A DNA stretch of 51,987 nucleotides, from contig DRPG01000318.1 in the NCBI GenBank assembly GCA_011376105.1, positions 1 to 51,987 on the forward strand. The letters are read 5' to 3'. Source of the DNA: Deltaproteobacteria bacterium. Its GTDB lineage: Bacteria > Myxococcota_A > UBA796 > GCA-2862545. The position numbers and the translations under genes were made by a program. Below are positions 1 to 51,987 of the stretch, one piece after another; position 1 is the stretch's first letter; the number at the start of each line of letters is the position of its first letter. A model generated the notes under the pieces. The model was not told the DNA's origin and searched no databases. It saw nothing but the letters and a program-made list of their open reading frames with translations.

Positions 1-297
1 CGGATCGCCGAGCTCGAGGGCCGGGTCGCCAGCGCCGAGGTGATCGACGTGACCAAGCTCCCGGCCAACGATCGGGTCGTGTTCGGGGTCACGGTGAAGA
101 TCGAGAACTCGGACTCCGGTGAAGAGCGCACCTGGCGCATCGTCGGGGAAGACGAGGCCGACGTCGAGCTGGGGAAGATCAGCTACAAGTCCCCCCTGGG
201 GCGCGCCCTGATCGGGTGCCGCGAGGGGGACGAGGCCGAGGTGCCCGCCCCGAGCGGAAAGCAGACCTGGGAAGTCGTCGAAGTCTCCTACCGATGA
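1..297 (+). CDS. greA: Transcription elongation factor GreA, C-terminal part (5' end lies upstream of the window)
   Basis: Frame 1 is open from nt 1. The tail ...GKISYKSPLGRALIGCREGDEAEVPAPSGKQTWEVVEVSY matches the GreA/GreB C-terminal domain pattern (S.SP.G.AL.G...GD). Stop TGA at 295-297. Confidence 0.85.
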   Translation, partial: RIAELEGRVASAEVIDVTKLPANDRVVFGVTVKIENSDSGEERTWRIVGEDEADVELGKISYKSPLGRALIGCREGDEAEVPAPSGKQTWEVVEVSYR

Positions 298-2876
298 CAC
301 ACCCGGCCGGCGCCTCCACGACCCCAGCGGAGCCGCCGCTGCCGCTGGCCGAGCTGGATCGAGCGCTGCGGCCCGTCCGTCGGGTGATCCGATACGCGAT
401 GATGCCCGGCGCCCGCGCCCGCTTCGTCGAGCGCAACACCGCACGTCACCTCGACGGGGCCCTGGCCCTGGATCTGCCCAGGGCCCTGCGCGAGGATCTG
501 GCGTCGGTCGCCGCCGGGCTCGCGGGCTTCGACGCTGCCCCCGAGGTCGAGCAGCGCACCCGGCTGTCCGAGGTCTACGCCGGCCTGGCCCGGGTGGACG
601 CCGTCGCGGGCCTGCCGCTGCCGATGAGGCGGCTCAAGCCCATCTCCAAGCCGATCCAGCGCGACGTGCCCGAGCCGCCTGAGCCCAGCGCGCCCGCTGC
701 GTCCACGGCGCCCGCCAAGGACCCACCGCCGGCCGGAGACGATGCACCGCCGAGGCCCCCCGACGACGCCTTGTCTCCCCCGGACGAGCCCGGGGGAGAC
801 AAGGCCCCGGAGCCCGTCCAGATCCGACCGTCGACGCCGCTGAGCGAGCTCGATCCAGCCCTGGGCGAGGCCCTGGCCCAGCACGGGCTGACCACGGTCG
901 CAGATCTGCTCGGGCTCCGCCCCGCGGCCTGGGAGACCCTCGAGATCCATGGCGCCGGGCGGCCCCCGCCGCAGCGGCGGGTGGCCCTGGGGGGGCGCCT
1001 GAGCGGTGGGTGGTGGGTCCTGTCCCCCTCGGGAGAGCGTCGTCGCCGTTCTCGCCTGGTGGGTGCCGCCGCGGTCCAGATCCAGTGGGCATCCGAGGCG
1101 GTGGCGCCCTGGCTGGAGCTCGATCGGAAGGTGGTGATCGTCGGCGACGTGCTCAGCGATGGCCTCGTCGCTGAGGCTGAGATCGTGGTGGGGGAGGGCT
1201 CGGTGGTGCACCTGCCGCGCTACGAGCTGCAGGAGATCGAAGATCGTGCGCTGCGGGCCCTGGTGACGGTGTGCTCGGAGAGGCTGGGGCCAGTGCGGGA
1301 TCCCGTCTCGAGCGAGCTGCTCAAGCGCCTCTCGCTCCCACCCCGGGGCGACGCCCTGATCGGCGTGCACCGCCGGGATCCACAGGCCCGCTGCCGCCTT
1401 GCCTTCGACGAGGCGCTGTTGGTCCAGCTCGCCGGGGCCCTGCCCCGGGCCCGCGGGCCCCGGAAGCGGGGGCTGCCTCACCATGTGGTGCATGGCTTCG
1501 CTGGCCACATCAGCCAGACCCTGGGGCTGATCCTCGACGATGATCAGCAGCGCTGCTTCGAGGACGTGAAGCGGGAGCTGCGCAGGGCGGTGCCCATGCG
1601 CCGGGTGATCACCGGAGAGGTCGGGGCGGGCAAGGGTGCCGTCGCCCTGATGGCCACCGCCACGGTGGTGGAGGGGCGCGCCCAGGTGCTGGTGCTGGCC
1701 GACGACGACGCCGGGGCCGCGACACGGTTCCTGCACAGCGAGCAGGTCCTCCGGGAGGGGGGCATGATCTGCAGGCTGGTGCAGTCGCCCCCCACCGGAT
1801 CCCAGCGTGACGCGATCCGGCGCGGGGAGGTCCACGTCGTCTTTGGCAGCCTGGAGCTGCTCGAGCACGAGCTGGCGTTCCGTCGGCTGGGGCTGGTGGT
1901 GGCGATCGAGCGAGAGCGGTGGGGGCACGCGAGCCAACTCCACGCCCAACTCCCCGCTCCGCTCCCCGATCTGCTCGTGCTGACCTCGGTGCCCGTCGGC
2001 CCCCGCCTGTTGATGACGGCGTATGCCGATCACGACGTGAGCGTGCTGACGGATCGCCTGCGCAGGCCCGCGAGCATCACCCTGTGCCACGCCGATCAGC
2101 GCGCGGAGGCCTACGCAAAGCTCCGGCGGGTGGTGGAGCAGGGGCACCAGGCCATCGTGGTGTTCCCGATGGTCCGGGGCAAGGATCCCCTCGACGCCAG
2201 GGAGGCCCTGCGCATGGTGCGTGCCCTCGAGGCGGACGCCCTGGCGGGGATGTCGGTGGGCCTGTTCCATGGCTCGATGCCCGCCGACGAGCGCCAACGG
2301 GTGTACGAGGACTTCTCCCACCGTCGCCTCCAGGTGCTGGTCTGCACGACCCGGATCGAGGAGGGCCCCAAACCCCCAGGGGTCGCGGTGTTGGTGGTCG
2401 AGCAGGCCGAGTCGGTGGATGCCTGGCGGCTACATCGCCTGATCGGCTTCCTCTCCCGCAGCGCCGTGCCCTCGGAGGCGATCCTCGTCTCCGGGGATCT
2501 GGCCTCGGAGGAGGCCAAGGCCCGGCTGCTGCAGCTGCAGGAGGCCCCGAGCGGCACGGCCCTGACCGAGGCCCTGGTGGCGCAGCGCGGGGTGGAGCAG
2601 GTGGTCGCGGACGGCGTCCCACCGCTGCCCCAGCTGACCTGGCTGGATCTCGATCAGGATCTGAGCTTGGTCCTGAGCGCCCGGGACGAAGCCGCTCGCC
2701 TGTTGGGAGCTGATCCCGGCCTCCGCCGGGGCGCCCACGCCGAGATCGCGCGGGAGCTGTTCGAGCGCTGGGAGGAGCTGTGGCCCGAGGCGCCCCGATC
2801 CTGGGCGCCGCCCCGGCTGGAGGAGCCAGGGGAGCCAGGGCGCAAGCGTCGCCGCCGCCGTCGCCGTCGCCGGTAG
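294..2876 (+). CDS. RecG-like superfamily-2 helicase homologue with degenerate catalytic motifs and a poly-Arg C-terminus
   Basis: ATG at 294 overlaps the greA stop (ATGA). It is collinear with RecG: an OB/wedge-like region, then two RecA-like lobes (...VVFPMVRGKD..., GLFHGSMPADERQRVYEDFSHRRLQVLVCTTRIEEG). Motif I reads GEVGAGKG, the motif II position reads IERER, and the motif VI position reads HRLIGFLSRS. The protein ends RKRRRRRRRRR. Confidence 0.7.
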   Translation: MTHPAGASTTPAEPPLPLAELDRALRPVRRVIRYAMMPGARARFVERNTARHLDGALALDLPRALREDLASVAAGLAGFDAAPEVEQRTRLSEVYAGLARVDAVAGLPLPMRRLKPISKPIQRDVPEPPEPSAPAASTAPAKDPPPAGDDAPPRPPDDALSPPDEPGGDKAPEPVQIRPSTPLSELDPALGEALAQHGLTTVADLLGLRPAAWETLEIHGAGRPPPQRRVALGGRLSGGWWVLSPSGERRRRSRLVGAAAVQIQWASEAVAPWLELDRKVVIVGDVLSDGLVAEAEIVVGEGSVVHLPRYELQEIEDRALRALVTVCSERLGPVRDPVSSELLKRLSLPPRGDALIGVHRRDPQARCRLAFDEALLVQLAGALPRARGPRKRGLPHHVVHGFAGHISQTLGLILDDDQQRCFEDVKRELRRAVPMRRVITGEVGAGKGAVALMATATVVEGRAQVLVLADDDAGAATRFLHSEQVLREGGMICRLVQSPPTGSQRDAIRRGEVHVVFGSLELLEHELAFRRLGLVVAIERERWGHASQLHAQLPAPLPDLLVLTSVPVGPRLLMTAYADHDVSVLTDRLRRPASITLCHADQRAEAYAKLRRVVEQGHQAIVVFPMVRGKDPLDAREALRMVRALEADALAGMSVGLFHGSMPADERQRVYEDFSHRRLQVLVCTTRIEEGPKPPGVAVLVVEQAESVDAWRLHRLIGFLSRSAVPSEAILVSGDLASEEAKARLLQLQEAPSGTALTEALVAQRGVEQVVADGVPPLPQLTWLDLDQDLSLVLSARDEAARLLGADPGLRRGAHAEIARELFERWEELWPEAPRSWAPPRLEEPGEPGRKRRRRRRRRR

Positions 2877-2912
2877 CCGGCTGCCAGCCGCCGGGGCGGG
2901 GCCGCGACCCGC

Positions 2913-4070
2913 TCACATCTGGAGCACCAGGCCCGCCACGAAGAGGAAGATCAACAACATGAACGCCAGCAGGCCGATGACGTTGCCCGCGGTGGGGCCC
3001 CGCTGAAGCTCGAAGACCACGCTGGCCCGCTCCCCCCGCTCGGTCTCGATGGTGACCACGCCGGCGGTGGCCTCGTCGGTCAGGGCGCCCCGGTCGAGGC
3101 GGACCAGGATCTGCTGCTCTGCTGCGGAGGGATCGAGCTGATCAGGGGTGACGATCAGCCAGGGCACGTCTGCCTCGGCGCGGCCTCCCATCGATCCTGT
3201 GCCGCCGTTGCGGAGCTGGATCGTGGCCTCAGCCGGATCCGCCCGGAGGGACAGGGTGCGCACAGGATCCCCGAGCAGCTCCAGCCGGGAGACCCCACCG
3301 GGGGCCTCCAGCCGGGGCTGGGTGGGGCGCACCGTCTCCCGGGTGCGGGCGGGGGGGCCGGTGCGGGCGGTGGTGAGATCGTAGTGTCGGCGGGACTCCT
3401 CGTTCGACAGCACCTCCTTTGCGAGGGCGAGGCGCTCTCGCTCAGGATCGCCGGGCTGGAGCTCGGCGATCCGGTGCCCGTAGGCGTCCACCACCTCGAC
3501 GGGGGTGGCCCGGGGATCGACCCCGAGGAGCTTGTAGAGATCCTGGCTGCTCGGTGCGTGGCTCAGGGGATCTCCCTCCAGCGAGATCTGCATCTCGTCG
3601 GCGATGCGCTCCAGCACCTCCCGGAAGGTCTCCTCGCTGACTCCGAGCGAGAGCGCGTTGTGGCGGAGGTAGGCCTCCTGCTGCGCCCCGAGCCCGCCCC
3701 CGGCGAGGACACCCCGCACGGTCATCTCCAGGACAGGCAGGTGCTCGGACTCCGTGCGCCGTCGGACGTCTCGTAGGTAGGCCGGGCCGTCCTCGAGCAC
3801 CGTGCTGAGGCTGGAGAAGTGCTTGATGAGGAACAGCGCCTCGCGGCGGTACTTCGGGTTGGCCTGCATCCCCTGCATAAACTTCCTGCGGGACTTGAGC
3901 TTGGCTCGAGCCTCTGCAGGATCGACCTCCTCGGTGAGGCCAAGGTAGGTGAGCAGGTGGGGGGCTCCCACCAGCTCACAGAACGCTGCGGCGTTGTCGA
4001 GGTCGCGTAGTTCCATCTGTCGCCTGGCCGGGGACTCGTGTTTGTATCGAGCCTGGGGCGCATCGGTCAA
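2913..4070 (-). CDS. Tail-anchored membrane protein with a J-domain-like segment lacking the HPD motif
   Basis: DLYKLLGVDPRATPVEVVDAYGHRIAELQPGDPERERLALAKEVLSNEESRRHYD follows the J-domain helix II/III pattern, but the HPD position reads QPGD. A beta-rich middle region follows. The extreme C-terminus is one hydrophobic helix (NVIGLLAFMLLIFLFVAGLVLQM). Last gene of the Hsp70 cluster. Confidence 0.6.
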   Translation of the reverse strand: MTDAPQARYKHESPARRQMELRDLDNAAAFCELVGAPHLLTYLGLTEEVDPAEARAKLKSRRKFMQGMQANPKYRREALFLIKHFSSLSTVLEDGPAYLRDVRRRTESEHLPVLEMTVRGVLAGGGLGAQQEAYLRHNALSLGVSEETFREVLERIADEMQISLEGDPLSHAPSSQDLYKLLGVDPRATPVEVVDAYGHRIAELQPGDPERERLALAKEVLSNEESRRHYDLTTARTGPPARTRETVRPTQPRLEAPGGVSRLELLGDPVRTLSLRADPAEATIQLRNGGTGSMGGRAEADVPWLIVTPDQLDPSAAEQQILVRLDRGALTDEATAGVVTIETERGERASVVFELQRGPTAGNVIGLLAFMLLIFLFVAGLVLQM

Positions 4071-4199
4071 CGATCCAGATCTCCCCGGTGGAGACGCCGA
4101 GCCAACGATCGTGGCTCCGGGTGGCTCGTGGGGTCTGGATGGAGTGTGCGGTGGCTCGGGATCTCCGGCGCGCTCCCGCTCAGACCATGCGAGCTTGTA

Positions 4200-4236
4200 G
4201 TGGTCTAGCTGTTCGGGGCCGCGGTGGTCTAGCTGT
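4200..4236. repeat. Perfect 13-bp direct repeat GTGGTCTAGCTGT (4200-4212 and 4224-4236), 24-bp period, in the gap between the lidless Hsp70 gene and the J-like gene
   Basis: Read directly from the sequence. It contains the CTAG tetranucleotide and lies 130-166 nt upstream of the J-like start codon (4070). Confidence 0.5.
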
Positions 4237-4278
4237 CTGAAGCGGTGGGGCCGGCTCGCCGGCTGCGTCGGGGGGGGA

Positions 4279-5958
4279 TCAGTCGACCACCATCCGGCTG
4301 GTGCGGCCCCGGGCGAGGGCGACCTCCTCAGCGGTCATGCCGCCCTGGAAGCGGATGTCGATCCCCTCTCGACCTCCGGTCTCCACGTCGATCACCTGGA
4401 CCTTGAGGATCTGGTTGACGCCGTAGCTGTAGACCACATCGATCCGGGTGCCCCGTGGACGCGGCGGCAGCCCGGTGAGCTCGACCTGGCCGATGACCGT
4501 GACCTCGTCCCGGAAGCTGCCGGAGCCCTCGGTGACCTCGATCCGCACCGCGGTCATGTTCTCGAAGGCGTAGGCGAACTGGTGCTTGATCTCGTGGGGC
4601 AGCTTGGTGCCCTCGGGGATCAGCTCAAACACACGCTCCTGACGGGACTTGTTCAGGACGATGATCCCCAGCGGGTGGGTGGTGGCGTCCTCGATGGTGA
4701 CGTCGGGGAGCCCTCCGGTGGCACCATCGCCCACCGCGTCCTGGGCGACGTGGCCGCCGTAGGCCAGGCCGATCACCGCCCCCCGGGGGCTGGGCCTGGG
4801 CTCCACGGGGGGCTTGGGCCTAGGCTTGCGGAGCTCCTTGGCGCGATCCACCATCGCCCGGCGCTTCTCCCGCAGGGCGGGGTGATCGGGGCGGTGGCGG
4901 AACACACCCGCCAGCGACGCACCCAGGGCGACGCACTCCTCGGGGTTCACGTCCTCGGCGGGCTCCCGACCTGAGAGGTTGGTGAGCATCCTCCGGATCA
5001 TCGGCATCCGGGTGGAGCCCCCGACAAGCAAGACATCGTCGAGCTGATCCCAGGTCAGGCCGGCCTTCTCGAGCACGATGTTCGAGGTATCCTCGCACTG
5101 TTGCACCAGATCGGCGGTGATCTGCTCGAACAGATCGCGGGTGACCTTGACCGCCAGCCGCTTGCCCCGGTAATTCACCGGGACCACCGCACGTTCCTTG
5201 GTGGACAGGCAGATCTTGGCGTGCAGGCAGCGCTCATACAGCTCCTGGTAGGGCGCTGCGTCGTCGCGGGGATCGAGCTGGTACTTCTCGAAGAACTGCT
5301 CAGCGACGTAGTTGAGCAGCCGATCGTCCCAGTCTTTGCCGCCCAGCTCAGCGTTGCCGTCGCTGGCGATGGTCGACAGCTTGGTGCCCCGGATCTCCAT
5401 CACGGTCACGTCGAAGGTGCCGCCTCCGAGATCGAGCACCAGCAGCTTGCGCTGGCCCCCGATCCGATCGAGGCCATAGGCGATGGCAGCGGCGGTGGGC
5501 TCGTTGATGATCGACAGCACGTTGAGCCCGGCGATGGTGCCGGCCTCGGCGGTGGCGCCGCGCTGGGCTGAGTGGAAGTAGGCGGGCACGGTGATCACCG
5601 CGTCGACCACCGGACGCCCCAGCAGCTCCTCGGCGTCTTCCTTGAGCTTGCGCAGGATCAGGGCCGAGATCTCCTGCGGGGTGTAGGAGTGCCCGAAGAA
5701 CTCCAGCGTGAAGTCCTCCTCCCCCATGTGGCGCTTGATGAAGCGGACCACGTTCTCAGGATCGATGACCACCATCTTGACGGCCTCTTCCCCGACCACG
5801 CAGACGTTGCTGCCGTAGAAGTGGACCACCGACGGGGTCGTGGCGAAGCCCTCCCCGTTGGGCACGATCTCGGGCTTGCCGTGGTTGTTGACCAGCGCCA
5901 TCGCTGAGAAGGTGGTGCCCAGATCGATGCCGAGGACGATCTGGCTGTCATCCGACAT
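4279..5958 (-). CDS. Hsp70-family ATPase, short form without helical lid (NBD plus beta-sandwich substrate-binding domain only)
   Basis: Hsp70 signatures present: [56 protein letters not shown] Pro/Arg-rich insert ([20 protein letters not shown]) precedes the SBD-beta. The protein ends right after SBD-beta, at 559 aa. Confidence 0.9.
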
Positions 5959-5960
5959 GA

Positions 5961-6467
5961 TCAGGCCTTCCTGCCACGGTACCGCAGGATGATGACCTCC
6001 TCGGGGCGGAGCGGCTTCTGAGCCCGGGAGAAGCCCCGCTTGAGGACCTGGGAGATGCTGTAGTCTGCCTGCTCGTCGTCGGTCTCGTCGACCTTGACCG
6101 CCCGGTGCAGGGTGCGATCGAACCGCTCACACGCCTCGACGGGCACGACGTCGCGCCGGTACAGCACCTCGAGGAACTCGTCGATGAGGTACTGGAAGCT
6201 GTCGGCGATCACGTCCGGGGACATCTCCTGCTTGATCAGGCTCTCCTGGAACCAGTTCATCGAGTCGTAGAACAACAGCAGGTCGAGCAGCAGGGGCTTC
6301 TCTGCCTGAAAGAGGAAGTCCTCCTTGTACTGGCGCAGCTCTTCGTAGAGCTGATCGAACGCTTTCTCCCGGACCTTGTCGTTGTTCAGACGATCGTTGA
6401 CCATCTTCTGCATCTCGCCTACTTCGTGGGCGAGCCTGCGCATGGCGTCGGTGGTGGATTCGGTCAC
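5961..6467 (-). CDS. Minimal GrpE-like nucleotide-exchange factor
   Basis: The C-terminal pattern ...VVPVEACERFDRTLHRAVKVDETDD...ISQVLKRGF..QKPLRPEEVIIL resembles the GrpE beta-domain (FDP..H.A....V...GY....LRPA.V.V). The start is uncertain: GTG at 6467 with GAGG 9 nt upstream, or ATG at 6443. The track's 6602 start would overlap the upstream gene by 119 nt and its N-terminus looks out-of-frame. The stop lies 2 nt before the next Hsp70 start. Confidence 0.6.
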   Translation of the reverse strand: MTESTTDAMRRLAHEVGEMQKMVNDRLNNDKVREKAFDQLYEELRQYKEDFLFQAEKPLLLDLLLFYDSMNWFQESLIKQEMSPDVIADSFQYLIDEFLEVLYRRDVVPVEACERFDRTLHRAVKVDETDDEQADYSISQVLKRGFSRAQKPLRPEEVIILRYRGRKA

Positions 6468-6483
6468 TACAACGAGCCTCGGA

Positions 6484-8490
6484 TCAGTCTGACGGGGCAC
6501 CGAGTTCGGTGGCCAGGTTGATGAAGGTGCCCTCGAGCTCGAGGGATTCATTGCAGAAGTGGAAGTCGCTCGGCCCGCTCGCCAGCGAGGAGAGGAACCC
6601 ACGCTGGACCTGATCGCCGACCCCGACGGTGATCACCCGGGCGCCCATCGCCCTCAGCTCGTGGACCTGCTTGAGCGTGGCCTCTGGATCGTCGGGGTGC
6701 CCATCGGTCATCACGACGAAGACCCGCTGGATGCCGGCCTTGGGCTTGAGCAGGTTGCGGGCGTCGTACAGGCCCTCCGACATGGGGGTGGAGCCGATGG
6801 GGGTCAGCGAGTCGATCGCCCACCGGAGCCGATCGAGGTTAGCGGTGAGGGTGGACTTGACGCCCCCAGGGAAGGCGACGACCGCCACCTGGCGGTTGGC
6901 CGACTCCAGCGTGTGGTGCACGAACGACAGCGCAGCCTTCTTGGCGTTCTCGATGTTGGCGCCGTACATCGAGCCCGAGCAGTCCACCACCAAGACCACC
7001 CACATCGGCGCGCGGTTGTTGGCGAGATCCTCCAGCGTGACGTGGCCTCCGGCGAGGCGGTGGGGCAGGATCTGGCCGGTCTCCAGATCCATGGCCTCGA
7101 CCTCGACGATCCCGTTGCTGTTGTAGCGGTAGGTGACCGCCAGCCTCGCCTGGCCTGCGGGCCTCGGCGCGATCCCGTAGAACTCGAAGTGCCCCAGCAC
7201 CGAGCACTTCAGGGGATCGGGATCCTCGCCCTGGACCAGCCACAGATCGATGGTGGCCTGGCCGTCGTAGGTGGTGGAGTAGTCGTCGCGGGTCTTCTCA
7301 GCGGGGATCCGGGTGTTCTTGCTGATGATCTTCGAGTTGTGCAGCTGCTTGTCGCGATAGACCACCATCCCGAGGGAGTGGGAGGTGACGTCGTGGGTCC
7401 GGATGTCGACCGGCGAGGCCTCCCCCGACAGCTCAGCGGCCTCGATGGCGGCGGTGAGCGCAGCACCCAGGGCCACGGCCTCGTCGGGGTTGATGTCGGT
7501 GGCGGGGGGCTTGCCAAAGGTGTTGTGCAGCATCTCCCGGACCATCGGCATCCGGGTGGAGCCTCCGGCGAGCAACACCACGTCGATGCTCTCGAAGCTG
7601 GCGCTGGCCTCCTGGACCACCGAGCGGGTCAGCACCTCGGTGCGCGACAGCAGATCCTCGGTGAGCTCCTCGAAGGTCTCCCGGCTGATGGCCAGCCGCA
7701 TGACCTTGTCGCCATAGTCGTGGAAGATGTTGACCTTGGGCCTGCGGGTGAGGCTGATCTTCGCCGACACACACTTCTGGCGTAGATCATGGTAGCTCGA
7801 CAGCTCCTCGAGGGGATCGACGCCGTGCTTCTCCTTGAATGCGGCGGCGACGTGGTGGATCAGACGATCGTCCCAGTCCTTGCCCCCCAGCAGGTGATCG
7901 CCGTCGGTGGCGATGACGTTGATCTCCTTGTCGGCGATGTCGACCAGGGTCACGTCGAAGGTGCCACCCCCGAGATCGAAGACCAGCACCCGGAGGTTCT
8001 GGCCCGCGTTGTTCAGCCCATAGGCGAAGGCTGCGGCGGTGGGCTCGTTGATGAGCTTGAGCACCTTCAGCCCAGCCAGCTCACCCGCCCGCAGGGTGGC
8101 GCGGCGCTGGATGTCGTTGAAGTAGGCAGGCACGGTGATCACGGCCTGATCGATCCGCTGGCCCAGCCTCAGCTCGGCGTCACCCTTGAGCTTCTGCAGG
8201 ATGATCGCAGAGAGCTGCTCGGGGTTGTAGTCCTTGCCCCGGAAGGTGAACCGGTATGAGTCGTCACCCATGTGGCGCTTGACGAACTCCACCACCTGCT
8301 CGGGGTGGGCCACCGCAGCATGCTTGGCGTAGCTGCCCACTGAGATGACGTCGTCTTCAAACAGCAGGACGCTCGGTGTGATCCGATCGCCCTCCGCGTT
8401 GGGCAGAACCTCAGGGACACCGTGCTGGTTGACGTATGCGATGGCCGAGAAGGTGGTCCCGAGGTCGATCCCGACCGCACCGATTGCCAT
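6484..8490 (-). CDS. Hsp70-family ATPase fused to a C-terminal von Willebrand factor A (vWA) domain
   Basis: ATG at 8490 is preceded by AGGAGG. NBD motifs: [58 protein letters not shown]-beta follows. The last 175 aa or so read VVLVVDCSGSM...IGSTPMSEGL...VVMTDGHPDD, i.e. MIDAS D-x-S-x-S...T...D. Confidence 0.85.
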   Translation of the reverse strand: MAIGAVGIDLGTTFSAIAYVNQHGVPEVLPNAEGDRITPSVLLFEDDVISVGSYAKHAAVAHPEQVVEFVKRHMGDDSYRFTFRGKDYNPEQLSAIILQKLKGDAELRLGQRIDQAVITVPAYFNDIQRRATLRAGELAGLKVLKLINEPTAAAFAYGLNNAGQNLRVLVFDLGGGTFDVTLVDIADKEINVIATDGDHLLGGKDWDDRLIHHVAAAFKEKHGVDPLEELSSYHDLRQKCVSAKISLTRRPKVNIFHDYGDKVMRLAISRETFEELTEDLLSRTEVLTRSVVQEASASFESIDVVLLAGGSTRMPMVREMLHNTFGKPPATDINPDEAVALGAALTAAIEAAELSGEASPVDIRTHDVTSHSLGMVVYRDKQLHNSKIISKNTRIPAEKTRDDYSTTYDGQATIDLWLVQGEDPDPLKCSVLGHFEFYGIAPRPAGQARLAVTYRYNSNGIVEVEAMDLETGQILPHRLAGGHVTLEDLANNRAPMWVVLVVDCSGSMYGANIENAKKAALSFVHHTLESANRQVAVVAFPGGVKSTLTANLDRLRWAIDSLTPIGSTPMSEGLYDARNLLKPKAGIQRVFVVMTDGHPDDPEATLKQVHELRAMGARVITVGVGDQVQRGFLSSLASGPSDFHFCNESLELEGTFINLATELGAPSD

Positions 8491-8501
8491 GTAGGGTGCC
8501 T

Positions 8502-8546
8502 CCTGTGGGCCACGGACTTCGGAGTGGTGAGCGAAGGGCCCACAGG
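8502..8546 (-). promoter_or_regulatory. Leader hairpin (or palindromic operator) abutting the Shine-Dalgarno of the Hsp70-vWA gene
   Basis: A 10-bp perfect inverted repeat: CCTGTGGGCC (8502-8511) and GGCCCACAGG (8537-8546). There is an inner 5-bp stem (8517-8521 with 8532-8536). In the mRNA the 3' arm ends in ...CAGG, which forms the first half of the AGGAGG SD (8499-8504). Confidence 0.35.
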
Positions 8547-8609
8547 TCCGACGGGGTGGGGTGGAGTATATCGGAGGCGCGTGCCACAACAAACCCGAGG
8601 GTAGCGCCG

Positions 8610-9203
8610 ATGCACGAGCTGATCTTGGCCTCCACCAGCCCCTATCGGCGCCGCATGCTGAAAGATGCAGGACTACTGGTCAGGAGCGAGGCGCCGGGAG
8701 TCGACGAAGATGCACCCGACGAGATGACGGATGTGGTCGCCCTCGTGGAGCACCTGGCGTTGCGCAAGGCGCGCGCGGTCTCCGATCGGTTTCCCGGGGC
8801 GTGGGTGATCGGCGCAGATCAGCTCGCCCATGATCGCGATCGTCCAGGTGAGGCGATCGGCAAGCCCCCTGATCCCAGCGTCCACCTGGAGCGGCTGGCG
8901 GCGATGCGGGGTCGGTCCCACGTGTTGGTCACCGGCTTCGCGGTGATCACCCCCGGGCAGGTGCACGTCTCCCACGAGCAGACGGTGATGCATGTGCGCG
9001 CCGATCTGACGGACGAGGAGCTGGCCGCCTATGTCGCGACGGGGGAGGGCAGCGGCTGTGCCGCAGGCTATGCGGTGGAGGGCCGGGGCGCGTTCCTGTT
9101 CGATCGGATCGAAGGAGACTTCTTCAACGTCATGGGGTTGCCCCTGCTGACGATCCTCGGGGTGCTGCGAGAGCTGGGGTGGAGGTTCGGCGATGGGCTC
9201 TGA
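8610..9203 (+). CDS. maf: Maf-like nucleoside triphosphate pyrophosphatase
   Basis: [17 protein letters not shown]...PGVDE...VIGADQ...GKP...[39 protein letters not shown] is the typical Maf family pattern. The ATG at 8610 was chosen over the long upstream extension in the track. Confidence 0.85.
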   Translation: [197 protein letters not shown]

Positions 9204-10047
9204 TCCCGCCAGGGAGCTCGCAGAGTTGGTGGCCGACGCCCGGGCCCTGGCCGAAGACGCCCGGGATCGGGGGGTGCTACACGAGGCCCTCGACGCCTCT
9301 CCGGAGGTCACCGAGGCCCCCGGGGCCCCGCCGGCGGGGGCCCGGGCCTCCACCGCAGCCTCCGGGGCCACGCCCGCCCCCCCAGCGCGCTCGACACCAC
9401 AGACCAAGGCGCCCGCCCCCCGGCCGGCCCATGCGGGGTGGTCCGCGCTGGCCTCGTCGGCGCGGGACGCGGAGCTGCCCGCCCCGCTGCGGCTCGAGAG
9501 GGTCCGCGGGGAGCTGGGGGACTGCAGGCGCTGTGCCCTGGCCCGGGGGCGAAAACAGATCGTGTTTGGGGTCGGTAGCCCGCAGGCGGATCTCGTGGTG
9601 ATCGGGGAAGCCCCTGGGTACCACGAAGATCAGCAGGGGGAGCCGTTCGTGGGCCCCGCCGGCCAGATGCTCGATCGCATGCTCGAGAACGTGCTCGGGC
9701 TGGCACGATCCCAGGTCTACATCCTCAACATGGTCAAGTGCCGGCCCCCCCGGAACCGAAACCCGCTGCCCGAGGAGGTGTCGTCCTGTCGACCCTTCCT
9801 CGACGGCCAGCTCTCGGTGATCGCCCCGAGGGTGATGTTGGTGCTCGGCAGCGTCGCGTTCCGGGCCCTGTTCGACACTCAGCAGGGCATCAAGCGCAAC
9901 CGTGGGCGGTGGCGCGAGTACCGCGGGGTGCCGACGATGTCCACCTTCCACCCGGCCTACCTGCTGCGGCAGCCTCAGGACAAGCGGCTGACCTTCGAGG
10001 ATCTCCAGGTGCTGAAGCGCCGCTACGAGGAGCTGACCGGGGGCTAA
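9193..10047 (+). CDS. Uracil-DNA glycosylase, family 4, with a low-complexity N-terminal extension
   Basis: C..C.L...R...VFG.G...ADLVVIGEAPGYHEDQQGEPFVGPAGQMLDRML, KCRPP.NR.P and HPAYLLR are family-4 UDG motifs. The start overlaps the maf stop. Confidence 0.85.
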   Translation: MGSDPARELAELVADARALAEDARDRGVLHEALDASPEVTEAPGAPPAGARASTAASGATPAPPARSTPQTKAPAPRPAHAGWSALASSARDAELPAPLRLERVRGELGDCRRCALARGRKQIVFGVGSPQADLVVIGEAPGYHEDQQGEPFVGPAGQMLDRMLENVLGLARSQVYILNMVKCRPPRNRNPLPEEVSSCRPFLDGQLSVIAPRVMLVLGSVAFRALFDTQQGIKRNRGRWREYRGVPTMSTFHPAYLLRQPQDKRLTFEDLQVLKRRYEELTGG

Positions 10048-10164
10048 GCGCTCTCCCCGGCGCCCCCACAGCCCAGCTCTGAGGCGTCGACCACCGGGTC
10101 CGTCGACCTCCCGGAGACCACCGCCGCAGGAGGGGGGGAGCGGAGACTCGGCGCTGCTGCTTGG

Positions 10165-11715
10165 CTACTCCTTGGGGAGCTTCAGCCCACCGAGGAGCTC
10201 GCCGAGGGTGCCAAAGCCCCCGCCGCCGCTCTGCTGAGCCTGGTGGACCCGCCAGGAGCGCTGGGCCTCCCGGGTGTCTTCGCGCATCGATAGCGTGACC
10301 CTGCGTGGATCGTCGGCGGTGATCCGGGCGGTGATCGGACGGCCCCGGCGGAACCGCTGGGCGAGCACCGTGCCGGCGGGCAGATCCACCTCTCCGGCGG
10401 GCAGCCAGCCCGAGCGGCCATCCTCAAGCTGGATCACCACCCCCCCTGGCTTGACCTCGACCACCGTGCCCGACACCTCGATCGCGCCTGGTGTGATCGA
10501 CTCAGCACCGGCCTCCACCGGAGCCAGCGACAGCCTGCGGCGCTCGTGATCGATCTGCATCAGCCGCACGTCGAGGCGGGAGCCCTTCTCGGGCAGCCCG
10601 CCGGGGAGCTTCGAGACGTGGACCAACCCCTCGAGGCCCGGAGCGAGCTGGACGAAGGCGCCAAAGTCGGTGACGTTGGTCACCTCCCCGCTGTAGACGC
10701 CGCCCTCGACGAAGCCGCTGCCGACCGCGCCCCAGGGATCGTCCTCCAGGGCCTTGGCGGACAGGGTGAGCTTGCGCTGCTCCCGATCGGCCCGGATCAC
10801 CGCGACCTCGACGGCCTGGCCAGCCCGGACGACCTGGTGGGGATCGTCGGTGTGGCCCCAGCCGATCTCGCTGCGGGGGACCAGGCCCTCGACCCCGCCG
10901 ATGTCGACGAAGAAGCCAAAGGGCTGGACCGAGGTGACGACGCCCCGGTGCTGCTGATCGATCGCCAGGGTGCCCCACAGGATCTCGGCCTTGCGGGCGG
11001 CCTCCTCCTCCTGCAGGGCCCGGCGGGACAGCACGATCCGATCGCCGGCCTCCAGGACCCGGAACTCCAGCACCTGGCCGACGAACCCATCTGGATCCAC
11101 TCCCCGCAGGCGGGTCATCTGGGACGCGGGGCAGAAGGCCCGGATCGGGCCCACCCGCACGTCGAACCCGCCGGGGTTTCGGCCCTCGACCCGGCCCTCG
11201 ATCGGCAGCCCAGACTCAGCAGCCTCAGCGAGGTGCTCGGCGGCGGCGTGGCCGGTGAGCTTCACCGTGAGGATCGTGCCGTTCTCACCCGCGCGCACCA
11301 CGAAGGCCTCGACCGTGTCCCCCGCGGTGGCGTCGGGCAACTCGCTGCGATCCAGCAGGCCCTCGGACTTGCCCCCCAGATCGACGAAGACCGTGTCCTG
11401 GCCCACCCGGGTGACGGTTCCCTCGATCCTGGCGCCGGGCTCGAGGCGGACGCCGCCGGACGAGCCCTCCATCAGGGCAGCCAGCTCCTCGGAGCTCATC
11501 TGAGCCAGGGCCTCGAGATCCGAGAGATCCAGCCGGCCAGCAGGGGTCTCGGAGGTGGTCGGCTCCGCCGGGGCCGGGGGCTGGGTCGAGGCTGCCTGGA
11601 CGAGCGGTGCCCCGGGCTCGGGTTGGGGCTCGGGGCGACGGGGGGCACCGGCGGGGACGCGCCGCGGTGGCTTGGGCGTGGCCATGATCTCTCGGACTCC
11701 TGGCGCTCGGGCCAT
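10165..11715 (-). CDS. RNA-binding protein with five S1 domains (ribosomal protein S1-like)
   Basis: There are five repeats of the S1 OB-fold pattern (G..V.G.V..V...G.FV.L....EGL...SE...). The N-terminus is Pro/Ala-rich. The start may instead be the ATG at 11685. It lies 42 nt downstream of tgt on the same strand. Confidence 0.8.
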   Translation of the reverse strand: MARAPGVREIMATPKPPRRVPAGAPRRPEPQPEPGAPLVQAASTQPPAPAEPTTSETPAGRLDLSDLEALAQMSSEELAALMEGSSGGVRLEPGARIEGTVTRVGQDTVFVDLGGKSEGLLDRSELPDATAGDTVEAFVVRAGENGTILTVKLTGHAAAEHLAEAAESGLPIEGRVEGRNPGGFDVRVGPIRAFCPASQMTRLRGVDPDGFVGQVLEFRVLEAGDRIVLSRRALQEEEAARKAEILWGTLAIDQQHRGVVTSVQPFGFFVDIGGVEGLVPRSEIGWGHTDDPHQVVRAGQAVEVAVIRADREQRKLTLSAKALEDDPWGAVGSGFVEGGVYSGEVTNVTDFGAFVQLAPGLEGLVHVSKLPGGLPEKGSRLDVRLMQIDHERRRLSLAPVEAGAESITPGAIEVSGTVVEVKPGGVVIQLEDGRSGWLPAGEVDLPAGTVLAQRFRRGRPITARITADDPRRVTLSMREDTREAQRSWRVHQAQQSGGGGFGTLGELLGGLKLPKE

Positions 11716-11757
11716 CCCCGGTGAGGATGGGAGCGCGCTCGTTGGGTAGGGAGACCC

Positions 11758-12891
11758 CTATTCGACCACCGGCATGGTCGCCAACGCCGCCTCGGCCCGG
11801 AGCCCGCGCAGCTGCTGCGGATCGTCCACCTCGATCGCGGACCGCAGCCTGGCCACCAGGCGCTGGTAGTAGGTCAGGTTGTGGAGGGTCAACAGCCGCC
11901 CCCCCAACCTCTCTCCGGCCCGGATCAGGTGGGAGAGGTAGGCCCGGCTGAAGCCGGTGCAGGCGGGACAGGGGCAGGCCGGATCGAGGGGCCGCCGATC
12001 CTCGCGGTAGCGACCGTTGCGGAGGTTGCGCCGCCCCTCGCTGGTGTAGCCCTGGCCGTGGCGACCCGCCCGGGTCGGCAGCACGCAGTCGAACAGATCG
12101 ATCCCGGCGAGGACAGCCTCGACGATGTCGATCGGGTGGCCGACCCCCATCAGGTAGCGCACCCGATCGGTGGGCAGCAGCGAGGCGCTGTAGCGGGCGA
12201 ACGCGATCAGATCCTCGCGATCCTCTCCGACGGAGAGCCCCCCCACGGCGTATCCGTCGAGATCCCGATGGATCAGCTGCTCAGCGTGATCACGCCGGAG
12301 ATCCTCGTGCAGCCCTCCCTGGAGGATCCCGAACAGAGCGGTCTGATCCGGGCGGCGACGTGCAGCGACGCAGCGATCGAGCCAGCGCAGGGTGCGCGCC
12401 GTGCTCTGCTGCGCCCGAGCCCGGGTGGCGGGGTGCTCGAGGCACTCGTCGAACGCCATCGCGATGTCGACGCCGAGTGCCTCCTGGACCTCGATCGCGA
12501 CCTCGGGGGTCAGGGTGCGGTACTGGCCGTCTTCGGGGGAGCAGATCCGCACGCCCTCCTCGGAGACCACGGCCCGATCCCGCATCGAGAACACCTGATA
12601 GCCCCCCGAGTCAGTGAGGATCGGGCCGTCCCAGGACATGAACCGGTGCAGCCCCCCGAGGCCGCGCACCACCTCGTGCCCCGGGCGGACCCACAGGTGG
12701 TAGGTGTTCGCCAGCACCAGGCGGCTGCCGGATCGCGCCAGCTCGTCCGGCGCGATCCCCCGGACGGTGCCCCGGGTACCCACCGGCATGAACGCAGGCG
12801 TGGGGACGGCGCCGTGGGGGAGCTGGAGCGTGCCCGCGCGGGCGTCGCCGCAGGTGGCCTCGAGCTCAAACGAGCAACATCGCGTCGCCAT
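11758..12891 (-). CDS. tgt: Queuine tRNA-ribosyltransferase (tRNA-guanine transglycosylase)
   Basis: FELEATCGDARAGTLQLPHGAVPTPAFMPVGT..., TDSGGYQVFS, and the Zn site C.C..C...SRAYL.HL. The ATG at 12891 fits the family N-terminus and overlaps the queA 3' end by 26 nt. Confidence 0.9.
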   Translation of the reverse strand: MATRCCSFELEATCGDARAGTLQLPHGAVPTPAFMPVGTRGTVRGIAPDELARSGSRLVLANTYHLWVRPGHEVVRGLGGLHRFMSWDGPILTDSGGYQVFSMRDRAVVSEEGVRICSPEDGQYRTLTPEVAIEVQEALGVDIAMAFDECLEHPATRARAQQSTARTLRWLDRCVAARRRPDQTALFGILQGGLHEDLRRDHAEQLIHRDLDGYAVGGLSVGEDREDLIAFARYSASLLPTDRVRYLMGVGHPIDIVEAVLAGIDLFDCVLPTRAGRHGQGYTSEGRRNLRNGRYREDRRPLDPACPCPACTGFSRAYLSHLIRAGERLGGRLLTLHNLTYYQRLVARLRSAIEVDDPQQLRGLRAEAALATMPVVE

Positions 12892-13897
12892 AGGAGTAGA
12901 ACCGGTAGTCCGCTTGGATCGCCTCGGCATAGGCATCGAGCAGGCGCCGACGGCCGACGAGGGCGGCCACCAGCATCAGCAGGCTCGAGCGAGGCAGGTG
13001 GAGGTTGGTGATCAGGCCATCGATGCAGCGGAACGTGTAACCAGGCTGGACGAACAGATCGGTGACGCCGGCGCCCGGGCTCGGCACCCGGGCGCCCTCA
13101 GGGGTGGCGGCCTCCAGTGTCCTGGCCGAGGTCGTGCCGACGGCGATCACCCGCCCCGAGGCGGCTCGGGTCGCCTCGATCCGCTCGACCGCCCCAGCCT
13201 CGATCGTGTAGGGCTCGGTGTGGAGTCGGCCTGCCTCCAGCGCCTCAGGGCGCAGGGGGAGGAAGGTGCCCAGGCCGACCTGCAGGGTGATCGTGACGAA
13301 CCCGATCCCCGCCGCCTCCAGCGCGGTGAGCAGCTCCTGGTCGAAGTGCAGCCCGGCGGTGGGGGCCGCCGCTGCCCCCAGGGGCCCGGCGAAGATCGTC
13401 TGGTAGCGATCGGTGTCCTGATCGTCGGCCGGACGATCGAGGTAGGGGGGCAGGGGCAGGGAGCCCTGCTGCGCCATCACCTGGACAGGATCGGACGACA
13501 GCTCGAGCTGCACCACGCCCCCCTGGGCCTCCGCGGTGATGATCGCGGTGTCGCCCCCCTGCAGGGTCAGCACCTCGCCCCTGCGGAGCTTCCGCGCCGG
13601 GCGCGCCAGGGCCGGGATCGCTCCAGGGCCCGGGGACAACAGCAGCAGCTCCACCGCTCCACCCGAGGCCCGGCGGGCCGCCAGGCGCGCCGCCATCACC
13701 TTCGCGTCATTGGCCACCAGCAGATCCCCTGGCTTGAGCAGGGTCGGCAGCTGAGTGAACCGGTGGTGGGAGGGGGCACCGCCGCTCAGCGGCAGGCCCA
13801 TCAGGCGGGATCCACTGCGCGATGGCGCAGGCCTGCGCGCGATCCTCTCCTCTGGGAGGTCAAAGTCCCACGCAGCGAGGGGCTGCTCTCCTGGCAT
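12866..13897 (-). CDS. queA: S-adenosylmethionine:tRNA ribosyltransferase-isomerase
   Basis: DFDLPEERIARRPA..R..SRLM, PLPPYL.R, YQT.FA...G..AAPTAGLHF and FRF.SYGDAMLL are QueA signatures. The ATG at 13897 (GAGGA upstream) gives about 343 aa. The track's longer N-terminus is antisense to yajC. Confidence 0.9.
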   Translation of the reverse strand: MPGEQPLAAWDFDLPEERIARRPAPSRSGSRLMGLPLSGGAPSHHRFTQLPTLLKPGDLLVANDAKVMAARLAARRASGGAVELLLLSPGPGAIPALARPARKLRRGEVLTLQGGDTAIITAEAQGGVVQLELSSDPVQVMAQQGSLPLPPYLDRPADDQDTDRYQTIFAGPLGAAAAPTAGLHFDQELLTALEAAGIGFVTITLQVGLGTFLPLRPEALEAGRLHTEPYTIEAGAVERIEATRAASGRVIAVGTTSARTLEAATPEGARVPSPGAGVTDLFVQPGYTFRCIDGLITNLHLPRSSLLMLVAALVGRRRLLDAYAEAIQADYRFYSYGDAMLLV

Positions 13898-14021
13898 CGG
13901 TGTCCTCTGGAGGGTTATGGCGGCTCGCCCGCGCCCAAGGTAGCGCTCGGGGTCGGGTGTCGCTTGACCTCTGCCGCAGGGTGCTTCCCTTAGTCGCGCT
14001 TTCGCCTGGTGAGGTGGTTCC

Positions 14022-14294
14022 TTGAACCCGGTTGACCTGCTACCCATCCTGCTCATCTTCGGGGTCATGTACTTCTTGATCGTTCGACCCCAGATCAAGG
14101 AACGACAGGAACACGACAAGCTGCTCGAGTCTCTGACCCGGGACGATGCGGTTGTCACCTCGGCGGGCATCCACGGCAAGGTCGTGTCGGTGAGCGATGC
14201 GACGGTCGTGCTCGACATCGGCGACAAGACGCGGATCACGATCGACAAGAACAGCGTCGCCCGTCGTCAAGGTGAGCCAGCAAAGGCCACTTAG
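14022..14294 (+). CDS. yajC: Preprotein translocase subunit YajC
   Basis: LLPILLIFGVMYFLIVRPQ.K....H..L..L...D.VVT..GI.GKV is the YajC pattern. TTG start with GAGGTGG upstream. Confidence 0.9.
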   Translation: MNPVDLLPILLIFGVMYFLIVRPQIKERQEHDKLLESLTRDDAVVTSAGIHGKVVSVSDATVVLDIGDKTRITIDKNSVARRQGEPAKAT

Positions 14295-14303
14295 GAGCGT
14301 TCT

Positions 14304-16763
14304 GTGGAAGGGATGTACTGGTTTCGTCTCAGCGCCATCGGGGCGCTCATCCTCGGATCGGTGTACGTGTTGTTGCCGACCCTGCTGGGGGAGGCGTCCG
14401 AGGATCAGCTGGTCGATGCTGCGAGCTCGGTGGAGACCTCAGGGCCCCGGGCCGGCGTCGATCTCGGGATCGAGCTCCGGGTGACGGAGGGGGAGCCCGA
14501 GGCCCTGATCCAATCGCTCAGGGCGCGCCTGGAGGCTGCCAAGCTCCCGATCTCGATCCTGCGCGCCGGTGGAGAGGGGATCGAGCTGACGATCAGCGTC
14601 GGAGGAGATCCAAGCGAAGCTGAGCGGCTCGTGTCGATCCCCGGCGAGGTCTCGGTCTACGATCCAGCGGTGATCACCGATCTCCCAGACCCGGGGGCGC
14701 CCCCCGAGGGCGGGGCTACACCACCCCAGCCGGTGATCGACGCGCTGTCGGGCGCTGCGGATCTCGATCTGGCCTACTGGGCCGCCGTCCTTGGCTCGCT
14801 GGCGGGGGAGCCGGTCCCCGATGGGGCGCAGGCGGGCTGGTTGGTCTCCTCAGCGACGACCACCGAGGCCGGGACGGTCCTGACGCTGGAGGCCCTCGAG
14901 GGCGCCCCAGCCGATCCCCCCGCCGTGCGGGTGTTGTCCCTCGATGGGCGGATCGCCGGCGTCGTGATGGCCGATGGCCGGCTGCTGTCCCTCGACGAAG
15001 GCCCCGCCGCCGCCGATCTGGGCCCGGTGGTGTCCGCCGGTGCGCTGCCCGGCGCCGTTGAGATCGTCGAAGAGATCGTGCAGCCCAGGGCGACCCAGGC
15101 CGCCGCCGCCCCCAAGGATCGAGACGCTGTCAAGATCCCGCCGTGGCTCGCGGGCCTCCTCCCCAACACCCGGATCCCCCTGGGCCTCGATCTCCAGGGA
15201 GGCATCGACCTGACCCTGCAGGTGGAGCTCGACGAGGCGGTGCTGGGCCAGGCCACCCGCGACACGACCTACCTCAAGGACGCCGCGGCGAAGGAGGGCC
15301 TGATCGTCGAGTCCGTCCGGCGGGCCCCCGACGCGCCGATCCTCGAGATCACCACCCAGGCCGAGCTGTCCGAGGTCACCCGGTTCGTGGCCGAGCGCCT
15401 CGGCGACTACCAGTACTTCGAGTCCGACGGCACCATGCATCGGTTCGAGATGACCGAGGTGCGCCAGGAGGAGGTCCAGAACCAGGCGGTGGAGCAGGTG
15501 CTCGAGACCCTGCGCAAGCGGATCGACGCGCTGGGTACCAAGGAGCCCTCGATCGTCAAGAAGGGTGGGGGACGGATCAACGTCCAGCTGCCTGGCATGG
15601 TGGATGTCCAGGCGGCCACCACCGCGATCGGCACCACCGCGGTGCTCGAGTTCCGCATGGTGGATCACGACTTCGATGATGCCTTGCTCGAGCAGATCCT
15701 CAACACCGCCCAGGCGGAGATGCCCCAAGACCAGTTCTTCGACGACGATCTACTCAACCGCTGGCTGTGGGACACCAAGCGCCTCGATCCGGATCGGATC
15801 ATCCTGTGGAGCGAGCCGGGCAACGAGAAGATGCTGGCCTACGCGAGCAACGCCTGGCCCCGGATGGTGACCGAGGAGGGGGCTGTGGTGGAGGCGGCCC
15901 CGATGCCGCTGTTCAACAACGTCCCCTTGACCGGAAACGACGTCAATGACGCAGGGGTGGGCTTCGACCAGAACAACCTCCCCGGGGTCTCCCTCGAGTT
16001 CAAGCCCCGCGGCGGCCAGATCTTCTGTGAGCTGACCAAGCAGGCGGTGGGCAAGCAGTTCGCGATCATCCTCGACGAGACGATCCAAAGCGCACCCCGG
16101 ATCAACGAGCAGATCTGTGGCGGCGCGGCCCGGATCGACATGTCGAGCTCCGCCGATCCCCTCAAGGAGGCTCAGACCCTGGCCCTGGTGCTGCGCACCG
16201 GCGCGCTGGATGCGCCCCTGGTGATCGCGTCGGTGCGCCATGTGGGCGCCTCCCTCGGCGCCGACTCCATCCGGCAGGGCTCCATCGGGGCCCTGGTGGG
16301 CTCCCTGATCGTGCTGGTGTTCATGGCCGCCTGGTACCGCACCGCGGGGCTGATCGCTGACTTCGCGCTGATGGTCAACGTCCTGCTGGTGCTCGCCTGT
16401 CTGGCGATGTTCGGGGCCACCCTCACCCTGCCGGGCATCGCTGGGATCGCGCTCACCGTCGGGATGGCGGTCGACGCCAACATCATCATCTACGAGCGGA
16501 TCCGCGAGGAGCTGCGCCTGGGGGTGCAGGCCCGAAAGGCCGTCGACGTCGGGTTCGACAAGGCGATCGTCGCGGTGCTAGACGCCAACATCACCACCGC
16601 CATCGCCGGCGTGGTCCTCTTCTCCTATGGCACAGGCCCCATCAAGGGCTTCGCCGTCACCCTGCTCATCGGCATCGCAACGACGCTGGTGAGCGCCCTG
16701 TTCGTCACCCGCACGGTCATGGAGCTGATCACCCGCAGCTCGTCGGCCCGGCTCCGGATCTGA
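14304..16763 (+). CDS. secD: Protein translocase subunit SecD (enlarged periplasmic region)
   Basis: GLDLQGGIDLTLQV, the P1 head, and the C-terminal 6-TM block (...LTLPGIAGIALTVGMAVDANIIIYERIREE...) are present. GTG at 14304 with AGGAG 6 nt upstream. Confidence 0.9.
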   Translation: MEGMYWFRLSAIGALILGSVYVLLPTLLGEASEDQLVDAASSVETSGPRAGVDLGIELRVTEGEPEALIQSLRARLEAAKLPISILRAGGEGIELTISVGGDPSEAERLVSIPGEVSVYDPAVITDLPDPGAPPEGGATPPQPVIDALSGAADLDLAYWAAVLGSLAGEPVPDGAQAGWLVSSATTTEAGTVLTLEALEGAPADPPAVRVLSLDGRIAGVVMADGRLLSLDEGPAAADLGPVVSAGALPGAVEIVEEIVQPRATQAAAAPKDRDAVKIPPWLAGLLPNTRIPLGLDLQGGIDLTLQVELDEAVLGQATRDTTYLKDAAAKEGLIVESVRRAPDAPILEITTQAELSEVTRFVAERLGDYQYFESDGTMHRFEMTEVRQEEVQNQAVEQVLETLRKRIDALGTKEPSIVKKGGGRINVQLPGMVDVQAATTAIGTTAVLEFRMVDHDFDDALLEQILNTAQAEMPQDQFFDDDLLNRWLWDTKRLDPDRIILWSEPGNEKMLAYASNAWPRMVTEEGAVVEAAPMPLFNNVPLTGNDVNDAGVGFDQNNLPGVSLEFKPRGGQIFCELTKQAVGKQFAIILDETIQSAPRINEQICGGAARIDMSSSADPLKEAQTLALVLRTGALDAPLVIASVRHVGASLGADSIRQGSIGALVGSLIVLVFMAAWYRTAGLIADFALMVNVLLVLACLAMFGATLTLPGIAGIALTVGMAVDANIIIYERIREELRLGVQARKAVDVGFDKAIVAVLDANITTAIAGVVLFSYGTGPIKGFAVTLLIGIATTLVSALFVTRTVMELITRSSSARLRI

Positions 16764-16770
16764 GGCCCCC

Positions 16771-18054
16771 ATGTTCGAAGCTCTGAAGCGTTGGCTCGAT
16801 GCCCTCAAGTTCGACTTTGTCAGCTGGCGTTACCTCGCCGGAGGGATCTCTGCGCTGCTGGTCCTGCTCTCCTGGGCCGTGTTCGCCGTGGTCGGTCCCA
16901 ACTGGGGCATCGACTTCACCGGTGGCACCGAGATCCACCTGGCCTTCGGCGAATACAACGAGGCCGAGGAGTGGGTGGTCACCCCGACCGACATCGCCGA
17001 GGTCCGGGGCGCCCTGCGGACCCTGGGCCTGTCCGACGACGCGGTCCAGGCCATCAACGGCTCTGAGTCCGGAGAGTTCATCGTCCGGATCCAGGACGCG
17101 ACCTTCGGGATGGAGGGGCTGGAGCTCGAGGTCCGCAACGCGCTCATCGAGGAGTACGAGGAGTCCTGGCTGGTCGACATGCAGTCGTCCGCCGAGGTCT
17201 CAGCGCGCTTCGTGGTCACCTACTCAGGCCCCTACACCGACTACAAGAAGGTCCAGGCCGACATCCGCAAGCACCTGCCCCAGGCCTCGGCCCAGATCGG
17301 CTCCGAGGAGAACCAGATCGTGATCCAAGTCCCGGGCCTGTCCGAGCGGATCCGGGAGCGGATCGCTGAGGCCATCGGCGACAAACCGTTCGAGGTGCGC
17401 TCCACCGACGCCGTCGGCCCCAAGGTGGGGGGCGAGCTCAGGCGCCAGGGCTTCATCTCGATCGCCGCCACCCTGGGGCTCGTGCTGCTGTACGTCGCGT
17501 TCCGCTTCGACATCGGGTTCGCGCCCGGCGCCGTGGTGGCGCTGTTCCACGATGTGTCCCTGACCGTAGGGATCTTCGTCCTGCTCCAGCTCGAGTTCAA
17601 CCTCCCGATGATCGGCGCGCTGCTCACGATCGTCGGCTACTCCCTCAACGACACGATCGTGATCTACGATCGGATCCGGGAGAACCGCGATCGCCACCGC
17701 CGCAGCGAGGTCGAGGAGCTGATCAACGTCTCGATCAGCGAGACCCTGACCCGCACGGTGGCCACCTCCCTGACCACCATGATGGCGATCCTCATGTTCC
17801 TGATCCTCGGTGGCCCTGTGATCCGGAACTTTGCCTTCGCGATGTTCCTGGGCATCATCTTCGGGACCTACTCCACGGTGTTTGTGGCCTCTCCGATGAT
17901 CCTGGTGATGGAGGACGTCAAGCCGTGGCTGGCCAAGCTCGTCGCGGTGCGGGATCTCGACGACGACGAGGGCGACGACGACGGCCCGGCGATGACCGAG
18001 AGCGAGAAGCGGCGCCGGGCCCGGGCCGACGCCGACAAACGCGAGGTCGGCTGA
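16771..18054 (+). CDS. secF: Protein translocase subunit SecF
   Basis: GIDFTGGTE, the SecF TM block (...IVGYSLNDTIVIYDRIREN...), and an acidic C-terminal tail. Confidence 0.9.
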   Translation: MFEALKRWLDALKFDFVSWRYLAGGISALLVLLSWAVFAVVGPNWGIDFTGGTEIHLAFGEYNEAEEWVVTPTDIAEVRGALRTLGLSDDAVQAINGSESGEFIVRIQDATFGMEGLELEVRNALIEEYEESWLVDMQSSAEVSARFVVTYSGPYTDYKKVQADIRKHLPQASAQIGSEENQIVIQVPGLSERIRERIAEAIGDKPFEVRSTDAVGPKVGGELRRQGFISIAATLGLVLLYVAFRFDIGFAPGAVVALFHDVSLTVGIFVLLQLEFNLPMIGALLTIVGYSLNDTIVIYDRIRENRDRHRRSEVEELINVSISETLTRTVATSLTTMMAILMFLILGGPVIRNFAFAMFLGIIFGTYSTVFVASPMILVMEDVKPWLAKLVAVRDLDDDEGDDDGPAMTESEKRRRARADADKREVG

Positions 18055-18095
18055 TCCCGGCGTGGGCCGACCCCGGGTCGGTCACCTGCGCAGGA

Positions 18096-19424
18096 TCAGC
18101 GCACCCGGCGCGGGCGTCGCCCCAGGACGACGAGCCAGAGCAGGAGAGGCAGCCACCGGGCCGGAGGCCCGCTGCGGCAACCACAGCCCCCGGCCCGGTC
18201 CGGAGGGCCGGGGGCGTCGGGGGCGTCGGGGGCGTCGGGGGCGATCGGGCCGGTGTCGTCGGGGACGATCGAGCCGGTGTCGGTGGTGCCGGTGGGGACC
18301 CCGGGCAGGCTGCAGTCAAACAGAGCCTTGAGCCCGATCGGGATCGGGCCGATCGTAGGGTTGCTGTAGCCCTCCAGCGCGCCTGCGTCGGGTGTGGCCT
18401 CCCGGACATGGCCGCACCAGTCGGCCACTAGATCGTCGCTGGCCTCTCCACCGCTCCGCAGCAGCCCCCCCTCGGATGGGTAGAAGTCCCACGCGGCGGC
18501 GTCGGTGAAGCAGTCGGAGGGCTCAGGGCAGACCACGTTGTGGCTCGTCGCGCTGTCGGTCTGGGGCAGGGGACGATCGAGGGCGTTGCCCACGAGGGAG
18601 CGCCCAGCTCCAGCGCCGGACAGGGAGACCCCGCCCAGCAGGGTGTTGCCCAGGATCCGCACCGAGCCAGGGCCACCCACGCTCAGGGCGTCGCCCGGGG
18701 CCAGGGCGATGGTGTTTCGGATCAGAGCGGGGCCCTGAGTCAGCGCCAGGGCGTCTCCGGTGGACTCCAGCAGCAGCCCATCGATCAGCAGATCCGTGCT
18801 CCCCCCCAGCTCCACGGCGGTGTCCGTGGCTGCGGTCACGAGGGTGTCGAGGAGCTCGATGCGGCCACCCCCGCCCACGGAGATCCCCACCTGAGGCCCC
18901 ACCAGCAGGGCGTCGTCGATCACCAGCTCGCTCAGCACACAGCCGGGGCATCCCACCTCGATCGGCCGCGCCACGTCGAGGAAGCTCGAGTCGCTGATCG
19001 ACAGTAGCCCGACGTCGCCCAGCTGCCGGACCCCGACGCCCTCGCTGTCTTCCATCTCGATCCAGCGCACCCGGGCCTCCTCGATGTCGAGGATCTGGAT
19101 CGCGTCGACGCCGGCGGGCACGTCCCGGAAGGCCAGCTGGAGCACGACCAGCCGATCGCCGCTTAGCTGCAGGATGTGATCGCTGCCGGGGGAGGCCTCG
19201 ATGATCGCGAGGTCCATCGGATCGAAGGACTGGACGATCGTCTGCTCCCCGAGCTGGTCGGAGGCCTGGGCCTCGATGGTGCACGGGCCCGTGTAGGTGC
19301 CGGGCTCGAGCATCACGATGTCGCCCCCGAGGGCCGTCGAGATGACCCCGCACCAGTCCTCGCCCGGGTCGGTGATGTAGATGACTGGGGTGTGGGCCCG
19401 GGCCAGGACAGACCACCAGAGCAC
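18096..19424 (-). CDS. Secreted parallel beta-helix repeat protein with a MYXO-CTERM-like sorting tail
   Basis: Repetitive G/D/L-rich about 22-residue turns suggest a right-handed beta-helix. There is a (PDA)n linker. The C-terminus is AGGCGCRSGPPARWLPLLLWLVVLGRRPRRVR: a Gly-Cys motif, a hydrophobic helix and an Arg cluster, which is the MYXO-CTERM pattern. GTG start with GGGAGG 5 nt upstream. Confidence 0.65.
   Translation of the reverse strand: MLWWSVLARAHTPVIYITDPGEDWCGVISTALGGDIVMLEPGTYTGPCTIEAQASDQLGEQTIVQSFDPMDLAIIEASPGSDHILQLSGDRLVVLQLAFRDVPAGVDAIQILDIEEARVRWIEMEDSEGVGVRQLGDVGLLSISDSSFLDVARPIEVGCPGCVLSELVIDDALLVGPQVGISVGGGGRIELLDTLVTAATDTAVELGGSTDLLIDGLLLESTGDALALTQGPALIRNTIALAPGDALSVGGPGSVRILGNTLLGGVSLSGAGAGRSLVGNALDRPLPQTDSATSHNVVCPEPSDCFTDAAAWDFYPSEGGLLRSGGEASDDLVADWCGHVREATPDAGALEGYSNPTIGPIPIGLKALFDCSLPGVPTGTTDTGSIVPDDTGPIAPDAPDAPDAPGPPDRAGGCGCRSGPPARWLPLLLWLVVLGRRPRRVR
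18210..18245. repeat. 9-bp tandem repeat GGGGGCGTC x3 (+1 imperfect) encoding the (PDA)n linker of the beta-helix protein
   Basis: Read directly from the sequence. Confidence 0.8.
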
Positions 19425-19433
19425 GCGACCTCC

Positions 19434-20009
19434 CTAGAAACCAAACCCAAGGGTGAGCGAAGCGAACGGGACGATCGGGCCCCCGTTCCCGATGACCACA
19501 GGGGCGGCCGGGATCGCAGCGACGCCTGCGTTGAGATCTGCGGCGGCGTAGGTCCTGCCGCCGGCGTCGAGCCAGTACCTGCCCTTGATCGAGGCCGAGG
19601 CCTCCGGCCCGGCGGCCTCGATCTGCTCGCTGTCGCGCTGGGGACCAAACAAGAAGCCGGGCTGATCCGCGGTGCGCTGGACCTCAGCGAAGCCGGCGCC
19701 GAGGAGCAGGTCTGCGGTGGTGCGACCCAGGCTCACCGAGGCCGCCCTCGCCCTGGTGCGGAAGTGGGCCATGTCGGGGGCGTTGGGATCCTGGTGGAGA
19801 AAGCCCGACCCTGTGCCACACCCCTCGACGGACAGCCACGACAAGGGGCTGATCTCGGCGCAGAGGAAGGGGTGCTGGGTGTCGATCCGATCCACCCCGA
19901 CCCGCAGATCGAGCACCGCGTGCCCTGCGATGGGGCGGGGCTTGAAGGCCTGCGAGGAAGATTGGGACCACCCGGGCCGAGTGACCAGCAGCAGCAGGAG
20001 AGGCGGCAT
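19434..20009 (-). CDS. Small putative outer-membrane beta-barrel protein
   Basis: ATG at 20009 (AAAGGA upstream) gives a hydrophobic N-terminus (MPPLLLLLV...). The C-terminus ...ASLTLGFGF ends in an aromatic residue, as in an OMP beta-signal. Its stop sits inside the RBS of the downstream beta-helix gene. Confidence 0.45.
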   Translation of the reverse strand: MPPLLLLLVTRPGWSQSSSQAFKPRPIAGHAVLDLRVGVDRIDTQHPFLCAEISPLSWLSVEGCGTGSGFLHQDPNAPDMAHFRTRARAASVSLGRTTADLLLGAGFAEVQRTADQPGFLFGPQRDSEQIEAAGPEASASIKGRYWLDAGGRTYAAADLNAGVAAIPAAPVVIGNGGPIVPFASLTLGFGF

Positions 20010-20113
20010 GGTGGGTCCTTTGACGTCGATGAGGTCTTTAACCGAGTCCTCGGGTAGACTACCCTCCCTCGAGGGCAACATCGCCCGAAGACCGACCACG
20101 GGAGCTGGGAGAG

Positions 20114-22765
20114 GTGAGCGCAACGGGTCAGGAGTCCACGGCTGGGCGCAGGTTCCATATCCACTCCTGTCTCGGCAGGGGTGGCTTCGGAGAGGTGTAT
20201 CGGGCCACCATGTCGAGCTCGGGGGGGGTCCGCACCGAGGTGGCGGTCAAGATCCTCCGGGAAGACATCGATCCCGGGAGCGAGGCGGTCAAGCGGCTGC
20301 GCGATGAGGGGCGACTGCTCGGCGCCCTGCGGCATCCCGCGATCCTGAGGGTCCACGATCTGGTGCTGCTCGAGGGGCGGGTCGCCCTGATCACCGAGTT
20401 CATCGAGGGCGAAGATCTCGATCGCTGCATCGCTGCTCACCCCCCGATCCCGCTGCGGGCGGTGGTCGCGGTGGTGGGGGAGGTCGCCGCGGCGCTGGAT
20501 GCGGCCTGGAGCTCCTCCACCGACAGCGGCGATCCGATCCACCTGGTGCACCGCGACATCAAGCCAGCCAACATCCGGATCGGGCGCCACGGCGAGGTCA
20601 AGCTGCTCGACTTCGGCATCGCCCGGGCCACCAACGTGGCCCGCGAAGCCCACACCGGCAGCAACGCCATGATGGGCAGCTACCTGTACATGGCGCCCGA
20701 GCGCTTCCACAACGAGGCGGTGGAGCCCCCCTCGGATCTCTACGCCCTGGGCTGTGTGCTGTTCGAGGGCCTCGCCCGGCGGCGCTTCTTCGAGGGCATG
20801 AACCTCAAGCAGATCTACGGCACGATGATGTCGGCCCGGAAGTTCGACGCCCACCTCGAGGCACGCCTCAAGCTGCTGGGGGATGGCCCCCCCCCCGAGG
20901 TCCTCGAGCTGCTCCGGGCGCTGCTGCACCCCGAGGCGTCGGCGCGTCCCACCGCCTCCGAGGCCGCCGCACGCTGCGAAGATCTGGTCGAAGAGCTCGA
21001 GGGTACCTCGCTGAAGCGCTGGGCGCGGCGGCGGGAGTGGCCTCCGCCCCAGATGGTCCACGGCAGCCTCGATGGGCGGGATCTCGAGGCCCAGGCCTTC
21101 GTGAACCTCGAGGAGACCCGCCCCCCAACCCCGGCCCCGGTCAGCACCCTGCCCAAGCTCAGCCCCGAGTCGCTGCCGCCGATCAACGTCGTGGCCCTGA
21201 CCTCCCCCGGCGGGCATACACCGCTGGATGCTCCCCATCCCAAGCGCTTGTTCTCGTCCAGCTCCGACGCCGTGCCTGAGGGCCTCAAGATCGACGTCCC
21301 CGAGCTGGAGATCCCGGTGCTGCCCCAGTCGGTGCTCGAGGCCAGCGACGAGGCCGAGGAGGCCGAGGAGGCCGAGGAGGCCGAGGAGGCCGAGGAGCCA
21401 CTGCTCCCCGGCCTCGGAGCCCCTCAGCGGGCGCTGCCCTCCGAGCCCCCCACGTTGCCCGAGTTGCCCGAGCGCCGGCCTGACGCTGAGGCCCCTAGAG
21501 CGCTCGAGGCGACCGCGCTCCTCTACGACGAGGCGCCCCCAGTCCAGGCCCTCGCCCCCCAGGACCCCCTCCAGGGTGATCCCCTCCAGGACGGGCTCCC
21601 CCGGGACGGGCTCCCCCGGGGCCAGGGCGCCGGGCCCACGGACGCGGCGAGCCCCGAGATGTTGGCCGGCCCGCCCCAGCCTCCCCCGGAGGTGATCCCC
21701 CGGAGCGAGGTGCCCTCGCTGCCCCGCCGGGAGGTCCCGACGATCCCTCCAGCTCCACCGGCCTGGGATGGCGACGCGACCTCGACCCTCGAGCCGCTGA
21801 CGCCCCGCTCCGAGGTGCCCCCCGTGGCTCCGATCGTCCCGCTGTCCCAGCGGGAGACCATCCCTCCGGTGGTCCGCAGGGAAGACACGGGGGAGTACGA
21901 TCTCCGGGACTTCCCGACCGCAAGCCACTACTTCCCGATCGACGACGACGAGACCCCGGATCCCATCCCGGAGGTGTTCGCCAGGGCCTCACTGCCCGAT
22001 CCCGAGCTCGAGGCTGCCCTGTCGGAGCTCAGCCGCCGACGCCAGCGGCGCTCCTCGCTGGCCTGGCTCCTGGGGGGGGTGGTGGTGACCACGGTGGTCG
22101 CTGTCCCGATCCTCTGGGCCGCGGTGGGGCAGGAGGCCCTGGAGGCGCTGGCGCCCGGCCTCACCAGCGCTCGCCTCGGGGAGGGGCTGGAGGAGCTCCG
22201 GGGCACGATCCCAGCGCCCTCGCCCTCGCCCTCGCCCTCGCCCTCGCCCTCGCCCTCTCGACCCGTGGCGCCTCCGGCCCCCGGTGGAGCTGTGTCCGCC
22301 GATGCTGCACCTGGAGGCGGCGGGCCCAGCGTCCCCGCGCCAGAGGGCGGATCCTCTGAGGATGAAGCGCCGGAGCCCCCCCCGGGCGCCGGAGGTGAGG
22401 ACGCCGGGGGCGAAGGCGCTGGAGGAGAGAGCACCGGGGCTGGAGGCGAGGGCGAGACCATCGAACCCCCCGGGCCGGAGCAGGCTCCGGCCTCCGAGCC
22501 CCGCGTGAGCCTCCGGGAGCGGGGCTGGCAGGCGGTGGATCGCTCGAACCATGCAGACGCCATCGCGCTGTTCGAGGAGGCCATCGCGATCGATGGCTCC
22601 GACGCCGATGCGTGGTACGGCAAGGGCTACGCCCTGCTAGAGCTGGATCGCAAGGCTGAGGCCACCACGGCCCTGTGTCGGTCTCTGGCGTACAACGACG
22701 GCAACAAGGAGATCGAGCGCGAGGTCAACGGGATCATGGATCACCACGGCATCGACTGCCCCTGA
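20114..22765 (+). CDS. Hanks-type Ser/Thr protein kinase with long disordered linker, one TM helix and C-terminal TPR
   Basis: GRGGFGEVYRA, VAVKIL, HRDIKPANI, DFGIAR and YMAPE are all intact. The linker is E/A/P/S-rich. TM helix: LAWLLGGVVVTTVVAVPILWAAV. The C-terminal TPR-like segment is ADAWYGKGYALLELDRKAEA. Confidence 0.85.
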   Translation: MSATGQESTAGRRFHIHSCLGRGGFGEVYRATMSSSGGVRTEVAVKILREDIDPGSEAVKRLRDEGRLLGALRHPAILRVHDLVLLEGRVALITEFIEGEDLDRCIAAHPPIPLRAVVAVVGEVAAALDAAWSSSTDSGDPIHLVHRDIKPANIRIGRHGEVKLLDFGIARATNVAREAHTGSNAMMGSYLYMAPERFHNEAVEPPSDLYALGCVLFEGLARRRFFEGMNLKQIYGTMMSARKFDAHLEARLKLLGDGPPPEVLELLRALLHPEASARPTASEAAARCEDLVEELEGTSLKRWARRREWPPPQMVHGSLDGRDLEAQAFVNLEETRPPTPAPVSTLPKLSPESLPPINVVALTSPGGHTPLDAPHPKRLFSSSSDAVPEGLKIDVPELEIPVLPQSVLEASDEAEEAEEAEEAEEAEEPLLPGLGAPQRALPSEPPTLPELPERRPDAEAPRALEATALLYDEAPPVQALAPQDPLQGDPLQDGLPRDGLPRGQGAGPTDAASPEMLAGPPQPPPEVIPRSEVPSLPRREVPTIPPAPPAWDGDATSTLEPLTPRSEVPPVAPIVPLSQRETIPPVVRREDTGEYDLRDFPTASHYFPIDDDETPDPIPEVFARASLPDPELEAALSELSRRRQRRSSLAWLLGGVVVTTVVAVPILWAAVGQEALEALAPGLTSARLGEGLEELRGTIPAPSPSPSPSPSPSPSRPVAPPAPGGAVSADAAPGGGGPSVPAPEGGSSEDEAPEPPPGAGGEDAGGEGAGGESTGAGGEGETIEPPGPEQAPASEPRVSLRERGWQAVDRSNHADAIALFEEAIAIDGSDADAWYGKGYALLELDRKAEATTALCRSLAYNDGNKEIEREVNGIMDHHGIDCP
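21350..21394. repeat. 9-bp tandem repeat GAGGCCGAG x5 encoding (EAE)5 in the kinase linker
   Basis: Read directly from the sequence. Confidence 0.85.
22216..22257. repeat. Hexanucleotide repeat (GCCCTC)7 encoding (PS)n in the kinase extracytoplasmic linker
   Basis: Read directly from the sequence. It has the same unit and orientation as the intergenic array at 26701-26782. Confidence 0.85.
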
Positions 22766-22795
22766 CGATCCCTGTAGATCCGGTGGCTCGCGCGC

Positions 22796-24523
22796 TCACT
22801 TGTCGGGGGTGGAGCTCCTGCGGCGGCGCCGCGAGGTCCGGGTGGCCCCCGAGCGGGTCAAACGCTGGCGCTTGGGCACCGGCGCGCCGTCGACCTGCGC
22901 CTCGTCCGGCTCCTCCCGTGCTGTGCCCCGGGGCTCGCCCGCTGTCTGAGCGCCCCCCCGCGCTCCACGCGCAGGATCCAGGGACGGAGTCGCGGTGCCT
23001 CCAGCGCGTGGATCCAGGGCTGCCTGTGCCTCGGTGGGCTGGCTCTGGGAGCCGAGCTGATCCGCGTCTCGGGCCTCGCCGGAGGGGGCCTCGCCGGAGG
23101 GGGGCTCGCCGGAGGGGGGCTCGCCGGAGGGGGGCTCGCCGGAGGGGGCCTCACCGGGGCGGGCCTGGGCCTCGGAGCGCCTCCGGCGGCGGCGCCCCGA
23201 CTCGGACAGCCTCCCCTGCCCCGACGTGCTCGCGCGCAGCCGGTTGATCGAGTCTCGGCCTGAGCGGGCCCTTCGTTCCCTGGGTGTCTCGGGGTTGGGG
23301 GCTGCAGGGGCGGGGCTGACCTGGGGCTCGCTGGCCTGCTCCGGCTCCTCCTCTGTGGGCTCCTCTCGCCTCCGTCTCCGCCTCCGGGGGGGCTCGGCGT
23401 CGCGCCTGCGCCTGCGCCTGCGCCTGCGCCCTGGAGCGGGCTCGGTCGTGGCGGGCTCCGGGCGCCGCTCCCGGGAGACCCGGCCCCAGCGCGGCTCCTC
23501 CGGCGAGTCTCCGGGATCGGGATCCGAGGACTCGAGCAGGCTCGAGAGCTGCTCGGGGGTGTAGGCACTGGTGTCGGTGGACACCAGTCTCGCGACCCGT
23601 CGGGGCTGTTGGCGACGCTGCCCGAGGACCTCCTCGAGGAGGTCCTCCAGGGACGGGCCCTCGAGGGCGCCATCGAGCAGGGCACCGATCCCATCGACGA
23701 GGTCTCGACCCGTCAGGCGGGTGTCGGGATCGAAGGCCAGCGCGTCAGCGAACAGCTGAGCGACGGCCTCGGGGAGGCCAGAGGCGGCCACCAGTCCGGA
23801 GGCCTCCCCCGAGGTGATGCGGGCCTCGAGGGCCCTGGTGTCGTGCCCCTCGAACAGGGCGCGGCCCGTGGCGGCCTCATAGGCCAGCAGGACCAGGGCG
23901 TAGGTGTCTGAGCTCAGCTCCTCGGGCTGCCCCCCGAGGCGCTCAGGGGGAGCGTAGCGGATCGAATCAGCGTCGAGGATCAAGCTCGGATCGCGCCGTC
24001 GGGCCGCCAGCTCGGCGTGGGGCAGGCCGTAGCCGAAGATCTGGACCTGGCCGTCGGGTCGCAGGGCGATCCGCCAGGGGCTGAGGCTGCCGTGGGAGAA
24101 GCAGCCCTGCTGTGGCCCTGTCTCGGCCGCCTCCGTCAGGATCTGCCCCCCCAGCCACGCCAGCTCGAGCCCGGCCCGGAGCCCCACGACCTTGGACAGA
24201 TCGCTGTGGATCCGCAGGAGCTCCCGGAGGGTCCACGCGGGCCCGGTGGGATAGGCGAACACGCCCTGAGCCAGATCGTGGTGGGACAGCTCCACCAAGC
24301 CCACCACCATGGGGTGCTCCAGGAACGACAGGATCAGCTCGATGTCGAGCCCCAGCTCGGGTAGCCCGCGGTAGGCCTCGTCGAACACGATCGCGGTGTG
24401 CTTGAGGTTCTCCGGATCGGTGAGCTCGACCAGGTTGGCGGCCGGCTCCCTGAACTGGCGACCCGTCGGCTGCAGGCCGAAGTACTCCTCCACGCACCCT
24501 CCCAGGGCCGGCAACGATATCAT
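22796..24523 (-). CDS. Kinase-fold pseudokinase with an Arg-rich, repeat-containing disordered tail
   Basis: It is collinear with a kinase domain, but the catalytic loop reads HGSLSPWRIAL (not HRDxKxxN), the DFG position reads IFGYGL, and no VAIK lysine context was recognised. APE-like YAPPE is retained. The tail has poly-Arg runs and (GEPPS)n. ATG at 24523. Confidence 0.65.
   Translation of the reverse strand: MISLPALGGCVEEYFGLQPTGRQFREPAANLVELTDPENLKHTAIVFDEAYRGLPELGLDIELILSFLEHPMVVGLVELSHHDLAQGVFAYPTGPAWTLRELLRIHSDLSKVVGLRAGLELAWLGGQILTEAAETGPQQGCFSHGSLSPWRIALRPDGQVQIFGYGLPHAELAARRRDPSLILDADSIRYAPPERLGGQPEELSSDTYALVLLAYEAATGRALFEGHDTRALEARITSGEASGLVAASGLPEAVAQLFADALAFDPDTRLTGRDLVDGIGALLDGALEGPSLEDLLEEVLGQRRQQPRRVARLVSTDTSAYTPEQLSSLLESSDPDPGDSPEEPRWGRVSRERRPEPATTEPAPGRRRRRRRRRDAEPPRRRRRRREEPTEEEPEQASEPQVSPAPAAPNPETPRERRARSGRDSINRLRASTSGQGRLSESGRRRRRRSEAQARPGEAPSGEPPSGEPPSGEPPSGEAPSGEARDADQLGSQSQPTEAQAALDPRAGGTATPSLDPARGARGGAQTAGEPRGTAREEPDEAQVDGAPVPKRQRLTRSGATRTSRRRRRSSTPDK
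23073..23160. repeat. 15-bp tandem repeat (about 5.8 copies of GSCTCGCCGGAGGGG) encoding (GEPPS)n in the pseudokinase tail
   Basis: Read directly from the sequence. A (GCGCCT)4 run at 23402-23430 encodes one of the poly-Arg tracts. Confidence 0.8.
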
Positions 24524-24575
24524 CGCGCCAGGGCACGTCGGGTCTATCGCTCGACATGGACAGGGAGATCGGTCA

Positions 24576-25556
24576 GTGGGATCGCGACGTCGGGTGCTGG
24601 TGCTCCACACCGGAGGCACCCTCGGGATGACCGGCAGCCCGCTGGAGCCCGGCACCTTTGGAGCTCAGCTCTTCGAGGCGGTGCCCGAGCTGGAGCGGCT
24701 GGCACAGATCGAGGTCCAGATCGTCTGCAACCTCGACTCCTCGGATCTCGGCCCGGCGCACTGGGCCGAGCTAGCGATCCGGATCGCCAGCTCCTGGGGC
24801 AAGTGGGACGGCTGCGTGGTGGTGCACGGCACCGACACGATGGCGTTCACCGCCGGCGCCCTGGCGTTCGCGCTCTCGGGCCTGGATCGGCCGGTGATCC
24901 TCACCGGCGCTCAGCGCCCGCTGTCGGCGCTCCGGACCGATGCACGTCGCAACCTCGCCGACGCCGTGGAGCTCGCGACCCTCGATCTGCCCGAGGTGGG
25001 GATCTGCTTCGACGGCCTGCTGCTGCGGGGGTGCCGGGCGATCAAGTCGAACACGCGCAGCTATCGTGCGTTCAGCAGCCCGGGGGTGGAGCCCCTGGCC
25101 CTGCTGGGCACCGACATCGAGATCAAGGGGCACGTCCGCCGGGCGGTGGGGCCCTTCCGGTGTGACGCGGTGTTCGATCCCCGGATCGACGTGATCTACC
25201 TCACCCCGGGGCTGCAGGAGTCCTGGATCGCGGCCCGGCTCCAGCAGCCCGAGCTACAGGGGGTCATCCTGGTGGCGTTCGGGGCCGGCACGCTGCCCGA
25301 CAGCGGGCTGGTGTCCGAGATCGGGGCGGCGGTGGCGCGTGGGGTGGAGGTGGTGGTGGTCACTCAGTGGGGGGGCCAGACCGATCTCAGCCTGTACCGC
25401 AACAGCCGGGCGCTCCGGGACGCGGGCGTGGTGCCCGGAGGGCAGATGCGGATCAGCGCGGCGGTGCCCAAGCTGATGCACGCGCTGGCCGCCTACCCCA
25501 ACCGTGAGACACGGCGCGCCTACCTGATGCAGGACGTCGCCGGGGAGCGTGCATGA
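24576..25556 (+). CDS. ansA: L-asparaginase, type I (cytoplasmic)
   Basis: VLVLHTGGTLGM (the catalytic Thr motif), VVVHGTDTM, and the remainder is collinear with the asparaginase/glutaminase family. GTG at 24576 with GGGAGA 7 nt upstream; GTG at 24594 is an alternative. Confidence 0.85.
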   Translation: MGSRRRVLVLHTGGTLGMTGSPLEPGTFGAQLFEAVPELERLAQIEVQIVCNLDSSDLGPAHWAELAIRIASSWGKWDGCVVVHGTDTMAFTAGALAFALSGLDRPVILTGAQRPLSALRTDARRNLADAVELATLDLPEVGICFDGLLLRGCRAIKSNTRSYRAFSSPGVEPLALLGTDIEIKGHVRRAVGPFRCDAVFDPRIDVIYLTPGLQESWIAARLQQPELQGVILVAFGAGTLPDSGLVSEIGAAVARGVEVVVVTQWGGQTDLSLYRNSRALRDAGVVPGGQMRISAAVPKLMHALAAYPNRETRRAYLMQDVAGERA

Positions 25557-25999
25557 TGAGGCTTGCCGTCGCAGTGGACATCAGACACAGCGCCTCCGAT
25601 CGGGTGATCGATGCTGCGATCGTCTGGGCCACCCGGGCGGGGGCGAGCCTCGACATCCTGTACGTCGAGGCCCCCCAGTACAAGATCTCCTGGTTGTCGG
25701 ATCCAACAGCGCGGGAGCTGGTCCGGAGGGAGATCGAGCAGCACCGGGGCCGGGAGGCTTCGCAGCTCGCAGAGCTGATCAGCCGGATCCCCGAGGCCGG
25801 CCGTGGGGTGGCCCGCACGCTGCAGGGGCCGCCGGTGGAGGCCCTGGTGCAGGCCGGGGACGCCTACGATGCCTTGCTCCTCGCCACCCACGGGCGCAGC
25901 GGGATCCAACACTTCTGGCTGGGCTCGGTGGTGGAGGGGGTGGTGCGCAAGGCGAGGACCACGGTCATCGCCCTGCGGATCCCCGCGGTGCCTCAGTGA
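25553..25999 (+). CDS. Universal stress protein (UspA family)
   Basis: ...LLLATHGRSGIQHFWLGSVVEGVVRKARTTVIAL is the Usp ATP-binding-type C-terminus. The ATG overlaps the ansA stop (ATGATGA). Confidence 0.8.
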   Translation: MMRLAVAVDIRHSASDRVIDAAIVWATRAGASLDILYVEAPQYKISWLSDPTARELVRREIEQHRGREASQLAELISRIPEAGRGVARTLQGPPVEALVQAGDAYDALLLATHGRSGIQHFWLGSVVEGVVRKARTTVIALRIPAVPQ

Positions 26000-26540
26000 C
26001 CTCCGCCAGAGCTCCGAGGATCTCGTCTATCTCGGCTAGCCCTCCGATCCCCACGTCCCCGCAGGCCAGGCGCTTGTGGCTCGGGGCGACGACGCGGTAG
26101 CGCTCTAGGGCCTCGAGCCAGCCCAGGTTGCGCTGGACCACGGGGTGCTCCCACATCGCGGTGTTCATCGCGGGACACAGCAGGCAGGGCACGCCCAGGG
26201 GCAGCGCCATCCACACGGTGGTCAGCGCGTCGTCCGCCAGGCCACAGGCCAGCCGCCCCAGGGTCGAGGCCGTCAGGGGGGCGATGATCGTCGCCTCCGC
26301 CCACTTCGCCCAGGAGATGTGCTCGATGGCGCTTGCGCCGTCGGTGCCCTGCCCGGTGGTGAGGGCCTGGGTCATCACCGGGTTGCCCGACAGCGCCTCG
26401 AAGGTCAGGGGACCGACGAAGGTCGTGGCGCTCTGGGTCATCACCACCCTCACCTCGTGGTCGAGCTTGATCAGCCTCGAGGTCAGATCTGCTGCCTTGT
26501 AGGCAGCGATGCCTCCGGTGACGCCGAGCAGCACACGCAT
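25965..26540 (-). CDS. coaC: Stand-alone HFCD flavoprotein (phosphopantothenoylcysteine decarboxylase / EpiD-like)
   Basis: MRVLLGVTGGIAAYKAADLTSRL, PAMNTAMWEHP. ATG at 26540 with GGAGG 5 nt upstream. No CoaB domain is fused. The 3' end overlaps usp convergently by 35 nt. Confidence 0.75.
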   Translation of the reverse strand: MRVLLGVTGGIAAYKAADLTSRLIKLDHEVRVVMTQSATTFVGPLTFEALSGNPVMTQALTTGQGTDGASAIEHISWAKWAEATIIAPLTASTLGRLACGLADDALTTVWMALPLGVPCLLCPAMNTAMWEHPVVQRNLGWLEALERYRVVAPSHKRLACGDVGIGGLAEIDEILGALAEVTEAPRGSAGR

Positions 26541-26700
26541 GGGGGCCTCCAGGAGCGGGCGTGTGGGGTAGGTTGGGCCTCTATCGTCGCCTGAGAGAGC
26601 CATGCCCCGGGGCCCGGCTCACCGGCCCCGGAGAGCTGGGCGGAGCCTGCCCTCAAGGCCTGACCCGGGGGCCTTGTCGTGGTCGCCGTCGAGCCCCCCG

Positions 26701-26782
26701 GCCCTCGGCCCTCGCCCTCGGCCCTCGCCCTCGCCCTCGCCCTCGCCCTCGCCCTCGCCCTCGCCCTCGTCCCTCGCCCGGG
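26701..26782. repeat. Intergenic hexanucleotide microsatellite, (GCCCTC)8 perfect core at 26721-26768 with imperfect flanks
   Basis: Read directly from the sequence. It lies in the 444-bp gap between the sigma-factor stop (26985) and the coaC-like start (26540). Confidence 0.9.
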
Positions 26783-26984
26783 CTCGGGTGATCACCCGTC
26801 GCCTGTGCTGGCTGCAGGAGACCCGGGGTGCGGGGGGGCCGCCGAGGCACAGCGGTGGGCGTCGTCGTCCTGCGCGGCCTGCCCGGCGTGCTCCAGCTCT
26901 CGCTCTCTGCGCCCGATCGCGTTCCCGAGGGAGGGTCGCTGCGCGCCTACATCGGGCGGATGCTGAAGCTGCCGCTGTGGGGGA

Positions 26985-27704
26985 TCAGGCGGCCATGATG
27001 TGGCCGAGCTTGCGCCGGAGACGCTTCACGCCCTGTCCACACAGCTGGCATGCGCGGGACTCGGTGACTCCGAGGTGCTTGCCGACCTCCTTGAGGGGGA
27101 GCTCATGGAAGTAATACAGCGTGATCGCCGTGGCCTCTCGATCGGGCAGGCGGCCCACCGCCGCGAGCACCAACCCACGCAGCTCGTGCTCCCCGGTGGT
27201 CTCCTCGAGGTTTGCCTCGCTCGCGACCTGCTCGATCAGGGGCGTCGGGTTGTCGTTGGCTGCGGGGGCATCGAGCGACAGCAGCTGGCGGATCTCGGAG
27301 TCCCGCAGCAGGCTCCGGTAGTCTTCGAGCTCGATGCCGAGGCGTCTGGCGATCTCTCCCTCGGTGGGCTGACGCCCGTGGGAGGTGCGCAGGGTCCTGC
27401 GGGCGTGCTCGATCGACTGAGCCTTGCGCCGGACCGAGTGGGGGACCCAGTCGACCGCCCGCAGGGCGTCGAGGATCGCGCCACGGATCCGATGGCGAGC
27501 GTAGGTGTCGAACGGGACCCCACGCGAAGGATTATACCGGGTGATGCTCTCGATCAGCCCGACGACTCCAACGCTGATCAGATCGTCGAGCTCCACCGAC
27601 TGTGGGAGCCTGCTGTGGATCTGTCGCGCGATGCGCTGGACCAGTGAATAGTGCTGTAGAACGAGGGTATTCCTCGCGACCTTCGCCTTTCTCTTCGTAG
27701 ACAT
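26985..27704 (-). CDS. RNA polymerase sigma factor, FliA/WhiG (group 3, sigma-28-like) family
   Basis: Region 2: LVQRIARQI......ELDDLISVGVVGLIESITRYNPSRGVPFDTYARHRIRGAILDALR. Regions 3 and 4: ...LYYFHELPLKEVGKHLGVTESRACQL. Confidence 0.85.
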   Translation of the reverse strand: MSTKRKAKVARNTLVLQHYSLVQRIARQIHSRLPQSVELDDLISVGVVGLIESITRYNPSRGVPFDTYARHRIRGAILDALRAVDWVPHSVRRKAQSIEHARRTLRTSHGRQPTEGEIARRLGIELEDYRSLLRDSEIRQLLSLDAPAANDNPTPLIEQVASEANLEETTGEHELRGLVLAAVGRLPDREATAITLYYFHELPLKEVGKHLGVTESRACQLCGQGVKRLRRKLGHIMAA

Positions 27705-27731
27705 GGTTTCGACCTCCCCGAGGTCACACCA

Positions 27732-27747
27732 TGCGAGGATTGTGCCA
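27732..27747 (-). promoter_or_regulatory. Candidate sigma-54 (-24/-12) promoter upstream of the sigma-28-like gene
   Basis: The minus strand reads TGGCACAATCCTCGCA, against the consensus TGGCACG-N4-TTGCW. The GG and GC dinucleotides have the correct 10-nt spacing. The element lies 28-43 nt upstream of the ATG (27704), and a GGGGAGG SD sits in between. Confidence 0.35.
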
Positions 27748-27823
27748 ATTAGGCACTGTCCAGCACCTTACAGAGGAGGCTTGATAATCGATGACCTCAC
27801 CGGAGCCGCACGGAGTCAGAGCA

Positions 27824-27865
27824 GATACGCGTATCTTTACGGATACGTATCAGCCCGGATACATC
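27824..27865. promoter_or_regulatory. Cluster of GATAC-based palindromes (candidate operator) in the AT-richer divergent promoter region
   Basis: GATACGCGTATC (27824-27835), GATACGTATC (27842-27851) and half-site GATACATC (27858-27865). They lie 65-106 nt upstream of the ThDP-enzyme start. Confidence 0.3.
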
Positions 27866-27929
27866 AGCGTGCTCTGTAGCTCTCGGTTGGCGATGCGCAA
27901 GCGTTCGATGGTTTCACAGGAGGGCTCAC

Positions 27930-29624
27930 ATGAGCTTGGTAGGAAGAACCGTGGAGCTGCGCTCCACACGCACGGCGGACACTATCCTGGGGTGGCTCCA
28001 GGGGCACGGCATCGAGCGGATCTATGGAATTCCAGGAGGGGCGGTGGCGCCCCTCTTCGACGCGCTGGAGGACTCGCCGATCGAGTTGGTGATGTGTCAA
28101 CACGAGGGGATGGCGGGGTACCTCGCCTGTGGAGAGGCGCTCGCCACGGGGCGGCCCGGGGTGGTGCTGGTGACGAGCGGCCCGGGGGTGCTCAACACGA
28201 TCACCCCCGTGGCTGCTGCGTTCCAGGACGAGATCCCGCTGCTTGTGCTGGCGGGGGAGGTGAGGACCGACTGGTCGGGCCGGGGCGCGCTGCAGGACGG
28301 TGGGCCCGCTGGGCTCGACGTCCGCTCTATCTTTCGCTCGGTGACGCGGTTCCAGGACGAGCTGTCTCAGCCCGAGCGCGTCGAGCACCTGCTGGCTGCG
28401 GCCTGGGACGCAGCGATGACCCATCCCCGTGGGCCTTCCCTGCTCCGGGTGCCGGTGGATCTCTGTGCAGAGACGGCCTCTGTCCCGGAGTGGCGTGCCT
28501 CGGTCCAGGCCAAGAGCTGCAGCCATCCGGGGCTGGAGCTCGCCGCGGAGCTGCTGGCGGAGGCTCAGCGGCCCGCGCTGCTCGCGGGGGTGGGGGCCCG
28601 CTCCGCGGGCCTGGGGCCGTGGCTCGAGGAGCTCGCCTACCGGATGCGGATGCCGATCCTCACCGATCTCGAGGCGAAGGGGGTGGTGTCCGAGACCGAT
28701 CCCCTGTGCCTGGGGCTGCACGGTCCTGGCCAGGGCCCAGCGGTCTCAGCCTACGTCGCCGGGGGGATCGACGTGCTGCTGTCGGTGGGCTCTCGCCTCG
28801 ACGACACGGTCACCCATGGGTTTGCGGCGCTGCGGCCCAGCCGGGCCCTGATCCAGCTCGATCACGATCCAGGGCGGTTGCACCGTGCGTGGAAGGCTGA
28901 GCTCGGGTTTGTGGGCGATCTCCGTCTGCTGTGCGAGGCACTGCTCGAGGCCTGCGAGCCGCTGCCGCCCCTGGAGCTGCTCCGGCGCCACGCCCTGATC
29001 ACTGAGGCCCGGGGTGCGGAGGTAGCGGAGCCCCACGAGATGCTCGAGGCCCCCTTCGATCCTCACGGGGTGGTGATCGAGCTCCAGCGGCGCTGGGGAG
29101 GCGACGCGATCTTCCTCACGGACATCGGCAACCACATGTTGTTCACCGCCCACAGCCTCGTGGTCGAGCGCCCCGGGGCGTTCCATGCCTCGGTGGGGCT
29201 GGCGGGGATGGGCTCGGGCATCGGTGCCGCGATGGGCATGGCCGCCGGCCTCGGGGCGGGCAAGCCGGTGGTCTGTGTCTGTGGCGATGGAGGGCTGTTG
29301 ATGGTGGGCAACGAGCTGGCGACGTGTGCACGCTACCGGATCCCGGTGGTCCTCTGTGTGTTCGACGACGGGTACCTGGGCATGGTTGAGGCCGGCATGC
29401 AGGCGGTGTACGGCCGCACGGGGACGGGCCTGTTGCCCCCGGTGTCGGTGTGTGCGTTCGCTCGCTCCCTCGGTGCCGCCGTGATCGATGTGGGTCGACC
29501 CGCGGATCTGAGGCCCCCCTGGGACATGGAGGGGCCGCTGGTGCTGCGGGTCCCCATCGATCCCTCGGTGCGCCTCGCCAACCCCCGGGACGCAGGCTTT
29601 GGCTCGGAGCACTCCCATGGATGA
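27930..29624 (+). CDS. Thiamine-diphosphate-dependent enzyme, acetolactate-synthase-like family
   Basis: N-terminal PYR domain: GIERIYGIPGGAVAPLFDAL, ...HEGMAGYLA...GVVLVTSGPG. C-terminal PP domain: GDGGLLMVGNELATCARYRIPVVLCVFDDGYLGMV (a GDG-X26 motif ending in DD rather than the usual NN). AGGAGG lies before the ATG. Confidence 0.8.
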   Translation: MSLVGRTVELRSTRTADTILGWLQGHGIERIYGIPGGAVAPLFDALEDSPIELVMCQHEGMAGYLACGEALATGRPGVVLVTSGPGVLNTITPVAAAFQDEIPLLVLAGEVRTDWSGRGALQDGGPAGLDVRSIFRSVTRFQDELSQPERVEHLLAAAWDAAMTHPRGPSLLRVPVDLCAETASVPEWRASVQAKSCSHPGLELAAELLAEAQRPALLAGVGARSAGLGPWLEELAYRMRMPILTDLEAKGVVSETDPLCLGLHGPGQGPAVSAYVAGGIDVLLSVGSRLDDTVTHGFAALRPSRALIQLDHDPGRLHRAWKAELGFVGDLRLLCEALLEACEPLPPLELLRRHALITEARGAEVAEPHEMLEAPFDPHGVVIELQRRWGGDAIFLTDIGNHMLFTAHSLVVERPGAFHASVGLAGMGSGIGAAMGMAAGLGAGKPVVCVCGDGGLLMVGNELATCARYRIPVVLCVFDDGYLGMVEAGMQAVYGRTGTGLLPPVSVCAFARSLGAAVIDVGRPADLRPPWDMEGPLVLRVPIDPSVRLANPRDAGFGSEHSHG

Positions 29625-30750
29625 TCGAGCACGGGGATCGGGGATCGGGATCGTGGGGCTTGGTGCGTGCCTGCCGAGCCGGATCCGGGGCAACGACTGG
29701 TGGGCCGGGCGGCTCCCGGAGGAACCCAGTGGGGATCTGATGAGCGATGCGGTCGAGGGCGCCCATGCTTCGGGGGGCGATGCCTGGTCCATCGCGCGGC
29801 GGTGGGCCCGCGAGCCGTTCCATGGGGCGGTGCACCGGCGGGTGATCGACGACGCCCACGCCTCGAGCGATCTGGAGATCGCGGCCTGTCGTCAGGCGCT
29901 GGAGCTCGCCCGGCTCTCTCCGTCAGAGATCTCGACCCTGCTGGGCTACAGCCAGGTGACCGACGACGCGGGTCCGGGGAACCAGGGGCTGGTGGCGCGG
30001 GCGCTGGAGCTGCCGAGGGAGCTGCTGGCCCTGAGCGTGGAGGGGGGCTGTGCCAGCTTTGTCACTCACCTGGAGCTCGCGTGCAGGCTCGGGGCTGCGG
30101 GGAAGCACACGCTGATGTTCCAGTCCAGCGCGACCTCACGGATCTCAGATCCGGACACCTTTCCATCCACCCAGGTCGGGGACGGAGCCGTCGCTCAGAT
30201 CGTGGGGCCGGTGGCTGACGGGCTGGGCTATGTCGACGGGCTGCACTGGCTGCGGCCGGAGCTCCGGGATGGGCTCGTGCTGGGGCGTATGGACGGTGAG
30301 AGGCGTTGGTATGAGGCTGGTCCACGCCCATCCCCCCTGGTGATCTCGGCCCGGGATCGACGGCTGGCCACTCAGATGGGGGCTGTGGGGCCCGAGTACT
30401 GCAGGGAGGTCTGTGCAGCCCTGCTGCAGCGCAACGGCCTGGGGCCCGACGACGTCGACTTCTTCGTCTGCGCCCAGGCCGGGGCGTGGTTTGGGGAGGC
30501 CGCCGCCGTGACCCTGGGGATCGGAGCGGGGCGGTGGGTCCCGGCCGGGGACCACTTCCAGCGCTACGGGCACCTGCTCGCAGCCAGCGCCCCGCTCAAC
30601 CTGTGGGTGGCCTGGACCACAGGCCGCCTGAGGGTGGGGGATCTCGTGCTGATCTACTCCCCCGGGGTGGGGTTCATCCAGGCTGCCGCGCTGGTGCGCT
30701 GGTCTCTCCCTGCCCCTCCAGCGAAGACAGCAGCGACTGAAGTTCCTTGA
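29617..30750 (+). CDS. KASIII (FabH)-like thiolase-fold enzyme with non-canonical active-site residues
   Basis: It is collinear with FabH. Cys is retained (VEGGCASF). The FabH PHQAN position reads CAQAG, and the GNTSAAS position reads GHLLAAS. The ATG overlaps the upstream stop (ATGGATGA). Confidence 0.75.
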   Translation: MDDRARGSGIGIVGLGACLPSRIRGNDWWAGRLPEEPSGDLMSDAVEGAHASGGDAWSIARRWAREPFHGAVHRRVIDDAHASSDLEIAACRQALELARLSPSEISTLLGYSQVTDDAGPGNQGLVARALELPRELLALSVEGGCASFVTHLELACRLGAAGKHTLMFQSSATSRISDPDTFPSTQVGDGAVAQIVGPVADGLGYVDGLHWLRPELRDGLVLGRMDGERRWYEAGPRPSPLVISARDRRLATQMGAVGPEYCREVCAALLQRNGLGPDDVDFFVCAQAGAWFGEAAAVTLGIGAGRWVPAGDHFQRYGHLLAASAPLNLWVAWTTGRLRVGDLVLIYSPGVGFIQAAALVRWSLPAPPAKTAATEVP

Positions 30751-33700
30751 GGAGGAAGGGGATCGGGAGCTCCAGCTCCCGATCCCATCCCTCGGCTCGC
30801 CGGACCACAGGGATCGTGTGGACGCCTGAGGGGAGCTGTTCGATGAGCCTGGGCTCCACCAGCACGCCGATCACCTCCTCGCTTAGGATCTCCCCCGGGG
30901 CCAGGGCCTGAGCCGACCACCCGAGCTGCAGCACGCCCTCGATCAGGGTCCGCTGTAGCTGATCATCGTGCACCAGGATCGCCACCAGGCCGTGGGTGCT
31001 CGTCGATCGGGCTGGATCCGCCCGCAGCCAGGCGGACAGCACCAGGGCGTCGCCCTCGCCGACCTCCAGCTCTCCCTCCAGCTTCCGACACAGCTCGCTG
31101 CACTCGGCCAGCGGGCCCCAGGCCCCGCGACCCGGGGCCCCCGGGGCCTCGACCCGGACCCGGAGCCAGCCGCCCGGTGGGGTGTCGGTGGGCAGGGACA
31201 GGACGCTGTCTGTGGCGCTCGCAGGCTCGGCGGTGATCGTCAGCGGTGCGTCGCTCAGAGAGGCGTCGCTCACGGCCAGCACCAGGTTGACCAGCAGCAG
31301 CTCGAGCAGCTCCGGGGGGGCGGTGGTCCGGAGGCCGGGGCGAGCCTCCGCGTGCAGCGAGCGGCCCTGCAGGTAGCGCTCCACGAGGTCTGGGAGGCCC
31401 TCGACCACGAGATCCAGCCGGGTGTCGAGGCACTCGGAGGGCGCCACCTCCGGAGCCGTGGGCTCGGAAGGCCCCAGAGGTGGCGGGGTGTGGATGGCCA
31501 GGGCCTCGTGGAGTTGAGCGGCGCGCTCGGCGTGCACCTGAGCCGTGGCCACGTCCCGGACGGCCAGCACCCTCGCCATCACCTCGAGGGCCTCGAGCTC
31601 ATGCCAGCTCTCCCCATGGGACGGGGCGGTGCTGATCACGATCTCCAGCGCCTCCTGAGTGGCCTCGATCTCCCCCTGGGCCAGGTGCAGCGAGGCCTCG
31701 ACGAGGTGGCTCGCGATCCGCAGGGAGCAGACCCGACGACGGCGTCGCCTGAGCCTCGCCACCAGCCGCTTCGCCCGGGACAGGCTCCCGCCCTCGGGGA
31801 TCCGGGCGACCGCCACCTTCGCCGCGGCGAGGATCGCGATCTCGAGGAAGGCTGGCCGCAGCCGAGCGTGATCGATGCGCTCGAGCGCCCGCTGAGCAAA
31901 GGACTCAGCAGCGAACGGTCGCCCGACCCGCTCCAGGGCCATCGCCGTCATGGCGTCTCCGATGACGAGGCTGATCAGATCGTGGGACTCGGACCTGGGA
32001 TCAGCTCCGTGAGCCAGCCCCTGGACCGTCGATGCATCCAGCGCGCCGGAGCGGGCCTGGACCCACAGCCGCATCCCGCGCAGGCCTGGCAGGATGCTGC
32101 GGTTACGCTGGCGGAACGCGGCGGCCTCAGCGTGCTGGATGCGCTGCAGCAGGCGATCGGCGGGCTCTCGATCCAGGGCGTAGAGCACGCCCAGCGCCAT
32201 GGTGACGACCCCGATCGACAGATCGCCGGCGCGCTGGAAGGCCTCGATGGCGCTCGAGAAGGCCTGCTGGCCCCCATCATAGTTGCCCAGGCCCAGCAGC
32301 CCCTGGCCCCGGAAGTGCTGGACGATCCCCAGTGCATAGGGATCTTCGTCTGCCTTGGCGTCCCGCTCTGCGCGATCGAGCAGCCGGGCCATCCACTCGA
32401 TGGCGCCCGCCTCGGCGAGGCTGACGGAGATGAAGGCCCGGGCCCTGGAGGTCGCGCTGCTCGAGCGGCCCGTCGTGGCCTCCAGCATCCGGGCGAGGCT
32501 CGCGAACACCAGGAACGGGCGGTTGGTGGACAGGCCCGCGACGATCGTGGTGTGCAGCAGGCAGAGCTGATCGGCGATGGCGTCGTCCTGGCGGGGCCTG
32601 AGGGCGGCGAGCAGCCCCCGGCCGACCTCGAGCAGGGCCTCGGGCCAGCTCTGGGGGAGGCGCTGGCCCACCACCCGCAGGGCGCGATCCGCCAGCTCCC
32701 GGCCCGCCTGGACCGCGCCCTCGAGGTACAGCCCGTGCAGGGCCTTGTTGGCGATCTCCAGGGCGAGCTGGGGGCTGTCGACGATCTCCACGGTGGCGAG
32801 GTAGGTCGCCAGCGCGTCCTTGGGGCGACGGAGGAGGAGCAGGGCGTCGGCCCGCCCCTCGAGGGCGCGTCGACGCAGCCGCCGCTCCCCGCTGCGCTCC
32901 AGCGCTCGATCGAAGTGCCACAGGGCCCGATCCGCGTCATAGACCCGCAGGCGCTCCTCGCCGGCCTCGACGTGGAGATCGGCGATCCCTGGGTCGGGGC
33001 CGCTCGCCTCGGCATGCTCGGCGTGCCAGGCCCGCTGGGGGGGGGACGGCGCCTCGTGCCGCTCGAGCCAGCGCGACACCGCGCGGTGGGCGTAGCGGAC
33101 GGCGAGCTCCCCGGCGGAGTCGAGGACGCGCCGGCGCGCAGCCTTCGTCGGCCACCCCAGGCGCCGATCGGGCCCCCGGATCACCACATGGGACGCGCTG
33201 AGCTGCTCCAGGCCTTCCTGGATCCTGGAGACGGGCCAGCGGGTCACCCGGCTGAGCCAGGACTGCTCCATCGGCTCGGTGTGCACCGCGAGGATCGTGG
33301 CCAGGCGCCGGGCGTCCCGGGAGAGATCTTCCCACCGCCAGGGCGTGATCAGCTGCAGCAGCTCGGCCCCTTGGCTCCTGCGGGCGAGGTGCCAGGCCTC
33401 GCCCCGGGCGATGTGGCCGGTGCGCAGCGCAGAGCGCAGCGCGTCCCAGGCGCCCCGGGGGTTGCCCTCCGAGGCCCGCGACAGCAGCTCCACGATCTCG
33501 GGGAGCTGAGCCACCGCGCCGGGCAGGATGCTGGAGACGAGATCGGCGATCTCGTCGTCGCTGTAGGGCTTCAGCTCGATCCCCGAGACCGGGCGCGGCA
33601 GCTCCAGGGCGTGCTCGGGCGCGGTGATCACCACCGCGGTGTGGTGCTCGGGGCCGGGGGCCAGGAGGTGGTACAGCAGGGATCGGGTGCTGACGTCGGC

Positions 33701-34900
33701 GTGGTGTAGATCGTCGAGCAGCAGCAGCAGGGGACGCTCCGGGGTCCCCACGGCGCTTAGGAGCGCTGCGGCGGTGACCGTGTGCCGCAGGAAGCGCTTG
33801 CTCAGTGGCAGCCCCGGCAGCGGGGGGCCCTGGCCGATCAGGGCGCTCAGCCGAGCGTCGATCAGGTGGACCAGGCCGTGCAGTGGACCGACCGCGGCGA
33901 GCATCCGGCCCGCGATCGCGTCGCGCTCTGCATGGGGCAGCGCCTCCACTGCGCTCGCCAGCGCCCCCATCAGCTCCCCAAGGCCCCCGGCGCTGGGGAT
34001 CTCTGCGGCGTAGGCTACGCGGATACACAGCGCAGCATCTCCCCGCTGTAGCTCCAGCGCGGCCTGCTCGAGCAGGCGCGAGCGGCCGACGCCCGGCTCA
34101 CCGGTGACGAGCAGCAGGCTTGGGCCCTCGTGTCGCGCCTGGGCCAGCAGCTTGTGGATCTCGAGCAGCTCGCTGGTGCGCCCCACGAACGGAGGGATCG
34201 CCGGGAGGATCTGATCGTTGGAGGGTTGCTCGCCGGGGGGAGCCTCGAGGCTTAGGGCCAGGGCCCGGGCGGTCCGGGGGAGCTCTTCGACCCAGCTCCT
34301 GGGCGCATCGAGCTCGATCAGCAGGTGCTTGAGGGCCTCTACATCGCGATCGAGGAGATCATCGGAGGGAGCCGGGCACAGATCCAGCAGGTGGGTCCAG
34401 TCGACGATCTGGCAGCGCCGGCTCCGATCCAGCCGCAGGCCCCGGGGAGAGAACCTCGCGCTGGCGAGGCCCTGCTCGTGGAGCCGGGCCAGGATCCCGG
34501 CCAGGACGTGCCCGATCGAGCGCAGCTCGGGGGCTGAGAGGCCTGGAGCCAGGGGCGGGGACTCTGTGGGCTGCACCGCCAACAGCAGCCCTGTGTCGGT
34601 CCAGCCCACCCCATGGATCCAGGGGTGTGCCTGGTAGGCCGACAGCGCTCCCCGGATCCTCCGGGTGATCGTTGGGGTAGCGGGGAGGAAGACCAGATCC
34701 AGGCGGTGGTGAGGGGCGATGCCCAGCTGGCGGTTCAGATCGGTGACCGCGACCTTCCACCCCACCCGATCGTGCCGGACCCGGCCCAGGACACAGAAGC
34801 GCTCGGACAGCAGCAGGGATCCGGGCTGGACGAGGAAAGGATCTGGGGTGCGCTCTTCCCCGAGGTTGGTGTACACCGGGTTGGTGTTCCCGCTCGTCAT
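30674..34900 (-). CDS. Large multidomain STAND-like protein: kinase-like N-domain, AAA_16-type NTPase, TPR/helical array, HATPase-like and receiver-like C-terminal segments
   Basis: FVGRTSELLEI...SLLLVTGEPGVGRSRLLEQAA (P-loop with Arg at the Lys position). LLLLLDDLHHAD (Walker B). A roughly 600-aa helical repeat region follows. The C-terminus has LLELLLVNLVLAVSDA...VEAPGAPGRG, then VAILVHDDQL...IGVLVEPRL. ATG at 34900 preceded by GAGAGGGG. Confidence 0.75.
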   Translation of the reverse strand: MTSGNTNPVYTNLGEERTPDPFLVQPGSLLLSERFCVLGRVRHDRVGWKVAVTDLNRQLGIAPHHRLDLVFLPATPTITRRIRGALSAYQAHPWIHGVGWTDTGLLLAVQPTESPPLAPGLSAPELRSIGHVLAGILARLHEQGLASARFSPRGLRLDRSRRCQIVDWTHLLDLCPAPSDDLLDRDVEALKHLLIELDAPRSWVEELPRTARALALSLEAPPGEQPSNDQILPAIPPFVGRTSELLEIHKLLAQARHEGPSLLLVTGEPGVGRSRLLEQAALELQRGDAALCIRVAYAAEIPSAGGLGELMGALASAVEALPHAERDAIAGRMLAAVGPLHGLVHLIDARLSALIGQGPPLPGLPLSKRFLRHTVTAAALLSAVGTPERPLLLLLDDLHHADVSTRSLLYHLLAPGPEHHTAVVITAPEHALELPRPVSGIELKPYSDDEIADLVSSILPGAVAQLPEIVELLSRASEGNPRGAWDALRSALRTGHIARGEAWHLARRSQGAELLQLITPWRWEDLSRDARRLATILAVHTEPMEQSWLSRVTRWPVSRIQEGLEQLSASHVVIRGPDRRLGWPTKAARRRVLDSAGELAVRYAHRAVSRWLERHEAPSPPQRAWHAEHAEASGPDPGIADLHVEAGEERLRVYDADRALWHFDRALERSGERRLRRRALEGRADALLLLRRPKDALATYLATVEIVDSPQLALEIANKALHGLYLEGAVQAGRELADRALRVVGQRLPQSWPEALLEVGRGLLAALRPRQDDAIADQLCLLHTTIVAGLSTNRPFLVFASLARMLEATTGRSSSATSRARAFISVSLAEAGAIEWMARLLDRAERDAKADEDPYALGIVQHFRGQGLLGLGNYDGGQQAFSSAIEAFQRAGDLSIGVVTMALGVLYALDREPADRLLQRIQHAEAAAFRQRNRSILPGLRGMRLWVQARSGALDASTVQGLAHGADPRSESHDLISLVIGDAMTAMALERVGRPFAAESFAQRALERIDHARLRPAFLEIAILAAAKVAVARIPEGGSLSRAKRLVARLRRRRRRVCSLRIASHLVEASLHLAQGEIEATQEALEIVISTAPSHGESWHELEALEVMARVLAVRDVATAQVHAERAAQLHEALAIHTPPPLGPSEPTAPEVAPSECLDTRLDLVVEGLPDLVERYLQGRSLHAEARPGLRTTAPPELLELLLVNLVLAVSDASLSDAPLTITAEPASATDSVLSLPTDTPPGGWLRVRVEAPGAPGRGAWGPLAECSELCRKLEGELEVGEGDALVLSAWLRADPARSTSTHGLVAILVHDDQLQRTLIEGVLQLGWSAQALAPGEILSEEVIGVLVEPRLIEQLPSGVHTIPVVRRAEGWDRELELPIPFLLKELQSLLSSLEGQGETSAPARQPG

Positions 34901-34988
34901 CCCCTCTCGTCCTCGATCTCTGTTGGGTGTGGACCGTGGCTTGTGGTCGCGCTGGATCATGCCACACCAGGGGGCCCCAGACCACGCG

Positions 34989-36896
34989 CTAGTCCCAGCC
35001 GACCTCGATGAGGGCTTCCTGGGGATCGACCCGGCCGACCTCGTTGCTCGAGCTCCCCGGGACGAGGACGAACGGCCTGACATCCACAGGGTACCAACCC
35101 TGCCCGGAGCTGTCGCCCACCGGCCCCGCTAGGCCGACCCGGTAGAAGAAGTACACTGGATCGCCTGAGACCAGGATCGAGACCTCGCGGGACAGGTCTC
35201 CGTTGAGATCTCCGGTGGCCTTCGCCAGGCCCTCTTCGATGGCGAACGACAGCTCAGTGCCGTCCCGGCTTGGCCGGACGCCGGCCCGGACGGTGAAGCT
35301 GATCTCTCCCTGGTCGGAGACGTAGCGCTCGTCTTCCCTCGCGGAGAGCTGCTGATCCCCTGAGAGGCTCCCGCTGACCCTCCAGCTCCCTCCGAGCTGA
35401 TCGTAGGTCAGGGTCCAGATCTCCTCCTTGGCGATGCCTGCGCAGCCGTTGACCACCACGTGGCGATCGGACGAGCCGTTGGTCTCCAGCAGGGGCGACA
35501 GGGTGGAGGTGGGGATCGGATCGTAGTCATCCGAGCCGGAGAAGCCGCTGTTCTTGGTGCGGGGCCCGAGGTTGTCCTGCACCAGGCAGCCGGTCTGCTC
35601 GTGGGCGAACACGATGTCGCCGCTGGCGAGGCTGATGGCGACGGAGCGGCCGGTGCGTCGGATCCCGTCCTGGGTGTACTCGGGCATCAGGTAGGGCTCG
35701 TGCATCGCCTCGATCCCCTGGATGGGGGTCGTGAACGTCATGCCCTGGGGCCCGGGCACGCTGCCGTTGACATCGAGCAGCTCACCTGAGAGCTCGTCGA
35801 CCAGCCACAGCGACAGCCCATCGAGGGGGACGACGAACAGCCGGCTCCCCGCGGCGGTGTCCAGCCCGTCGGCGTCGAGGGTGGGCCAGGGCAGCTCGAT
35901 CTGGCGAGCGTCGGCCTCGCCCGCCTCGACGAGGTGCACCACGGGCAGCACCCGATCGGTGATCAGCAGGGTCCCGCCCTCGGACCAGGACAGGCGGTGG
36001 GGGTGGGCGTCGGCGGGCAGGGCCACCTGTGTCGTCCGCTCCCGGGTGGCCGGATCGAACCACCACAGGTGGGGACGGTCCTGGATCCGATCGTGGACGA
36101 TCATCGCGAGCAGGGACTGATCGGGGGCCATGGCCAGGGCCAGCGGGGCGCCCCCCACGTCGTGCTCGGACAGGCCGCTGTGCGTCTTCAGCACGATCTG
36201 ATCGCCGCTGGTGGCGGCGCCCTCCAGGGTGAGCTGCAGCCTGCGATCGGCGGCGGACCAGGGCTCACCCCAGCGCAGGCGCTCGGCCTGCAGGCCGCTG
36301 CGGGAGCCCCGGGCCAGCCAGGTCTCCCCGTCGTAGGTCAGGGTCCAGGTCTCGGTGGTCGTGTACCCCGTCTTGATGCCGATCTCGGCGAAGGTCACCG
36401 AGTCGGGCTTGACGATCGAGGGCTCGTCGATGAACGCACGGCTCTCCACCGGCCCCCGATCGCCCCGCTCGCACGCGAGGCGGGTCCCGGGCTCGTCCGC
36501 GTCGCAGTCGATGAGGTAGGGGACGCGGAGCAGGCGCCCGAACGCTCGATCTCCAGCGAACACCGTGACCTCGGTGGTGTCTGGAGCATAGATCGCCAGC
36601 GAGGTGAGCAGGCGATCATCGCCGGTCGCCAGCTGGTGGGTGCGGAGGAACGAGGCGGTTGGATCGTCGGTGAGGAAGCGGCCCTGCTTCAGGGCCAGCT
36701 GTACGATCTGCCCTCCGTGGCCGTTGGCGACGAAGCCCACCGGCTCCTGGAACGGGCCCCCGAGCTCGGGCTGGAGCACGGCGACGGCGATCGGCACGTC
36801 GAACGCGCCCCCGTAGGGCTCGGGGTTCGGGCAGCCCGCGGACACGACGAGCAGGAGCGGGGGCAGGACGCAGGGGATCAGCGGTTGGTGAGCCAC
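34989..36896 (-). CDS. Lipoprotein of unknown function with beta-propeller-like repeats and an internally duplicated WTLTYD module
   Basis: The N-terminus LPPLLLVVSAGC is a lipobox. The GTG start overlaps the upstream gene's end by 19 nt. Two copies of the module are present (ETWTLTYDGETWLARGSRSGLQ... and EIWTLTYDQLGGSWRVSGSLSGDQ...). Confidence 0.7.
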   Translation of the reverse strand: MAHQPLIPCVLPPLLLVVSAGCPNPEPYGGAFDVPIAVAVLQPELGGPFQEPVGFVANGHGGQIVQLALKQGRFLTDDPTASFLRTHQLATGDDRLLTSLAIYAPDTTEVTVFAGDRAFGRLLRVPYLIDCDADEPGTRLACERGDRGPVESRAFIDEPSIVKPDSVTFAEIGIKTGYTTTETWTLTYDGETWLARGSRSGLQAERLRWGEPWSAADRRLQLTLEGAATSGDQIVLKTHSGLSEHDVGGAPLALAMAPDQSLLAMIVHDRIQDRPHLWWFDPATRERTTQVALPADAHPHRLSWSEGGTLLITDRVLPVVHLVEAGEADARQIELPWPTLDADGLDTAAGSRLFVVPLDGLSLWLVDELSGELLDVNGSVPGPQGMTFTTPIQGIEAMHEPYLMPEYTQDGIRRTGRSVAISLASGDIVFAHEQTGCLVQDNLGPRTKNSGFSGSDDYDPIPTSTLSPLLETNGSSDRHVVVNGCAGIAKEEIWTLTYDQLGGSWRVSGSLSGDQQLSAREDERYVSDQGEISFTVRAGVRPSRDGTELSFAIEEGLAKATGDLNGDLSREVSILVSGDPVYFFYRVGLAGPVGDSSGQGWYPVDVRPFVLVPGSSSNEVGRVDPQEALIEVGWD

Positions 36897-39800
36897 GCTG
36901 CTATCTCCAGGTAGTTTGGGCTTGCGGGATCGAGATCGATCACCGTCAGGGTGCCGCTCGCCGTCTGCCCGTCGAGCTCGCCGAGGTAGTTGGCGACGAC
37001 GGCCCAGCGTCCGTCGGGGGAGATCCGCACGACGTGGGGGTTCTCACCGACATCTCGGATCCAGGCGATCTCAGCGCCCCAGGCCTGCAGATCGAGATCG
37101 AAGACAGACACCCCGTTGCCGGCGTAGTGGGTGACCAGCAGGGTGCGCTCGTCGGCCGTCAGGGCCATGCCCGCACCGCCGATGCTGGCGTAGGTGTTGG
37201 CTCCGGCGTCGCGGGTGAGCTCGGGCAGGGGCAGGAACGCGACCGCGACGAGCTCCTGCAGCTCCTTGTCGGCGTCGTCTTCGAGGCGGGACAGATCCAC
37301 GAGCACCACCCCGTCGGGCTGGCGCATCGTGAGGAACAGGAGATCCCGGCTCGGGGAGACCTCGGCTGAGCGGAAGCCCGCGGCCCCCGAGCCGGTGTCG
37401 ATCCGGATCAGGCCCTCCAGATCGAGGTAGTTGGCGTCCTCGAAGGTGCCGCTGGAGTCGTCCCGCACATCGATCACGTACACGTGATCGTCGAGCTTGC
37501 TGGTGACGTAGAGGAAACCACGCTCCTCGTCGAGCTCCAGCGACGACATGCCGTAGCCGCTGGTGACGAACGAGTCCACCAGCTGGCCCAGCTCGATCAC
37601 CTGATCGCCGGGGCCTCCGCGTGCGGTCTCGAAGAGCAGCTGATCGCCTGCGGTGGGCAGCTGCTGTTCAGCGAAGACCTGCTCGGGTCGGGTGGGGGAG
37701 GCGGACGCGAGGCCGGTGCGCCAGGCCAGGCCGTCGCTGCCGGCGTAGAGCAGCTCGATGCGGGTGTCGTCCTGGGACGACAGCACCGGGGCGATCACCC
37801 CCTGGGCGGAGAACGTGCGGGGCTGAGCCGACATCGCGGGCCGGGACAGGCCGTCGACCTCGTCGATCCGCCGGACGAGGCGACGCTCCTCGACGACGGC
37901 GTGGCCCAGGGACCAGGTGCTGCCGTCGTTGCCGGCATAGTAGAGGTGGGTCTGGCCATCGATCACGATCGCGAGGGGATCCTTGACCCCGGCGTCGTCG
38001 AAGGAGCCGGGGATCCCGGTGCCGAGGCGGTAGTCCTCCCCGATCCCCCGCTCGCGGGTCAGCGGCCCCCGGAGGGAGCTCGCGGTGGCGGAGCCGATCC
38101 GCTGCCGGCTGCCGTCGTCGCCGGTGTACCACAGGCGGATCGCGCCGTCCTCGAGCGGCTCGATGGAGTGGGGGATCCGCTGGACGGAGTCCCACAGGAT
38201 CTCGTCGCTCACCAGCAGCCCTTCGTCGAGCGGGGTCCAGCTCAGCCCGTCGCTCGAGGTCGCCCGGTGCAGGGTGGTGCCATCCAGCGTGCTGACGCCG
38301 TAGAACATCACCAGCCCCTCGGCGTCGGCGGCGACCACCGGAGAGAACGCCTGCTGATCTGCGACGATCCCGAGCTGCTCCTCCATGCCGTCGACGCCGT
38401 CCCTGGCGTCGGGCTCCACCACCACGTGCCAGGCCCCCAGCTGCTCCTCGAGCACCGCGATGCGGCGACGATCGGCGCTGCCGGTGGTGGTGACATACAT
38501 CAGCCGACGGCCGTCGTGCTCGATCACCGAGCCCGGCTCTAGGCCACGATCGGCCCGGAGGCGGCCGACGGTGTCGTTCGGCAGCAGGTGGCCGCTGGCG
38601 ATCGCCACCTCGAAACCCCCCAGATCGACGGCCCGGCCCAGCCCAGCGGGCAGGGGGGGATCGATCCGGCCCAGATCCCGGCCCTCGACCCGCCAGGCGC
38701 CCACCTCTTCGAAGAGCACCGGGGCCCGGGAGGGGGCCCCGGGATCCGTCGCGTCGGGGTTGACCACGACGATCTCGGGCTCGGACCAGCTGCGCCCATC
38801 CCACGACCAGCTGACCGCGGGATCCCAGCTCGAGCCGCTCCACACGGTGGTCCACATCAGGTAGCGGCCGTTGACCGAGGCGACGAAGGGGGCCGCGATC
38901 GAGCCATCGACCAGCTGCAGGACGGGCTCCGGCCCGGACCAGGTGCGCCCGTCTTCGCTGAAGGACAGCGCGATCCACCAGGTGTCGGCCAGCTGATCGT
39001 GCACCGACAGCCACATGCGGTAGCCCCCGGCCCGGGAGTCGAAGGTCGCGAAGGGATCCTCGTAGGACAGGCCCGCCGGCGGCGTCAGCAGCTCGCCCTC
39101 GTGGGTGTAGGAGGCTCCGTCCACCGAGGTGGCCAGCGCGATCGAGGCTGGATCGCCCGCGTCGTCGCGCAGATCGTAGATCAGCGCTAGGGCTGTGCTC
39201 AGCACGAGCGGAGACGGCGAGCCGAGCAGGAAGCCCGGCACGTTGAGCAGCGCGGTCGGATCGAAGCCCCAGGTGTTTGTGGCGAACGACTCCCCGCGGA
39301 TGATCGCCTGATCCTGGGTCCTCACGGCCCAGACGAGCGGCTGGCCGTCGATCCCCAGCTCCATGAAGGGCTCGGAGATGCCGCCGAGGCCGTCCTCGGG
39401 GCCAAACGCCGACGGAAGGTAGCCCGCACCGGTGGAGGTGTATCGGGTGAAGCCCCGGGCGTCGCCCGAGCCGGTGGGCACGTACAGCCACGCGGTCCCG
39501 TCGAGGTAGGTCAGGCTCCAGGCGTCGGACGGGGTCAGGCTCGAGTCGGTGACCGACAGCGAGACGATCTCGGCGAGCGAGCCGGATCCATCGAGATCGT
39601 AGAGCCTCGCTCCCCCGGCGTAGGCTTCGGGGGCCAGATCGATCACCGAGGCGGGCAGGGCCGCATCTGGACCCGGATCGGTGTCGAGCACCGAGACGGA
39701 GTGATCGGTGAGGTTGCCGACGAACGCCCGCCGGGTGGAGGGTTGCACCACGACCGGGAACGGATCGTCCTCGAGCTCCATCGAGCCCAGCAGCGACAGC

Positions 39801-40321
39801 GAGCCCCCGAGCTGGGGCCCGGCGACGGCCAGGGTGCGGGTGTCGACGAACCAGACGTCGTCCCGCCCCGAGCGGGTGTTGGCGCCCTCGGTGAGGCGGC
39901 TGGTGATCATCAGGGCCCCGTCGTCGGGCAGGTAGCCCATGCCCCCGAGGTAGGGGTTGCCGCCCTTGCCGTCGCGATCGTCGTCGTCAAAGATCGGGAG
40001 GGACCAGGCCGGCAGCTCGTCCATCGACAGCTCCAGCGGCAGGGTGCGCTGCTCGAGGCGAGCGGCCACCGCGTCCCAGTCGAGGACCAGCACGCTGCCG
40101 GTCTCGAAGTTGCGGTAGGGATCGGCGTTGGACACCGCCAGCAGGTTGGCCCCGTCCTGCTCGAAGAACACGAGATCCGCGGGGCCCGCGAGGCAGGTGC
40201 CGATGCCGATCTCGCCGAAGGTGTAGGGGCCGTCCGGGGGCTCGGCGCAGGGGCCCAGATCGGGGCCGATGGGCACATCGCGGATGCACCCTGTCAAGAA
40301 GATCGAGAGCAAGATCCGCAC
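36878..40321 (-). CDS. 1147-aa lipoprotein combining YVTN-type beta-propeller repeats with Asp-box (BNR-like) repeats
   Basis: GTG at 40321 with GGGAGG 10 nt upstream gives VRILLSIFLTGC (lipobox). YVTN-like strands occur at both ends (AFVGNLTDHSVSVLDT; LYVTSKLDDHVYVIDV; LLVTHYAGNGVSVFDL). Asp-box-like S.DG..W repeats occur in the middle (SEDGRTWS, SWDGRSWS, SSDGLSWT, GNDGSTWS, GSDGLAWR). The track ORF's extra 284 N-terminal codons are antisense to hbd. Confidence 0.7.
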   Translation of the reverse strand: MRILLSIFLTGCIRDVPIGPDLGPCAEPPDGPYTFGEIGIGTCLAGPADLVFFEQDGANLLAVSNADPYRNFETGSVLVLDWDAVAARLEQRTLPLELSMDELPAWSLPIFDDDDRDGKGGNPYLGGMGYLPDDGALMITSRLTEGANTRSGRDDVWFVDTRTLAVAGPQLGGSLSLLGSMELEDDPFPVVVQPSTRRAFVGNLTDHSVSVLDTDPGPDAALPASVIDLAPEAYAGGARLYDLDGSGSLAEIVSLSVTDSSLTPSDAWSLTYLDGTAWLYVPTGSGDARGFTRYTSTGAGYLPSAFGPEDGLGGISEPFMELGIDGQPLVWAVRTQDQAIIRGESFATNTWGFDPTALLNVPGFLLGSPSPLVLSTALALIYDLRDDAGDPASIALATSVDGASYTHEGELLTPPAGLSYEDPFATFDSRAGGYRMWLSVHDQLADTWWIALSFSEDGRTWSGPEPVLQLVDGSIAAPFVASVNGRYLMWTTVWSGSSWDPAVSWSWDGRSWSEPEIVVVNPDATDPGAPSRAPVLFEEVGAWRVEGRDLGRIDPPLPAGLGRAVDLGGFEVAIASGHLLPNDTVGRLRADRGLEPGSVIEHDGRRLMYVTTTGSADRRRIAVLEEQLGAWHVVVEPDARDGVDGMEEQLGIVADQQAFSPVVAADAEGLVMFYGVSTLDGTTLHRATSSDGLSWTPLDEGLLVSDEILWDSVQRIPHSIEPLEDGAIRLWYTGDDGSRQRIGSATASSLRGPLTRERGIGEDYRLGTGIPGSFDDAGVKDPLAIVIDGQTHLYYAGNDGSTWSLGHAVVEERRLVRRIDEVDGLSRPAMSAQPRTFSAQGVIAPVLSSQDDTRIELLYAGSDGLAWRTGLASASPTRPEQVFAEQQLPTAGDQLLFETARGGPGDQVIELGQLVDSFVTSGYGMSSLELDEERGFLYVTSKLDDHVYVIDVRDDSSGTFEDANYLDLEGLIRIDTGSGAAGFRSAEVSPSRDLLFLTMRQPDGVVLVDLSRLEDDADKELQELVAVAFLPLPELTRDAGANTYASIGGAGMALTADERTLLVTHYAGNGVSVFDLDLQAWGAEIAWIRDVGENPHVVRISPDGRWAVVANYLGELDGQTASGTLTVIDLDPASPNYLEIAAWLTNR

Positions 40322-40429
40322 CGGTCGTTGACCTCCCACCGTCGGGGCCGATATCCCGCTCGGCGTCGCCGTGCCGCGATGGCGGTCGGGCTGGCTGGTG
40401 GATAGGGGTGCCGCCTCCCGGGGGAGCAG

Positions 40430-41296
40430 ATGGAGATCGAGCGGATCGGCGTGGTTGGCGCGGGTCAGATGGGCAACGGGATCGCACAGGTCGCCGCGAC
40501 CGCTGGCTACGACGTCGTGCTGCAAGACATCGACAGCGCCGCGCTGCAGCGGGCGATGGCGACGATCGAGCGGAGCCTGGGCAAGCTCGTGGCGAAGGAG
40601 CGGATGAGTGAGCCCGACGCCGCGGCCGCCCGGGCGAGGATCACCCAGGCGACGGACACCGCCGCGATGTCCGATCGGCAGCTGGTGATCGAGGCGGCGA
40701 CCGAGAACGTGGAGCTGAAGTTCCGCATCTTCGAGGGACTCGCGTCCGTCGCTGCGGCCGACGCCATCCTGGCGACCAACACCTCCAGCATCTCGATCAC
40801 CGCGATCGCCGCCCGCACCGATCGGCCCGATCGGGTGATGGGGATGCACTTCATGAACCCGGTCCCGCTGATGGGGCTGGTCGAGCTGATCCGTGGGCTG
40901 GCCACGAGCGACGAGACCTACCAGGCGGTCGAGGCCGCGGCCCAGCGCATGGGCAAGACCACGGTGCTGGCCCGGGACATGCCCGGGTTTATCGTCAACC
41001 GCGTGCTCATGCCCTACATCAACGAGGCGGTGTACGCCCTGTACGAGGGGATCGCCTCGGTTGAAGACCTCGACGTGGCGATGAAGCTCGGCACCAACGT
41101 GCCGATGGGGCCCCTGACCCTGGCCGACTTCATCGGGCTGGACACCTGTCTGGCGATCATGGAGGTCCTGCACGAGGGCATGGGGGGAGACAGCAAGTAC
41201 CGGCCGTGCCCGCTGCTGCGCAAGTACGTCGAGGCGGGCTGGCTGGGGCGCAAGTCCGGCCGGGGCTTCTACACCTACGAGGGGGGTGGGCGATGA
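40430..41296 (+). CDS. hbd: 3-hydroxybutyryl-CoA (3-hydroxyacyl-CoA) dehydrogenase
   Basis: IGVVGAGQMGNGIAQVAA (Rossmann), HFMNPVP, GFIVNR, and the C-terminal dimerisation domain. Confidence 0.9.
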   Translation: MEIERIGVVGAGQMGNGIAQVAATAGYDVVLQDIDSAALQRAMATIERSLGKLVAKERMSEPDAAAARARITQATDTAAMSDRQLVIEAATENVELKFRIFEGLASVAAADAILATNTSSISITAIAARTDRPDRVMGMHFMNPVPLMGLVELIRGLATSDETYQAVEAAAQRMGKTTVLARDMPGFIVNRVLMPYINEAVYALYEGIASVEDLDVAMKLGTNVPMGPLTLADFIGLDTCLAIMEVLHEGMGGDSKYRPCPLLRKYVEAGWLGRKSGRGFYTYEGGGR

Positions 41297-42066
41297 GCAC
41301 GGTGCTGCGCGAGCGCCGGGGGGCGGTGGAGCTGCTGACCATCGCTCGGCCCGAGGTGTACAACGCGATCGATGCCTCGGTGCTCGATGGCCTGTCCGAC
41401 GCGGTCGACGCCCTGGCCGGCGACGCCTCGCTGCGGGCGGTGGTGCTGTGCGGCGCAGGGGGCAAGGCGTTCGTCGCCGGCGCCGACATCGCCGCGATGC
41501 GGGCGCTGACCGCGGTGGAGGCCGAGGGCTTCAGCGCGCGGGGGCAGCAGATCTTCGATCGGCTCTCGGCGCTGCCGGTCCCGGTGATCGCCGCCGTCGG
41601 GGGCTTCGCCCTGGGGGGGGGCTGCGAGCTGGCGATGGCCTGCGATCTGGTGATCGCGTCCGAGCGGGCCAGCTTCGGCCAACCCGAGGTGACCCTGGGG
41701 GTCATCCCCGGGTTCGGGGGCACCCAGCGCCTGGTGCGGCGGGTGGGGCTGGCCAACGCTCTGGATCTGTGCCTGACCGGTCGGCGGATCAAGGCCGACG
41801 AGGCCCTCCGGATCGGGCTCGTCTCCCGCGTCGTGGAGGGAGACGTGGTGGAGGCCGCGCTCGAGCTCGGCGATCAGATCGCCAAGCTGGGGCCGGTGGC
41901 GGTGCGGCTGTGCAAGCGCGCGATCCACGACAACGCAGACATCGGGCTGTCCGCGGCCCAGGCCGCTGAGCGCACCCTGTTCGGGCTGTGCTTCTCCACC
42001 TCGGATCAGTCCGAGGGCATGACCGCGTTCCTCGAGAAGCGCTCAGCGTCCTTCCAGGGACGCTGA
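41293..42066 (+). CDS. Enoyl-CoA hydratase (crotonase family)
   Basis: NRPEV.NA motif-like IARPEVYNAI, VVLCGAGGKAFVAGADI, AAVGGFALGGGCELAMACD, E.TLG. The ATG overlaps the hbd stop (ATGA). Confidence 0.9.
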   Translation: MSTVLRERRGAVELLTIARPEVYNAIDASVLDGLSDAVDALAGDASLRAVVLCGAGGKAFVAGADIAAMRALTAVEAEGFSARGQQIFDRLSALPVPVIAAVGGFALGGGCELAMACDLVIASERASFGQPEVTLGVIPGFGGTQRLVRRVGLANALDLCLTGRRIKADEALRIGLVSRVVEGDVVEAALELGDQIAKLGPVAVRLCKRAIHDNADIGLSAAQAAERTLFGLCFSTSDQSEGMTAFLEKRSASFQGR

Positions 42067-42155
42067 GCACGTCGCGGATGTCCGGCTCACCGGTGGGCCC
42101 CACGGGTTACGCAACGGGTCCCAGGCCACAGCGACGCCCAACACCAGGAGCCCCT

Positions 42156-43292
42156 GTGTTCGATCTGTCCGAGGATCACCGGAACATCCAGAGCATGGCC
42201 CGCGAGCTCGCCCGCGAGGAGGTCCTACCTGGCGCCGCCGAGCGCGACCGCACCCACGCGTTCCCCGAAGCGCTGGTCGGCAAGCTGGCTGAGCTCGGGT
42301 TCCTCGGCGTGTTCGCGCCCGAGGCCTACGGCGGGTCGGAGCTCGATCTCCTCTCCTATGTGCTCGCCCTCGAGGAGATCTCCTACGCAGACGCTGGGCT
42401 CGGGGTGATCATGAGCGTGCAGAACAGCCTGGCGGGCTGGCCGATCCTGTCGTTCGGCACCCACGAGCAGAAGCTGAAGTACCTCACCCCCCTGGCCACC
42501 GGGGAGAAGATCGGCTGCTACGCGCTGACCGAGCCCGAGGCCGGCAGCGACGCGGGCAGCCAGCGCACCCGGTGTGTGCTCGATGGCGATCACTACGTGC
42601 TCGACGGCACCAAGGTGTGGATCACCAACGGCCCACAGGCCTCGATCATCGTCACCTACGCCAACCTCGACGTCGAGTCCCGCTACAAGGGGGTGTGTGC
42701 CTTCATCGTCGAGCGTGACTTCCCCGGCTTCTCAGTGGGCAAGATCGAGGACAAGATGGGGATCTCCTGCTCTTCGACCTCAGAGCTGGTGTACGAGGGG
42801 CTGCGGGTCCCACAGGCGAACCTGCTGCACCAAGAGCGCGACGGCTTCAAGGTGGCGATGGCCACCCTCGACGGTGGCCGGATCGGGATCGCCGCCCAGG
42901 CCCTGGGGATCGCCCAGCGTGCCCTCGATCTGGCGGTGGGCTACGCCAAGGAACGCTCCACCTTCGGCAAGCCCATCGCCAAGCACCAGGCGATCCAGTG
43001 GAAGCTCGCCGACATGAAGACCCGGCTCGAGGCAGCCCGGCTGCTGACCTGGCGCGCCGCAACAATGAAGGATCGTGGGGAGCGGGCGAGCGCCGAGTGC
43101 TCGATGGCCAAGCTGTATGCGTCCGAGGCTGCCAACTTCTGTGCCTACGAGGCCGTGCAGATCTTTGGGGGCTACGGCTACAGTCGGGAGTACGAGGTCG
43201 AGCGGCTGTACCGGGACGCCCGGATCACGACCCTGTACGAGGGCACCTCCGAGATCCAGCGCATGGTGATCGCAAAGCACGTGCTGTCGTGA
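42156..43292 (+). CDS. Acyl-CoA dehydrogenase (short/branched-chain type)
   Basis: FDLSEDHRNIQSMARE, GCYALTEPEAGSDAG, WITNG, GGRIGIAAQALGIAQ, QIFGGYGYSREYEVERLYRDARITTLYEGTSEIQ. GTG at 42156 with AGGAG 5 nt upstream. Confidence 0.9.
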   Translation: MFDLSEDHRNIQSMARELAREEVLPGAAERDRTHAFPEALVGKLAELGFLGVFAPEAYGGSELDLLSYVLALEEISYADAGLGVIMSVQNSLAGWPILSFGTHEQKLKYLTPLATGEKIGCYALTEPEAGSDAGSQRTRCVLDGDHYVLDGTKVWITNGPQASIIVTYANLDVESRYKGVCAFIVERDFPGFSVGKIEDKMGISCSSTSELVYEGLRVPQANLLHQERDGFKVAMATLDGGRIGIAAQALGIAQRALDLAVGYAKERSTFGKPIAKHQAIQWKLADMKTRLEAARLLTWRAATMKDRGERASAECSMAKLYASEAANFCAYEAVQIFGGYGYSREYEVERLYRDARITTLYEGTSEIQRMVIAKHVLS

Positions 43293-43708
43293 ACGCGGGC
43301 GTGCAGGGGGCGCGGAGGCTCCGGGTGTTGGTCGCGAAGCCCGGCCTCGACGGCCACGACCGCGGCGCGAAGGTGGTGGCCCGGGGGCTGCGGGACGCAG
43401 GCATGGAGGTGATCTACTCAGGCCTGCACCGGACCCCGTCGCAGATCGCACGCACCGCGATGGAGGAGGACGTCCAGGTCGTCGGCCTGTCGATCCTCTC
43501 CGGTGCCCACAACCGGCTGCTGCCCGAGGTGGTCTCAGCCCTGGGGGCGCTCGGCATGGAGGATGTGTTGGTGATCGCGGGGGGGATCATCCCCGAGGCG
43601 GACGTGGAGGCGCTGCTGGCGACAGGGGTCTCGGCCGTGTTCCCTCCAGGCACCCCCCTGTCCAGGATCGTAGACTTCATCCGTGAACATGCGCGGATGC
43701 CGGTGTAG
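43289..43708 (+). CDS. Stand-alone cobalamin (B12)-binding domain protein, methylmalonyl/isobutyryl-CoA mutase small-subunit type
   Basis: RVLVAKPGLDGHDRGAKVVARGLRDAGMEVIY.G...T..QIA..A.EEDV.VVGLSILSGAH....P.V....G..DVLV.AGGIIP contains the DxHxxG B12-binding motif. The GTG overlaps the upstream stop (GTGA). Confidence 0.85.
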   Translation: MNAGVQGARRLRVLVAKPGLDGHDRGAKVVARGLRDAGMEVIYSGLHRTPSQIARTAMEEDVQVVGLSILSGAHNRLLPEVVSALGALGMEDVLVIAGGIIPEADVEALLATGVSAVFPPGTPLSRIVDFIREHARMPV

Positions 43709-43711
43709 CAG

Positions 43712-44332
43712 GTGGCCGCGTTGGTGGATGAAACGAGCGGCTTCTACGCTCCAGCGCTCCTGACCGGCACGAGCTCGGAGTTCATGGGCCACAAGCCGAT
43801 GCCCCGCCTGCTTAGGCAGCGGCGGGTGATCTTCGTGCTGGGTCCCGACGGGGTGGGCAAGTCCACCGTGGCCCGGCTGCTGGCTGGCTCCGGGCACCTG
43901 CGCCTCGACAACCGCGAGCTCGATCGGGTGCTGCTCGATCGGGTGCGCTCAGGCCGCTGGGACGAGCCCCTGACCTACTCCGACGCGCTGGTGCTCGATG
44001 GGCCCACCTGGCTTCGCAACCGCACCGGAGCGGTCCAGCTCCTGGCCGAGCTGGCCCAGTCGCGGGCGATCAGCGGGTACCGCACCCTGTTCTGTCAGGT
44101 GGACGCCGACGGCAGCATCGAGGAGCTGATCGCCGTGATGGCGGCGGGCTCGTCGGTGGTGGTCGGGCTCCGCTTCCCCAGCGGTCGGCGAGCCCGGCTG
44201 CGCTGCGCTCGCCGGCTGTGCGACGATCTGGGGCTGCCGCGGGAGGTCGCGGTGGGCAGCGAAGAGCTCGAGCCCTGGCGCTATGATCGTCTGGTCGCCT
44301 GGCTGGTCGAGCGCACCTGGAGGAAGCCTTGA
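43712..44332 (+). CDS. Small P-loop NTPase of unknown function
   Basis: Walker A: VLGPDGVGKSTVARLL. Walker B-like: DALVLDG. The start is uncertain (GTG 43712, or ATG 43784). It begins 3 nt after the B12-domain gene. Confidence 0.5.
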   Translation: MAALVDETSGFYAPALLTGTSSEFMGHKPMPRLLRQRRVIFVLGPDGVGKSTVARLLAGSGHLRLDNRELDRVLLDRVRSGRWDEPLTYSDALVLDGPTWLRNRTGAVQLLAELAQSRAISGYRTLFCQVDADGSIEELIAVMAAGSSVVVGLRFPSGRRARLRCARRLCDDLGLPREVAVGSEELEPWRYDRLVAWLVERTWRKP

Positions 44333-44670
44333 ACACCGAGCTGGCCGAGCAGATCGTCCATCACCCCCGCTGGTCGTGGCGGGAGGGGATGGCCGATGCG
44401 CAGGGCGTGCGGGTCGTCGATCTCGATCTGTGGACGGGGTCAGACGCGCTGCCCGATCTGAGCGACTTCGCGACCGCAGGGGTGCTGCTGGGGGTGCTGA
44501 CCGAGACGGGTCTGTTCACCGACGTGGTCCTCCAGGACGGTGAGTGGATCGTGGCGGTGGATCTGCCGGGGGAGGGCCTGCAGGGCTGGGCCGCCGACAC
44601 CCTGGGGGAGGCCGCAGCCTGGGCGCTGCTGGCGGCCTGGGGTGCGGTGGGGGGAGACGCGTCGGCGTGA
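44329..44670 (+). CDS. Hypothetical protein (113 aa)
   Basis: The TTG start overlaps the upstream stop (TTGA), with AGGA 4 nt upstream. GC-rich third positions are consistent with coding. No motif was recognised. Confidence 0.4.
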   Translation: MNTELAEQIVHHPRWSWREGMADAQGVRVVDLDLWTGSDALPDLSDFATAGVLLGVLTETGLFTDVVLQDGEWIVAVDLPGEGLQGWAADTLGEAAAWALLAAWGAVGGDASA

Positions 44671-45695
44671 GCTGGCTCGGCGGTGTCCTGCTCTGGGGTG
44701 CATCCGCCCACGCGGCCCCCTGCACGTTCACCCACGACGGGGCGCCGGTGCGCCACCTCGACTGTGCTGCGCCCGGTGACTGGCGGGTCCGCTGCCCGCT
44801 GCCTGCGGATCGGTCCGGGAGGCTGCGGATGAGGCTGTCGGTGCCACAGCGGGGCTTCGAGGCGGCCGCGCCGCTGCCTGGGGGCGAGCAGGGGGCCCTC
44901 GAGCTGCCGATCACGAGCTCCACCGGGGCCGGCGCGTTCTCGCTCAGCGCCGACGGAGGGGGGCTGCCCGCAGGTCAGCCCCTGGGGCCGGTCCAGCTCT
45001 GTCCGGTGATCCAGCCCGGCGTCCCCGTCGGCTCGCCACCCGACCGGATCAAGCTGGTGGTCCGCCTCGTCCAGCACCGCCAGACCAGCTTTGCTGAGGA
45101 GCGGCTCGATGATGGGAGCGTCCGGCAGGTGCCGATCTATGACGGTGGGCAGGTGGTGGCGACCGGCGAGATCGAGCTGATCCAGCTCCCGGTCCAGGAG
45201 GCCCCGCTGCTCGCTGCGGCGCTCCCGCCGCGCCGCGACGAGCCGCTCCATGGCTCGCTGGCGGTCCGCAGCGGTGAGGGCTGGGTGAGCCTCGACTGGA
45301 CGGGCTCGCTGTGGGAGGCCCAGGTGTCCACCGGGGATCTCCTCGTGCTGTCCTCAGACTTCCCGCGCTCCGGGGTCTCAGCTGCGCTGGAGCCCACGGG
45401 CAAGCCGATCGAGGCGATGGAGGCCGAGCTGGTCCGCTGGCTGGAGGGGGATCCAGACAGCCGGCTGGGGCTGGTGCTCTGGCGCCGCAGCGAGCTGCTG
45501 GTCCCGCTCCGGAGCCAGGGGGCCCGCTTTGGTCCCCACGAGGGCGCCCCGGGGCGCTGGGTCCAGGGGGAGGGCTGGGGGATCTGGCTCGGGCAGCAGG
45601 GCGAGCGGATCCGGGTGGTGATCGCCCAGCGCAAGGAGCCCCTCGATCCCGAGGCTGAGGCTGTGATCGAGAAGATCCTGGTGCGGGAGCCGTGA
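44667..45695 (+). CDS. Hypothetical secreted protein (about 342 aa)
   Basis: The GTG overlaps the upstream stop (GTGA). The N-terminus SWLGGVLLWGASAHA-APC looks like a signal peptide. No motif was recognised. Confidence 0.45.
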   Translation: MSWLGGVLLWGASAHAAPCTFTHDGAPVRHLDCAAPGDWRVRCPLPADRSGRLRMRLSVPQRGFEAAAPLPGGEQGALELPITSSTGAGAFSLSADGGGLPAGQPLGPVQLCPVIQPGVPVGSPPDRIKLVVRLVQHRQTSFAEERLDDGSVRQVPIYDGGQVVATGEIELIQLPVQEAPLLAAALPPRRDEPLHGSLAVRSGEGWVSLDWTGSLWEAQVSTGDLLVLSSDFPRSGVSAALEPTGKPIEAMEAELVRWLEGDPDSRLGLVLWRRSELLVPLRSQGARFGPHEGAPGRWVQGEGWGIWLGQQGERIRVVIAQRKEPLDPEAEAVIEKILVREP

Positions 45696-45906
45696 GCGGC
45701 GCGGGCGCGTGAGGGGGGCGGCACGGACGAGTGGCCCGACCATGAGCCGGGCCCCGAGCGAGCCCCGGTCTGCTGGCCTCGTGGGGCTCGAGGCCGAGGT
45801 CGGGGACCGACGTGCCCAGGCGAGCCGGCCGAGGCCTGGGATCGAGGGCCCGCGAAGACCCTCTCCGGCTGTGACCCAGCCCGCGACAGCAGGGAGCTGG
45901 ATCGCG

Positions 45907-47622
45907 CTAGAACCCCGCGCAGCCGGCGAGCCGCCCGGTGAAGGTCTCGAGCTGACTGTCGAGGCGTTGATCCTGGACCTTGAAGTCCTCGAGGGACGCC
46001 TCCAGCACCTCGTGGGCGTTCTTGAGATCCTTGTAGTCGGACTGTAGGTAGCCCCCGGAGTTCTGGATCACGCGGCTCTGGAGATCCTGGAGCAGATCGT
46101 GCTCTAGGTTGTGCAGGATCTCCCGGATCAGGACGTCACGATCCGTCGGGCTGGCGCTGGACAGCTGGCTGTACAACGCCAAAGCCTCGTCGTGCCCCGC
46201 GAGGGGGGTCTCGTCGATCTCTGCGACGTGCAGCAGGGTCCGGGTGACGCGGCCGAGGCACTCCTCCTCGAAGGTCTCCTGCATTTCGGCCCGGGCGGTG
46301 TTGACGCCGAAGCGGGTGACCGCGATCTGTGCGCCGGTGGCGATGGTGAACGCCAGGATCCCGAACAGGGCCAGCGTGCTCAGGCCCCCCACCACCAGGA
46401 AGAGGTTGCGCAGCTGGAGCCTGCGTTCCCGGCTGCGGCGGCTGTAGGGTTGGATGAACCGAGGGCTCGAGGTGTCGACCGAGGCCCGGCTCACAGCGGA
46501 GGAGCACGAGGGTGGCTCCTCTGAGTGGAGCGCCGGGGGGTTGTAGGGCCGGATGACCTCCGAGATTGGATCGGACTCGGAGGTCCCTGTGTCGAAGTAC
46601 AGGGGCTCCTCGATGATCGAGGGCTGCAGCAGCGGCGCCGGCTCCATGGGACCCGAGCCGGGGGGCTCCTGGACGAAGGAGCTGGCCCGCCCGGCCCTGG
46701 GGTTGACCGTCGAGAAGCTCGGTGGGGTGATATCTTCGAGGATCGGCAGATCCGAGGAGACCAGCGGGGGCGTGTCGAGGGGATCGGGCTGAAGGACCTT
46801 TAGGGCCTCCCGCAGATCGTGGGCCATCTCTCGGATGGTGGGGTATCTCGCCTCCCTGCGGTACTCAGAGCCCCGGCGGACGATCCGGGCGAGCGGGGCA
46901 GGGATCCCCTCTAGATCGCTGTCCTCGGCCATGAAGAGGTGGGTGGCCGCCTCGCCCTTGAGCAGGGTGTAGAAGGTCGCGGCGATCGAGTACACATCGG
47001 CGCGCTTGTCGGCGTGCTTTGCGCTCTCGTGCTGCTCCGGCGCCATGTACCCGATCGTGCCCATCACGGTGCCGGTCATCGTCATCCGGATGTCTTCCAG
47101 CACCTGGGCGATCCCGAAGTCGGTGACCTTGCAGTTTCCGTCGCGATCCACCAGCAGGTTCTGGGGCTTGATGTCGCGGTGCACGATCTCTTGGCGGTGG
47201 GCGGCCTCGACGCCCTCGCACAGCTGCAGCACCACCTCCGTGGCCATCCGTGGCGGCATCGGGCCGTGGCGCTCGATCCAGTCGGTGACCGAGCCCCCCT
47301 CGGCGTACTCCATCACCATGTAGGCGACGTCGTCGTCGATGCCCCCGTCGTACACCGCGATGATGTTGGGGTGCGACAGGGCCTTCATCGTGGCCGCCTC
47401 GCGCTCGAACCGGTGCCGCAGCGCGGGCCGCTTGGCGTACTCGGGCAGCAGGGTCTTGATCGCCCGCCACTGGTCGGTCCAGGTGTCGAAGCCCAGGTGG
47501 ACCAGCGCGGTCCCCCCCTCTGCGACCTCGCGCACCAGCACGTACCGTCCGTCGGCCAGCGTGTGTTGGCTGGCCTGAGCGGTGGGGTAGGTGGGGGGCA
47601 TGAATCGATCGCTCATCGACAT
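45907..47622 (-). CDS. Hanks-type Ser/Thr protein kinase with one TM helix and an extracytoplasmic C-terminal domain
   Basis: AIKTL, HRDIKPQNLLV, DFGIAQ, GYMAPEQ. TM helix: LFLVVGGLSTLALFGILAFTIATG. The start is uncertain (ATG at 47622, 47616 or 47601). Confidence 0.85.
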   Translation of the reverse strand: MSMSDRFMPPTYPTAQASQHTLADGRYVLVREVAEGGTALVHLGFDTWTDQWRAIKTLLPEYAKRPALRHRFEREAATMKALSHPNIIAVYDGGIDDDVAYMVMEYAEGGSVTDWIERHGPMPPRMATEVVLQLCEGVEAAHRQEIVHRDIKPQNLLVDRDGNCKVTDFGIAQVLEDIRMTMTGTVMGTIGYMAPEQHESAKHADKRADVYSIAATFYTLLKGEAATHLFMAEDSDLEGIPAPLARIVRRGSEYRREARYPTIREMAHDLREALKVLQPDPLDTPPLVSSDLPILEDITPPSFSTVNPRAGRASSFVQEPPGSGPMEPAPLLQPSIIEEPLYFDTGTSESDPISEVIRPYNPPALHSEEPPSCSSAVSRASVDTSSPRFIQPYSRRSRERRLQLRNLFLVVGGLSTLALFGILAFTIATGAQIAVTRFGVNTARAEMQETFEEECLGRVTRTLLHVAEIDETPLAGHDEALALYSQLSSASPTDRDVLIREILHNLEHDLLQDLQSRVIQNSGGYLQSDYKDLKNAHEVLEASLEDFKVQDQRLDSQLETFTGRLAGCAGF

Positions 47623-47782
47623 CCAACACAAGAGCGCCGCGGGAGGCGACCTCAAGAGATGATATCCGATGACCTCCACGGACGGAGGGAACCGCCGTGG
47701 AGGCGGTGGGCCCCTCGTCACGACGATCGTGTGTGTGGCCGAGGCAGGGGCTCCGGTCCACAAAGCTCCCGCGCCCCGGGGT

Positions 47783-49267
47783 CTACGGAGAGGTCGTGGC
47801 GATCACGCAGGGATCGTTGGCTGCGCCGGGGGTGCCGAGATCACCGTCTCCGAAGGGGGTGGCGGCCTCGCACCACAGGGAGCCGTCGTCGTTGCTGATC
47901 GCGTCGGTGGCGCTGGGATCGAGGCTCATGCTCGCGCCGGTGGGATCGGGGAAGGTCGCGCCGTTGTCGTAGGTGATCGCGTCGATGATCCCACCTGCGT
48001 TCTCCAGCACGATCTCGTCGTCGGAGTTACCTAGGAAGAAGCTTGTGTATTCATAGTCGAGGGCCACGCCGCCGTTGAGCAGTGGATCGCCGTTGGCCCC
48101 AAAGACGAGGTAACCCCCGGCCGGCACCAGCAGGGTCCTGGAGACGACGAAGCTGTCGGAGCCATCGTCGCGGACGATCAGCCCGTCGAGATCGAGGTCG
48201 CGCCCGGACGCGTTGTACACCTCGAACCACTCTCCATCGTTGTCCCCCACCGCCGCGGGGTTCTGGATCACCTCGGTGATCACCAGCTCTCCGGCGGCGA
48301 TGGCGTCGGCGGGTACGCCCGCCCCGGTGTCCCCGGTGGGCAGCCCCGTGCCGCCGGTGCCGCCGGTAGGGATCCCGGTGCCGCCGGTGGGGATCCCGGT
48401 GTCGCCGGTGCCGCCGGTGCCGCCGACGAAGTCCGCGAGCTCCCGGGGCATCAGCTTGTAGGCGCTGTAGGTGTAGCTGAGCACACCGGTGATGGCATCG
48501 AACGAGACGCCGGGGGTGACGGGTGCGTCGTCCCCGTAGTAGTAGCAGCGATCGCCGACGACCCAGGTCTCTCCGCTCGTGTCGACGGTGTCGAACTCGT
48601 TGTAGTTCGTGGGCAGGGAGCTGATCTCGAGCTCGGGGAGGGTCAGCAGCACACCCTCCCATGGCTCTGGATCGTTGGCGAGGACGGCTGGATCGAGCAG
48701 CTCAGGGGGTGGCTCTCCGACCGGGCCGAGGTTGACGAAGCGGGGGTTGCCCGCGTTGAGGACGTCGATCTCGGTCTCGTCGTAGTACTCGTCGTACAGC
48801 CCGGTGACCTCGACCCTGTCTCCACGAGTGGCCGCGGTGTAGCTCGCGTCCCACTTGTCGCCGAGGTACACCCACAGACCCGAGCGCTGGCCTCCGGCGG
48901 GATCCTGGACGAACACGCCGTTGTAGGAGGTGCCGGTGACCACCCCCTGGATCGTGACCTCTGCTCCCTCGGCGATCAGGCCACCCTGGATGTCGTAGAT
49001 CGAGTCGAGGCCGGTGGTGCCGGTGTCGGTGGTGCCGGTGTCGGTGGTGCCGGTGTCGGTGGGGCCGGTGTCCGTGTCGGCGTCGGAGTCCGTGTCGGCG
49101 TCGGAGTCCGCGTCGGCGTCGGAGTCCGCGTCGGCGTCGGAGTCCGCGTCCGCGTCGCTCTCTCCGATCCCCGTGTCGTCCTTGGTCTGGGGGGGCTCCC
49201 TGGGGCAGCCGAGCAAGGTGAGGGACAGCAGGACTGTGCCGGATGGAAGGATCGATCGGGTGCGCAT
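47783..49267 (-). CDS. Lipoprotein with acidic repeat linker, OB-fold-like domain and C-terminal lamin-tail domain (LTD)
   Basis: The lipobox is LSLTLLGC. The linker reads (DADS)n/(TDTGT)n. IYDIQGG...VTIQGVVT...GVFVQD resembles the N-terminal OB of ExeM/NucH-type nucleases. LVITEVIQNPAAVGDNDGEWFEVYNASGRDLDLDGL is the LTD signature. No nuclease catalytic domain was seen. Confidence 0.7.
   Translation of the reverse strand: MRTRSILPSGTVLLSLTLLGCPREPPQTKDDTGIGESDADADSDADADSDADADSDADTDSDADTDTGPTDTGTTDTGTTDTGTTGLDSIYDIQGGLIAEGAEVTIQGVVTGTSYNGVFVQDPAGGQRSGLWVYLGDKWDASYTAATRGDRVEVTGLYDEYYDETEIDVLNAGNPRFVNLGPVGEPPPELLDPAVLANDPEPWEGVLLTLPELEISSLPTNYNEFDTVDTSGETWVVGDRCYYYGDDAPVTPGVSFDAITGVLSYTYSAYKLMPRELADFVGGTGGTGDTGIPTGGTGIPTGGTGGTGLPTGDTGAGVPADAIAAGELVITEVIQNPAAVGDNDGEWFEVYNASGRDLDLDGLIVRDDGSDSFVVSRTLLVPAGGYLVFGANGDPLLNGGVALDYEYTSFFLGNSDDEIVLENAGGIIDAITYDNGATFPDPTGASMSLDPSATDAISNDDGSLWCEAATPFGDGDLGTPGAANDPCVIATTSP
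49014..49157. repeat. Tandem 15-bp (GGTGCCGGTGTCGGT) and 18-bp (GTCGGCGTCGGAGTCCGC) repeats encoding the T/D/G and D/A/S linker of the LTD lipoprotein
   Basis: Read directly from the sequence. Boundaries are approximate. Confidence 0.75.
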
Positions 49268-49318
49268 CGTGACTCCTCTGAGCAGGCGGGTGAGAGCATC
49301 AAAGAGCGCACCCTACCA

Positions 49319-51987
49319 TCAAGCCGGCGGCCCCTCCCCCCGGAGCTGAGGATGGACCGGGGGAGCAGCCTGCAGCGCCTGTTTCAGTAGGGTGATGCCC
49401 CGCTGCAGCTGTGGATCGATCCCTGAGGCCCAGGCCTCGGGGGGATATCCGACGATCTCGTCTGGATCGGTCCCGTGGTTCTCGAGCCCGTACCCCACGT
49501 CCTGGAACCAGGTCGAGTACTCGGGCTGGGTGGTGATGCTTTGATCGACCAGGGCTGTGCGGGGGGAGATCCCCACCACCCCGCCCCAGGTGCGGGTGCC
49601 CACCAGCGGACCGAGCCCCATCAGCTTCCAGGCGTGGCTGAAGATGTCTCCGTCGGAGCCCGCCATCTCGTTGGTGAGGCAGACCATGGGGCCGAGCACC
49701 GAGTAGGCCGGGTAGGTCGTCGGCAGGCCATAGCGGGGGACCCCATAGCCCAGGCGGCGCCGCGCCAGGCGATCGAGGAGCAGCTGGCTGACGTGTCCAC
49801 CCCGGTTGTAGCGGACATCGACCAGCAGGCCGTCGCAGCTCGACTCATGGAGGAAGTCGCGGTGGAACTCTGCGAACCCCCCTGGGCCCATGTCGGGGAT
49901 GTGGACGTAGCCGAGCCGGCCCCCGCTGGCGTCGTGGACCGTGCGGCGGTTGGTCAGGACCCAGTCACGGTAGCGCAGCCCCCGATCGCTCGACAGGGTC
50001 TTGATCACCGAGGTGCGGCGATCGCCGGAGGTGGCGACGGAGAGCTCCACCAGCGTGCCCGCCTGGTTCACCAGGGCCGCCCCCGGTGGGCTCATCGCCT
50101 CCACCGGCAGGCCCCCGATCGCGGTGATCACGTCTCCCTCAGAGACGTCCGCCCCCGGCGCCAGCAGCGGGCTAGAGCGCTTGGGATCTCCGGGCTCTCC
50201 CCGCACGATCCGGGTGATCCGCCAGCCGGGGGTGCGCGGATCCCAGGTGAGATCCGCGCCCAGCCGCCCCACCGGGTAGGTCGGGGTGCGGCGATGATCT
50301 CCGCCTAGCTCGTAGGCGTGGCTCGTGCCCAGCTCGCCCTGCATCGACCAGATCAGATCGGAGAGCTCGGAGCGGGTGGAGATCCGCTCCACGAGATCGC
50401 GGTAGCGACCCCGGACCTCCTCCCAGTCGACCCCGCCCATGCTCGGCCGCCAGAAGTGGTCTCGCATCAGGCGCCAGGCCTCGTCTATCATCTGGCGCCA
50501 CTCTTGGACGGGATCGATGGAGATCCGGACCCGGGCCAGATCGATCCACATCTCCTTGCGGGTGGTGCGTCCCTGGGTCTTCTTCAGCTCATCCCGCTGG
50601 CCCCGATCGGGCCTCGCGGGCACCACCCGGAGCCTCCAGCCGGAGCGCAGCGCGAGCTGATCGTGGCCTTGGCTGATCCGGGCCCTGCTGATCGCGCCGT
50701 TGAGCAGGGTGAGCTCGCGCTTGTCGAAGGACCAGCTCAGCAGCTGCCGATCGGCCTTAGGGGGCCCCGTGTCCTGCCAGGTGCGATCGAGGGTGCCCTT
50801 GATCTGCTCTCGTGTGAGCAGGATCTCTCCGCCCCCGACGCCGAAGATCGACTCATAGCGGCCCTCGGCCACCGGCAGCGCGACGATCCGATCGGAGATG
50901 CCCTCCAGCTCGATCTCCAGCGCATCGTCGTCTCCGGAGGGCTCGTCGGGCTCCCCGGGGGCCGCCTGCAGGGGGTGGGGCACGTCCCGACGGAGGGTGA
51001 CCAGGTAGGGCTGGGTGCCCCGGACGAAGCCATAGCCAAAGAACTGGGTGTCCATCACCGGATCGAAGGATCGGCTGGAGAGGAAGTACAGGTGTGCGCC
51101 GCCGGGATCGAAGGAGGGGGAGGTGTCGCGGTAGTGGCCGTCGGTGACCGACACGATCGGTGCGTCGGCCTCGTCGATCTTCAGCAGGCGGATGCTGGCG
51201 CGCTGACCCCAGCTGGCCCGGGGCAGGGACCAGGCGAGCCAGGCCCCGTCGCTCGACCAGGCCAGATCCGAGGGCCTGCCGTGGGTGCCCTCCTCGAGGA
51301 CGCGCGGGGGCTCGGCCTCGGTCAGATCCACCAGGGTCAGGATCTGTCGATGATCCGAGATCGCGGCCCAGCGCCCCCCCGGAGCGATCTCGATCTCCAC
51401 GGGGTTGCCGAGGTCTCCGGTGGCCAGGGGCTGCGCCGGTGTGCCGTCGACGGCGAGGATCTCGAGCCCCTTTTCTCCGGAGGCATCCGAGACCACCAGC
51501 AGGCGATCGGCGTCGATCCACCGGGCGAGCCCATAGCGGACGCCGTCGCGGGCGCCGAGCTGTCGGACGGGGCCCTCCCAGCTGCCGAGGGTGCAGGGGC
51601 GCCCCCGGACGATGAGGGCGAGGCTGTGACCATCGGGGTGGAGATCGACGTCCTCGAGGTACCTTGAGGCGGCGGGGAACCGACGCTGCTGCCAGGTCCC
51701 CTGGCTGCGGACCTCGACCTCGACCCGGGTCGGCGCCTCCCCCGGGCGCCACAGCCACAGATCGCCTCCGCTGACGTAGACCAGCCGCTCCCCGTCTCCG
51801 TCGAGGAACCGGACCGGTGCGACGCCGTGCTCGGCGTGCAGGGTGCGATCTCCACCGTCGGCGGTGCAGCTGTACAGGGCAGCGGTGCCCTGCTCATCTC
51901 CGATGAACGCGATCCGGGATCCGATCCACTGGGGAGCTGCGACGTTGCCGGCGAGCTCGAGCCTGTGCCACGTCCCGTCGGGCCGGC
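49319..51987 (-). CDS. Tricorn-protease-like S41 peptidase (beta-propellers + PDZ + S41 domain); the 5' end lies beyond the window
   Basis: The reading frame stays open from 51985 to the stop at 49319; the track only reports it from an internal GTG at 51496. It has TolB/tricorn-like propeller repeats, a PDZ-like segment (GDVITAIGG) and an S41 core (...RYNRGGHVSQ..., NEMAGSDGDIF, TWGG). Confidence 0.8.
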   Translation of the reverse strand, partial: RPDGTWHRLELAGNVAAPQWIGSRIAFIGDEQGTAALYSCTADGGDRTLHAEHGVAPVRFLDGDGERLVYVSGGDLWLWRPGEAPTRVEVEVRSQGTWQQRRFPAASRYLEDVDLHPDGHSLALIVRGRPCTLGSWEGPVRQLGARDGVRYGLARWIDADRLLVVSDASGEKGLEILAVDGTPAQPLATGDLGNPVEIEIAPGGRWAAISDHRQILTLVDLTEAEPPRVLEEGTHGRPSDLAWSSDGAWLAWSLPRASWGQRASIRLLKIDEADAPIVSVTDGHYRDTSPSFDPGGAHLYFLSSRSFDPVMDTQFFGYGFVRGTQPYLVTLRRDVPHPLQAAPGEPDEPSGDDDALEIELEGISDRIVALPVAEGRYESIFGVGGGEILLTREQIKGTLDRTWQDTGPPKADRQLLSWSFDKRELTLLNGAISRARISQGHDQLALRSGWRLRVVPARPDRGQRDELKKTQGRTTRKEMWIDLARVRISIDPVQEWRQMIDEAWRLMRDHFWRPSMGGVDWEEVRGRYRDLVERISTRSELSDLIWSMQGELGTSHAYELGGDHRRTPTYPVGRLGADLTWDPRTPGWRITRIVRGEPGDPKRSSPLLAPGADVSEGDVITAIGGLPVEAMSPPGAALVNQAGTLVELSVATSGDRRTSVIKTLSSDRGLRYRDWVLTNRRTVHDASGGRLGYVHIPDMGPGGFAEFHRDFLHESSCDGLLVDVRYNRGGHVSQLLLDRLARRRLGYGVPRYGLPTTYPAYSVLGPMVCLTNEMAGSDGDIFSHAWKLMGLGPLVGTRTWGGVVGISPRTALVDQSITTQPEYSTWFQDVGYGLENHGTDPDEIVGYPPEAWASGIDPQLQRGITLLKQALQAAPPVHPQLRGEGPPA

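Follow-up and report, generated by a model that had tools for sequence, protein, structure and literature searches.

The window, by which we mean the entire 51,987-nt stretch of contig DRPG01000318.1 analyzed here, carries four neighboring genes on its minus strand that encode an Hsp70 fused to a vWA domain (Hsp70-vWA; 6484 to 8490; 668 aa), a GrpE homologue (5961 to 6467; 168 aa; GTG start), a second, lidless Hsp70 (4279 to 5958; 559 aa; ATG start), and a tail-anchored J-domain adaptor without the HPD motif (2913 to 4016; 367 aa; ATG start). The initial annotation described four packed genes on one strand, and the shared strand and the gaps of 16 nt (Hsp70-vWA to GrpE) and 2 nt (GrpE to second Hsp70) agree with this, but the third gap, between the second Hsp70 and the adaptor, measures 262 nt and not 208 nt, and the adaptor start was moved from TTG 4070 to ATG 4016, where an alignment of homologues and the gene call in the database both place it. 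Across this gap the adaptor may or may not be cotranscribed with the other three genes (the triad), which we count against the interpretation favored below. An AGGAGG ribosome-binding site can be read 7 nt upstream of the Hsp70-vWA ATG at 8490, and the divergent intergenic region between this gene and maf (8491 to 8612) is likely the promoter region. A consensus scan returned no sigma-70-like promoter in this high-GC interval, and promoters and terminators were not callable by such a scan in the module DNA (GC 65 to 73%). The maf gene itself (nucleotide pyrophosphatase; 8613 to 9203, plus strand) matches Pfam Maf with an E value of 1.7e-46.

Hsp70-vWA comprises an NBD, an SBD-beta, a stub of lid helix A, and a vWA domain. 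Residues 4 to 482 align to Mycobacterium tuberculosis DnaK, and the Pfam HSP70 profile (E = 2.6e-135) is matched only up to position 490 of 599, so that the protein lacks a lid. The vWA/MIDAS domain stands in its place (residues 498 to 668; 6487 to 6999, minus strand), as the initial annotation had proposed; it is matched by Pfam VWA (E = 5e-18; residues 498 to 647) as well as by VWA_2 and VWA_3, and it also matches the solved vWA domains of PTMP1, TRAP, and BatB. The MIDAS is intact, with DCSGS (residues 503 to 507; 6970 to 6984) followed by GSTP (6784 to 6795) and TDGHP (6694 to 6708), all on the minus strand. Because this site is preserved broadly, with DxSxS kept by 117 of 120 close Hsp70-vWA homologues and by 18 of 19 distant ones, it is plausible that the vWA domain could act as a partner-capturing module.

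The second Hsp70 matches Pfam HSP70 in two stretches (E = 1.9e-120) and stops about 30 residues past the SBD-beta, in line with the earlier view that neither Hsp70 has an alpha-helical lid. Its C terminus reads R-M-V-V-D, and M-x-V-[DE] is conserved across the near clade. At the NBD/SBD-beta junction lies an insert of about 67 aa (residues 352 to 418; 4705 to 4905, minus strand) that is rich in Pro and Arg and probably disordered, that appears as a gap in Hsp70-vWA and DnaK in alignments, and that varies in length among orthologues with a similar composition. This insert was absent from the initial annotation. The ATPase residues are retained in both proteins, as had been claimed (D8, K70, E171, D194, T199, and D201 in Hsp70-vWA), and the SBD-beta pocket is kept with mostly conservative substitutions. 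R167 is replaced by K in Hsp70-vWA and by S in the second Hsp70, and the hydrophobic VLLL interdomain linker by IRTH and VTIE, respectively. The two proteins are 39 to 44% identical to one another and only about 36 to 41% identical to each of Escherichia coli DnaK and HscC, and both score far under the NCBIfam cutoffs for DnaK, HscA, and YegD. Their description as paralogues is thus only loosely backed, with the NBD tree unresolved.

Calling the product of the intervening gene a mini-GrpE overstated its reduction. It matches Pfam GrpE (E = 9.3e-14; 51.9 bits, where the cutoff is 25.8) over profile positions 8 to 163 of 165, a coverage indicating that the GrpE domain is complete and that just the N-terminal tail is missing. 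NCBIfam GrpE models match it only far under their cutoffs, and phmmer against solved GrpE structures gave no match. From the preserved hydrolysis residues together with a private GrpE, the module Hsp70s would be expected to run through a genuine ATP/ADP cycle in which the ADP state is long-lived. The DnaK loop at about residues 289 to 294 is reportedly a GrpE signature (described by Brehmer et al.), and its deletion from both module Hsp70s counts against our favored interpretation. HscA and HscC, which are GrpE independent, also lack this loop (PMC8215388).

The domain assignments of all four proteins pass statistical tests, with that of the adaptor J domain (residues 157 to 218; 3363 to 3548, minus strand) coming from profile-profile comparison. 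The window protein itself reaches 25 bits in Pfam, under the 27.8 cutoff, and longer relatives clear it (37 bits); hhalign of the adaptor family profile against a J-domain alignment gives a probability of 98.3% (E = 1.3e-14), and nearly all top Foldseek matches of the AF2 model (mean pLDDT 90.7) are J domains, the target TM-scores reaching 0.78. These sequence and model comparisons indicate a genuine J domain. The loop carries QPGD at the HPD site, and just 2 of the 62 family members have HPD there; a large sub-clade instead conserves RYRWAR[NST]LKD there, and the presence of a distinct conserved motif argues for a changed interface and not for decay. A G/F region, a zinc finger, and a client-binding CTD were not found by Pfam or in the AF2 model, and a C-terminal TM helix is predicted at residues 343 to 366 (2919 to 2990, minus strand; pLDDT >90), so the earlier reading of a tail-anchored, J-like protein without HPD, Zn-finger, or CTD holds.

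Three further adaptor features, all on the minus strand, had been missed in that reading. The helical N-terminal domain (residues 1 to 145; 3582 to 4016) is the most conserved part of the adaptor in homologue alignments, with an invariant MQGMQxNPKY; its pLDDT is 92 to 98 apart from one block at 87 to 88. The adaptor has 74 homologues, all metagenomic. J domains in hhalign (probability 6%) and NCBIfam DjlA match the N-terminal domain weakly, L092_X, a protein from a GAP1-N2 locus, matches it marginally and collinearly (E = 0.013), and the domain may combine a second, degenerate J-like unit with a DjlA/TerB-like helical hairpin. The nearly invariant TGPPARxR motif (3339 to 3362) begins a disordered linker, with pLDDT <50 right behind it (residues 224 to 238), and is followed by ATAPPVR in relatives; we infer that it could be a docking peptide for an Hsp70 or the vWA domain. 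The third is a PapD/MSP/ASH-like beta-sandwich, predicted to be cytoplasmic (residues 243 to 339; 3000 to 3290), whose top Foldseek matches are the HYDIN PapD-like domain, Caf1M, FaeE, VAP/MSP, and CEP192 and which has a weak Pfam BACON_2 match. A domain of this type is also seen in the protein at position 4 of a distant locus (L091).

Taken across the proteins, three elements of the canonical J-triggered relay have changed together: HPD is lost, its NBD contact R167 is replaced, and so is the VLLL linker. This bears directly on whether the genes encode a general chaperone set kept in reserve or for stress, with an additional DnaK, GrpE, and DnaJ that fold proteins in bulk, as might be suggested by the full set of ATPase residues, the conservatively substituted SBD-beta pocket, the co-encoded GrpE and J-domain protein, and the known multiplication of hsp70 genes in myxobacteria (PMC8265645). 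We regard this as very unlikely given that both Hsp70s are lidless, that HPD is missing from the J domain and the G/F region, zinc finger, and client-binding CTD from the adaptor, that the linker and R167 are altered, that scores fall well under the DnaK, DnaJ, and GrpE equivalog cutoffs, that a vWA fusion plays no part in the known foldase cycle, and that noncanonical Myxococcus xanthus Hsp70s fail to complement E. coli dnaK (PMC8265645). The initial proposal of a specialized rather than housekeeping system is therefore upheld by the low NCBIfam scores, the missing lids and HPD, and the co-conservation described below.

A genome scan matched 130 GTDB species genomes, and among the 80 loci listed, all from uncultured MAGs and, where labels are usable, all from Myxococcota, the triad is present in 73 of the 73 that were not cut short, each with the GrpE homologue between both Hsp70 genes. 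Hsp70-vWA is 65 to 91% identical across this close family, compared with 33 to 72% for S1 and 38 to 64% for Maf at the same loci, which indicates strong purifying selection and slower evolution than the neighboring housekeeping genes. Of 55 informative close loci, 50 have an adaptor gene 3' of the second Hsp70; 41 of these 50 genes encode a periplasmic PEGA plus AgmX/PglI (TonB-C-like) domain past the TM helix, and 44 of the 50 loci also carry a TPR-HExxH (TPR-zincin) peptidase gene, with the HEVGH motif intact. The window has neither the periplasmic domain nor the peptidase gene, and its nearest relatives likewise lack the former. The ancestral module comprised five genes, with a trans-membrane adaptor that bears a periplasmic domain, and the four-gene, tail-anchored form in the window is a reduced derivative of it. 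In the remaining 5 of 55 relatives the triad is kept and the adaptor and TPR-peptidase genes are missing downstream; one of these five, L009, is among the nearest relatives of the window, and the adaptor is truncated in another locus (L007). The adaptor therefore cannot be the sole partner of the triad, which also counts against the interpretation favored below, and the earlier notion of a membrane-tethered machine stands for the TM helix of the window adaptor but has to allow for a dispensable tether.

The locus lies among maf, UDG, rpsA, tgt, queA, and secDF, a position shared by all 80 listed genomes, and close-family co-conservation is partly plain vertical inheritance, since the flanking maf, UDG, and S1 genes are syntenic too. 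In this uncultured Myxococcota lineage, the module has the character of a core gene set that is passed on vertically. The maf gene adjoins Hsp70-vWA in 73 of the 80 listed loci (co-oriented in 19) and may be linked to the module; in the relative L051 it overlaps the Hsp70-vWA start by 4 nt, and the six genes from maf through the TPR gene overlap or sit 3 to 6 nt apart. A role in an envelope, division, or surface-motility process of these Myxococcota, with the periplasmic adaptor domain connecting the cytoplasmic ATPases with the wall or the outer membrane and maf as a link to septation control, would fit this adjacency and its translational overlap in one sub-clade, the strongly conserved core-genome position, and the PEGA-like and AgmX/PglI C-terminal (myxo_SS_tail) domains of long adaptors, the latter also in GltG; the long tails can be likened to the TonB-C-like tails of the gliding proteins GltG and GltJ. 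Deletion of each of four noncanonical M. xanthus hsp70 genes also lowers sporulation and oxidative resistance (PMC8265645). The domain matches are weak, however (21 to 29 bits, against a curated cutoff of 40 for myxo_SS_tail), the periplasmic domain is lost in the window and its nearest relatives, the maf adjacency is possibly plain synteny, motility and division genes are absent nearby, and distant modules occur in unrelated contexts. We consider this reading unlikely overall, if worth keeping in mind as a narrower version of the dedicated Hsp70 machine that we favor and not an exclusive alternative to it.

The argument from co-conservation rests on six distant contexts and not on close-family synteny. 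Distant Hsp70-vWA homologues (28 to 45% identical) share the gene order in unrelated contexts (L088, L089, L091, and L094), and two further loci, L092 and L093, are GAP1-N2/DO-GTPase loci of Kaur et al. 2020 with both Hsp70s and a J-like protein, adjoined by DO-GTPase and GAP1-N2/GAP1-M genes; the order is kept with two extra genes in L093 and rearranged in L092, which runs off its contig. That the four genes are mere neighbors through inherited synteny is, in our estimation, extremely unlikely: the synteny of flanking housekeeping genes and the distance or absence of the adaptor gene (262 nt away in the window, absent in some relatives) would allow it, but the order recurs in unrelated contexts with proteins that are 28 to 45% identical, the genes are spaced by 2 to 16 nt in the window and overlap or sit 3 to 6 nt apart in L051, and an Hsp70, an exchange factor, and a J domain follow the domain logic of one machine.

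The same distant loci raise the prospect that the module serves in biological conflict, against phage or through abortive infection, as a pared-down relative of the GAP1-N2 DO-GTPase systems, with its Hsp70s assembling or thresholding a membrane effector complex once an invader is sensed. The module parts agree with the published theme (HSP70s, GrpE, FNIII-DnaJ/TPR, and PEGA), and a TPR-peptidase partner suits the proteolytic-release idea of Kaur et al. 2020. Yet DO-GTPase, GAP1, and effector domains were not found in the window or in close-relative flanks, GTPases are missing from 4 of the 6 informative distant contexts, PADLOC yielded no meaningful match, and the proteins keep a fixed housekeeping position and evolve more slowly than their neighbors, opposite to the pattern of conflict systems. 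The conflict role of GAP1-N2 systems is itself prediction only, with no follow-up found in the literature, and we judge this explanation improbable.

We therefore lean, with somewhat better than even confidence, toward a dedicated non-housekeeping Hsp70 machine that would fold no general clients and would instead work on its own inner-membrane adaptor as an ATP-driven clamp or switch. We hypothesize that the adaptor recruits the Hsp70s via its J-like domains, that it possibly presents its Pro/Arg-rich TGPPARxR segment to an SBD-beta as an internal pseudo-substrate, that the MIDAS of the vWA domain in lid position may capture an acidic residue, whether in the adaptor or in a third protein, and that GrpE resets the cycle. 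In the ancestral form the adaptor would span the membrane and contact the wall or outer membrane through its PEGA/TonB-C-like domain, with the TPR-zincin peptidase coexpressed; in the window this is reduced to a tail anchor, with the peptidase gone and the gap before the adaptor gene widened, and elsewhere the module is attached to GAP1-N2/DO-GTPase systems.

Only DnaK, HscA, and HscC are recognized as prokaryotic Hsp70 types (PMC8215388), and other DnaK derivatives have been termed unexplored "dark matter" (PMC13580251). The analogy first drawn to grpS-sglK of M. xanthus does not hold, as SglK belongs to the canonical DnaK proteins (PRK00290) and complements dnaK in E. coli (PMC8265645). Unlike a housekeeping dnaK operon, the window module pairs two lidless Hsp70s with an HPD-less J domain, all scoring under the equivalog cutoffs. 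Comparative genomics points to a widespread module family with a fixed order of Hsp70-vWA, GrpE, second lidless Hsp70, and membrane J-like adaptor, usually with a TPR-HExxH peptidase. The architecture is not undescribed: a theme of HSP70, GrpE, second HSP70, and J/TPR-FNIII was reported computationally in GAP1-N2 DO-GTPase systems (PMC7159879), and this theme, in which an FNIII protein is joined to DnaJ or TPR and PEGA domains lie past a TM helix (Kaur et al. 2020), matches the parts of the module described here.

The window region has a G+C content of ~65 to 71%, and third-position GC picks out four minus-strand reading frames, encoding an Hsp70 fused to a vWA domain (Hsp70-vWA), a GrpE homologue, a second Hsp70, and a J-like adaptor protein. 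Hsp70-vWA (8490-6484, minus strand) is 668 aa long and starts at the ATG at 8490, with an AGGAGG 7 nt before it. Its match to the Pfam HSP70 profile (E = 2.6e-135) ends at position 490 of 599, and residues 498 to 647 match Pfam VWA (E = 5e-18; 66 bits against a cutoff of 23.8), which agrees with the proposal in the initial annotation that a vWA domain replaces the lid. The tail by itself matches solved vWA domains, and the MIDAS residues are DCSGS (503 to 507), the T of GSTP, and the D of TDGHP; from the profile match and the DxSxS...T...D metal-site residues together, we identify this region by sequence as a vWA/MIDAS domain. The GrpE homologue (6467-5961, minus strand; 168 aa) begins with a GTG 16 nt past the Hsp70-vWA stop. 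It matches Pfam GrpE (PF01025) with 51.9 bits against a cutoff of 25.8 and scores under every NCBIfam GrpE equivalog cutoff, and a phmmer search against solved GrpE structures matched none of them, so this protein has diverged enough for phmmer to miss every solved GrpE. Its earlier description as a "mini" GrpE does not hold, as the domain is complete (profile positions 8 to 163 of 165) and the N-terminal tail alone is absent.

The second Hsp70 (5958-4279, minus strand; 559 aa) starts 2 nt past the GrpE stop and matches Pfam HSP70 in two stretches (E = 1.9e-120), with a Pro/Arg-rich insert of ~67 residues between the nucleotide-binding domain (NBD) and the substrate-binding domain (SBD). It stops ~30 residues beyond SBD-beta and has no lid, as first described. 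In orthologues from the close-relative loci L001 to L034, the extreme C terminus of this protein (window 4279-4300) reads M-x-V-[D/E] in the near clade and A-x-I-[H/T/N] in the far clade. The near-clade tail bears some likeness to the eukaryotic EEVD tail, to which TPR co-chaperones bind, and most relatives encode a TPR protein; we considered the tail as a TPR ligand and rejected this, as the M-x-V-[DE] end is conserved in the near clade only, and we keep it as an observation.

An Rfam scan of window 2500-9300 matched nothing, and a promoter and terminator scan of 2500-9000, which is uninformative at this high GC, called no promoter and one terminator-like site, on the wrong strand and inside a gene. 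Elsewhere in the window, three large consecutive ORFs lie on the minus strand at 30674-41173, the first encoding 1,469 aa with an AAA_16 (STAND-like) ATPase domain and the following two (635 aa and 1,431 aa) having no Pfam match at an E value of 1e-4. Genes for eukaryotic-like Ser/Thr kinases, one of them carrying TPRs at its C terminus, and for a lamin-tail-domain (LTD) protein are found at 20114-22765 (plus strand) and at 22796-24655, 45907-47763, and 47783-49267 (minus strand). Eukaryotic-like Ser/Thr kinases and LTD proteins are typical of Myxococcota genomes.

Alignment of both Hsp70s to E. coli DnaK shows that all six ATP-hydrolysis residues, D8, K70, E171, D194, T199, and D201, are identical in both, in line with the ATPase signatures noted at the outset. 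R167, which in DnaK contacts the Asp of the HPD motif, is replaced by K or S in the two proteins, and the hydrophobic interdomain linker of DnaK, 389-VLLL-392, becomes IRTH in one and VTIE in the other. Missing from both are DnaK residues 77 to 99, about 209 to 212, and about 289 to 294 (the "GrpE signature" loop). The same NBD deletions occur in HscC, and the first is also found in many non-proteobacterial DnaKs (PMC8215388), so they are no proof of exclusive common ancestry. Hsp70-vWA and the second Hsp70 are 39 to 44% identical to one another, 36 to 41% identical to DnaK, and 36% identical to E. coli HscC, and both fall far below the NCBIfam equivalog cutoffs for DnaK, HscA, and YegD (for TIGR02350, 441 and 412 bits against a cutoff of 822). 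On the question of whether the position-1 and position-3 Hsp70s are each monophyletic, a neighbor-joining tree of the NBDs was star-like, with bootstrap values of 2 to 66%. By DnaK score, lid, HPD, VLLL linker, and R167, the module is not a canonical DnaK/DnaJ/GrpE system, and it was rightly set apart from a housekeeping dnaK operon.

The J-like adaptor (4016-2913, minus strand) has 367 aa. Its start had been placed at a TTG at 4070, 208 nt from the preceding gene; when aligned with 70 homologues, and in the public gene call, it instead begins at the ATG at 4016, so the gap to the second Hsp70 is 262 nt. Within this gap lie a perfect 13-nt direct repeat, GTGGTCTAGCTGT, in two copies 24 nt apart (window 4200-4236), and an imperfect 18-nt inverted repeat (4090-4107 and 4149-4166), either of which might be where a regulator acts or an internal promoter lies. 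We modeled the adaptor with AlphaFold2 from a 71-sequence alignment (mean pLDDT, 90.7). The most conserved part of the family is an N-terminal helical domain (residues 1 to 145) with an invariant MQGMQxNPKY motif, P94, E97, and G107, followed by a four-helix unit at residues 157 to 218. The adaptor family profile aligns with a J-domain alignment in hhalign at 98.3% probability (E = 1.3e-14), and a Foldseek search with a model of residues 1 to 226 returned almost exclusively J domains, with target TM-scores of up to 0.78 and E values of 0.04 or weaker. The Pfam J domain scores 35 to 37 bits in longer relatives and 25 bits in the window adaptor, below the cutoff of 27.8. By profile and predicted fold, residues 157 to 218 are a genuine J domain; the original J-like assignment without HPD is upheld in both fold and missing motif, with the qualification that the window protein on its own stays under the Pfam threshold.

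The HPD motif is absent from the window adaptor, which has QPGD at the site, and among 62 family members recovered from genomes it is found in the J-domain loop of 2. A large sub-clade has a conserved RYRWAR[NST]LKD at the HPD position, so this site has been rewired, beyond mere erosion. The two exceptions are divergent long-form adaptors, L023 (P0073) and L034, whose loops read KRHPDPT and ERHPDAQ, which suggests that the ancestor of the family had a canonical J domain. The N-terminal 76 residues may form a second, degenerate J-like unit: their hhalign match to J domains has 6% probability and is collinear over 58 columns, and there is a marginal match (E = 0.013 to 0.04) to the J region of a protein from a GAP1-N2 locus. 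After the J domain, a nearly invariant TGPPARxR motif (residues 219 to 226) opens a disordered linker (pLDDT below 50 at residues 224 to 238), which leads to a beta-sandwich (residues 243 to 339) whose best structural matches are PapD-like, MSP, and ASH domains (HYDIN, Caf1M, VAP, and CEP192). The protein ends in a transmembrane (TM) helix at residues 343 to 366, the C-terminal tail anchor that had been recognized initially.

The adaptor has 74 relatives, all metagenomic, and is far less conserved than Hsp70-vWA, for which the best 120 database clusters are 67 to 86% identical over the full length. Two exact peptide patterns, taken from the SBD-vWA region of the close family, were run against GTDB genomes (one per species) and matched 130, of which the 80 listed are all metagenome-assembled genomes (MAGs), none of them from a cultured organism. 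Where a taxon label is usable, it reads Myxococcota or "Deltaproteobacteria," and "MYXO" MAGs belong to Myxococcota in GTDB; these genomes come from lakes, seawater, and activated sludge. Obviously wrong or placeholder labels ("Klebsiella pneumoniae," "Bifidobacterium breve," "Cognaticolwellia sp.," "uncultured Enterobacteriaceae") are attached to L007, L009, L020, L021, L023, L050, L052, L072, L076, and L078, and the loci under these mislabelled records are of myxobacterial type, with roughly 70% GC.

Among these 80 listed loci of the 130, the triad of Hsp70-vWA, GrpE, and second Hsp70 is present in every untruncated one (73 of 73), always with the GrpE gene between the two Hsp70 genes. A J-like gene follows in 50 of the 55 loci with at least 1.5 kb downstream. 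In 41 of these 50 J-like genes the TM helix is followed by an extra periplasmic domain, to which PEGA and AgmX/PglI C-terminal matches are weak, and in 44 of the 50 loci the next gene encodes a TPR-Zincin_1 fusion, with an intact HEVGH motif in the Zincin_1 domain (PF06262; 3e-22). The window has the tail anchor only and no TPR-peptidase gene, and its module is thus a reduced form; the J-like stop is followed after 37 nt by the end, at 2876, of a convergent helicase-like gene. Near relatives of the window have a truncated adaptor of 300 aa (L007) or no adaptor (L009), so the adaptor is often kept yet dispensable, and the triad is the invariant core. In L009, an insertion of about 1.3 kb (10907-12191) separates Hsp70-vWA from GrpE, there is no J-like gene at all, and the second Hsp70 stop abuts the convergent helicase-like gene.

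A maf gene adjoins the module in 73 of the 80 listed loci and is co-oriented with it in 19. In the window, maf (8613-9203, plus strand) is the immediate upstream neighbor and is divergent from the module. In L051, the stop of maf (8244-8900) overlaps the Hsp70-vWA start by 4 nt, and maf may be the first gene of an operon there. The six L051 genes that run from maf through to the TPR gene either overlap or sit 3 to 6 nt apart, a packing that provides the strongest, if indirect, support here for an operon. Hsp70-vWA changes more slowly than its neighbors, with 65 to 91% identity compared with 33 to 72% for S1 and 38 to 64% for maf in the same loci.

Since the housekeeping flanks are also syntenic in the close family, we examined more distant relatives. 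An exhaustive HMMER search with the SBD-vWA half against 1.84 billion cluster representatives found 38 representatives at E <1e-30, and the best 150 matches include dozens of full-length proteins of 660 to 720 aa, collinear and 28 to 45% identical. HSP70 and VWA without a lid were found in 10 of 10 distant homologues checked, and DxSxS is kept in 18 of 19. Labelled distant carriers include Desulfobacterales, Nitrospirota, Desantisbacteria, and a Crocosphaera fragment; a profile search with distant SBD-vWA sequences for cultured carriers gave 31 matches, comprising one fragment labelled Crocosphaera watsonii and otherwise Nitrospirota, Desantisbacteria, and unlabelled MAG proteins.

The distant loci have contexts unrelated to that of the window, yet the same gene order recurs. 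In L088 and L089, Hsp70-vWA, GrpE, and the second Hsp70 are followed by a bitopic membrane protein, and in L089 by a TPR protein as well. Just upstream and on the same strand, both loci (L088, 498-5449; L089, 2262-6781) encode a separate 620- to 660-aa vWA protein and a fused ABC-ATPase/FtsX (MacB-like) transporter, which may form a larger conserved unit with the module. The position-4 proteins of these two loci resemble the adaptor in architecture, with an N-terminal J-like start, a TM helix, and an extracytoplasmic beta domain; sequence homology to it could not be demonstrated, with hhalign giving 3 to 4% probability only. L091 carries the triad with a 1,000-aa protein that has a PapD/HYDIN-like Ig domain and PEGA, and in L094 a Rhomboid gene precedes the triad and a DnaJ (weak) plus PEGA protein follows it. 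L093 encodes the triad and a DZR/Fn3 protein beside DO-GTPase2 and GAP1-N2/GAP1-M genes. A similar ~1,000-aa DZR/Fn3 protein, with a partial HPD-less J domain, accompanies the second Hsp70 in L092, beside DO-GTPase1/2 and GAP1-N2/GAP1-M genes; here the genes are rearranged and the contig ends at Hsp70-vWA, so GrpE is not in view. L095 has Hsp70-vWA alone. The module is thus co-conserved, with the triad intact throughout the untruncated listed close loci and its gene order repeated in unrelated distant contexts, and with domains and gene order established by profile and alignment searches, the four-gene observation stands as a whole.

The accompanying interpretation, a specialized Hsp70 machine, is partly supported. 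The lid, the HPD motif, R167, and the hydrophobic linker have each been lost or replaced, in concert, with a MIDAS domain at the lid position; both ATPase sites are intact, a private exchange factor (GrpE) is retained, and the adaptor combines conserved, putative docking features in the cytosol with a membrane anchor. We infer that the module most likely works at the inner membrane, as an ATP-gated clamp or switch that acts on a dedicated partner. Through its J-like domain or domains the adaptor would recruit the Hsp70s, and its TGPPARxR segment may be presented to an SBD-beta; an acidic residue, in the adaptor or in a different protein, would be held by the MIDAS, and GrpE would reset the Hsp70 cycle. 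In fuller versions of the module, the switch might reach across the envelope and include proteolysis, through the periplasmic domain and the TPR-peptidase.

For the window lineage, we tentatively favor a cellular role that would lie in the envelope or in cell division, on the grounds of the core-genome position of the module, its slow evolution, and its linkage to maf. These same features point away from a role in defence inherited from the GTPase-linked relatives, which the neighborhoods of L092 and L093 bring to mind and which we consider improbable. Searched with the PADLOC-DB 2.0 defence models, the module gave one match, of an NBD to PDC-M61B (14 bits; E = 0.003), which is not meaningful.

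In recent reviews, prokaryotic Hsp70 types have been given as DnaK, HscA, and HscC only (PMC8215388), and other DnaK derivatives have been described as unexplored "dark matter" (PMC13580251), of which this locus defines one family with a repeatable gene grammar and a testable mechanism: a MIDAS-vWA lid and an HPD-less J domain, with the NBD contact residue and the linker changed in step. We raise tentatively, as a possibility somewhat short of an even chance, that such Hsp70-vWA/GrpE/Hsp70/J-like modules constitute a fourth mechanistically distinct prokaryotic Hsp70 class beside those three, with a MIDAS clamp for the lid, a different J-Hsp70 interface for the HPD-R167-linker trigger, and a long-tether second Hsp70 partner, forming a self-contained ATP-gated trans-envelope switch that was domesticated as a core function here or plugged into GTPase conflict systems elsewhere. 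If so, the chaperone module would be autonomous, with the GTPase "conflict" versions as one setting and a conserved core set in a large uncultured Myxococcota lineage as another. Hsp70 specialists would find it surprising that lid, HPD, linker, and R167 were lost in concert and that a vWA "lid" is present; should the proposed mechanism hold, this would be an Hsp70 cycle that has been rewired to serve one dedicated partner and does without the canonical J trigger.

Several known systems share parts of this logic. In the yeast RAC-Ssb system, which is eukaryotic and ribosome bound, the atypical Hsp70 Ssz1 and the J-protein Zuo1 act with the Hsp70 Ssb; the lidless, truncated-SBD Hsp70 has a structural role, with its SBD-beta holding part of the J-protein, and the HPD of Zuo1 is functional. 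The module would be similar in having two Hsp70s per J-protein and, by analogy, a held segment of the kind we propose for TGPPARxR, but RAC-Ssb has no vWA, GrpE, or membrane anchor, and beyond the Hsp70 and J folds the likeness is one of analogy. In MoxR-vWA pairs (RavA-ViaA, CbbQ-CbbO, NorQ-NorD, and CoxD-CoxE), a MIDAS-vWA is thought to grip an acidic residue of the target, which is remodeled through ATP turnover. The module may be analogous in coupling an ATPase to a MIDAS-vWA, although its ATPase is an Hsp70 (actin-fold) rather than AAA+, its vWA is fused in cis in the place of the lid, and no MoxR gene accompanies it. DjlA and the adaptor are both membrane anchored, and adaptor residues ~40 to 190 are weakly collinear with the TerB-like region and J domain of DjlA (NCBIfam PRK09430; E = 5e-6 to 6e-5), but the score of 22 to 26 bits is far under the cutoff of 162, and E. 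coli DjlA is anchored at its N terminus, keeps a functional HPD, and works with DnaK. The grpS-sglK pair of Myxococcus xanthus, suggested initially as an analogue, was rejected, as SglK, a canonical DnaK of the PRK00290 type, complements E. coli dnaK (PMC8265645).

The nearest characterized analogue, though no orthologue, is HscC/DjlC, in which a specialized Hsp70 of ~556 aa is paired with a dedicated, C-terminally membrane-anchored J-protein (DjlC or DjlB), both of which are functional J-domain co-chaperones of HscC in E. coli (Kluck 2002, as cited in PMC8215388). HscC also has NBD deletions relative to DnaK at about 76 to 101, near D211, and in the GrpE-signature loop (PMC8215388). Orthology was rejected because the module Hsp70s, at ~36% identity, are no closer to HscC than to DnaK (36 to 41%), and the comparison of DjlC with the adaptor found the J domain alone, at 5.6% probability, and no significant similarity beyond it. 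HscC further differs in keeping a shortened lid, which the module Hsp70s lack, and in being thought GrpE independent, whereas the module has a dedicated GrpE gene and no HPD.

The closest described gene arrangement is the "second theme" of GAP1-N2-type DO-GTPase systems (Kaur et al. 2020; PMC7159879), reported computationally. As set out in the passages of that paper on this theme, it pairs HSP70 with GrpE, in some cases adds another HSP70, and includes a protein in which FNIII repeats are fused to DnaJ or TPR, with PEGA-type domains on the far side of a TM helix, and it occurs mainly in actinobacteria and firmicutes; the same passages make no mention of a vWA fusion. Part of the architecture, for which the initial annotation knew of no described function, was already on record in 2020; we found no experimental follow-up on GAP1-N2 systems in the literature. 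The likeness extends to an Hsp70, GrpE, a second atypical Hsp70, and a beta-sandwich-rich protein with a J domain or TPR (the TPR in relatives only), to membrane association with PEGA-type extracytoplasmic domains in both, and to Hsp70-vWA homologues encoded inside such loci (L092 and L093). However, no DO-GTPase Pfam match was found in the 24 window ORFs scanned, including all module flanks, or in the called genes of the close relatives L001 to L006, and GAP1 proteins (GAP1-N2, GAP1-M, and GAP1-C) and effectors are absent from the same 24 ORFs and from close relatives. The window module therefore lacks what defines a GAP1-N2-type DO-GTPase system; its locus is core-genomic and slowly evolving, and the module occurs without GTPases in at least four other contexts (L088, L089, L091, and L094). 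It is a variant of a computationally described theme that is new for this lineage and context, and it is best seen as an autonomous chaperone unit that some GTPase systems have recruited.

Follow-up and report, generated by a model that had tools for sequence, protein, structure and literature searches.

Hsp70 chaperones are usually viewed as generalists, which receive their specificity from J-proteins and their substrate dwell time from the lid. Specialised Hsp70 pairs are the yeast RAC (Ssz1-Zuo1), E. coli HscC-DjlC and the mitochondrial PAM motor, the last with the HPD-less Pam16, the membrane protein Pam18 and Mge1. In these systems, truncated or lidless Hsp70s work together with a GrpE-type exchange factor and with J or J-like proteins that are dedicated to them and in part anchored in the membrane. 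None of the three is known to contain a vWA or MIDAS domain. MoxR-type AAA+ ATPases pair with vWA proteins in RavA-ViaA, CbbQ-CbbO, NorQ-NorD, CoxD-CoxE and BchI-BchD, to which the Bat operon is added. The vWA families of CoxE, cobaltochelatase and BchD are partners of AAA+ ATPases. A recurrent HSP70/GrpE theme of the GAP1-N2 DO-GTPase systems has been described computationally, and variable sensor domains are presented in its running text as a pattern of conflict systems (Kaur, Burroughs, Iyer and Aravind, 2020, eLife 9:e52696; PMC7159879). A vWA domain fused to HSP70 is not mentioned in the running text of that article. A survey of Myxococcus xanthus Hsp70s makes no mention of vWA (PMC8265645). 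In the CoCoNuT paper, genes for an Hsp70-like and a TerY-vWA protein share one operon, an architecture different from an Hsp70-vWA fusion. Full-text literature searches found no paper describing such a fusion.

The window, a stretch of 51,987 nucleotides from a Deltaproteobacteria bacterium of a Myxococcota lineage (contig DRPG01000318.1), encodes an Hsp70-vWA fusion as the first gene of an operon (6484-8490, minus strand, like all positions given below), recognized from its open reading frame and Pfam matches. The frame called mechanically extends from 6484 to 8592. Translation begins instead at ATG 8490, with an AGGAGG Shine-Dalgarno sequence 8 nt upstream and in agreement with the N-termini of all homologues compared, yielding 668 amino acids plus stop. 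The protein is composed of an Hsp70 ATPase domain, a substrate-binding SBD-beta, a 13-residue connector and a vWA domain. A DnaK structure alignment and the predicted model place the nucleotide-binding domain (NBD), with intact catalytic motifs, at residues 1-355 (7426-8490). The interdomain linker and SBD-beta follow at residues 356-482 (7045-7425; alignment to 4rtf), then the short conserved connector HVTLEDLANNRAP at residues 483-495 (7006-7044; translation and a helix in the model). The vWA domain comprises residues 496-668 (6487-7005; Pfam, PDB and AlphaFold/Foldseek). Positions 6484-7011 translate into APMWVVLVVDCSGSMYG...PIGSTPMSEG...VFVVMTDGHPDD...ATELGAPSD*, the C-terminus of one reading frame. 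Scans of the window for promoters and terminators, tRNAs and Rfam families yielded nothing informative.

The vWA assignment of the tail is far beyond chance. Pfam VWA matches with E = 5.6e-18, above its gathering cutoff, as does VWA_2 (47.7 versus 27 bits); VWA_3 (30.5 versus 27 bits) and VWA_CoxE (27.8 versus 26.4 bits) exceed theirs narrowly. A PDB sequence search with the tail returned vWA proteins. Its AlphaFold model (pLDDT 90.9) has CMG2/ANTXR2, BatB, TRAP and integrin I domains as best PDB fold matches in Foldseek (E from 2e-13 to 1e-10). The MIDAS is complete, comprising the DxSxS motif D503-C-S505-G-S507 (6970-6984), T568 in PIGSTPM (6787-6789) and D596 in MTDGHPDD (6703-6705), all read from the translation. 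All five residues are invariant in 30 homologues of 67-86% identity. They are mostly kept in 46 distant fusions, which are about 25-46% identical to each other at full length and have tails about 25-55% identical to that of the window. In alignments of distant tails and of full-length proteins, the D, S and S of DxSxS are invariant or nearly so; in the distant tails T568 is nearly invariant and D596 invariant. A DxSxS-like motif is missing in 9 of 54 representative three-domain proteins, a set that includes truncated fragments. Across the wider family, MIDAS chemistry is not shared by all members.

The initial annotation had read a vWA domain with complete MIDAS in the last 175 residues or so. 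The residue strings it quoted match the translation exactly, and Pfam, PDB sequence search and AlphaFold/Foldseek agree on the domain. It had named two outcomes that would speak against the assignment, a different fold and a MIDAS not conserved among orthologues. Neither was found, as profile and fold searches still give vWA and the MIDAS is conserved to the extent described above. Its comparison with MoxR-type partners is appropriate, since vWA families that partner AAA+ ATPases, namely CoxE, cobaltochelatase and BchD, give scores with the tail as well.

Mean identity to the window protein amounts to 68% for the vWA domain, 72% for the NBD, 79% for SBD-beta, where conservation is highest, and 79% for the connector. 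Conservation of the vWA domain at a level like that of the NBD, together with the connector value, argues for a fixed geometry and for selection on the tail. Judged from these alignments, purifying selection on the tail is comparable to that on the NBD.

The Hsp70 part is recognized by Pfam HSP70 with E = 3e-135, in a match that stops at position 490 of the 599-position profile. With an actin-like NBD and a beta-sandwich SBD-beta, the protein falls within the Hsp70 superfamily (PF00012). Phosphate-binding and catalytic motifs of the NBD are invariant in the 30 close homologues. The full-length model (pLDDT 83) resembles ATP-state DnaK and BiP (Foldseek E of about 1e-50), with SBD-beta strands at residues 373-480; the pocket positions of SBD-beta keep their hydrophobic character. 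The alignment to Mycobacterium tuberculosis DnaK (4rtf) reaches the end of SBD-beta at chain residue 510 and then stops, so the helical lid is absent. In the model, the connector holds a one-turn helix (residues 486-490) where lid helix A would start. The earlier wording that the vWA domain stands in place of the lid is therefore accurate, and the gene product is confirmed as an Hsp70 chaperone with a vWA domain in the position of the helical lid (SBD-alpha). The NBD begins at residue 4 and no signal peptide precedes it, which places the vWA domain in the cytoplasm.

Canonical DnaK features are lacking in part. The linker reads VDIRTHDV in the fusion versus DVLLLDV in DnaK, DIRTH replacing the hydrophobic VLLL, and its sequence varies among distant fusion homologues. 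The position of DnaK R167 is occupied by Lys/Ser here. Scores against the DnaK equivalogs NF001413 (447.6 bits, cutoff 648) and TIGR02350 (440.7 bits, cutoff 822.55) are both below cutoff, and the equivalog match stops at about model position 487 of 625. Neither the VLLL linker nor a J-partner with HPD, as expected for a canonical DnaK, is found. In view of the DIRTH linker and the J-like partner without HPD, a DnaK-like allosteric coupling cannot simply be assumed; with the substitution at R167 added, a DnaK-style allosteric cycle is not guaranteed.

The initial annotation regarded the fusion as an unusual construct. It turned out to be no oddity of one genome but a member of a large family whose partner genes form a fixed set. 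The architecture occurs in at least 45 distinct 50%-identity clusters. A scan of a genome collection, with a tail alignment of four sequences as query, detected the close family in at least 134 species-level genomes, where the reading frame of 665-670 amino acids is unbroken in independent assemblies. Among the matches listed, at least 120 homologues of about 666 amino acids all carry both domains. Plasmid records contained no match covering at least 80% of the SBD-beta and vWA tail. The family is large, conserved and uncharacterised. Its members derive from uncultured organisms throughout. Source annotations name them merely 'Hsp70 family protein' or 'molecular chaperone DnaK'.

Downstream in the operon follow GrpE, another Hsp70 without a lid, and an HPD-less J-like protein anchored in the membrane. 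The short GrpE-like exchange factor (5961-6473, about 160-170 amino acids, with an uncertain start at GTG 6473 or ATG 6443) matches Pfam GrpE with E = 1.9e-13 over profile positions 8-163 of 165. Of 80 related species-level loci, 79 have GrpE directly downstream of the fusion; in most distant loci examined it is near the fusion gene, upstream or downstream. The second Hsp70 (4279-5958, 559 amino acids) has an intact NBD, a low-complexity linker of about 75 residues, an SBD-beta and no lid; Pfam HSP70 matches it in two stretches (E = 1.9e-120). It adjoins the fusion in 74 of the 80 related loci, and the six remaining contigs break off within about 540 bp of the fusion gene. Distant fusion loci contain it too. 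The trio of fusion, GrpE and second Hsp70 is present in most distant loci with sufficiently long contigs, in differing gene order. At its C-terminus the second Hsp70 has a conserved tail in which hydrophobic residues alternate (…RMVVD, …RMDVE, …ANIH). A conserved acidic C-terminus of this protein as ligand of MIDAS or TPR domains was considered and rejected, since the last residue varies (D/E/N/T/H/R). An origin of the two Hsp70s as an ancient pair was sought in a neighbour-joining tree of the NBDs, which lacked resolution.

The tail-anchored J-like protein (2913-4016, 367 amino acids from the ATG at 4016) opens with a conserved N-terminal QGMQxNPKY domain, followed by DjlA-like and J-like parts and a beta-rich region, with a transmembrane helix at the C-terminal end. 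Pfam DnaJ matches with E = 2e-5, under the gathering score, and the similarity to DjlA has E = 6e-5. HPD is absent from the J-like domain in the window, which reads ...AELQPGD..., and in the loci L001-L003 and L092. The HSP70/GrpE theme of the GAP1-N2 DO-GTPase systems also has an FNIII-repeat protein fused to DnaJ or TPR; here the beta-rich region gave a weak BACON_2 match (E = 0.028) and no FNIII match. The QGMQxNPKY domain was considered as a second J-like domain, which is unsupported: a PDB profile search and Pfam scans gave nothing significant, the best PDB profile match being CCT delta (E = 0.06, probably chance). J-like homologues were detected in 55 of the 80 related loci, and J-like and TPR/Zincin genes lie downstream in most of the 80 loci whose contigs reach that far. 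The TPR+Zincin_1 gene of the relatives is absent from the window. In general, the fusion is accompanied by an HPD-less membrane-anchored J-like protein and a TPR or Sel1 protein. A helicase gene and the genes for Maf, UDG and an S1-domain protein flank the operon of the window. Across the Myxococcota lineage the operon is strongly conserved and keeps its synteny with maf, udg and the S1-domain gene. In 74-80 of 80 species loci it lies at the same chromosomal site, bordered by housekeeping genes. Across related loci, identity is 65-90% for the fusion protein, 39-65% for Maf and 27-74% for UDG.

The size and conservation of the family and the recurrent second Hsp70 and GrpE look like a dedicated machine, not a one-off fusion. 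There is about an even chance that the fusion protein is the adaptor-bearing subunit of such a multi-component Hsp70 machine rather than a general stress chaperone. The likeliest interpretation is a counterpart of the MoxR-vWA chaperone-adaptor pairs that is driven by Hsp70 and acts at the inner membrane. The predicted MIDAS would coordinate a divalent cation and capture an Asp or Glu carboxylate of a specific partner or client, while SBD-beta would hold a neighbouring extended segment of the captured protein. ATP binding, hydrolysis and GrpE-driven exchange may shift SBD-beta and the rigidly attached vWA domain relative to the NBD, and this movement may load, remodel or release the bound protein. 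Ligand capture would then be governed by the Hsp70 nucleotide cycle, as the initial annotation had proposed. Hsp70 would fill the role played by MoxR/AAA+ proteins in CbbQO, NorQD, BchID and RavA-ViaA, and the tail-anchored J-like protein could position the machine on the inner side of the cytoplasmic membrane.

Possible, at perhaps one chance in a handful or slightly better, is a use of the vWA domain as an assembly or pairing module, its MIDAS binding an acidic residue of a fixed partner (second Hsp70, J-like or TPR protein). A stable hetero-oligomer or a higher-order, cytoskeleton-like assembly would result, its assembly state regulated by the nucleotide cycle. Fusion and second Hsp70 co-occur wherever contigs allow, both NBDs are mutual nearest relatives in two distant systems in the rough neighbour-joining tree, and the hydrophobic-alternating tail of the second Hsp70 could dock on a partner. 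However, that tail does not always end in an acidic residue, no conserved acidic ligand was identified, and the tree as a whole is poorly resolved. The assembly function also overlaps with the adaptor machine and does not exclude it.

A link to GTPase-centred systems was found at a single inspected locus, L090, where one distant fusion homologue (P0328) is encoded inside a GAP1-N2/DO-GTPase cluster (GAP1-N2 E = 3e-14; DO-GTPase2 29 bits, above cutoff). This cluster contains three further Hsp70-family genes, one of them NBD-only, and a DZR-containing protein, whose Fn3 matches are faint and did not reappear when Pfam was scanned; a TraG/TrwB coupling protein adjoins. This arrangement fits the HSP70/GrpE theme of PMC7159879. 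The DO-GTPase2, GAP1-N2 and DZR-Fn3 proteins of L090 had no tblastn match in the 52-kb window, nor in any of 91 further loci, among them all 80 close-family loci and other distant ones, in a search of limited sensitivity with one exemplar as query. The window harbors the HSP70, GrpE and second truncated HSP70 of the GAP1-N2 theme; a neighbouring DO-GTPase and GAP1 were not detected by this search. Partner proteins of the distant loci carry variable extracytoplasmic SH3, PEGA, CBM96 and NPCBM domains.

The setting of P0328 inside a DO-GTPase2/GAP1-N2 cluster adjoining a coupling protein, and the variable partner domains, a pattern of conflict systems according to the running text of PMC7159879, would suit a conflict or immunity module, a role already suggested for the GAP1-N2 DO-GTPase systems, in which vWA domain and SBD-beta sense invader peptides and the Hsp70s set a response threshold. 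Such a function is unlikely for the window: the one-exemplar search and the flanking genes showed no GTPase, GAP1 or recognisable effector in its lineage, PADLOC-DB v2 assigned none of the four operon proteins to a defence family, and defence islands are sporadic and evolve fast, the reverse of a fixed chromosomal position with higher conservation than the neighbours. An ordinary stress chaperone, a mis-assembly or mis-called frame, or a neutral fusion with a functionally unlinked vWA domain would agree with the database annotations, but is effectively refuted, with next to no probability left, by the same frame in independent assemblies of at least 134 species-level genomes, by the inferred selection on the tail and by the DnaK equivalog score of 448 bits versus a cutoff of 648.

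Returning to the dedicated machine, its module may correspond to the HSP70/GrpE/DnaJ part of the GAP1-N2 DO-GTPase systems minus GTPase and GAP1, fixed in the chromosome of the Myxococcota lineage as a conserved cellular function. Tentatively, and with less than even probability, fusion, second Hsp70, GrpE and HPD-less J-like protein are proposed as an uncharacterised class of Hsp70 machine. In this class the MIDAS, not a lid, would grip one inner-membrane target in a metal-dependent manner, as an equal of the MoxR-vWA and Rea1/Midasin engines. The class would have arisen in GTPase-centred conflict systems and then been domesticated as a core, vertically inherited function. If true, the exchange of the lid for a MIDAS adaptor builds specificity into Hsp70 itself, and the pairing of ATPase engine and vWA adaptor widens from AAA+ proteins to actin-fold Hsp70s. 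The module would also be an example of an apparent move out of a mobile, GTPase-centred setting into a fixed operon on the chromosome. Point mutants of the MIDAS offer a testable way into multi-Hsp70 modules so far only computationally predicted.

Among known systems, the DnaK-DnaJ-GrpE system shares an NBD and SBD-beta of 36-41% identity (best Foldseek alignments to DnaK chains), GrpE and intact ATPase motifs. It differs in its SBD-alpha lid, its linker and its HPD-bearing J partner. With the GAP1-N2 DO-GTPase systems, as presented in the running text of PMC7159879, the locus and its relatives have in common an HSP70 accompanied by a dedicated GrpE, a truncated second HSP70, a DnaJ-type domain protein, TPR proteins and transmembrane proteins with SH3 or PEGA. 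The second Hsp70 retains SBD-beta and lacks the lid only, whereas the theme of that text is a second truncated HSP70. The operon of the window is syntenic and vertically conserved, in contrast to the sporadic GAP1-N2 DO-GTPase systems described there. No MoxR gene is present in the operon of the window or its flanking genes, and the comparison with MoxR-vWA pairs is meant as an analogy of working mode, not as membership. By this analogy, both would couple a cytoplasmic vWA domain with complete MIDAS to an ATP-driven remodelling engine. BatB of the Bat operon is among the top fold matches of the fusion tail, and TPR and SH3 accessory proteins accompany the fusion as they do in that operon. Unlike in the MoxR-vWA pairs, the engine is an Hsp70 instead of an AAA+ hexamer and is covalently coupled to the vWA domain.

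The Hsp70-vWA gene lies on the minus strand at 6484-8490 and encodes a protein of 668 amino acids. The ORF list gives a TTG at 8592 as its start. The homologue N-termini, which begin at the same position in all homologues aligned, and an AGGAGG 8 nt upstream place the start at the ATG at 8490. The stretch 6484-7011 represents the C-terminus of this long ORF, and its minus-strand translation, APMWVVLVVDCSGSMYG…PIGSTPMSEG…VFVVMTDGHPDD…ATELGAPSD-stop, reproduces the strings quoted in the initial annotation. Long ORFs on other frames are expected by-products of a G+C content of 65-75% in the window and were disregarded.

The Pfam HSP70 profile (E=3e-135) is matched only up to position 490 of 599. 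The NCBIfam models of DnaK and HscA match to about model position 487, with a score far under the equivalog cutoffs (448 vs 648 bits). Residues 4-482 align with DnaK of M. tuberculosis (4rtf) and the alignment ends at chain residue 510, the last SBD-beta strand; hence the SBD-alpha lid is missing. The vWA domain begins thereafter, in the place of the lid as originally proposed. The tail matches VWA (E=5.6e-18) and VWA_2 above cutoff, VWA_3 and VWA_CoxE just over their cutoffs, and the cobaltochelatase and BchD vWA regions of NCBIfam. The whole-protein AlphaFold model (pLDDT 83, pTM 0.70) has ATP-state DnaK/BiP as best PDB matches and shows a one-turn helix at 486-490 past the SBD-beta, followed by a six-stranded alpha/beta domain. 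A separate model of residues 430-668, with a diverse alignment as input (pLDDT 90.9), matches the vWA domains of CMG2/ANTXR2, BatB, TRAP, PTMP1 and integrin I domains (E 2e-13 to 1e-10), and a PDB sequence search with the tail yielded the same families. Pfam, sequence search and fold match thus all assign the tail to vWA and none to another fold. The ATPase motifs are intact, and the cytoplasmic vWA domain is attached by a short conserved connector. Its MIDAS is complete, as the initial annotation had claimed, and comprises D503, S505, S507, T568 and D596. Four DnaK pocket positions, which we take to be I401, F426, V436 and I438, read M, Y, I and L in the alignment; judged from the established DnaK structure, the pocket is predicted to keep its hydrophobic character.

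At least 120 homologues of 67-100% identity were listed in a search of 5.8 billion proteins. Each of the 120 listed has about 666 amino acids and both domains, and their only names are 'Hsp70 family protein', 'VWA domain-containing protein' or 'DnaK'. Conservation of the MIDAS among orthologues, on which the proposal depended, was found: MIDAS residues and ATPase motifs are invariant across 30 aligned homologues. Mean identities to the window protein reach 72% in the NBD and 68% in the vWA domain, and 79% in both the SBD-beta and the 13-residue connector; the tail is constrained to the same degree as the ATPase engine. When the SBD-beta and vWA segment was used for an exhaustive HMMER search (E≤1e-10), 836 of 1.84 billion cluster representatives matched. 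The best 150 of these include 45 full-length NBD, SBD-beta and vWA proteins (657-736 aa), besides fragments with SBD-beta and vWA. Among 46 such fusions, the MIDAS positions DxSxS, T and TDG are largely preserved; leaving out the window's own protein, the tails of the remaining 45 are about 25-55% identical to the window's. With each GTDB species represented by one genome, a scan detected the close family in 134 genomes, the best 80 of which are uncultured Myxococcota-type MAGs. The architecture, initially called unusual, is uncharacterised, but it is not rare. The observation of the fusion is correct and robust.

The record titles of several MAGs with the Myxococcota-type operon (L011, L012, L024, L028, L057, L080, L084) read 'Klebsiella pneumoniae', 'uncultured Enterobacteriaceae' or 'Bifidobacterium breve', seemingly placeholders or errors in the organism labels of public records. 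Some Hsp70 relatives (P0330, P0332) score highly against the fusion profile and have other C-terminal domains instead of PF00092 VWA, for example PF21523, or PF00362 (integrin-beta-type VWA) with PF25106. This hints at the lid position as a hotspot for domain swapping.

Three genes follow the fusion on the same strand. The product of the first is a short GrpE, whose Pfam match (E=1.9e-13) covers the full profile. The second, at 4279-5958 (minus strand), encodes another Hsp70 of 559 amino acids with an intact NBD, a low-complexity, Pro/Arg/Gly-rich linker of about 75 residues and an SBD-beta, again without lid. The linker differs in length and sequence among relatives. The C-terminus consists of a conserved helix and an alternating-hydrophobic tail, ending in relatives with …RMDVE, …ANIN, …ASIT or …ANIH. 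The third product is a J-like protein of 367 amino acids (minus strand, N-terminus at 4016) with a C-terminal TM helix, a DjlA-like similarity and a weak DnaJ match under the gathering score (E=2e-5). Its DnaJ-type domain (3320-3490, minus strand) carries AYGHRIAELQPGDPE at the HPD site, where QPGD replaces HPD. HPD is also absent from the J-like homologues of the comparison loci L001-L003 and L092, and the whole system appears to use an HPD-less partner. The N-terminal domain of about 100 residues (3700-4016, minus strand) contains the motif R..Q(G)xQxNPK(Y/F)..A, in the window RRKFMQGMQANPKYRREALFLIK. Homologues were taken from the 55 loci within L010-L089 where the gene was found; across 54 sequences the domain is conserved and the motif invariant. 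Pfam and PDB yielded no match to this domain, the best hit being CCT delta (E=0.06), probably by chance. The window protein ends directly past the TM helix, while relatives add an extracytoplasmic part of about 150-200 amino acids. None of the four operon proteins matches a PADLOC defence model.

Of 80 species-level loci, 79 have GrpE directly behind the fusion gene. The second Hsp70 comes next in 74, and the other six contigs stop within about 540 bp of the fusion gene. Fifty-five loci have a J-like gene and 43 a TPR+Zincin_1 gene, most absences being at contig ends. The latter gene is absent in the window and its closest relatives: of the three examined, L011 and L013 have neither gene and L012 keeps the J-like gene only. 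Past the J-like end, 2877-2912 faces a convergent helicase-like gene (216-2876, plus strand, 886 aa; Helicase_C E=5e-9), which abuts the operon where many relatives have TPR+Zincin_1. Immediately upstream, maf and a family-4-type UDG gene (8616-10047, plus strand) are divergent from the operon, as in most of L001-L089; in a minority, maf is on the same strand. In 74 of the 80 loci maf is upstream of and adjacent to the operon. Identities across these loci are 65-90% for the fusion, 39-65% for Maf and 27-74% for UDG. The flanking genes of the window are housekeeping genes (GreA, helicase, Maf, UDG, S1-domain protein), and in relatives tgt, queA, yajC and secDF come next.

The mechanism put forward in the initial annotation is a reasonable proposal. 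With middling confidence, the fusion is regarded as a MIDAS-adaptor Hsp70 whose nucleotide cycle would load, remodel or release a specific target. The MIDAS would hold a divalent cation and capture a carboxylate of a specific protein, while the SBD-beta would bind an extended segment adjacent to it. The ATP/ADP cycle, reset by GrpE, would shift the SBD-beta and the attached vWA domain relative to the NBD, and the target would thereby be loaded, remodelled or released. This proposed logic resembles that of MoxR/AAA+-vWA pairs, but the engine is an Hsp70; the comparison fits the similarity of the tail to BatB and to the vWA domains of the CoxE, cobaltochelatase and BchD families. A dedicated exchange factor, GrpE, is indeed encoded with the fusion. 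The tail-anchored J-like protein would put the machine at the membrane, and the extracytoplasmic domains of its relatives suggest an envelope link. In DnaK, a VLLL linker couples the domains. The fusion reads DIRTH at this position, and Lys/Ser stands in place of DnaK R167. Together with the HPD-less partner, these features indicate that control of the nucleotide cycle is probably non-canonical.

Alternatively, the vWA domain may mainly act as an assembly or pairing module inside a complex, which seems rather unlikely. An immunity module, as proposed for GTPase systems, is doubtful to a greater degree, as the operon studied here is fixed in synteny and highly conserved, and shows neither a GTPase nor an effector. 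That the fusion is an artefact or neutral is very improbable; it is real, under selection and a family trait rather than a single-genome curiosity. None of the papers searched describes such a fusion. The MIDAS-adaptor Hsp70 would surprise Hsp70 specialists and can be tested directly with MIDAS mutants.

In distant relatives with long enough contigs, the trio of fusion, second Hsp70 and GrpE recurs in other gene order, with the exceptions L004 and L090. The contig of L004 ends in an unidentified gene just past GrpE, before any second Hsp70 could show. Large accessory proteins accompany the trio: TPR or Sel1 proteins, TM proteins carrying SH3_3 and PEGA domains, J-domain proteins with CBM96/NPCBM modules, and a BNR/sortilin propeller. 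L090, whose fusion homologue P0328 is labelled Lentisphaerae, comprises in this order three further HSP70-family genes (one NBD-only), the fusion, a double-zinc-ribbon (DZR) protein with only 'faint' precomputed Fn3 matches, DO-GTPase2 (29 bits, over cutoff), GAP1-N2 (E=3e-14) and a second DO-GTPase-like gene. This 20-kb locus yielded no GrpE call. The cluster is a GAP1-N2-type GTPase-centric system. A TraG/TrwB-type T4SS coupling protein (723-2435 of L090) adjoins it; the GTPase-linked version may be located on a mobile element.

In a computational study, a second theme of GAP1-N2-type systems combines HSP70 with GrpE, sometimes with a second HSP70 without peptide-binding domain, and also with an FNIII protein fused to DnaJ or TPR; the text of the study makes no mention of an HSP70 with a fused vWA (Kaur et al., 2020; PMC7159879). 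The GTPase, GAP1 and DZR-Fn3 proteins of L090 gave no tblastn match in the window or 91 other loci. The window operon therefore shares the chaperone module with the GAP1-N2 DO-GTPase systems, but lacks their defining features, GTPase and GAP1. The fusion can best be classed as a lidless Hsp70 to which a MIDAS adaptor is covalently joined, part of a multi-Hsp70/GrpE/J-like module so far noted only computationally, of which the window harbors a GTPase-less, chromosomally fixed form.
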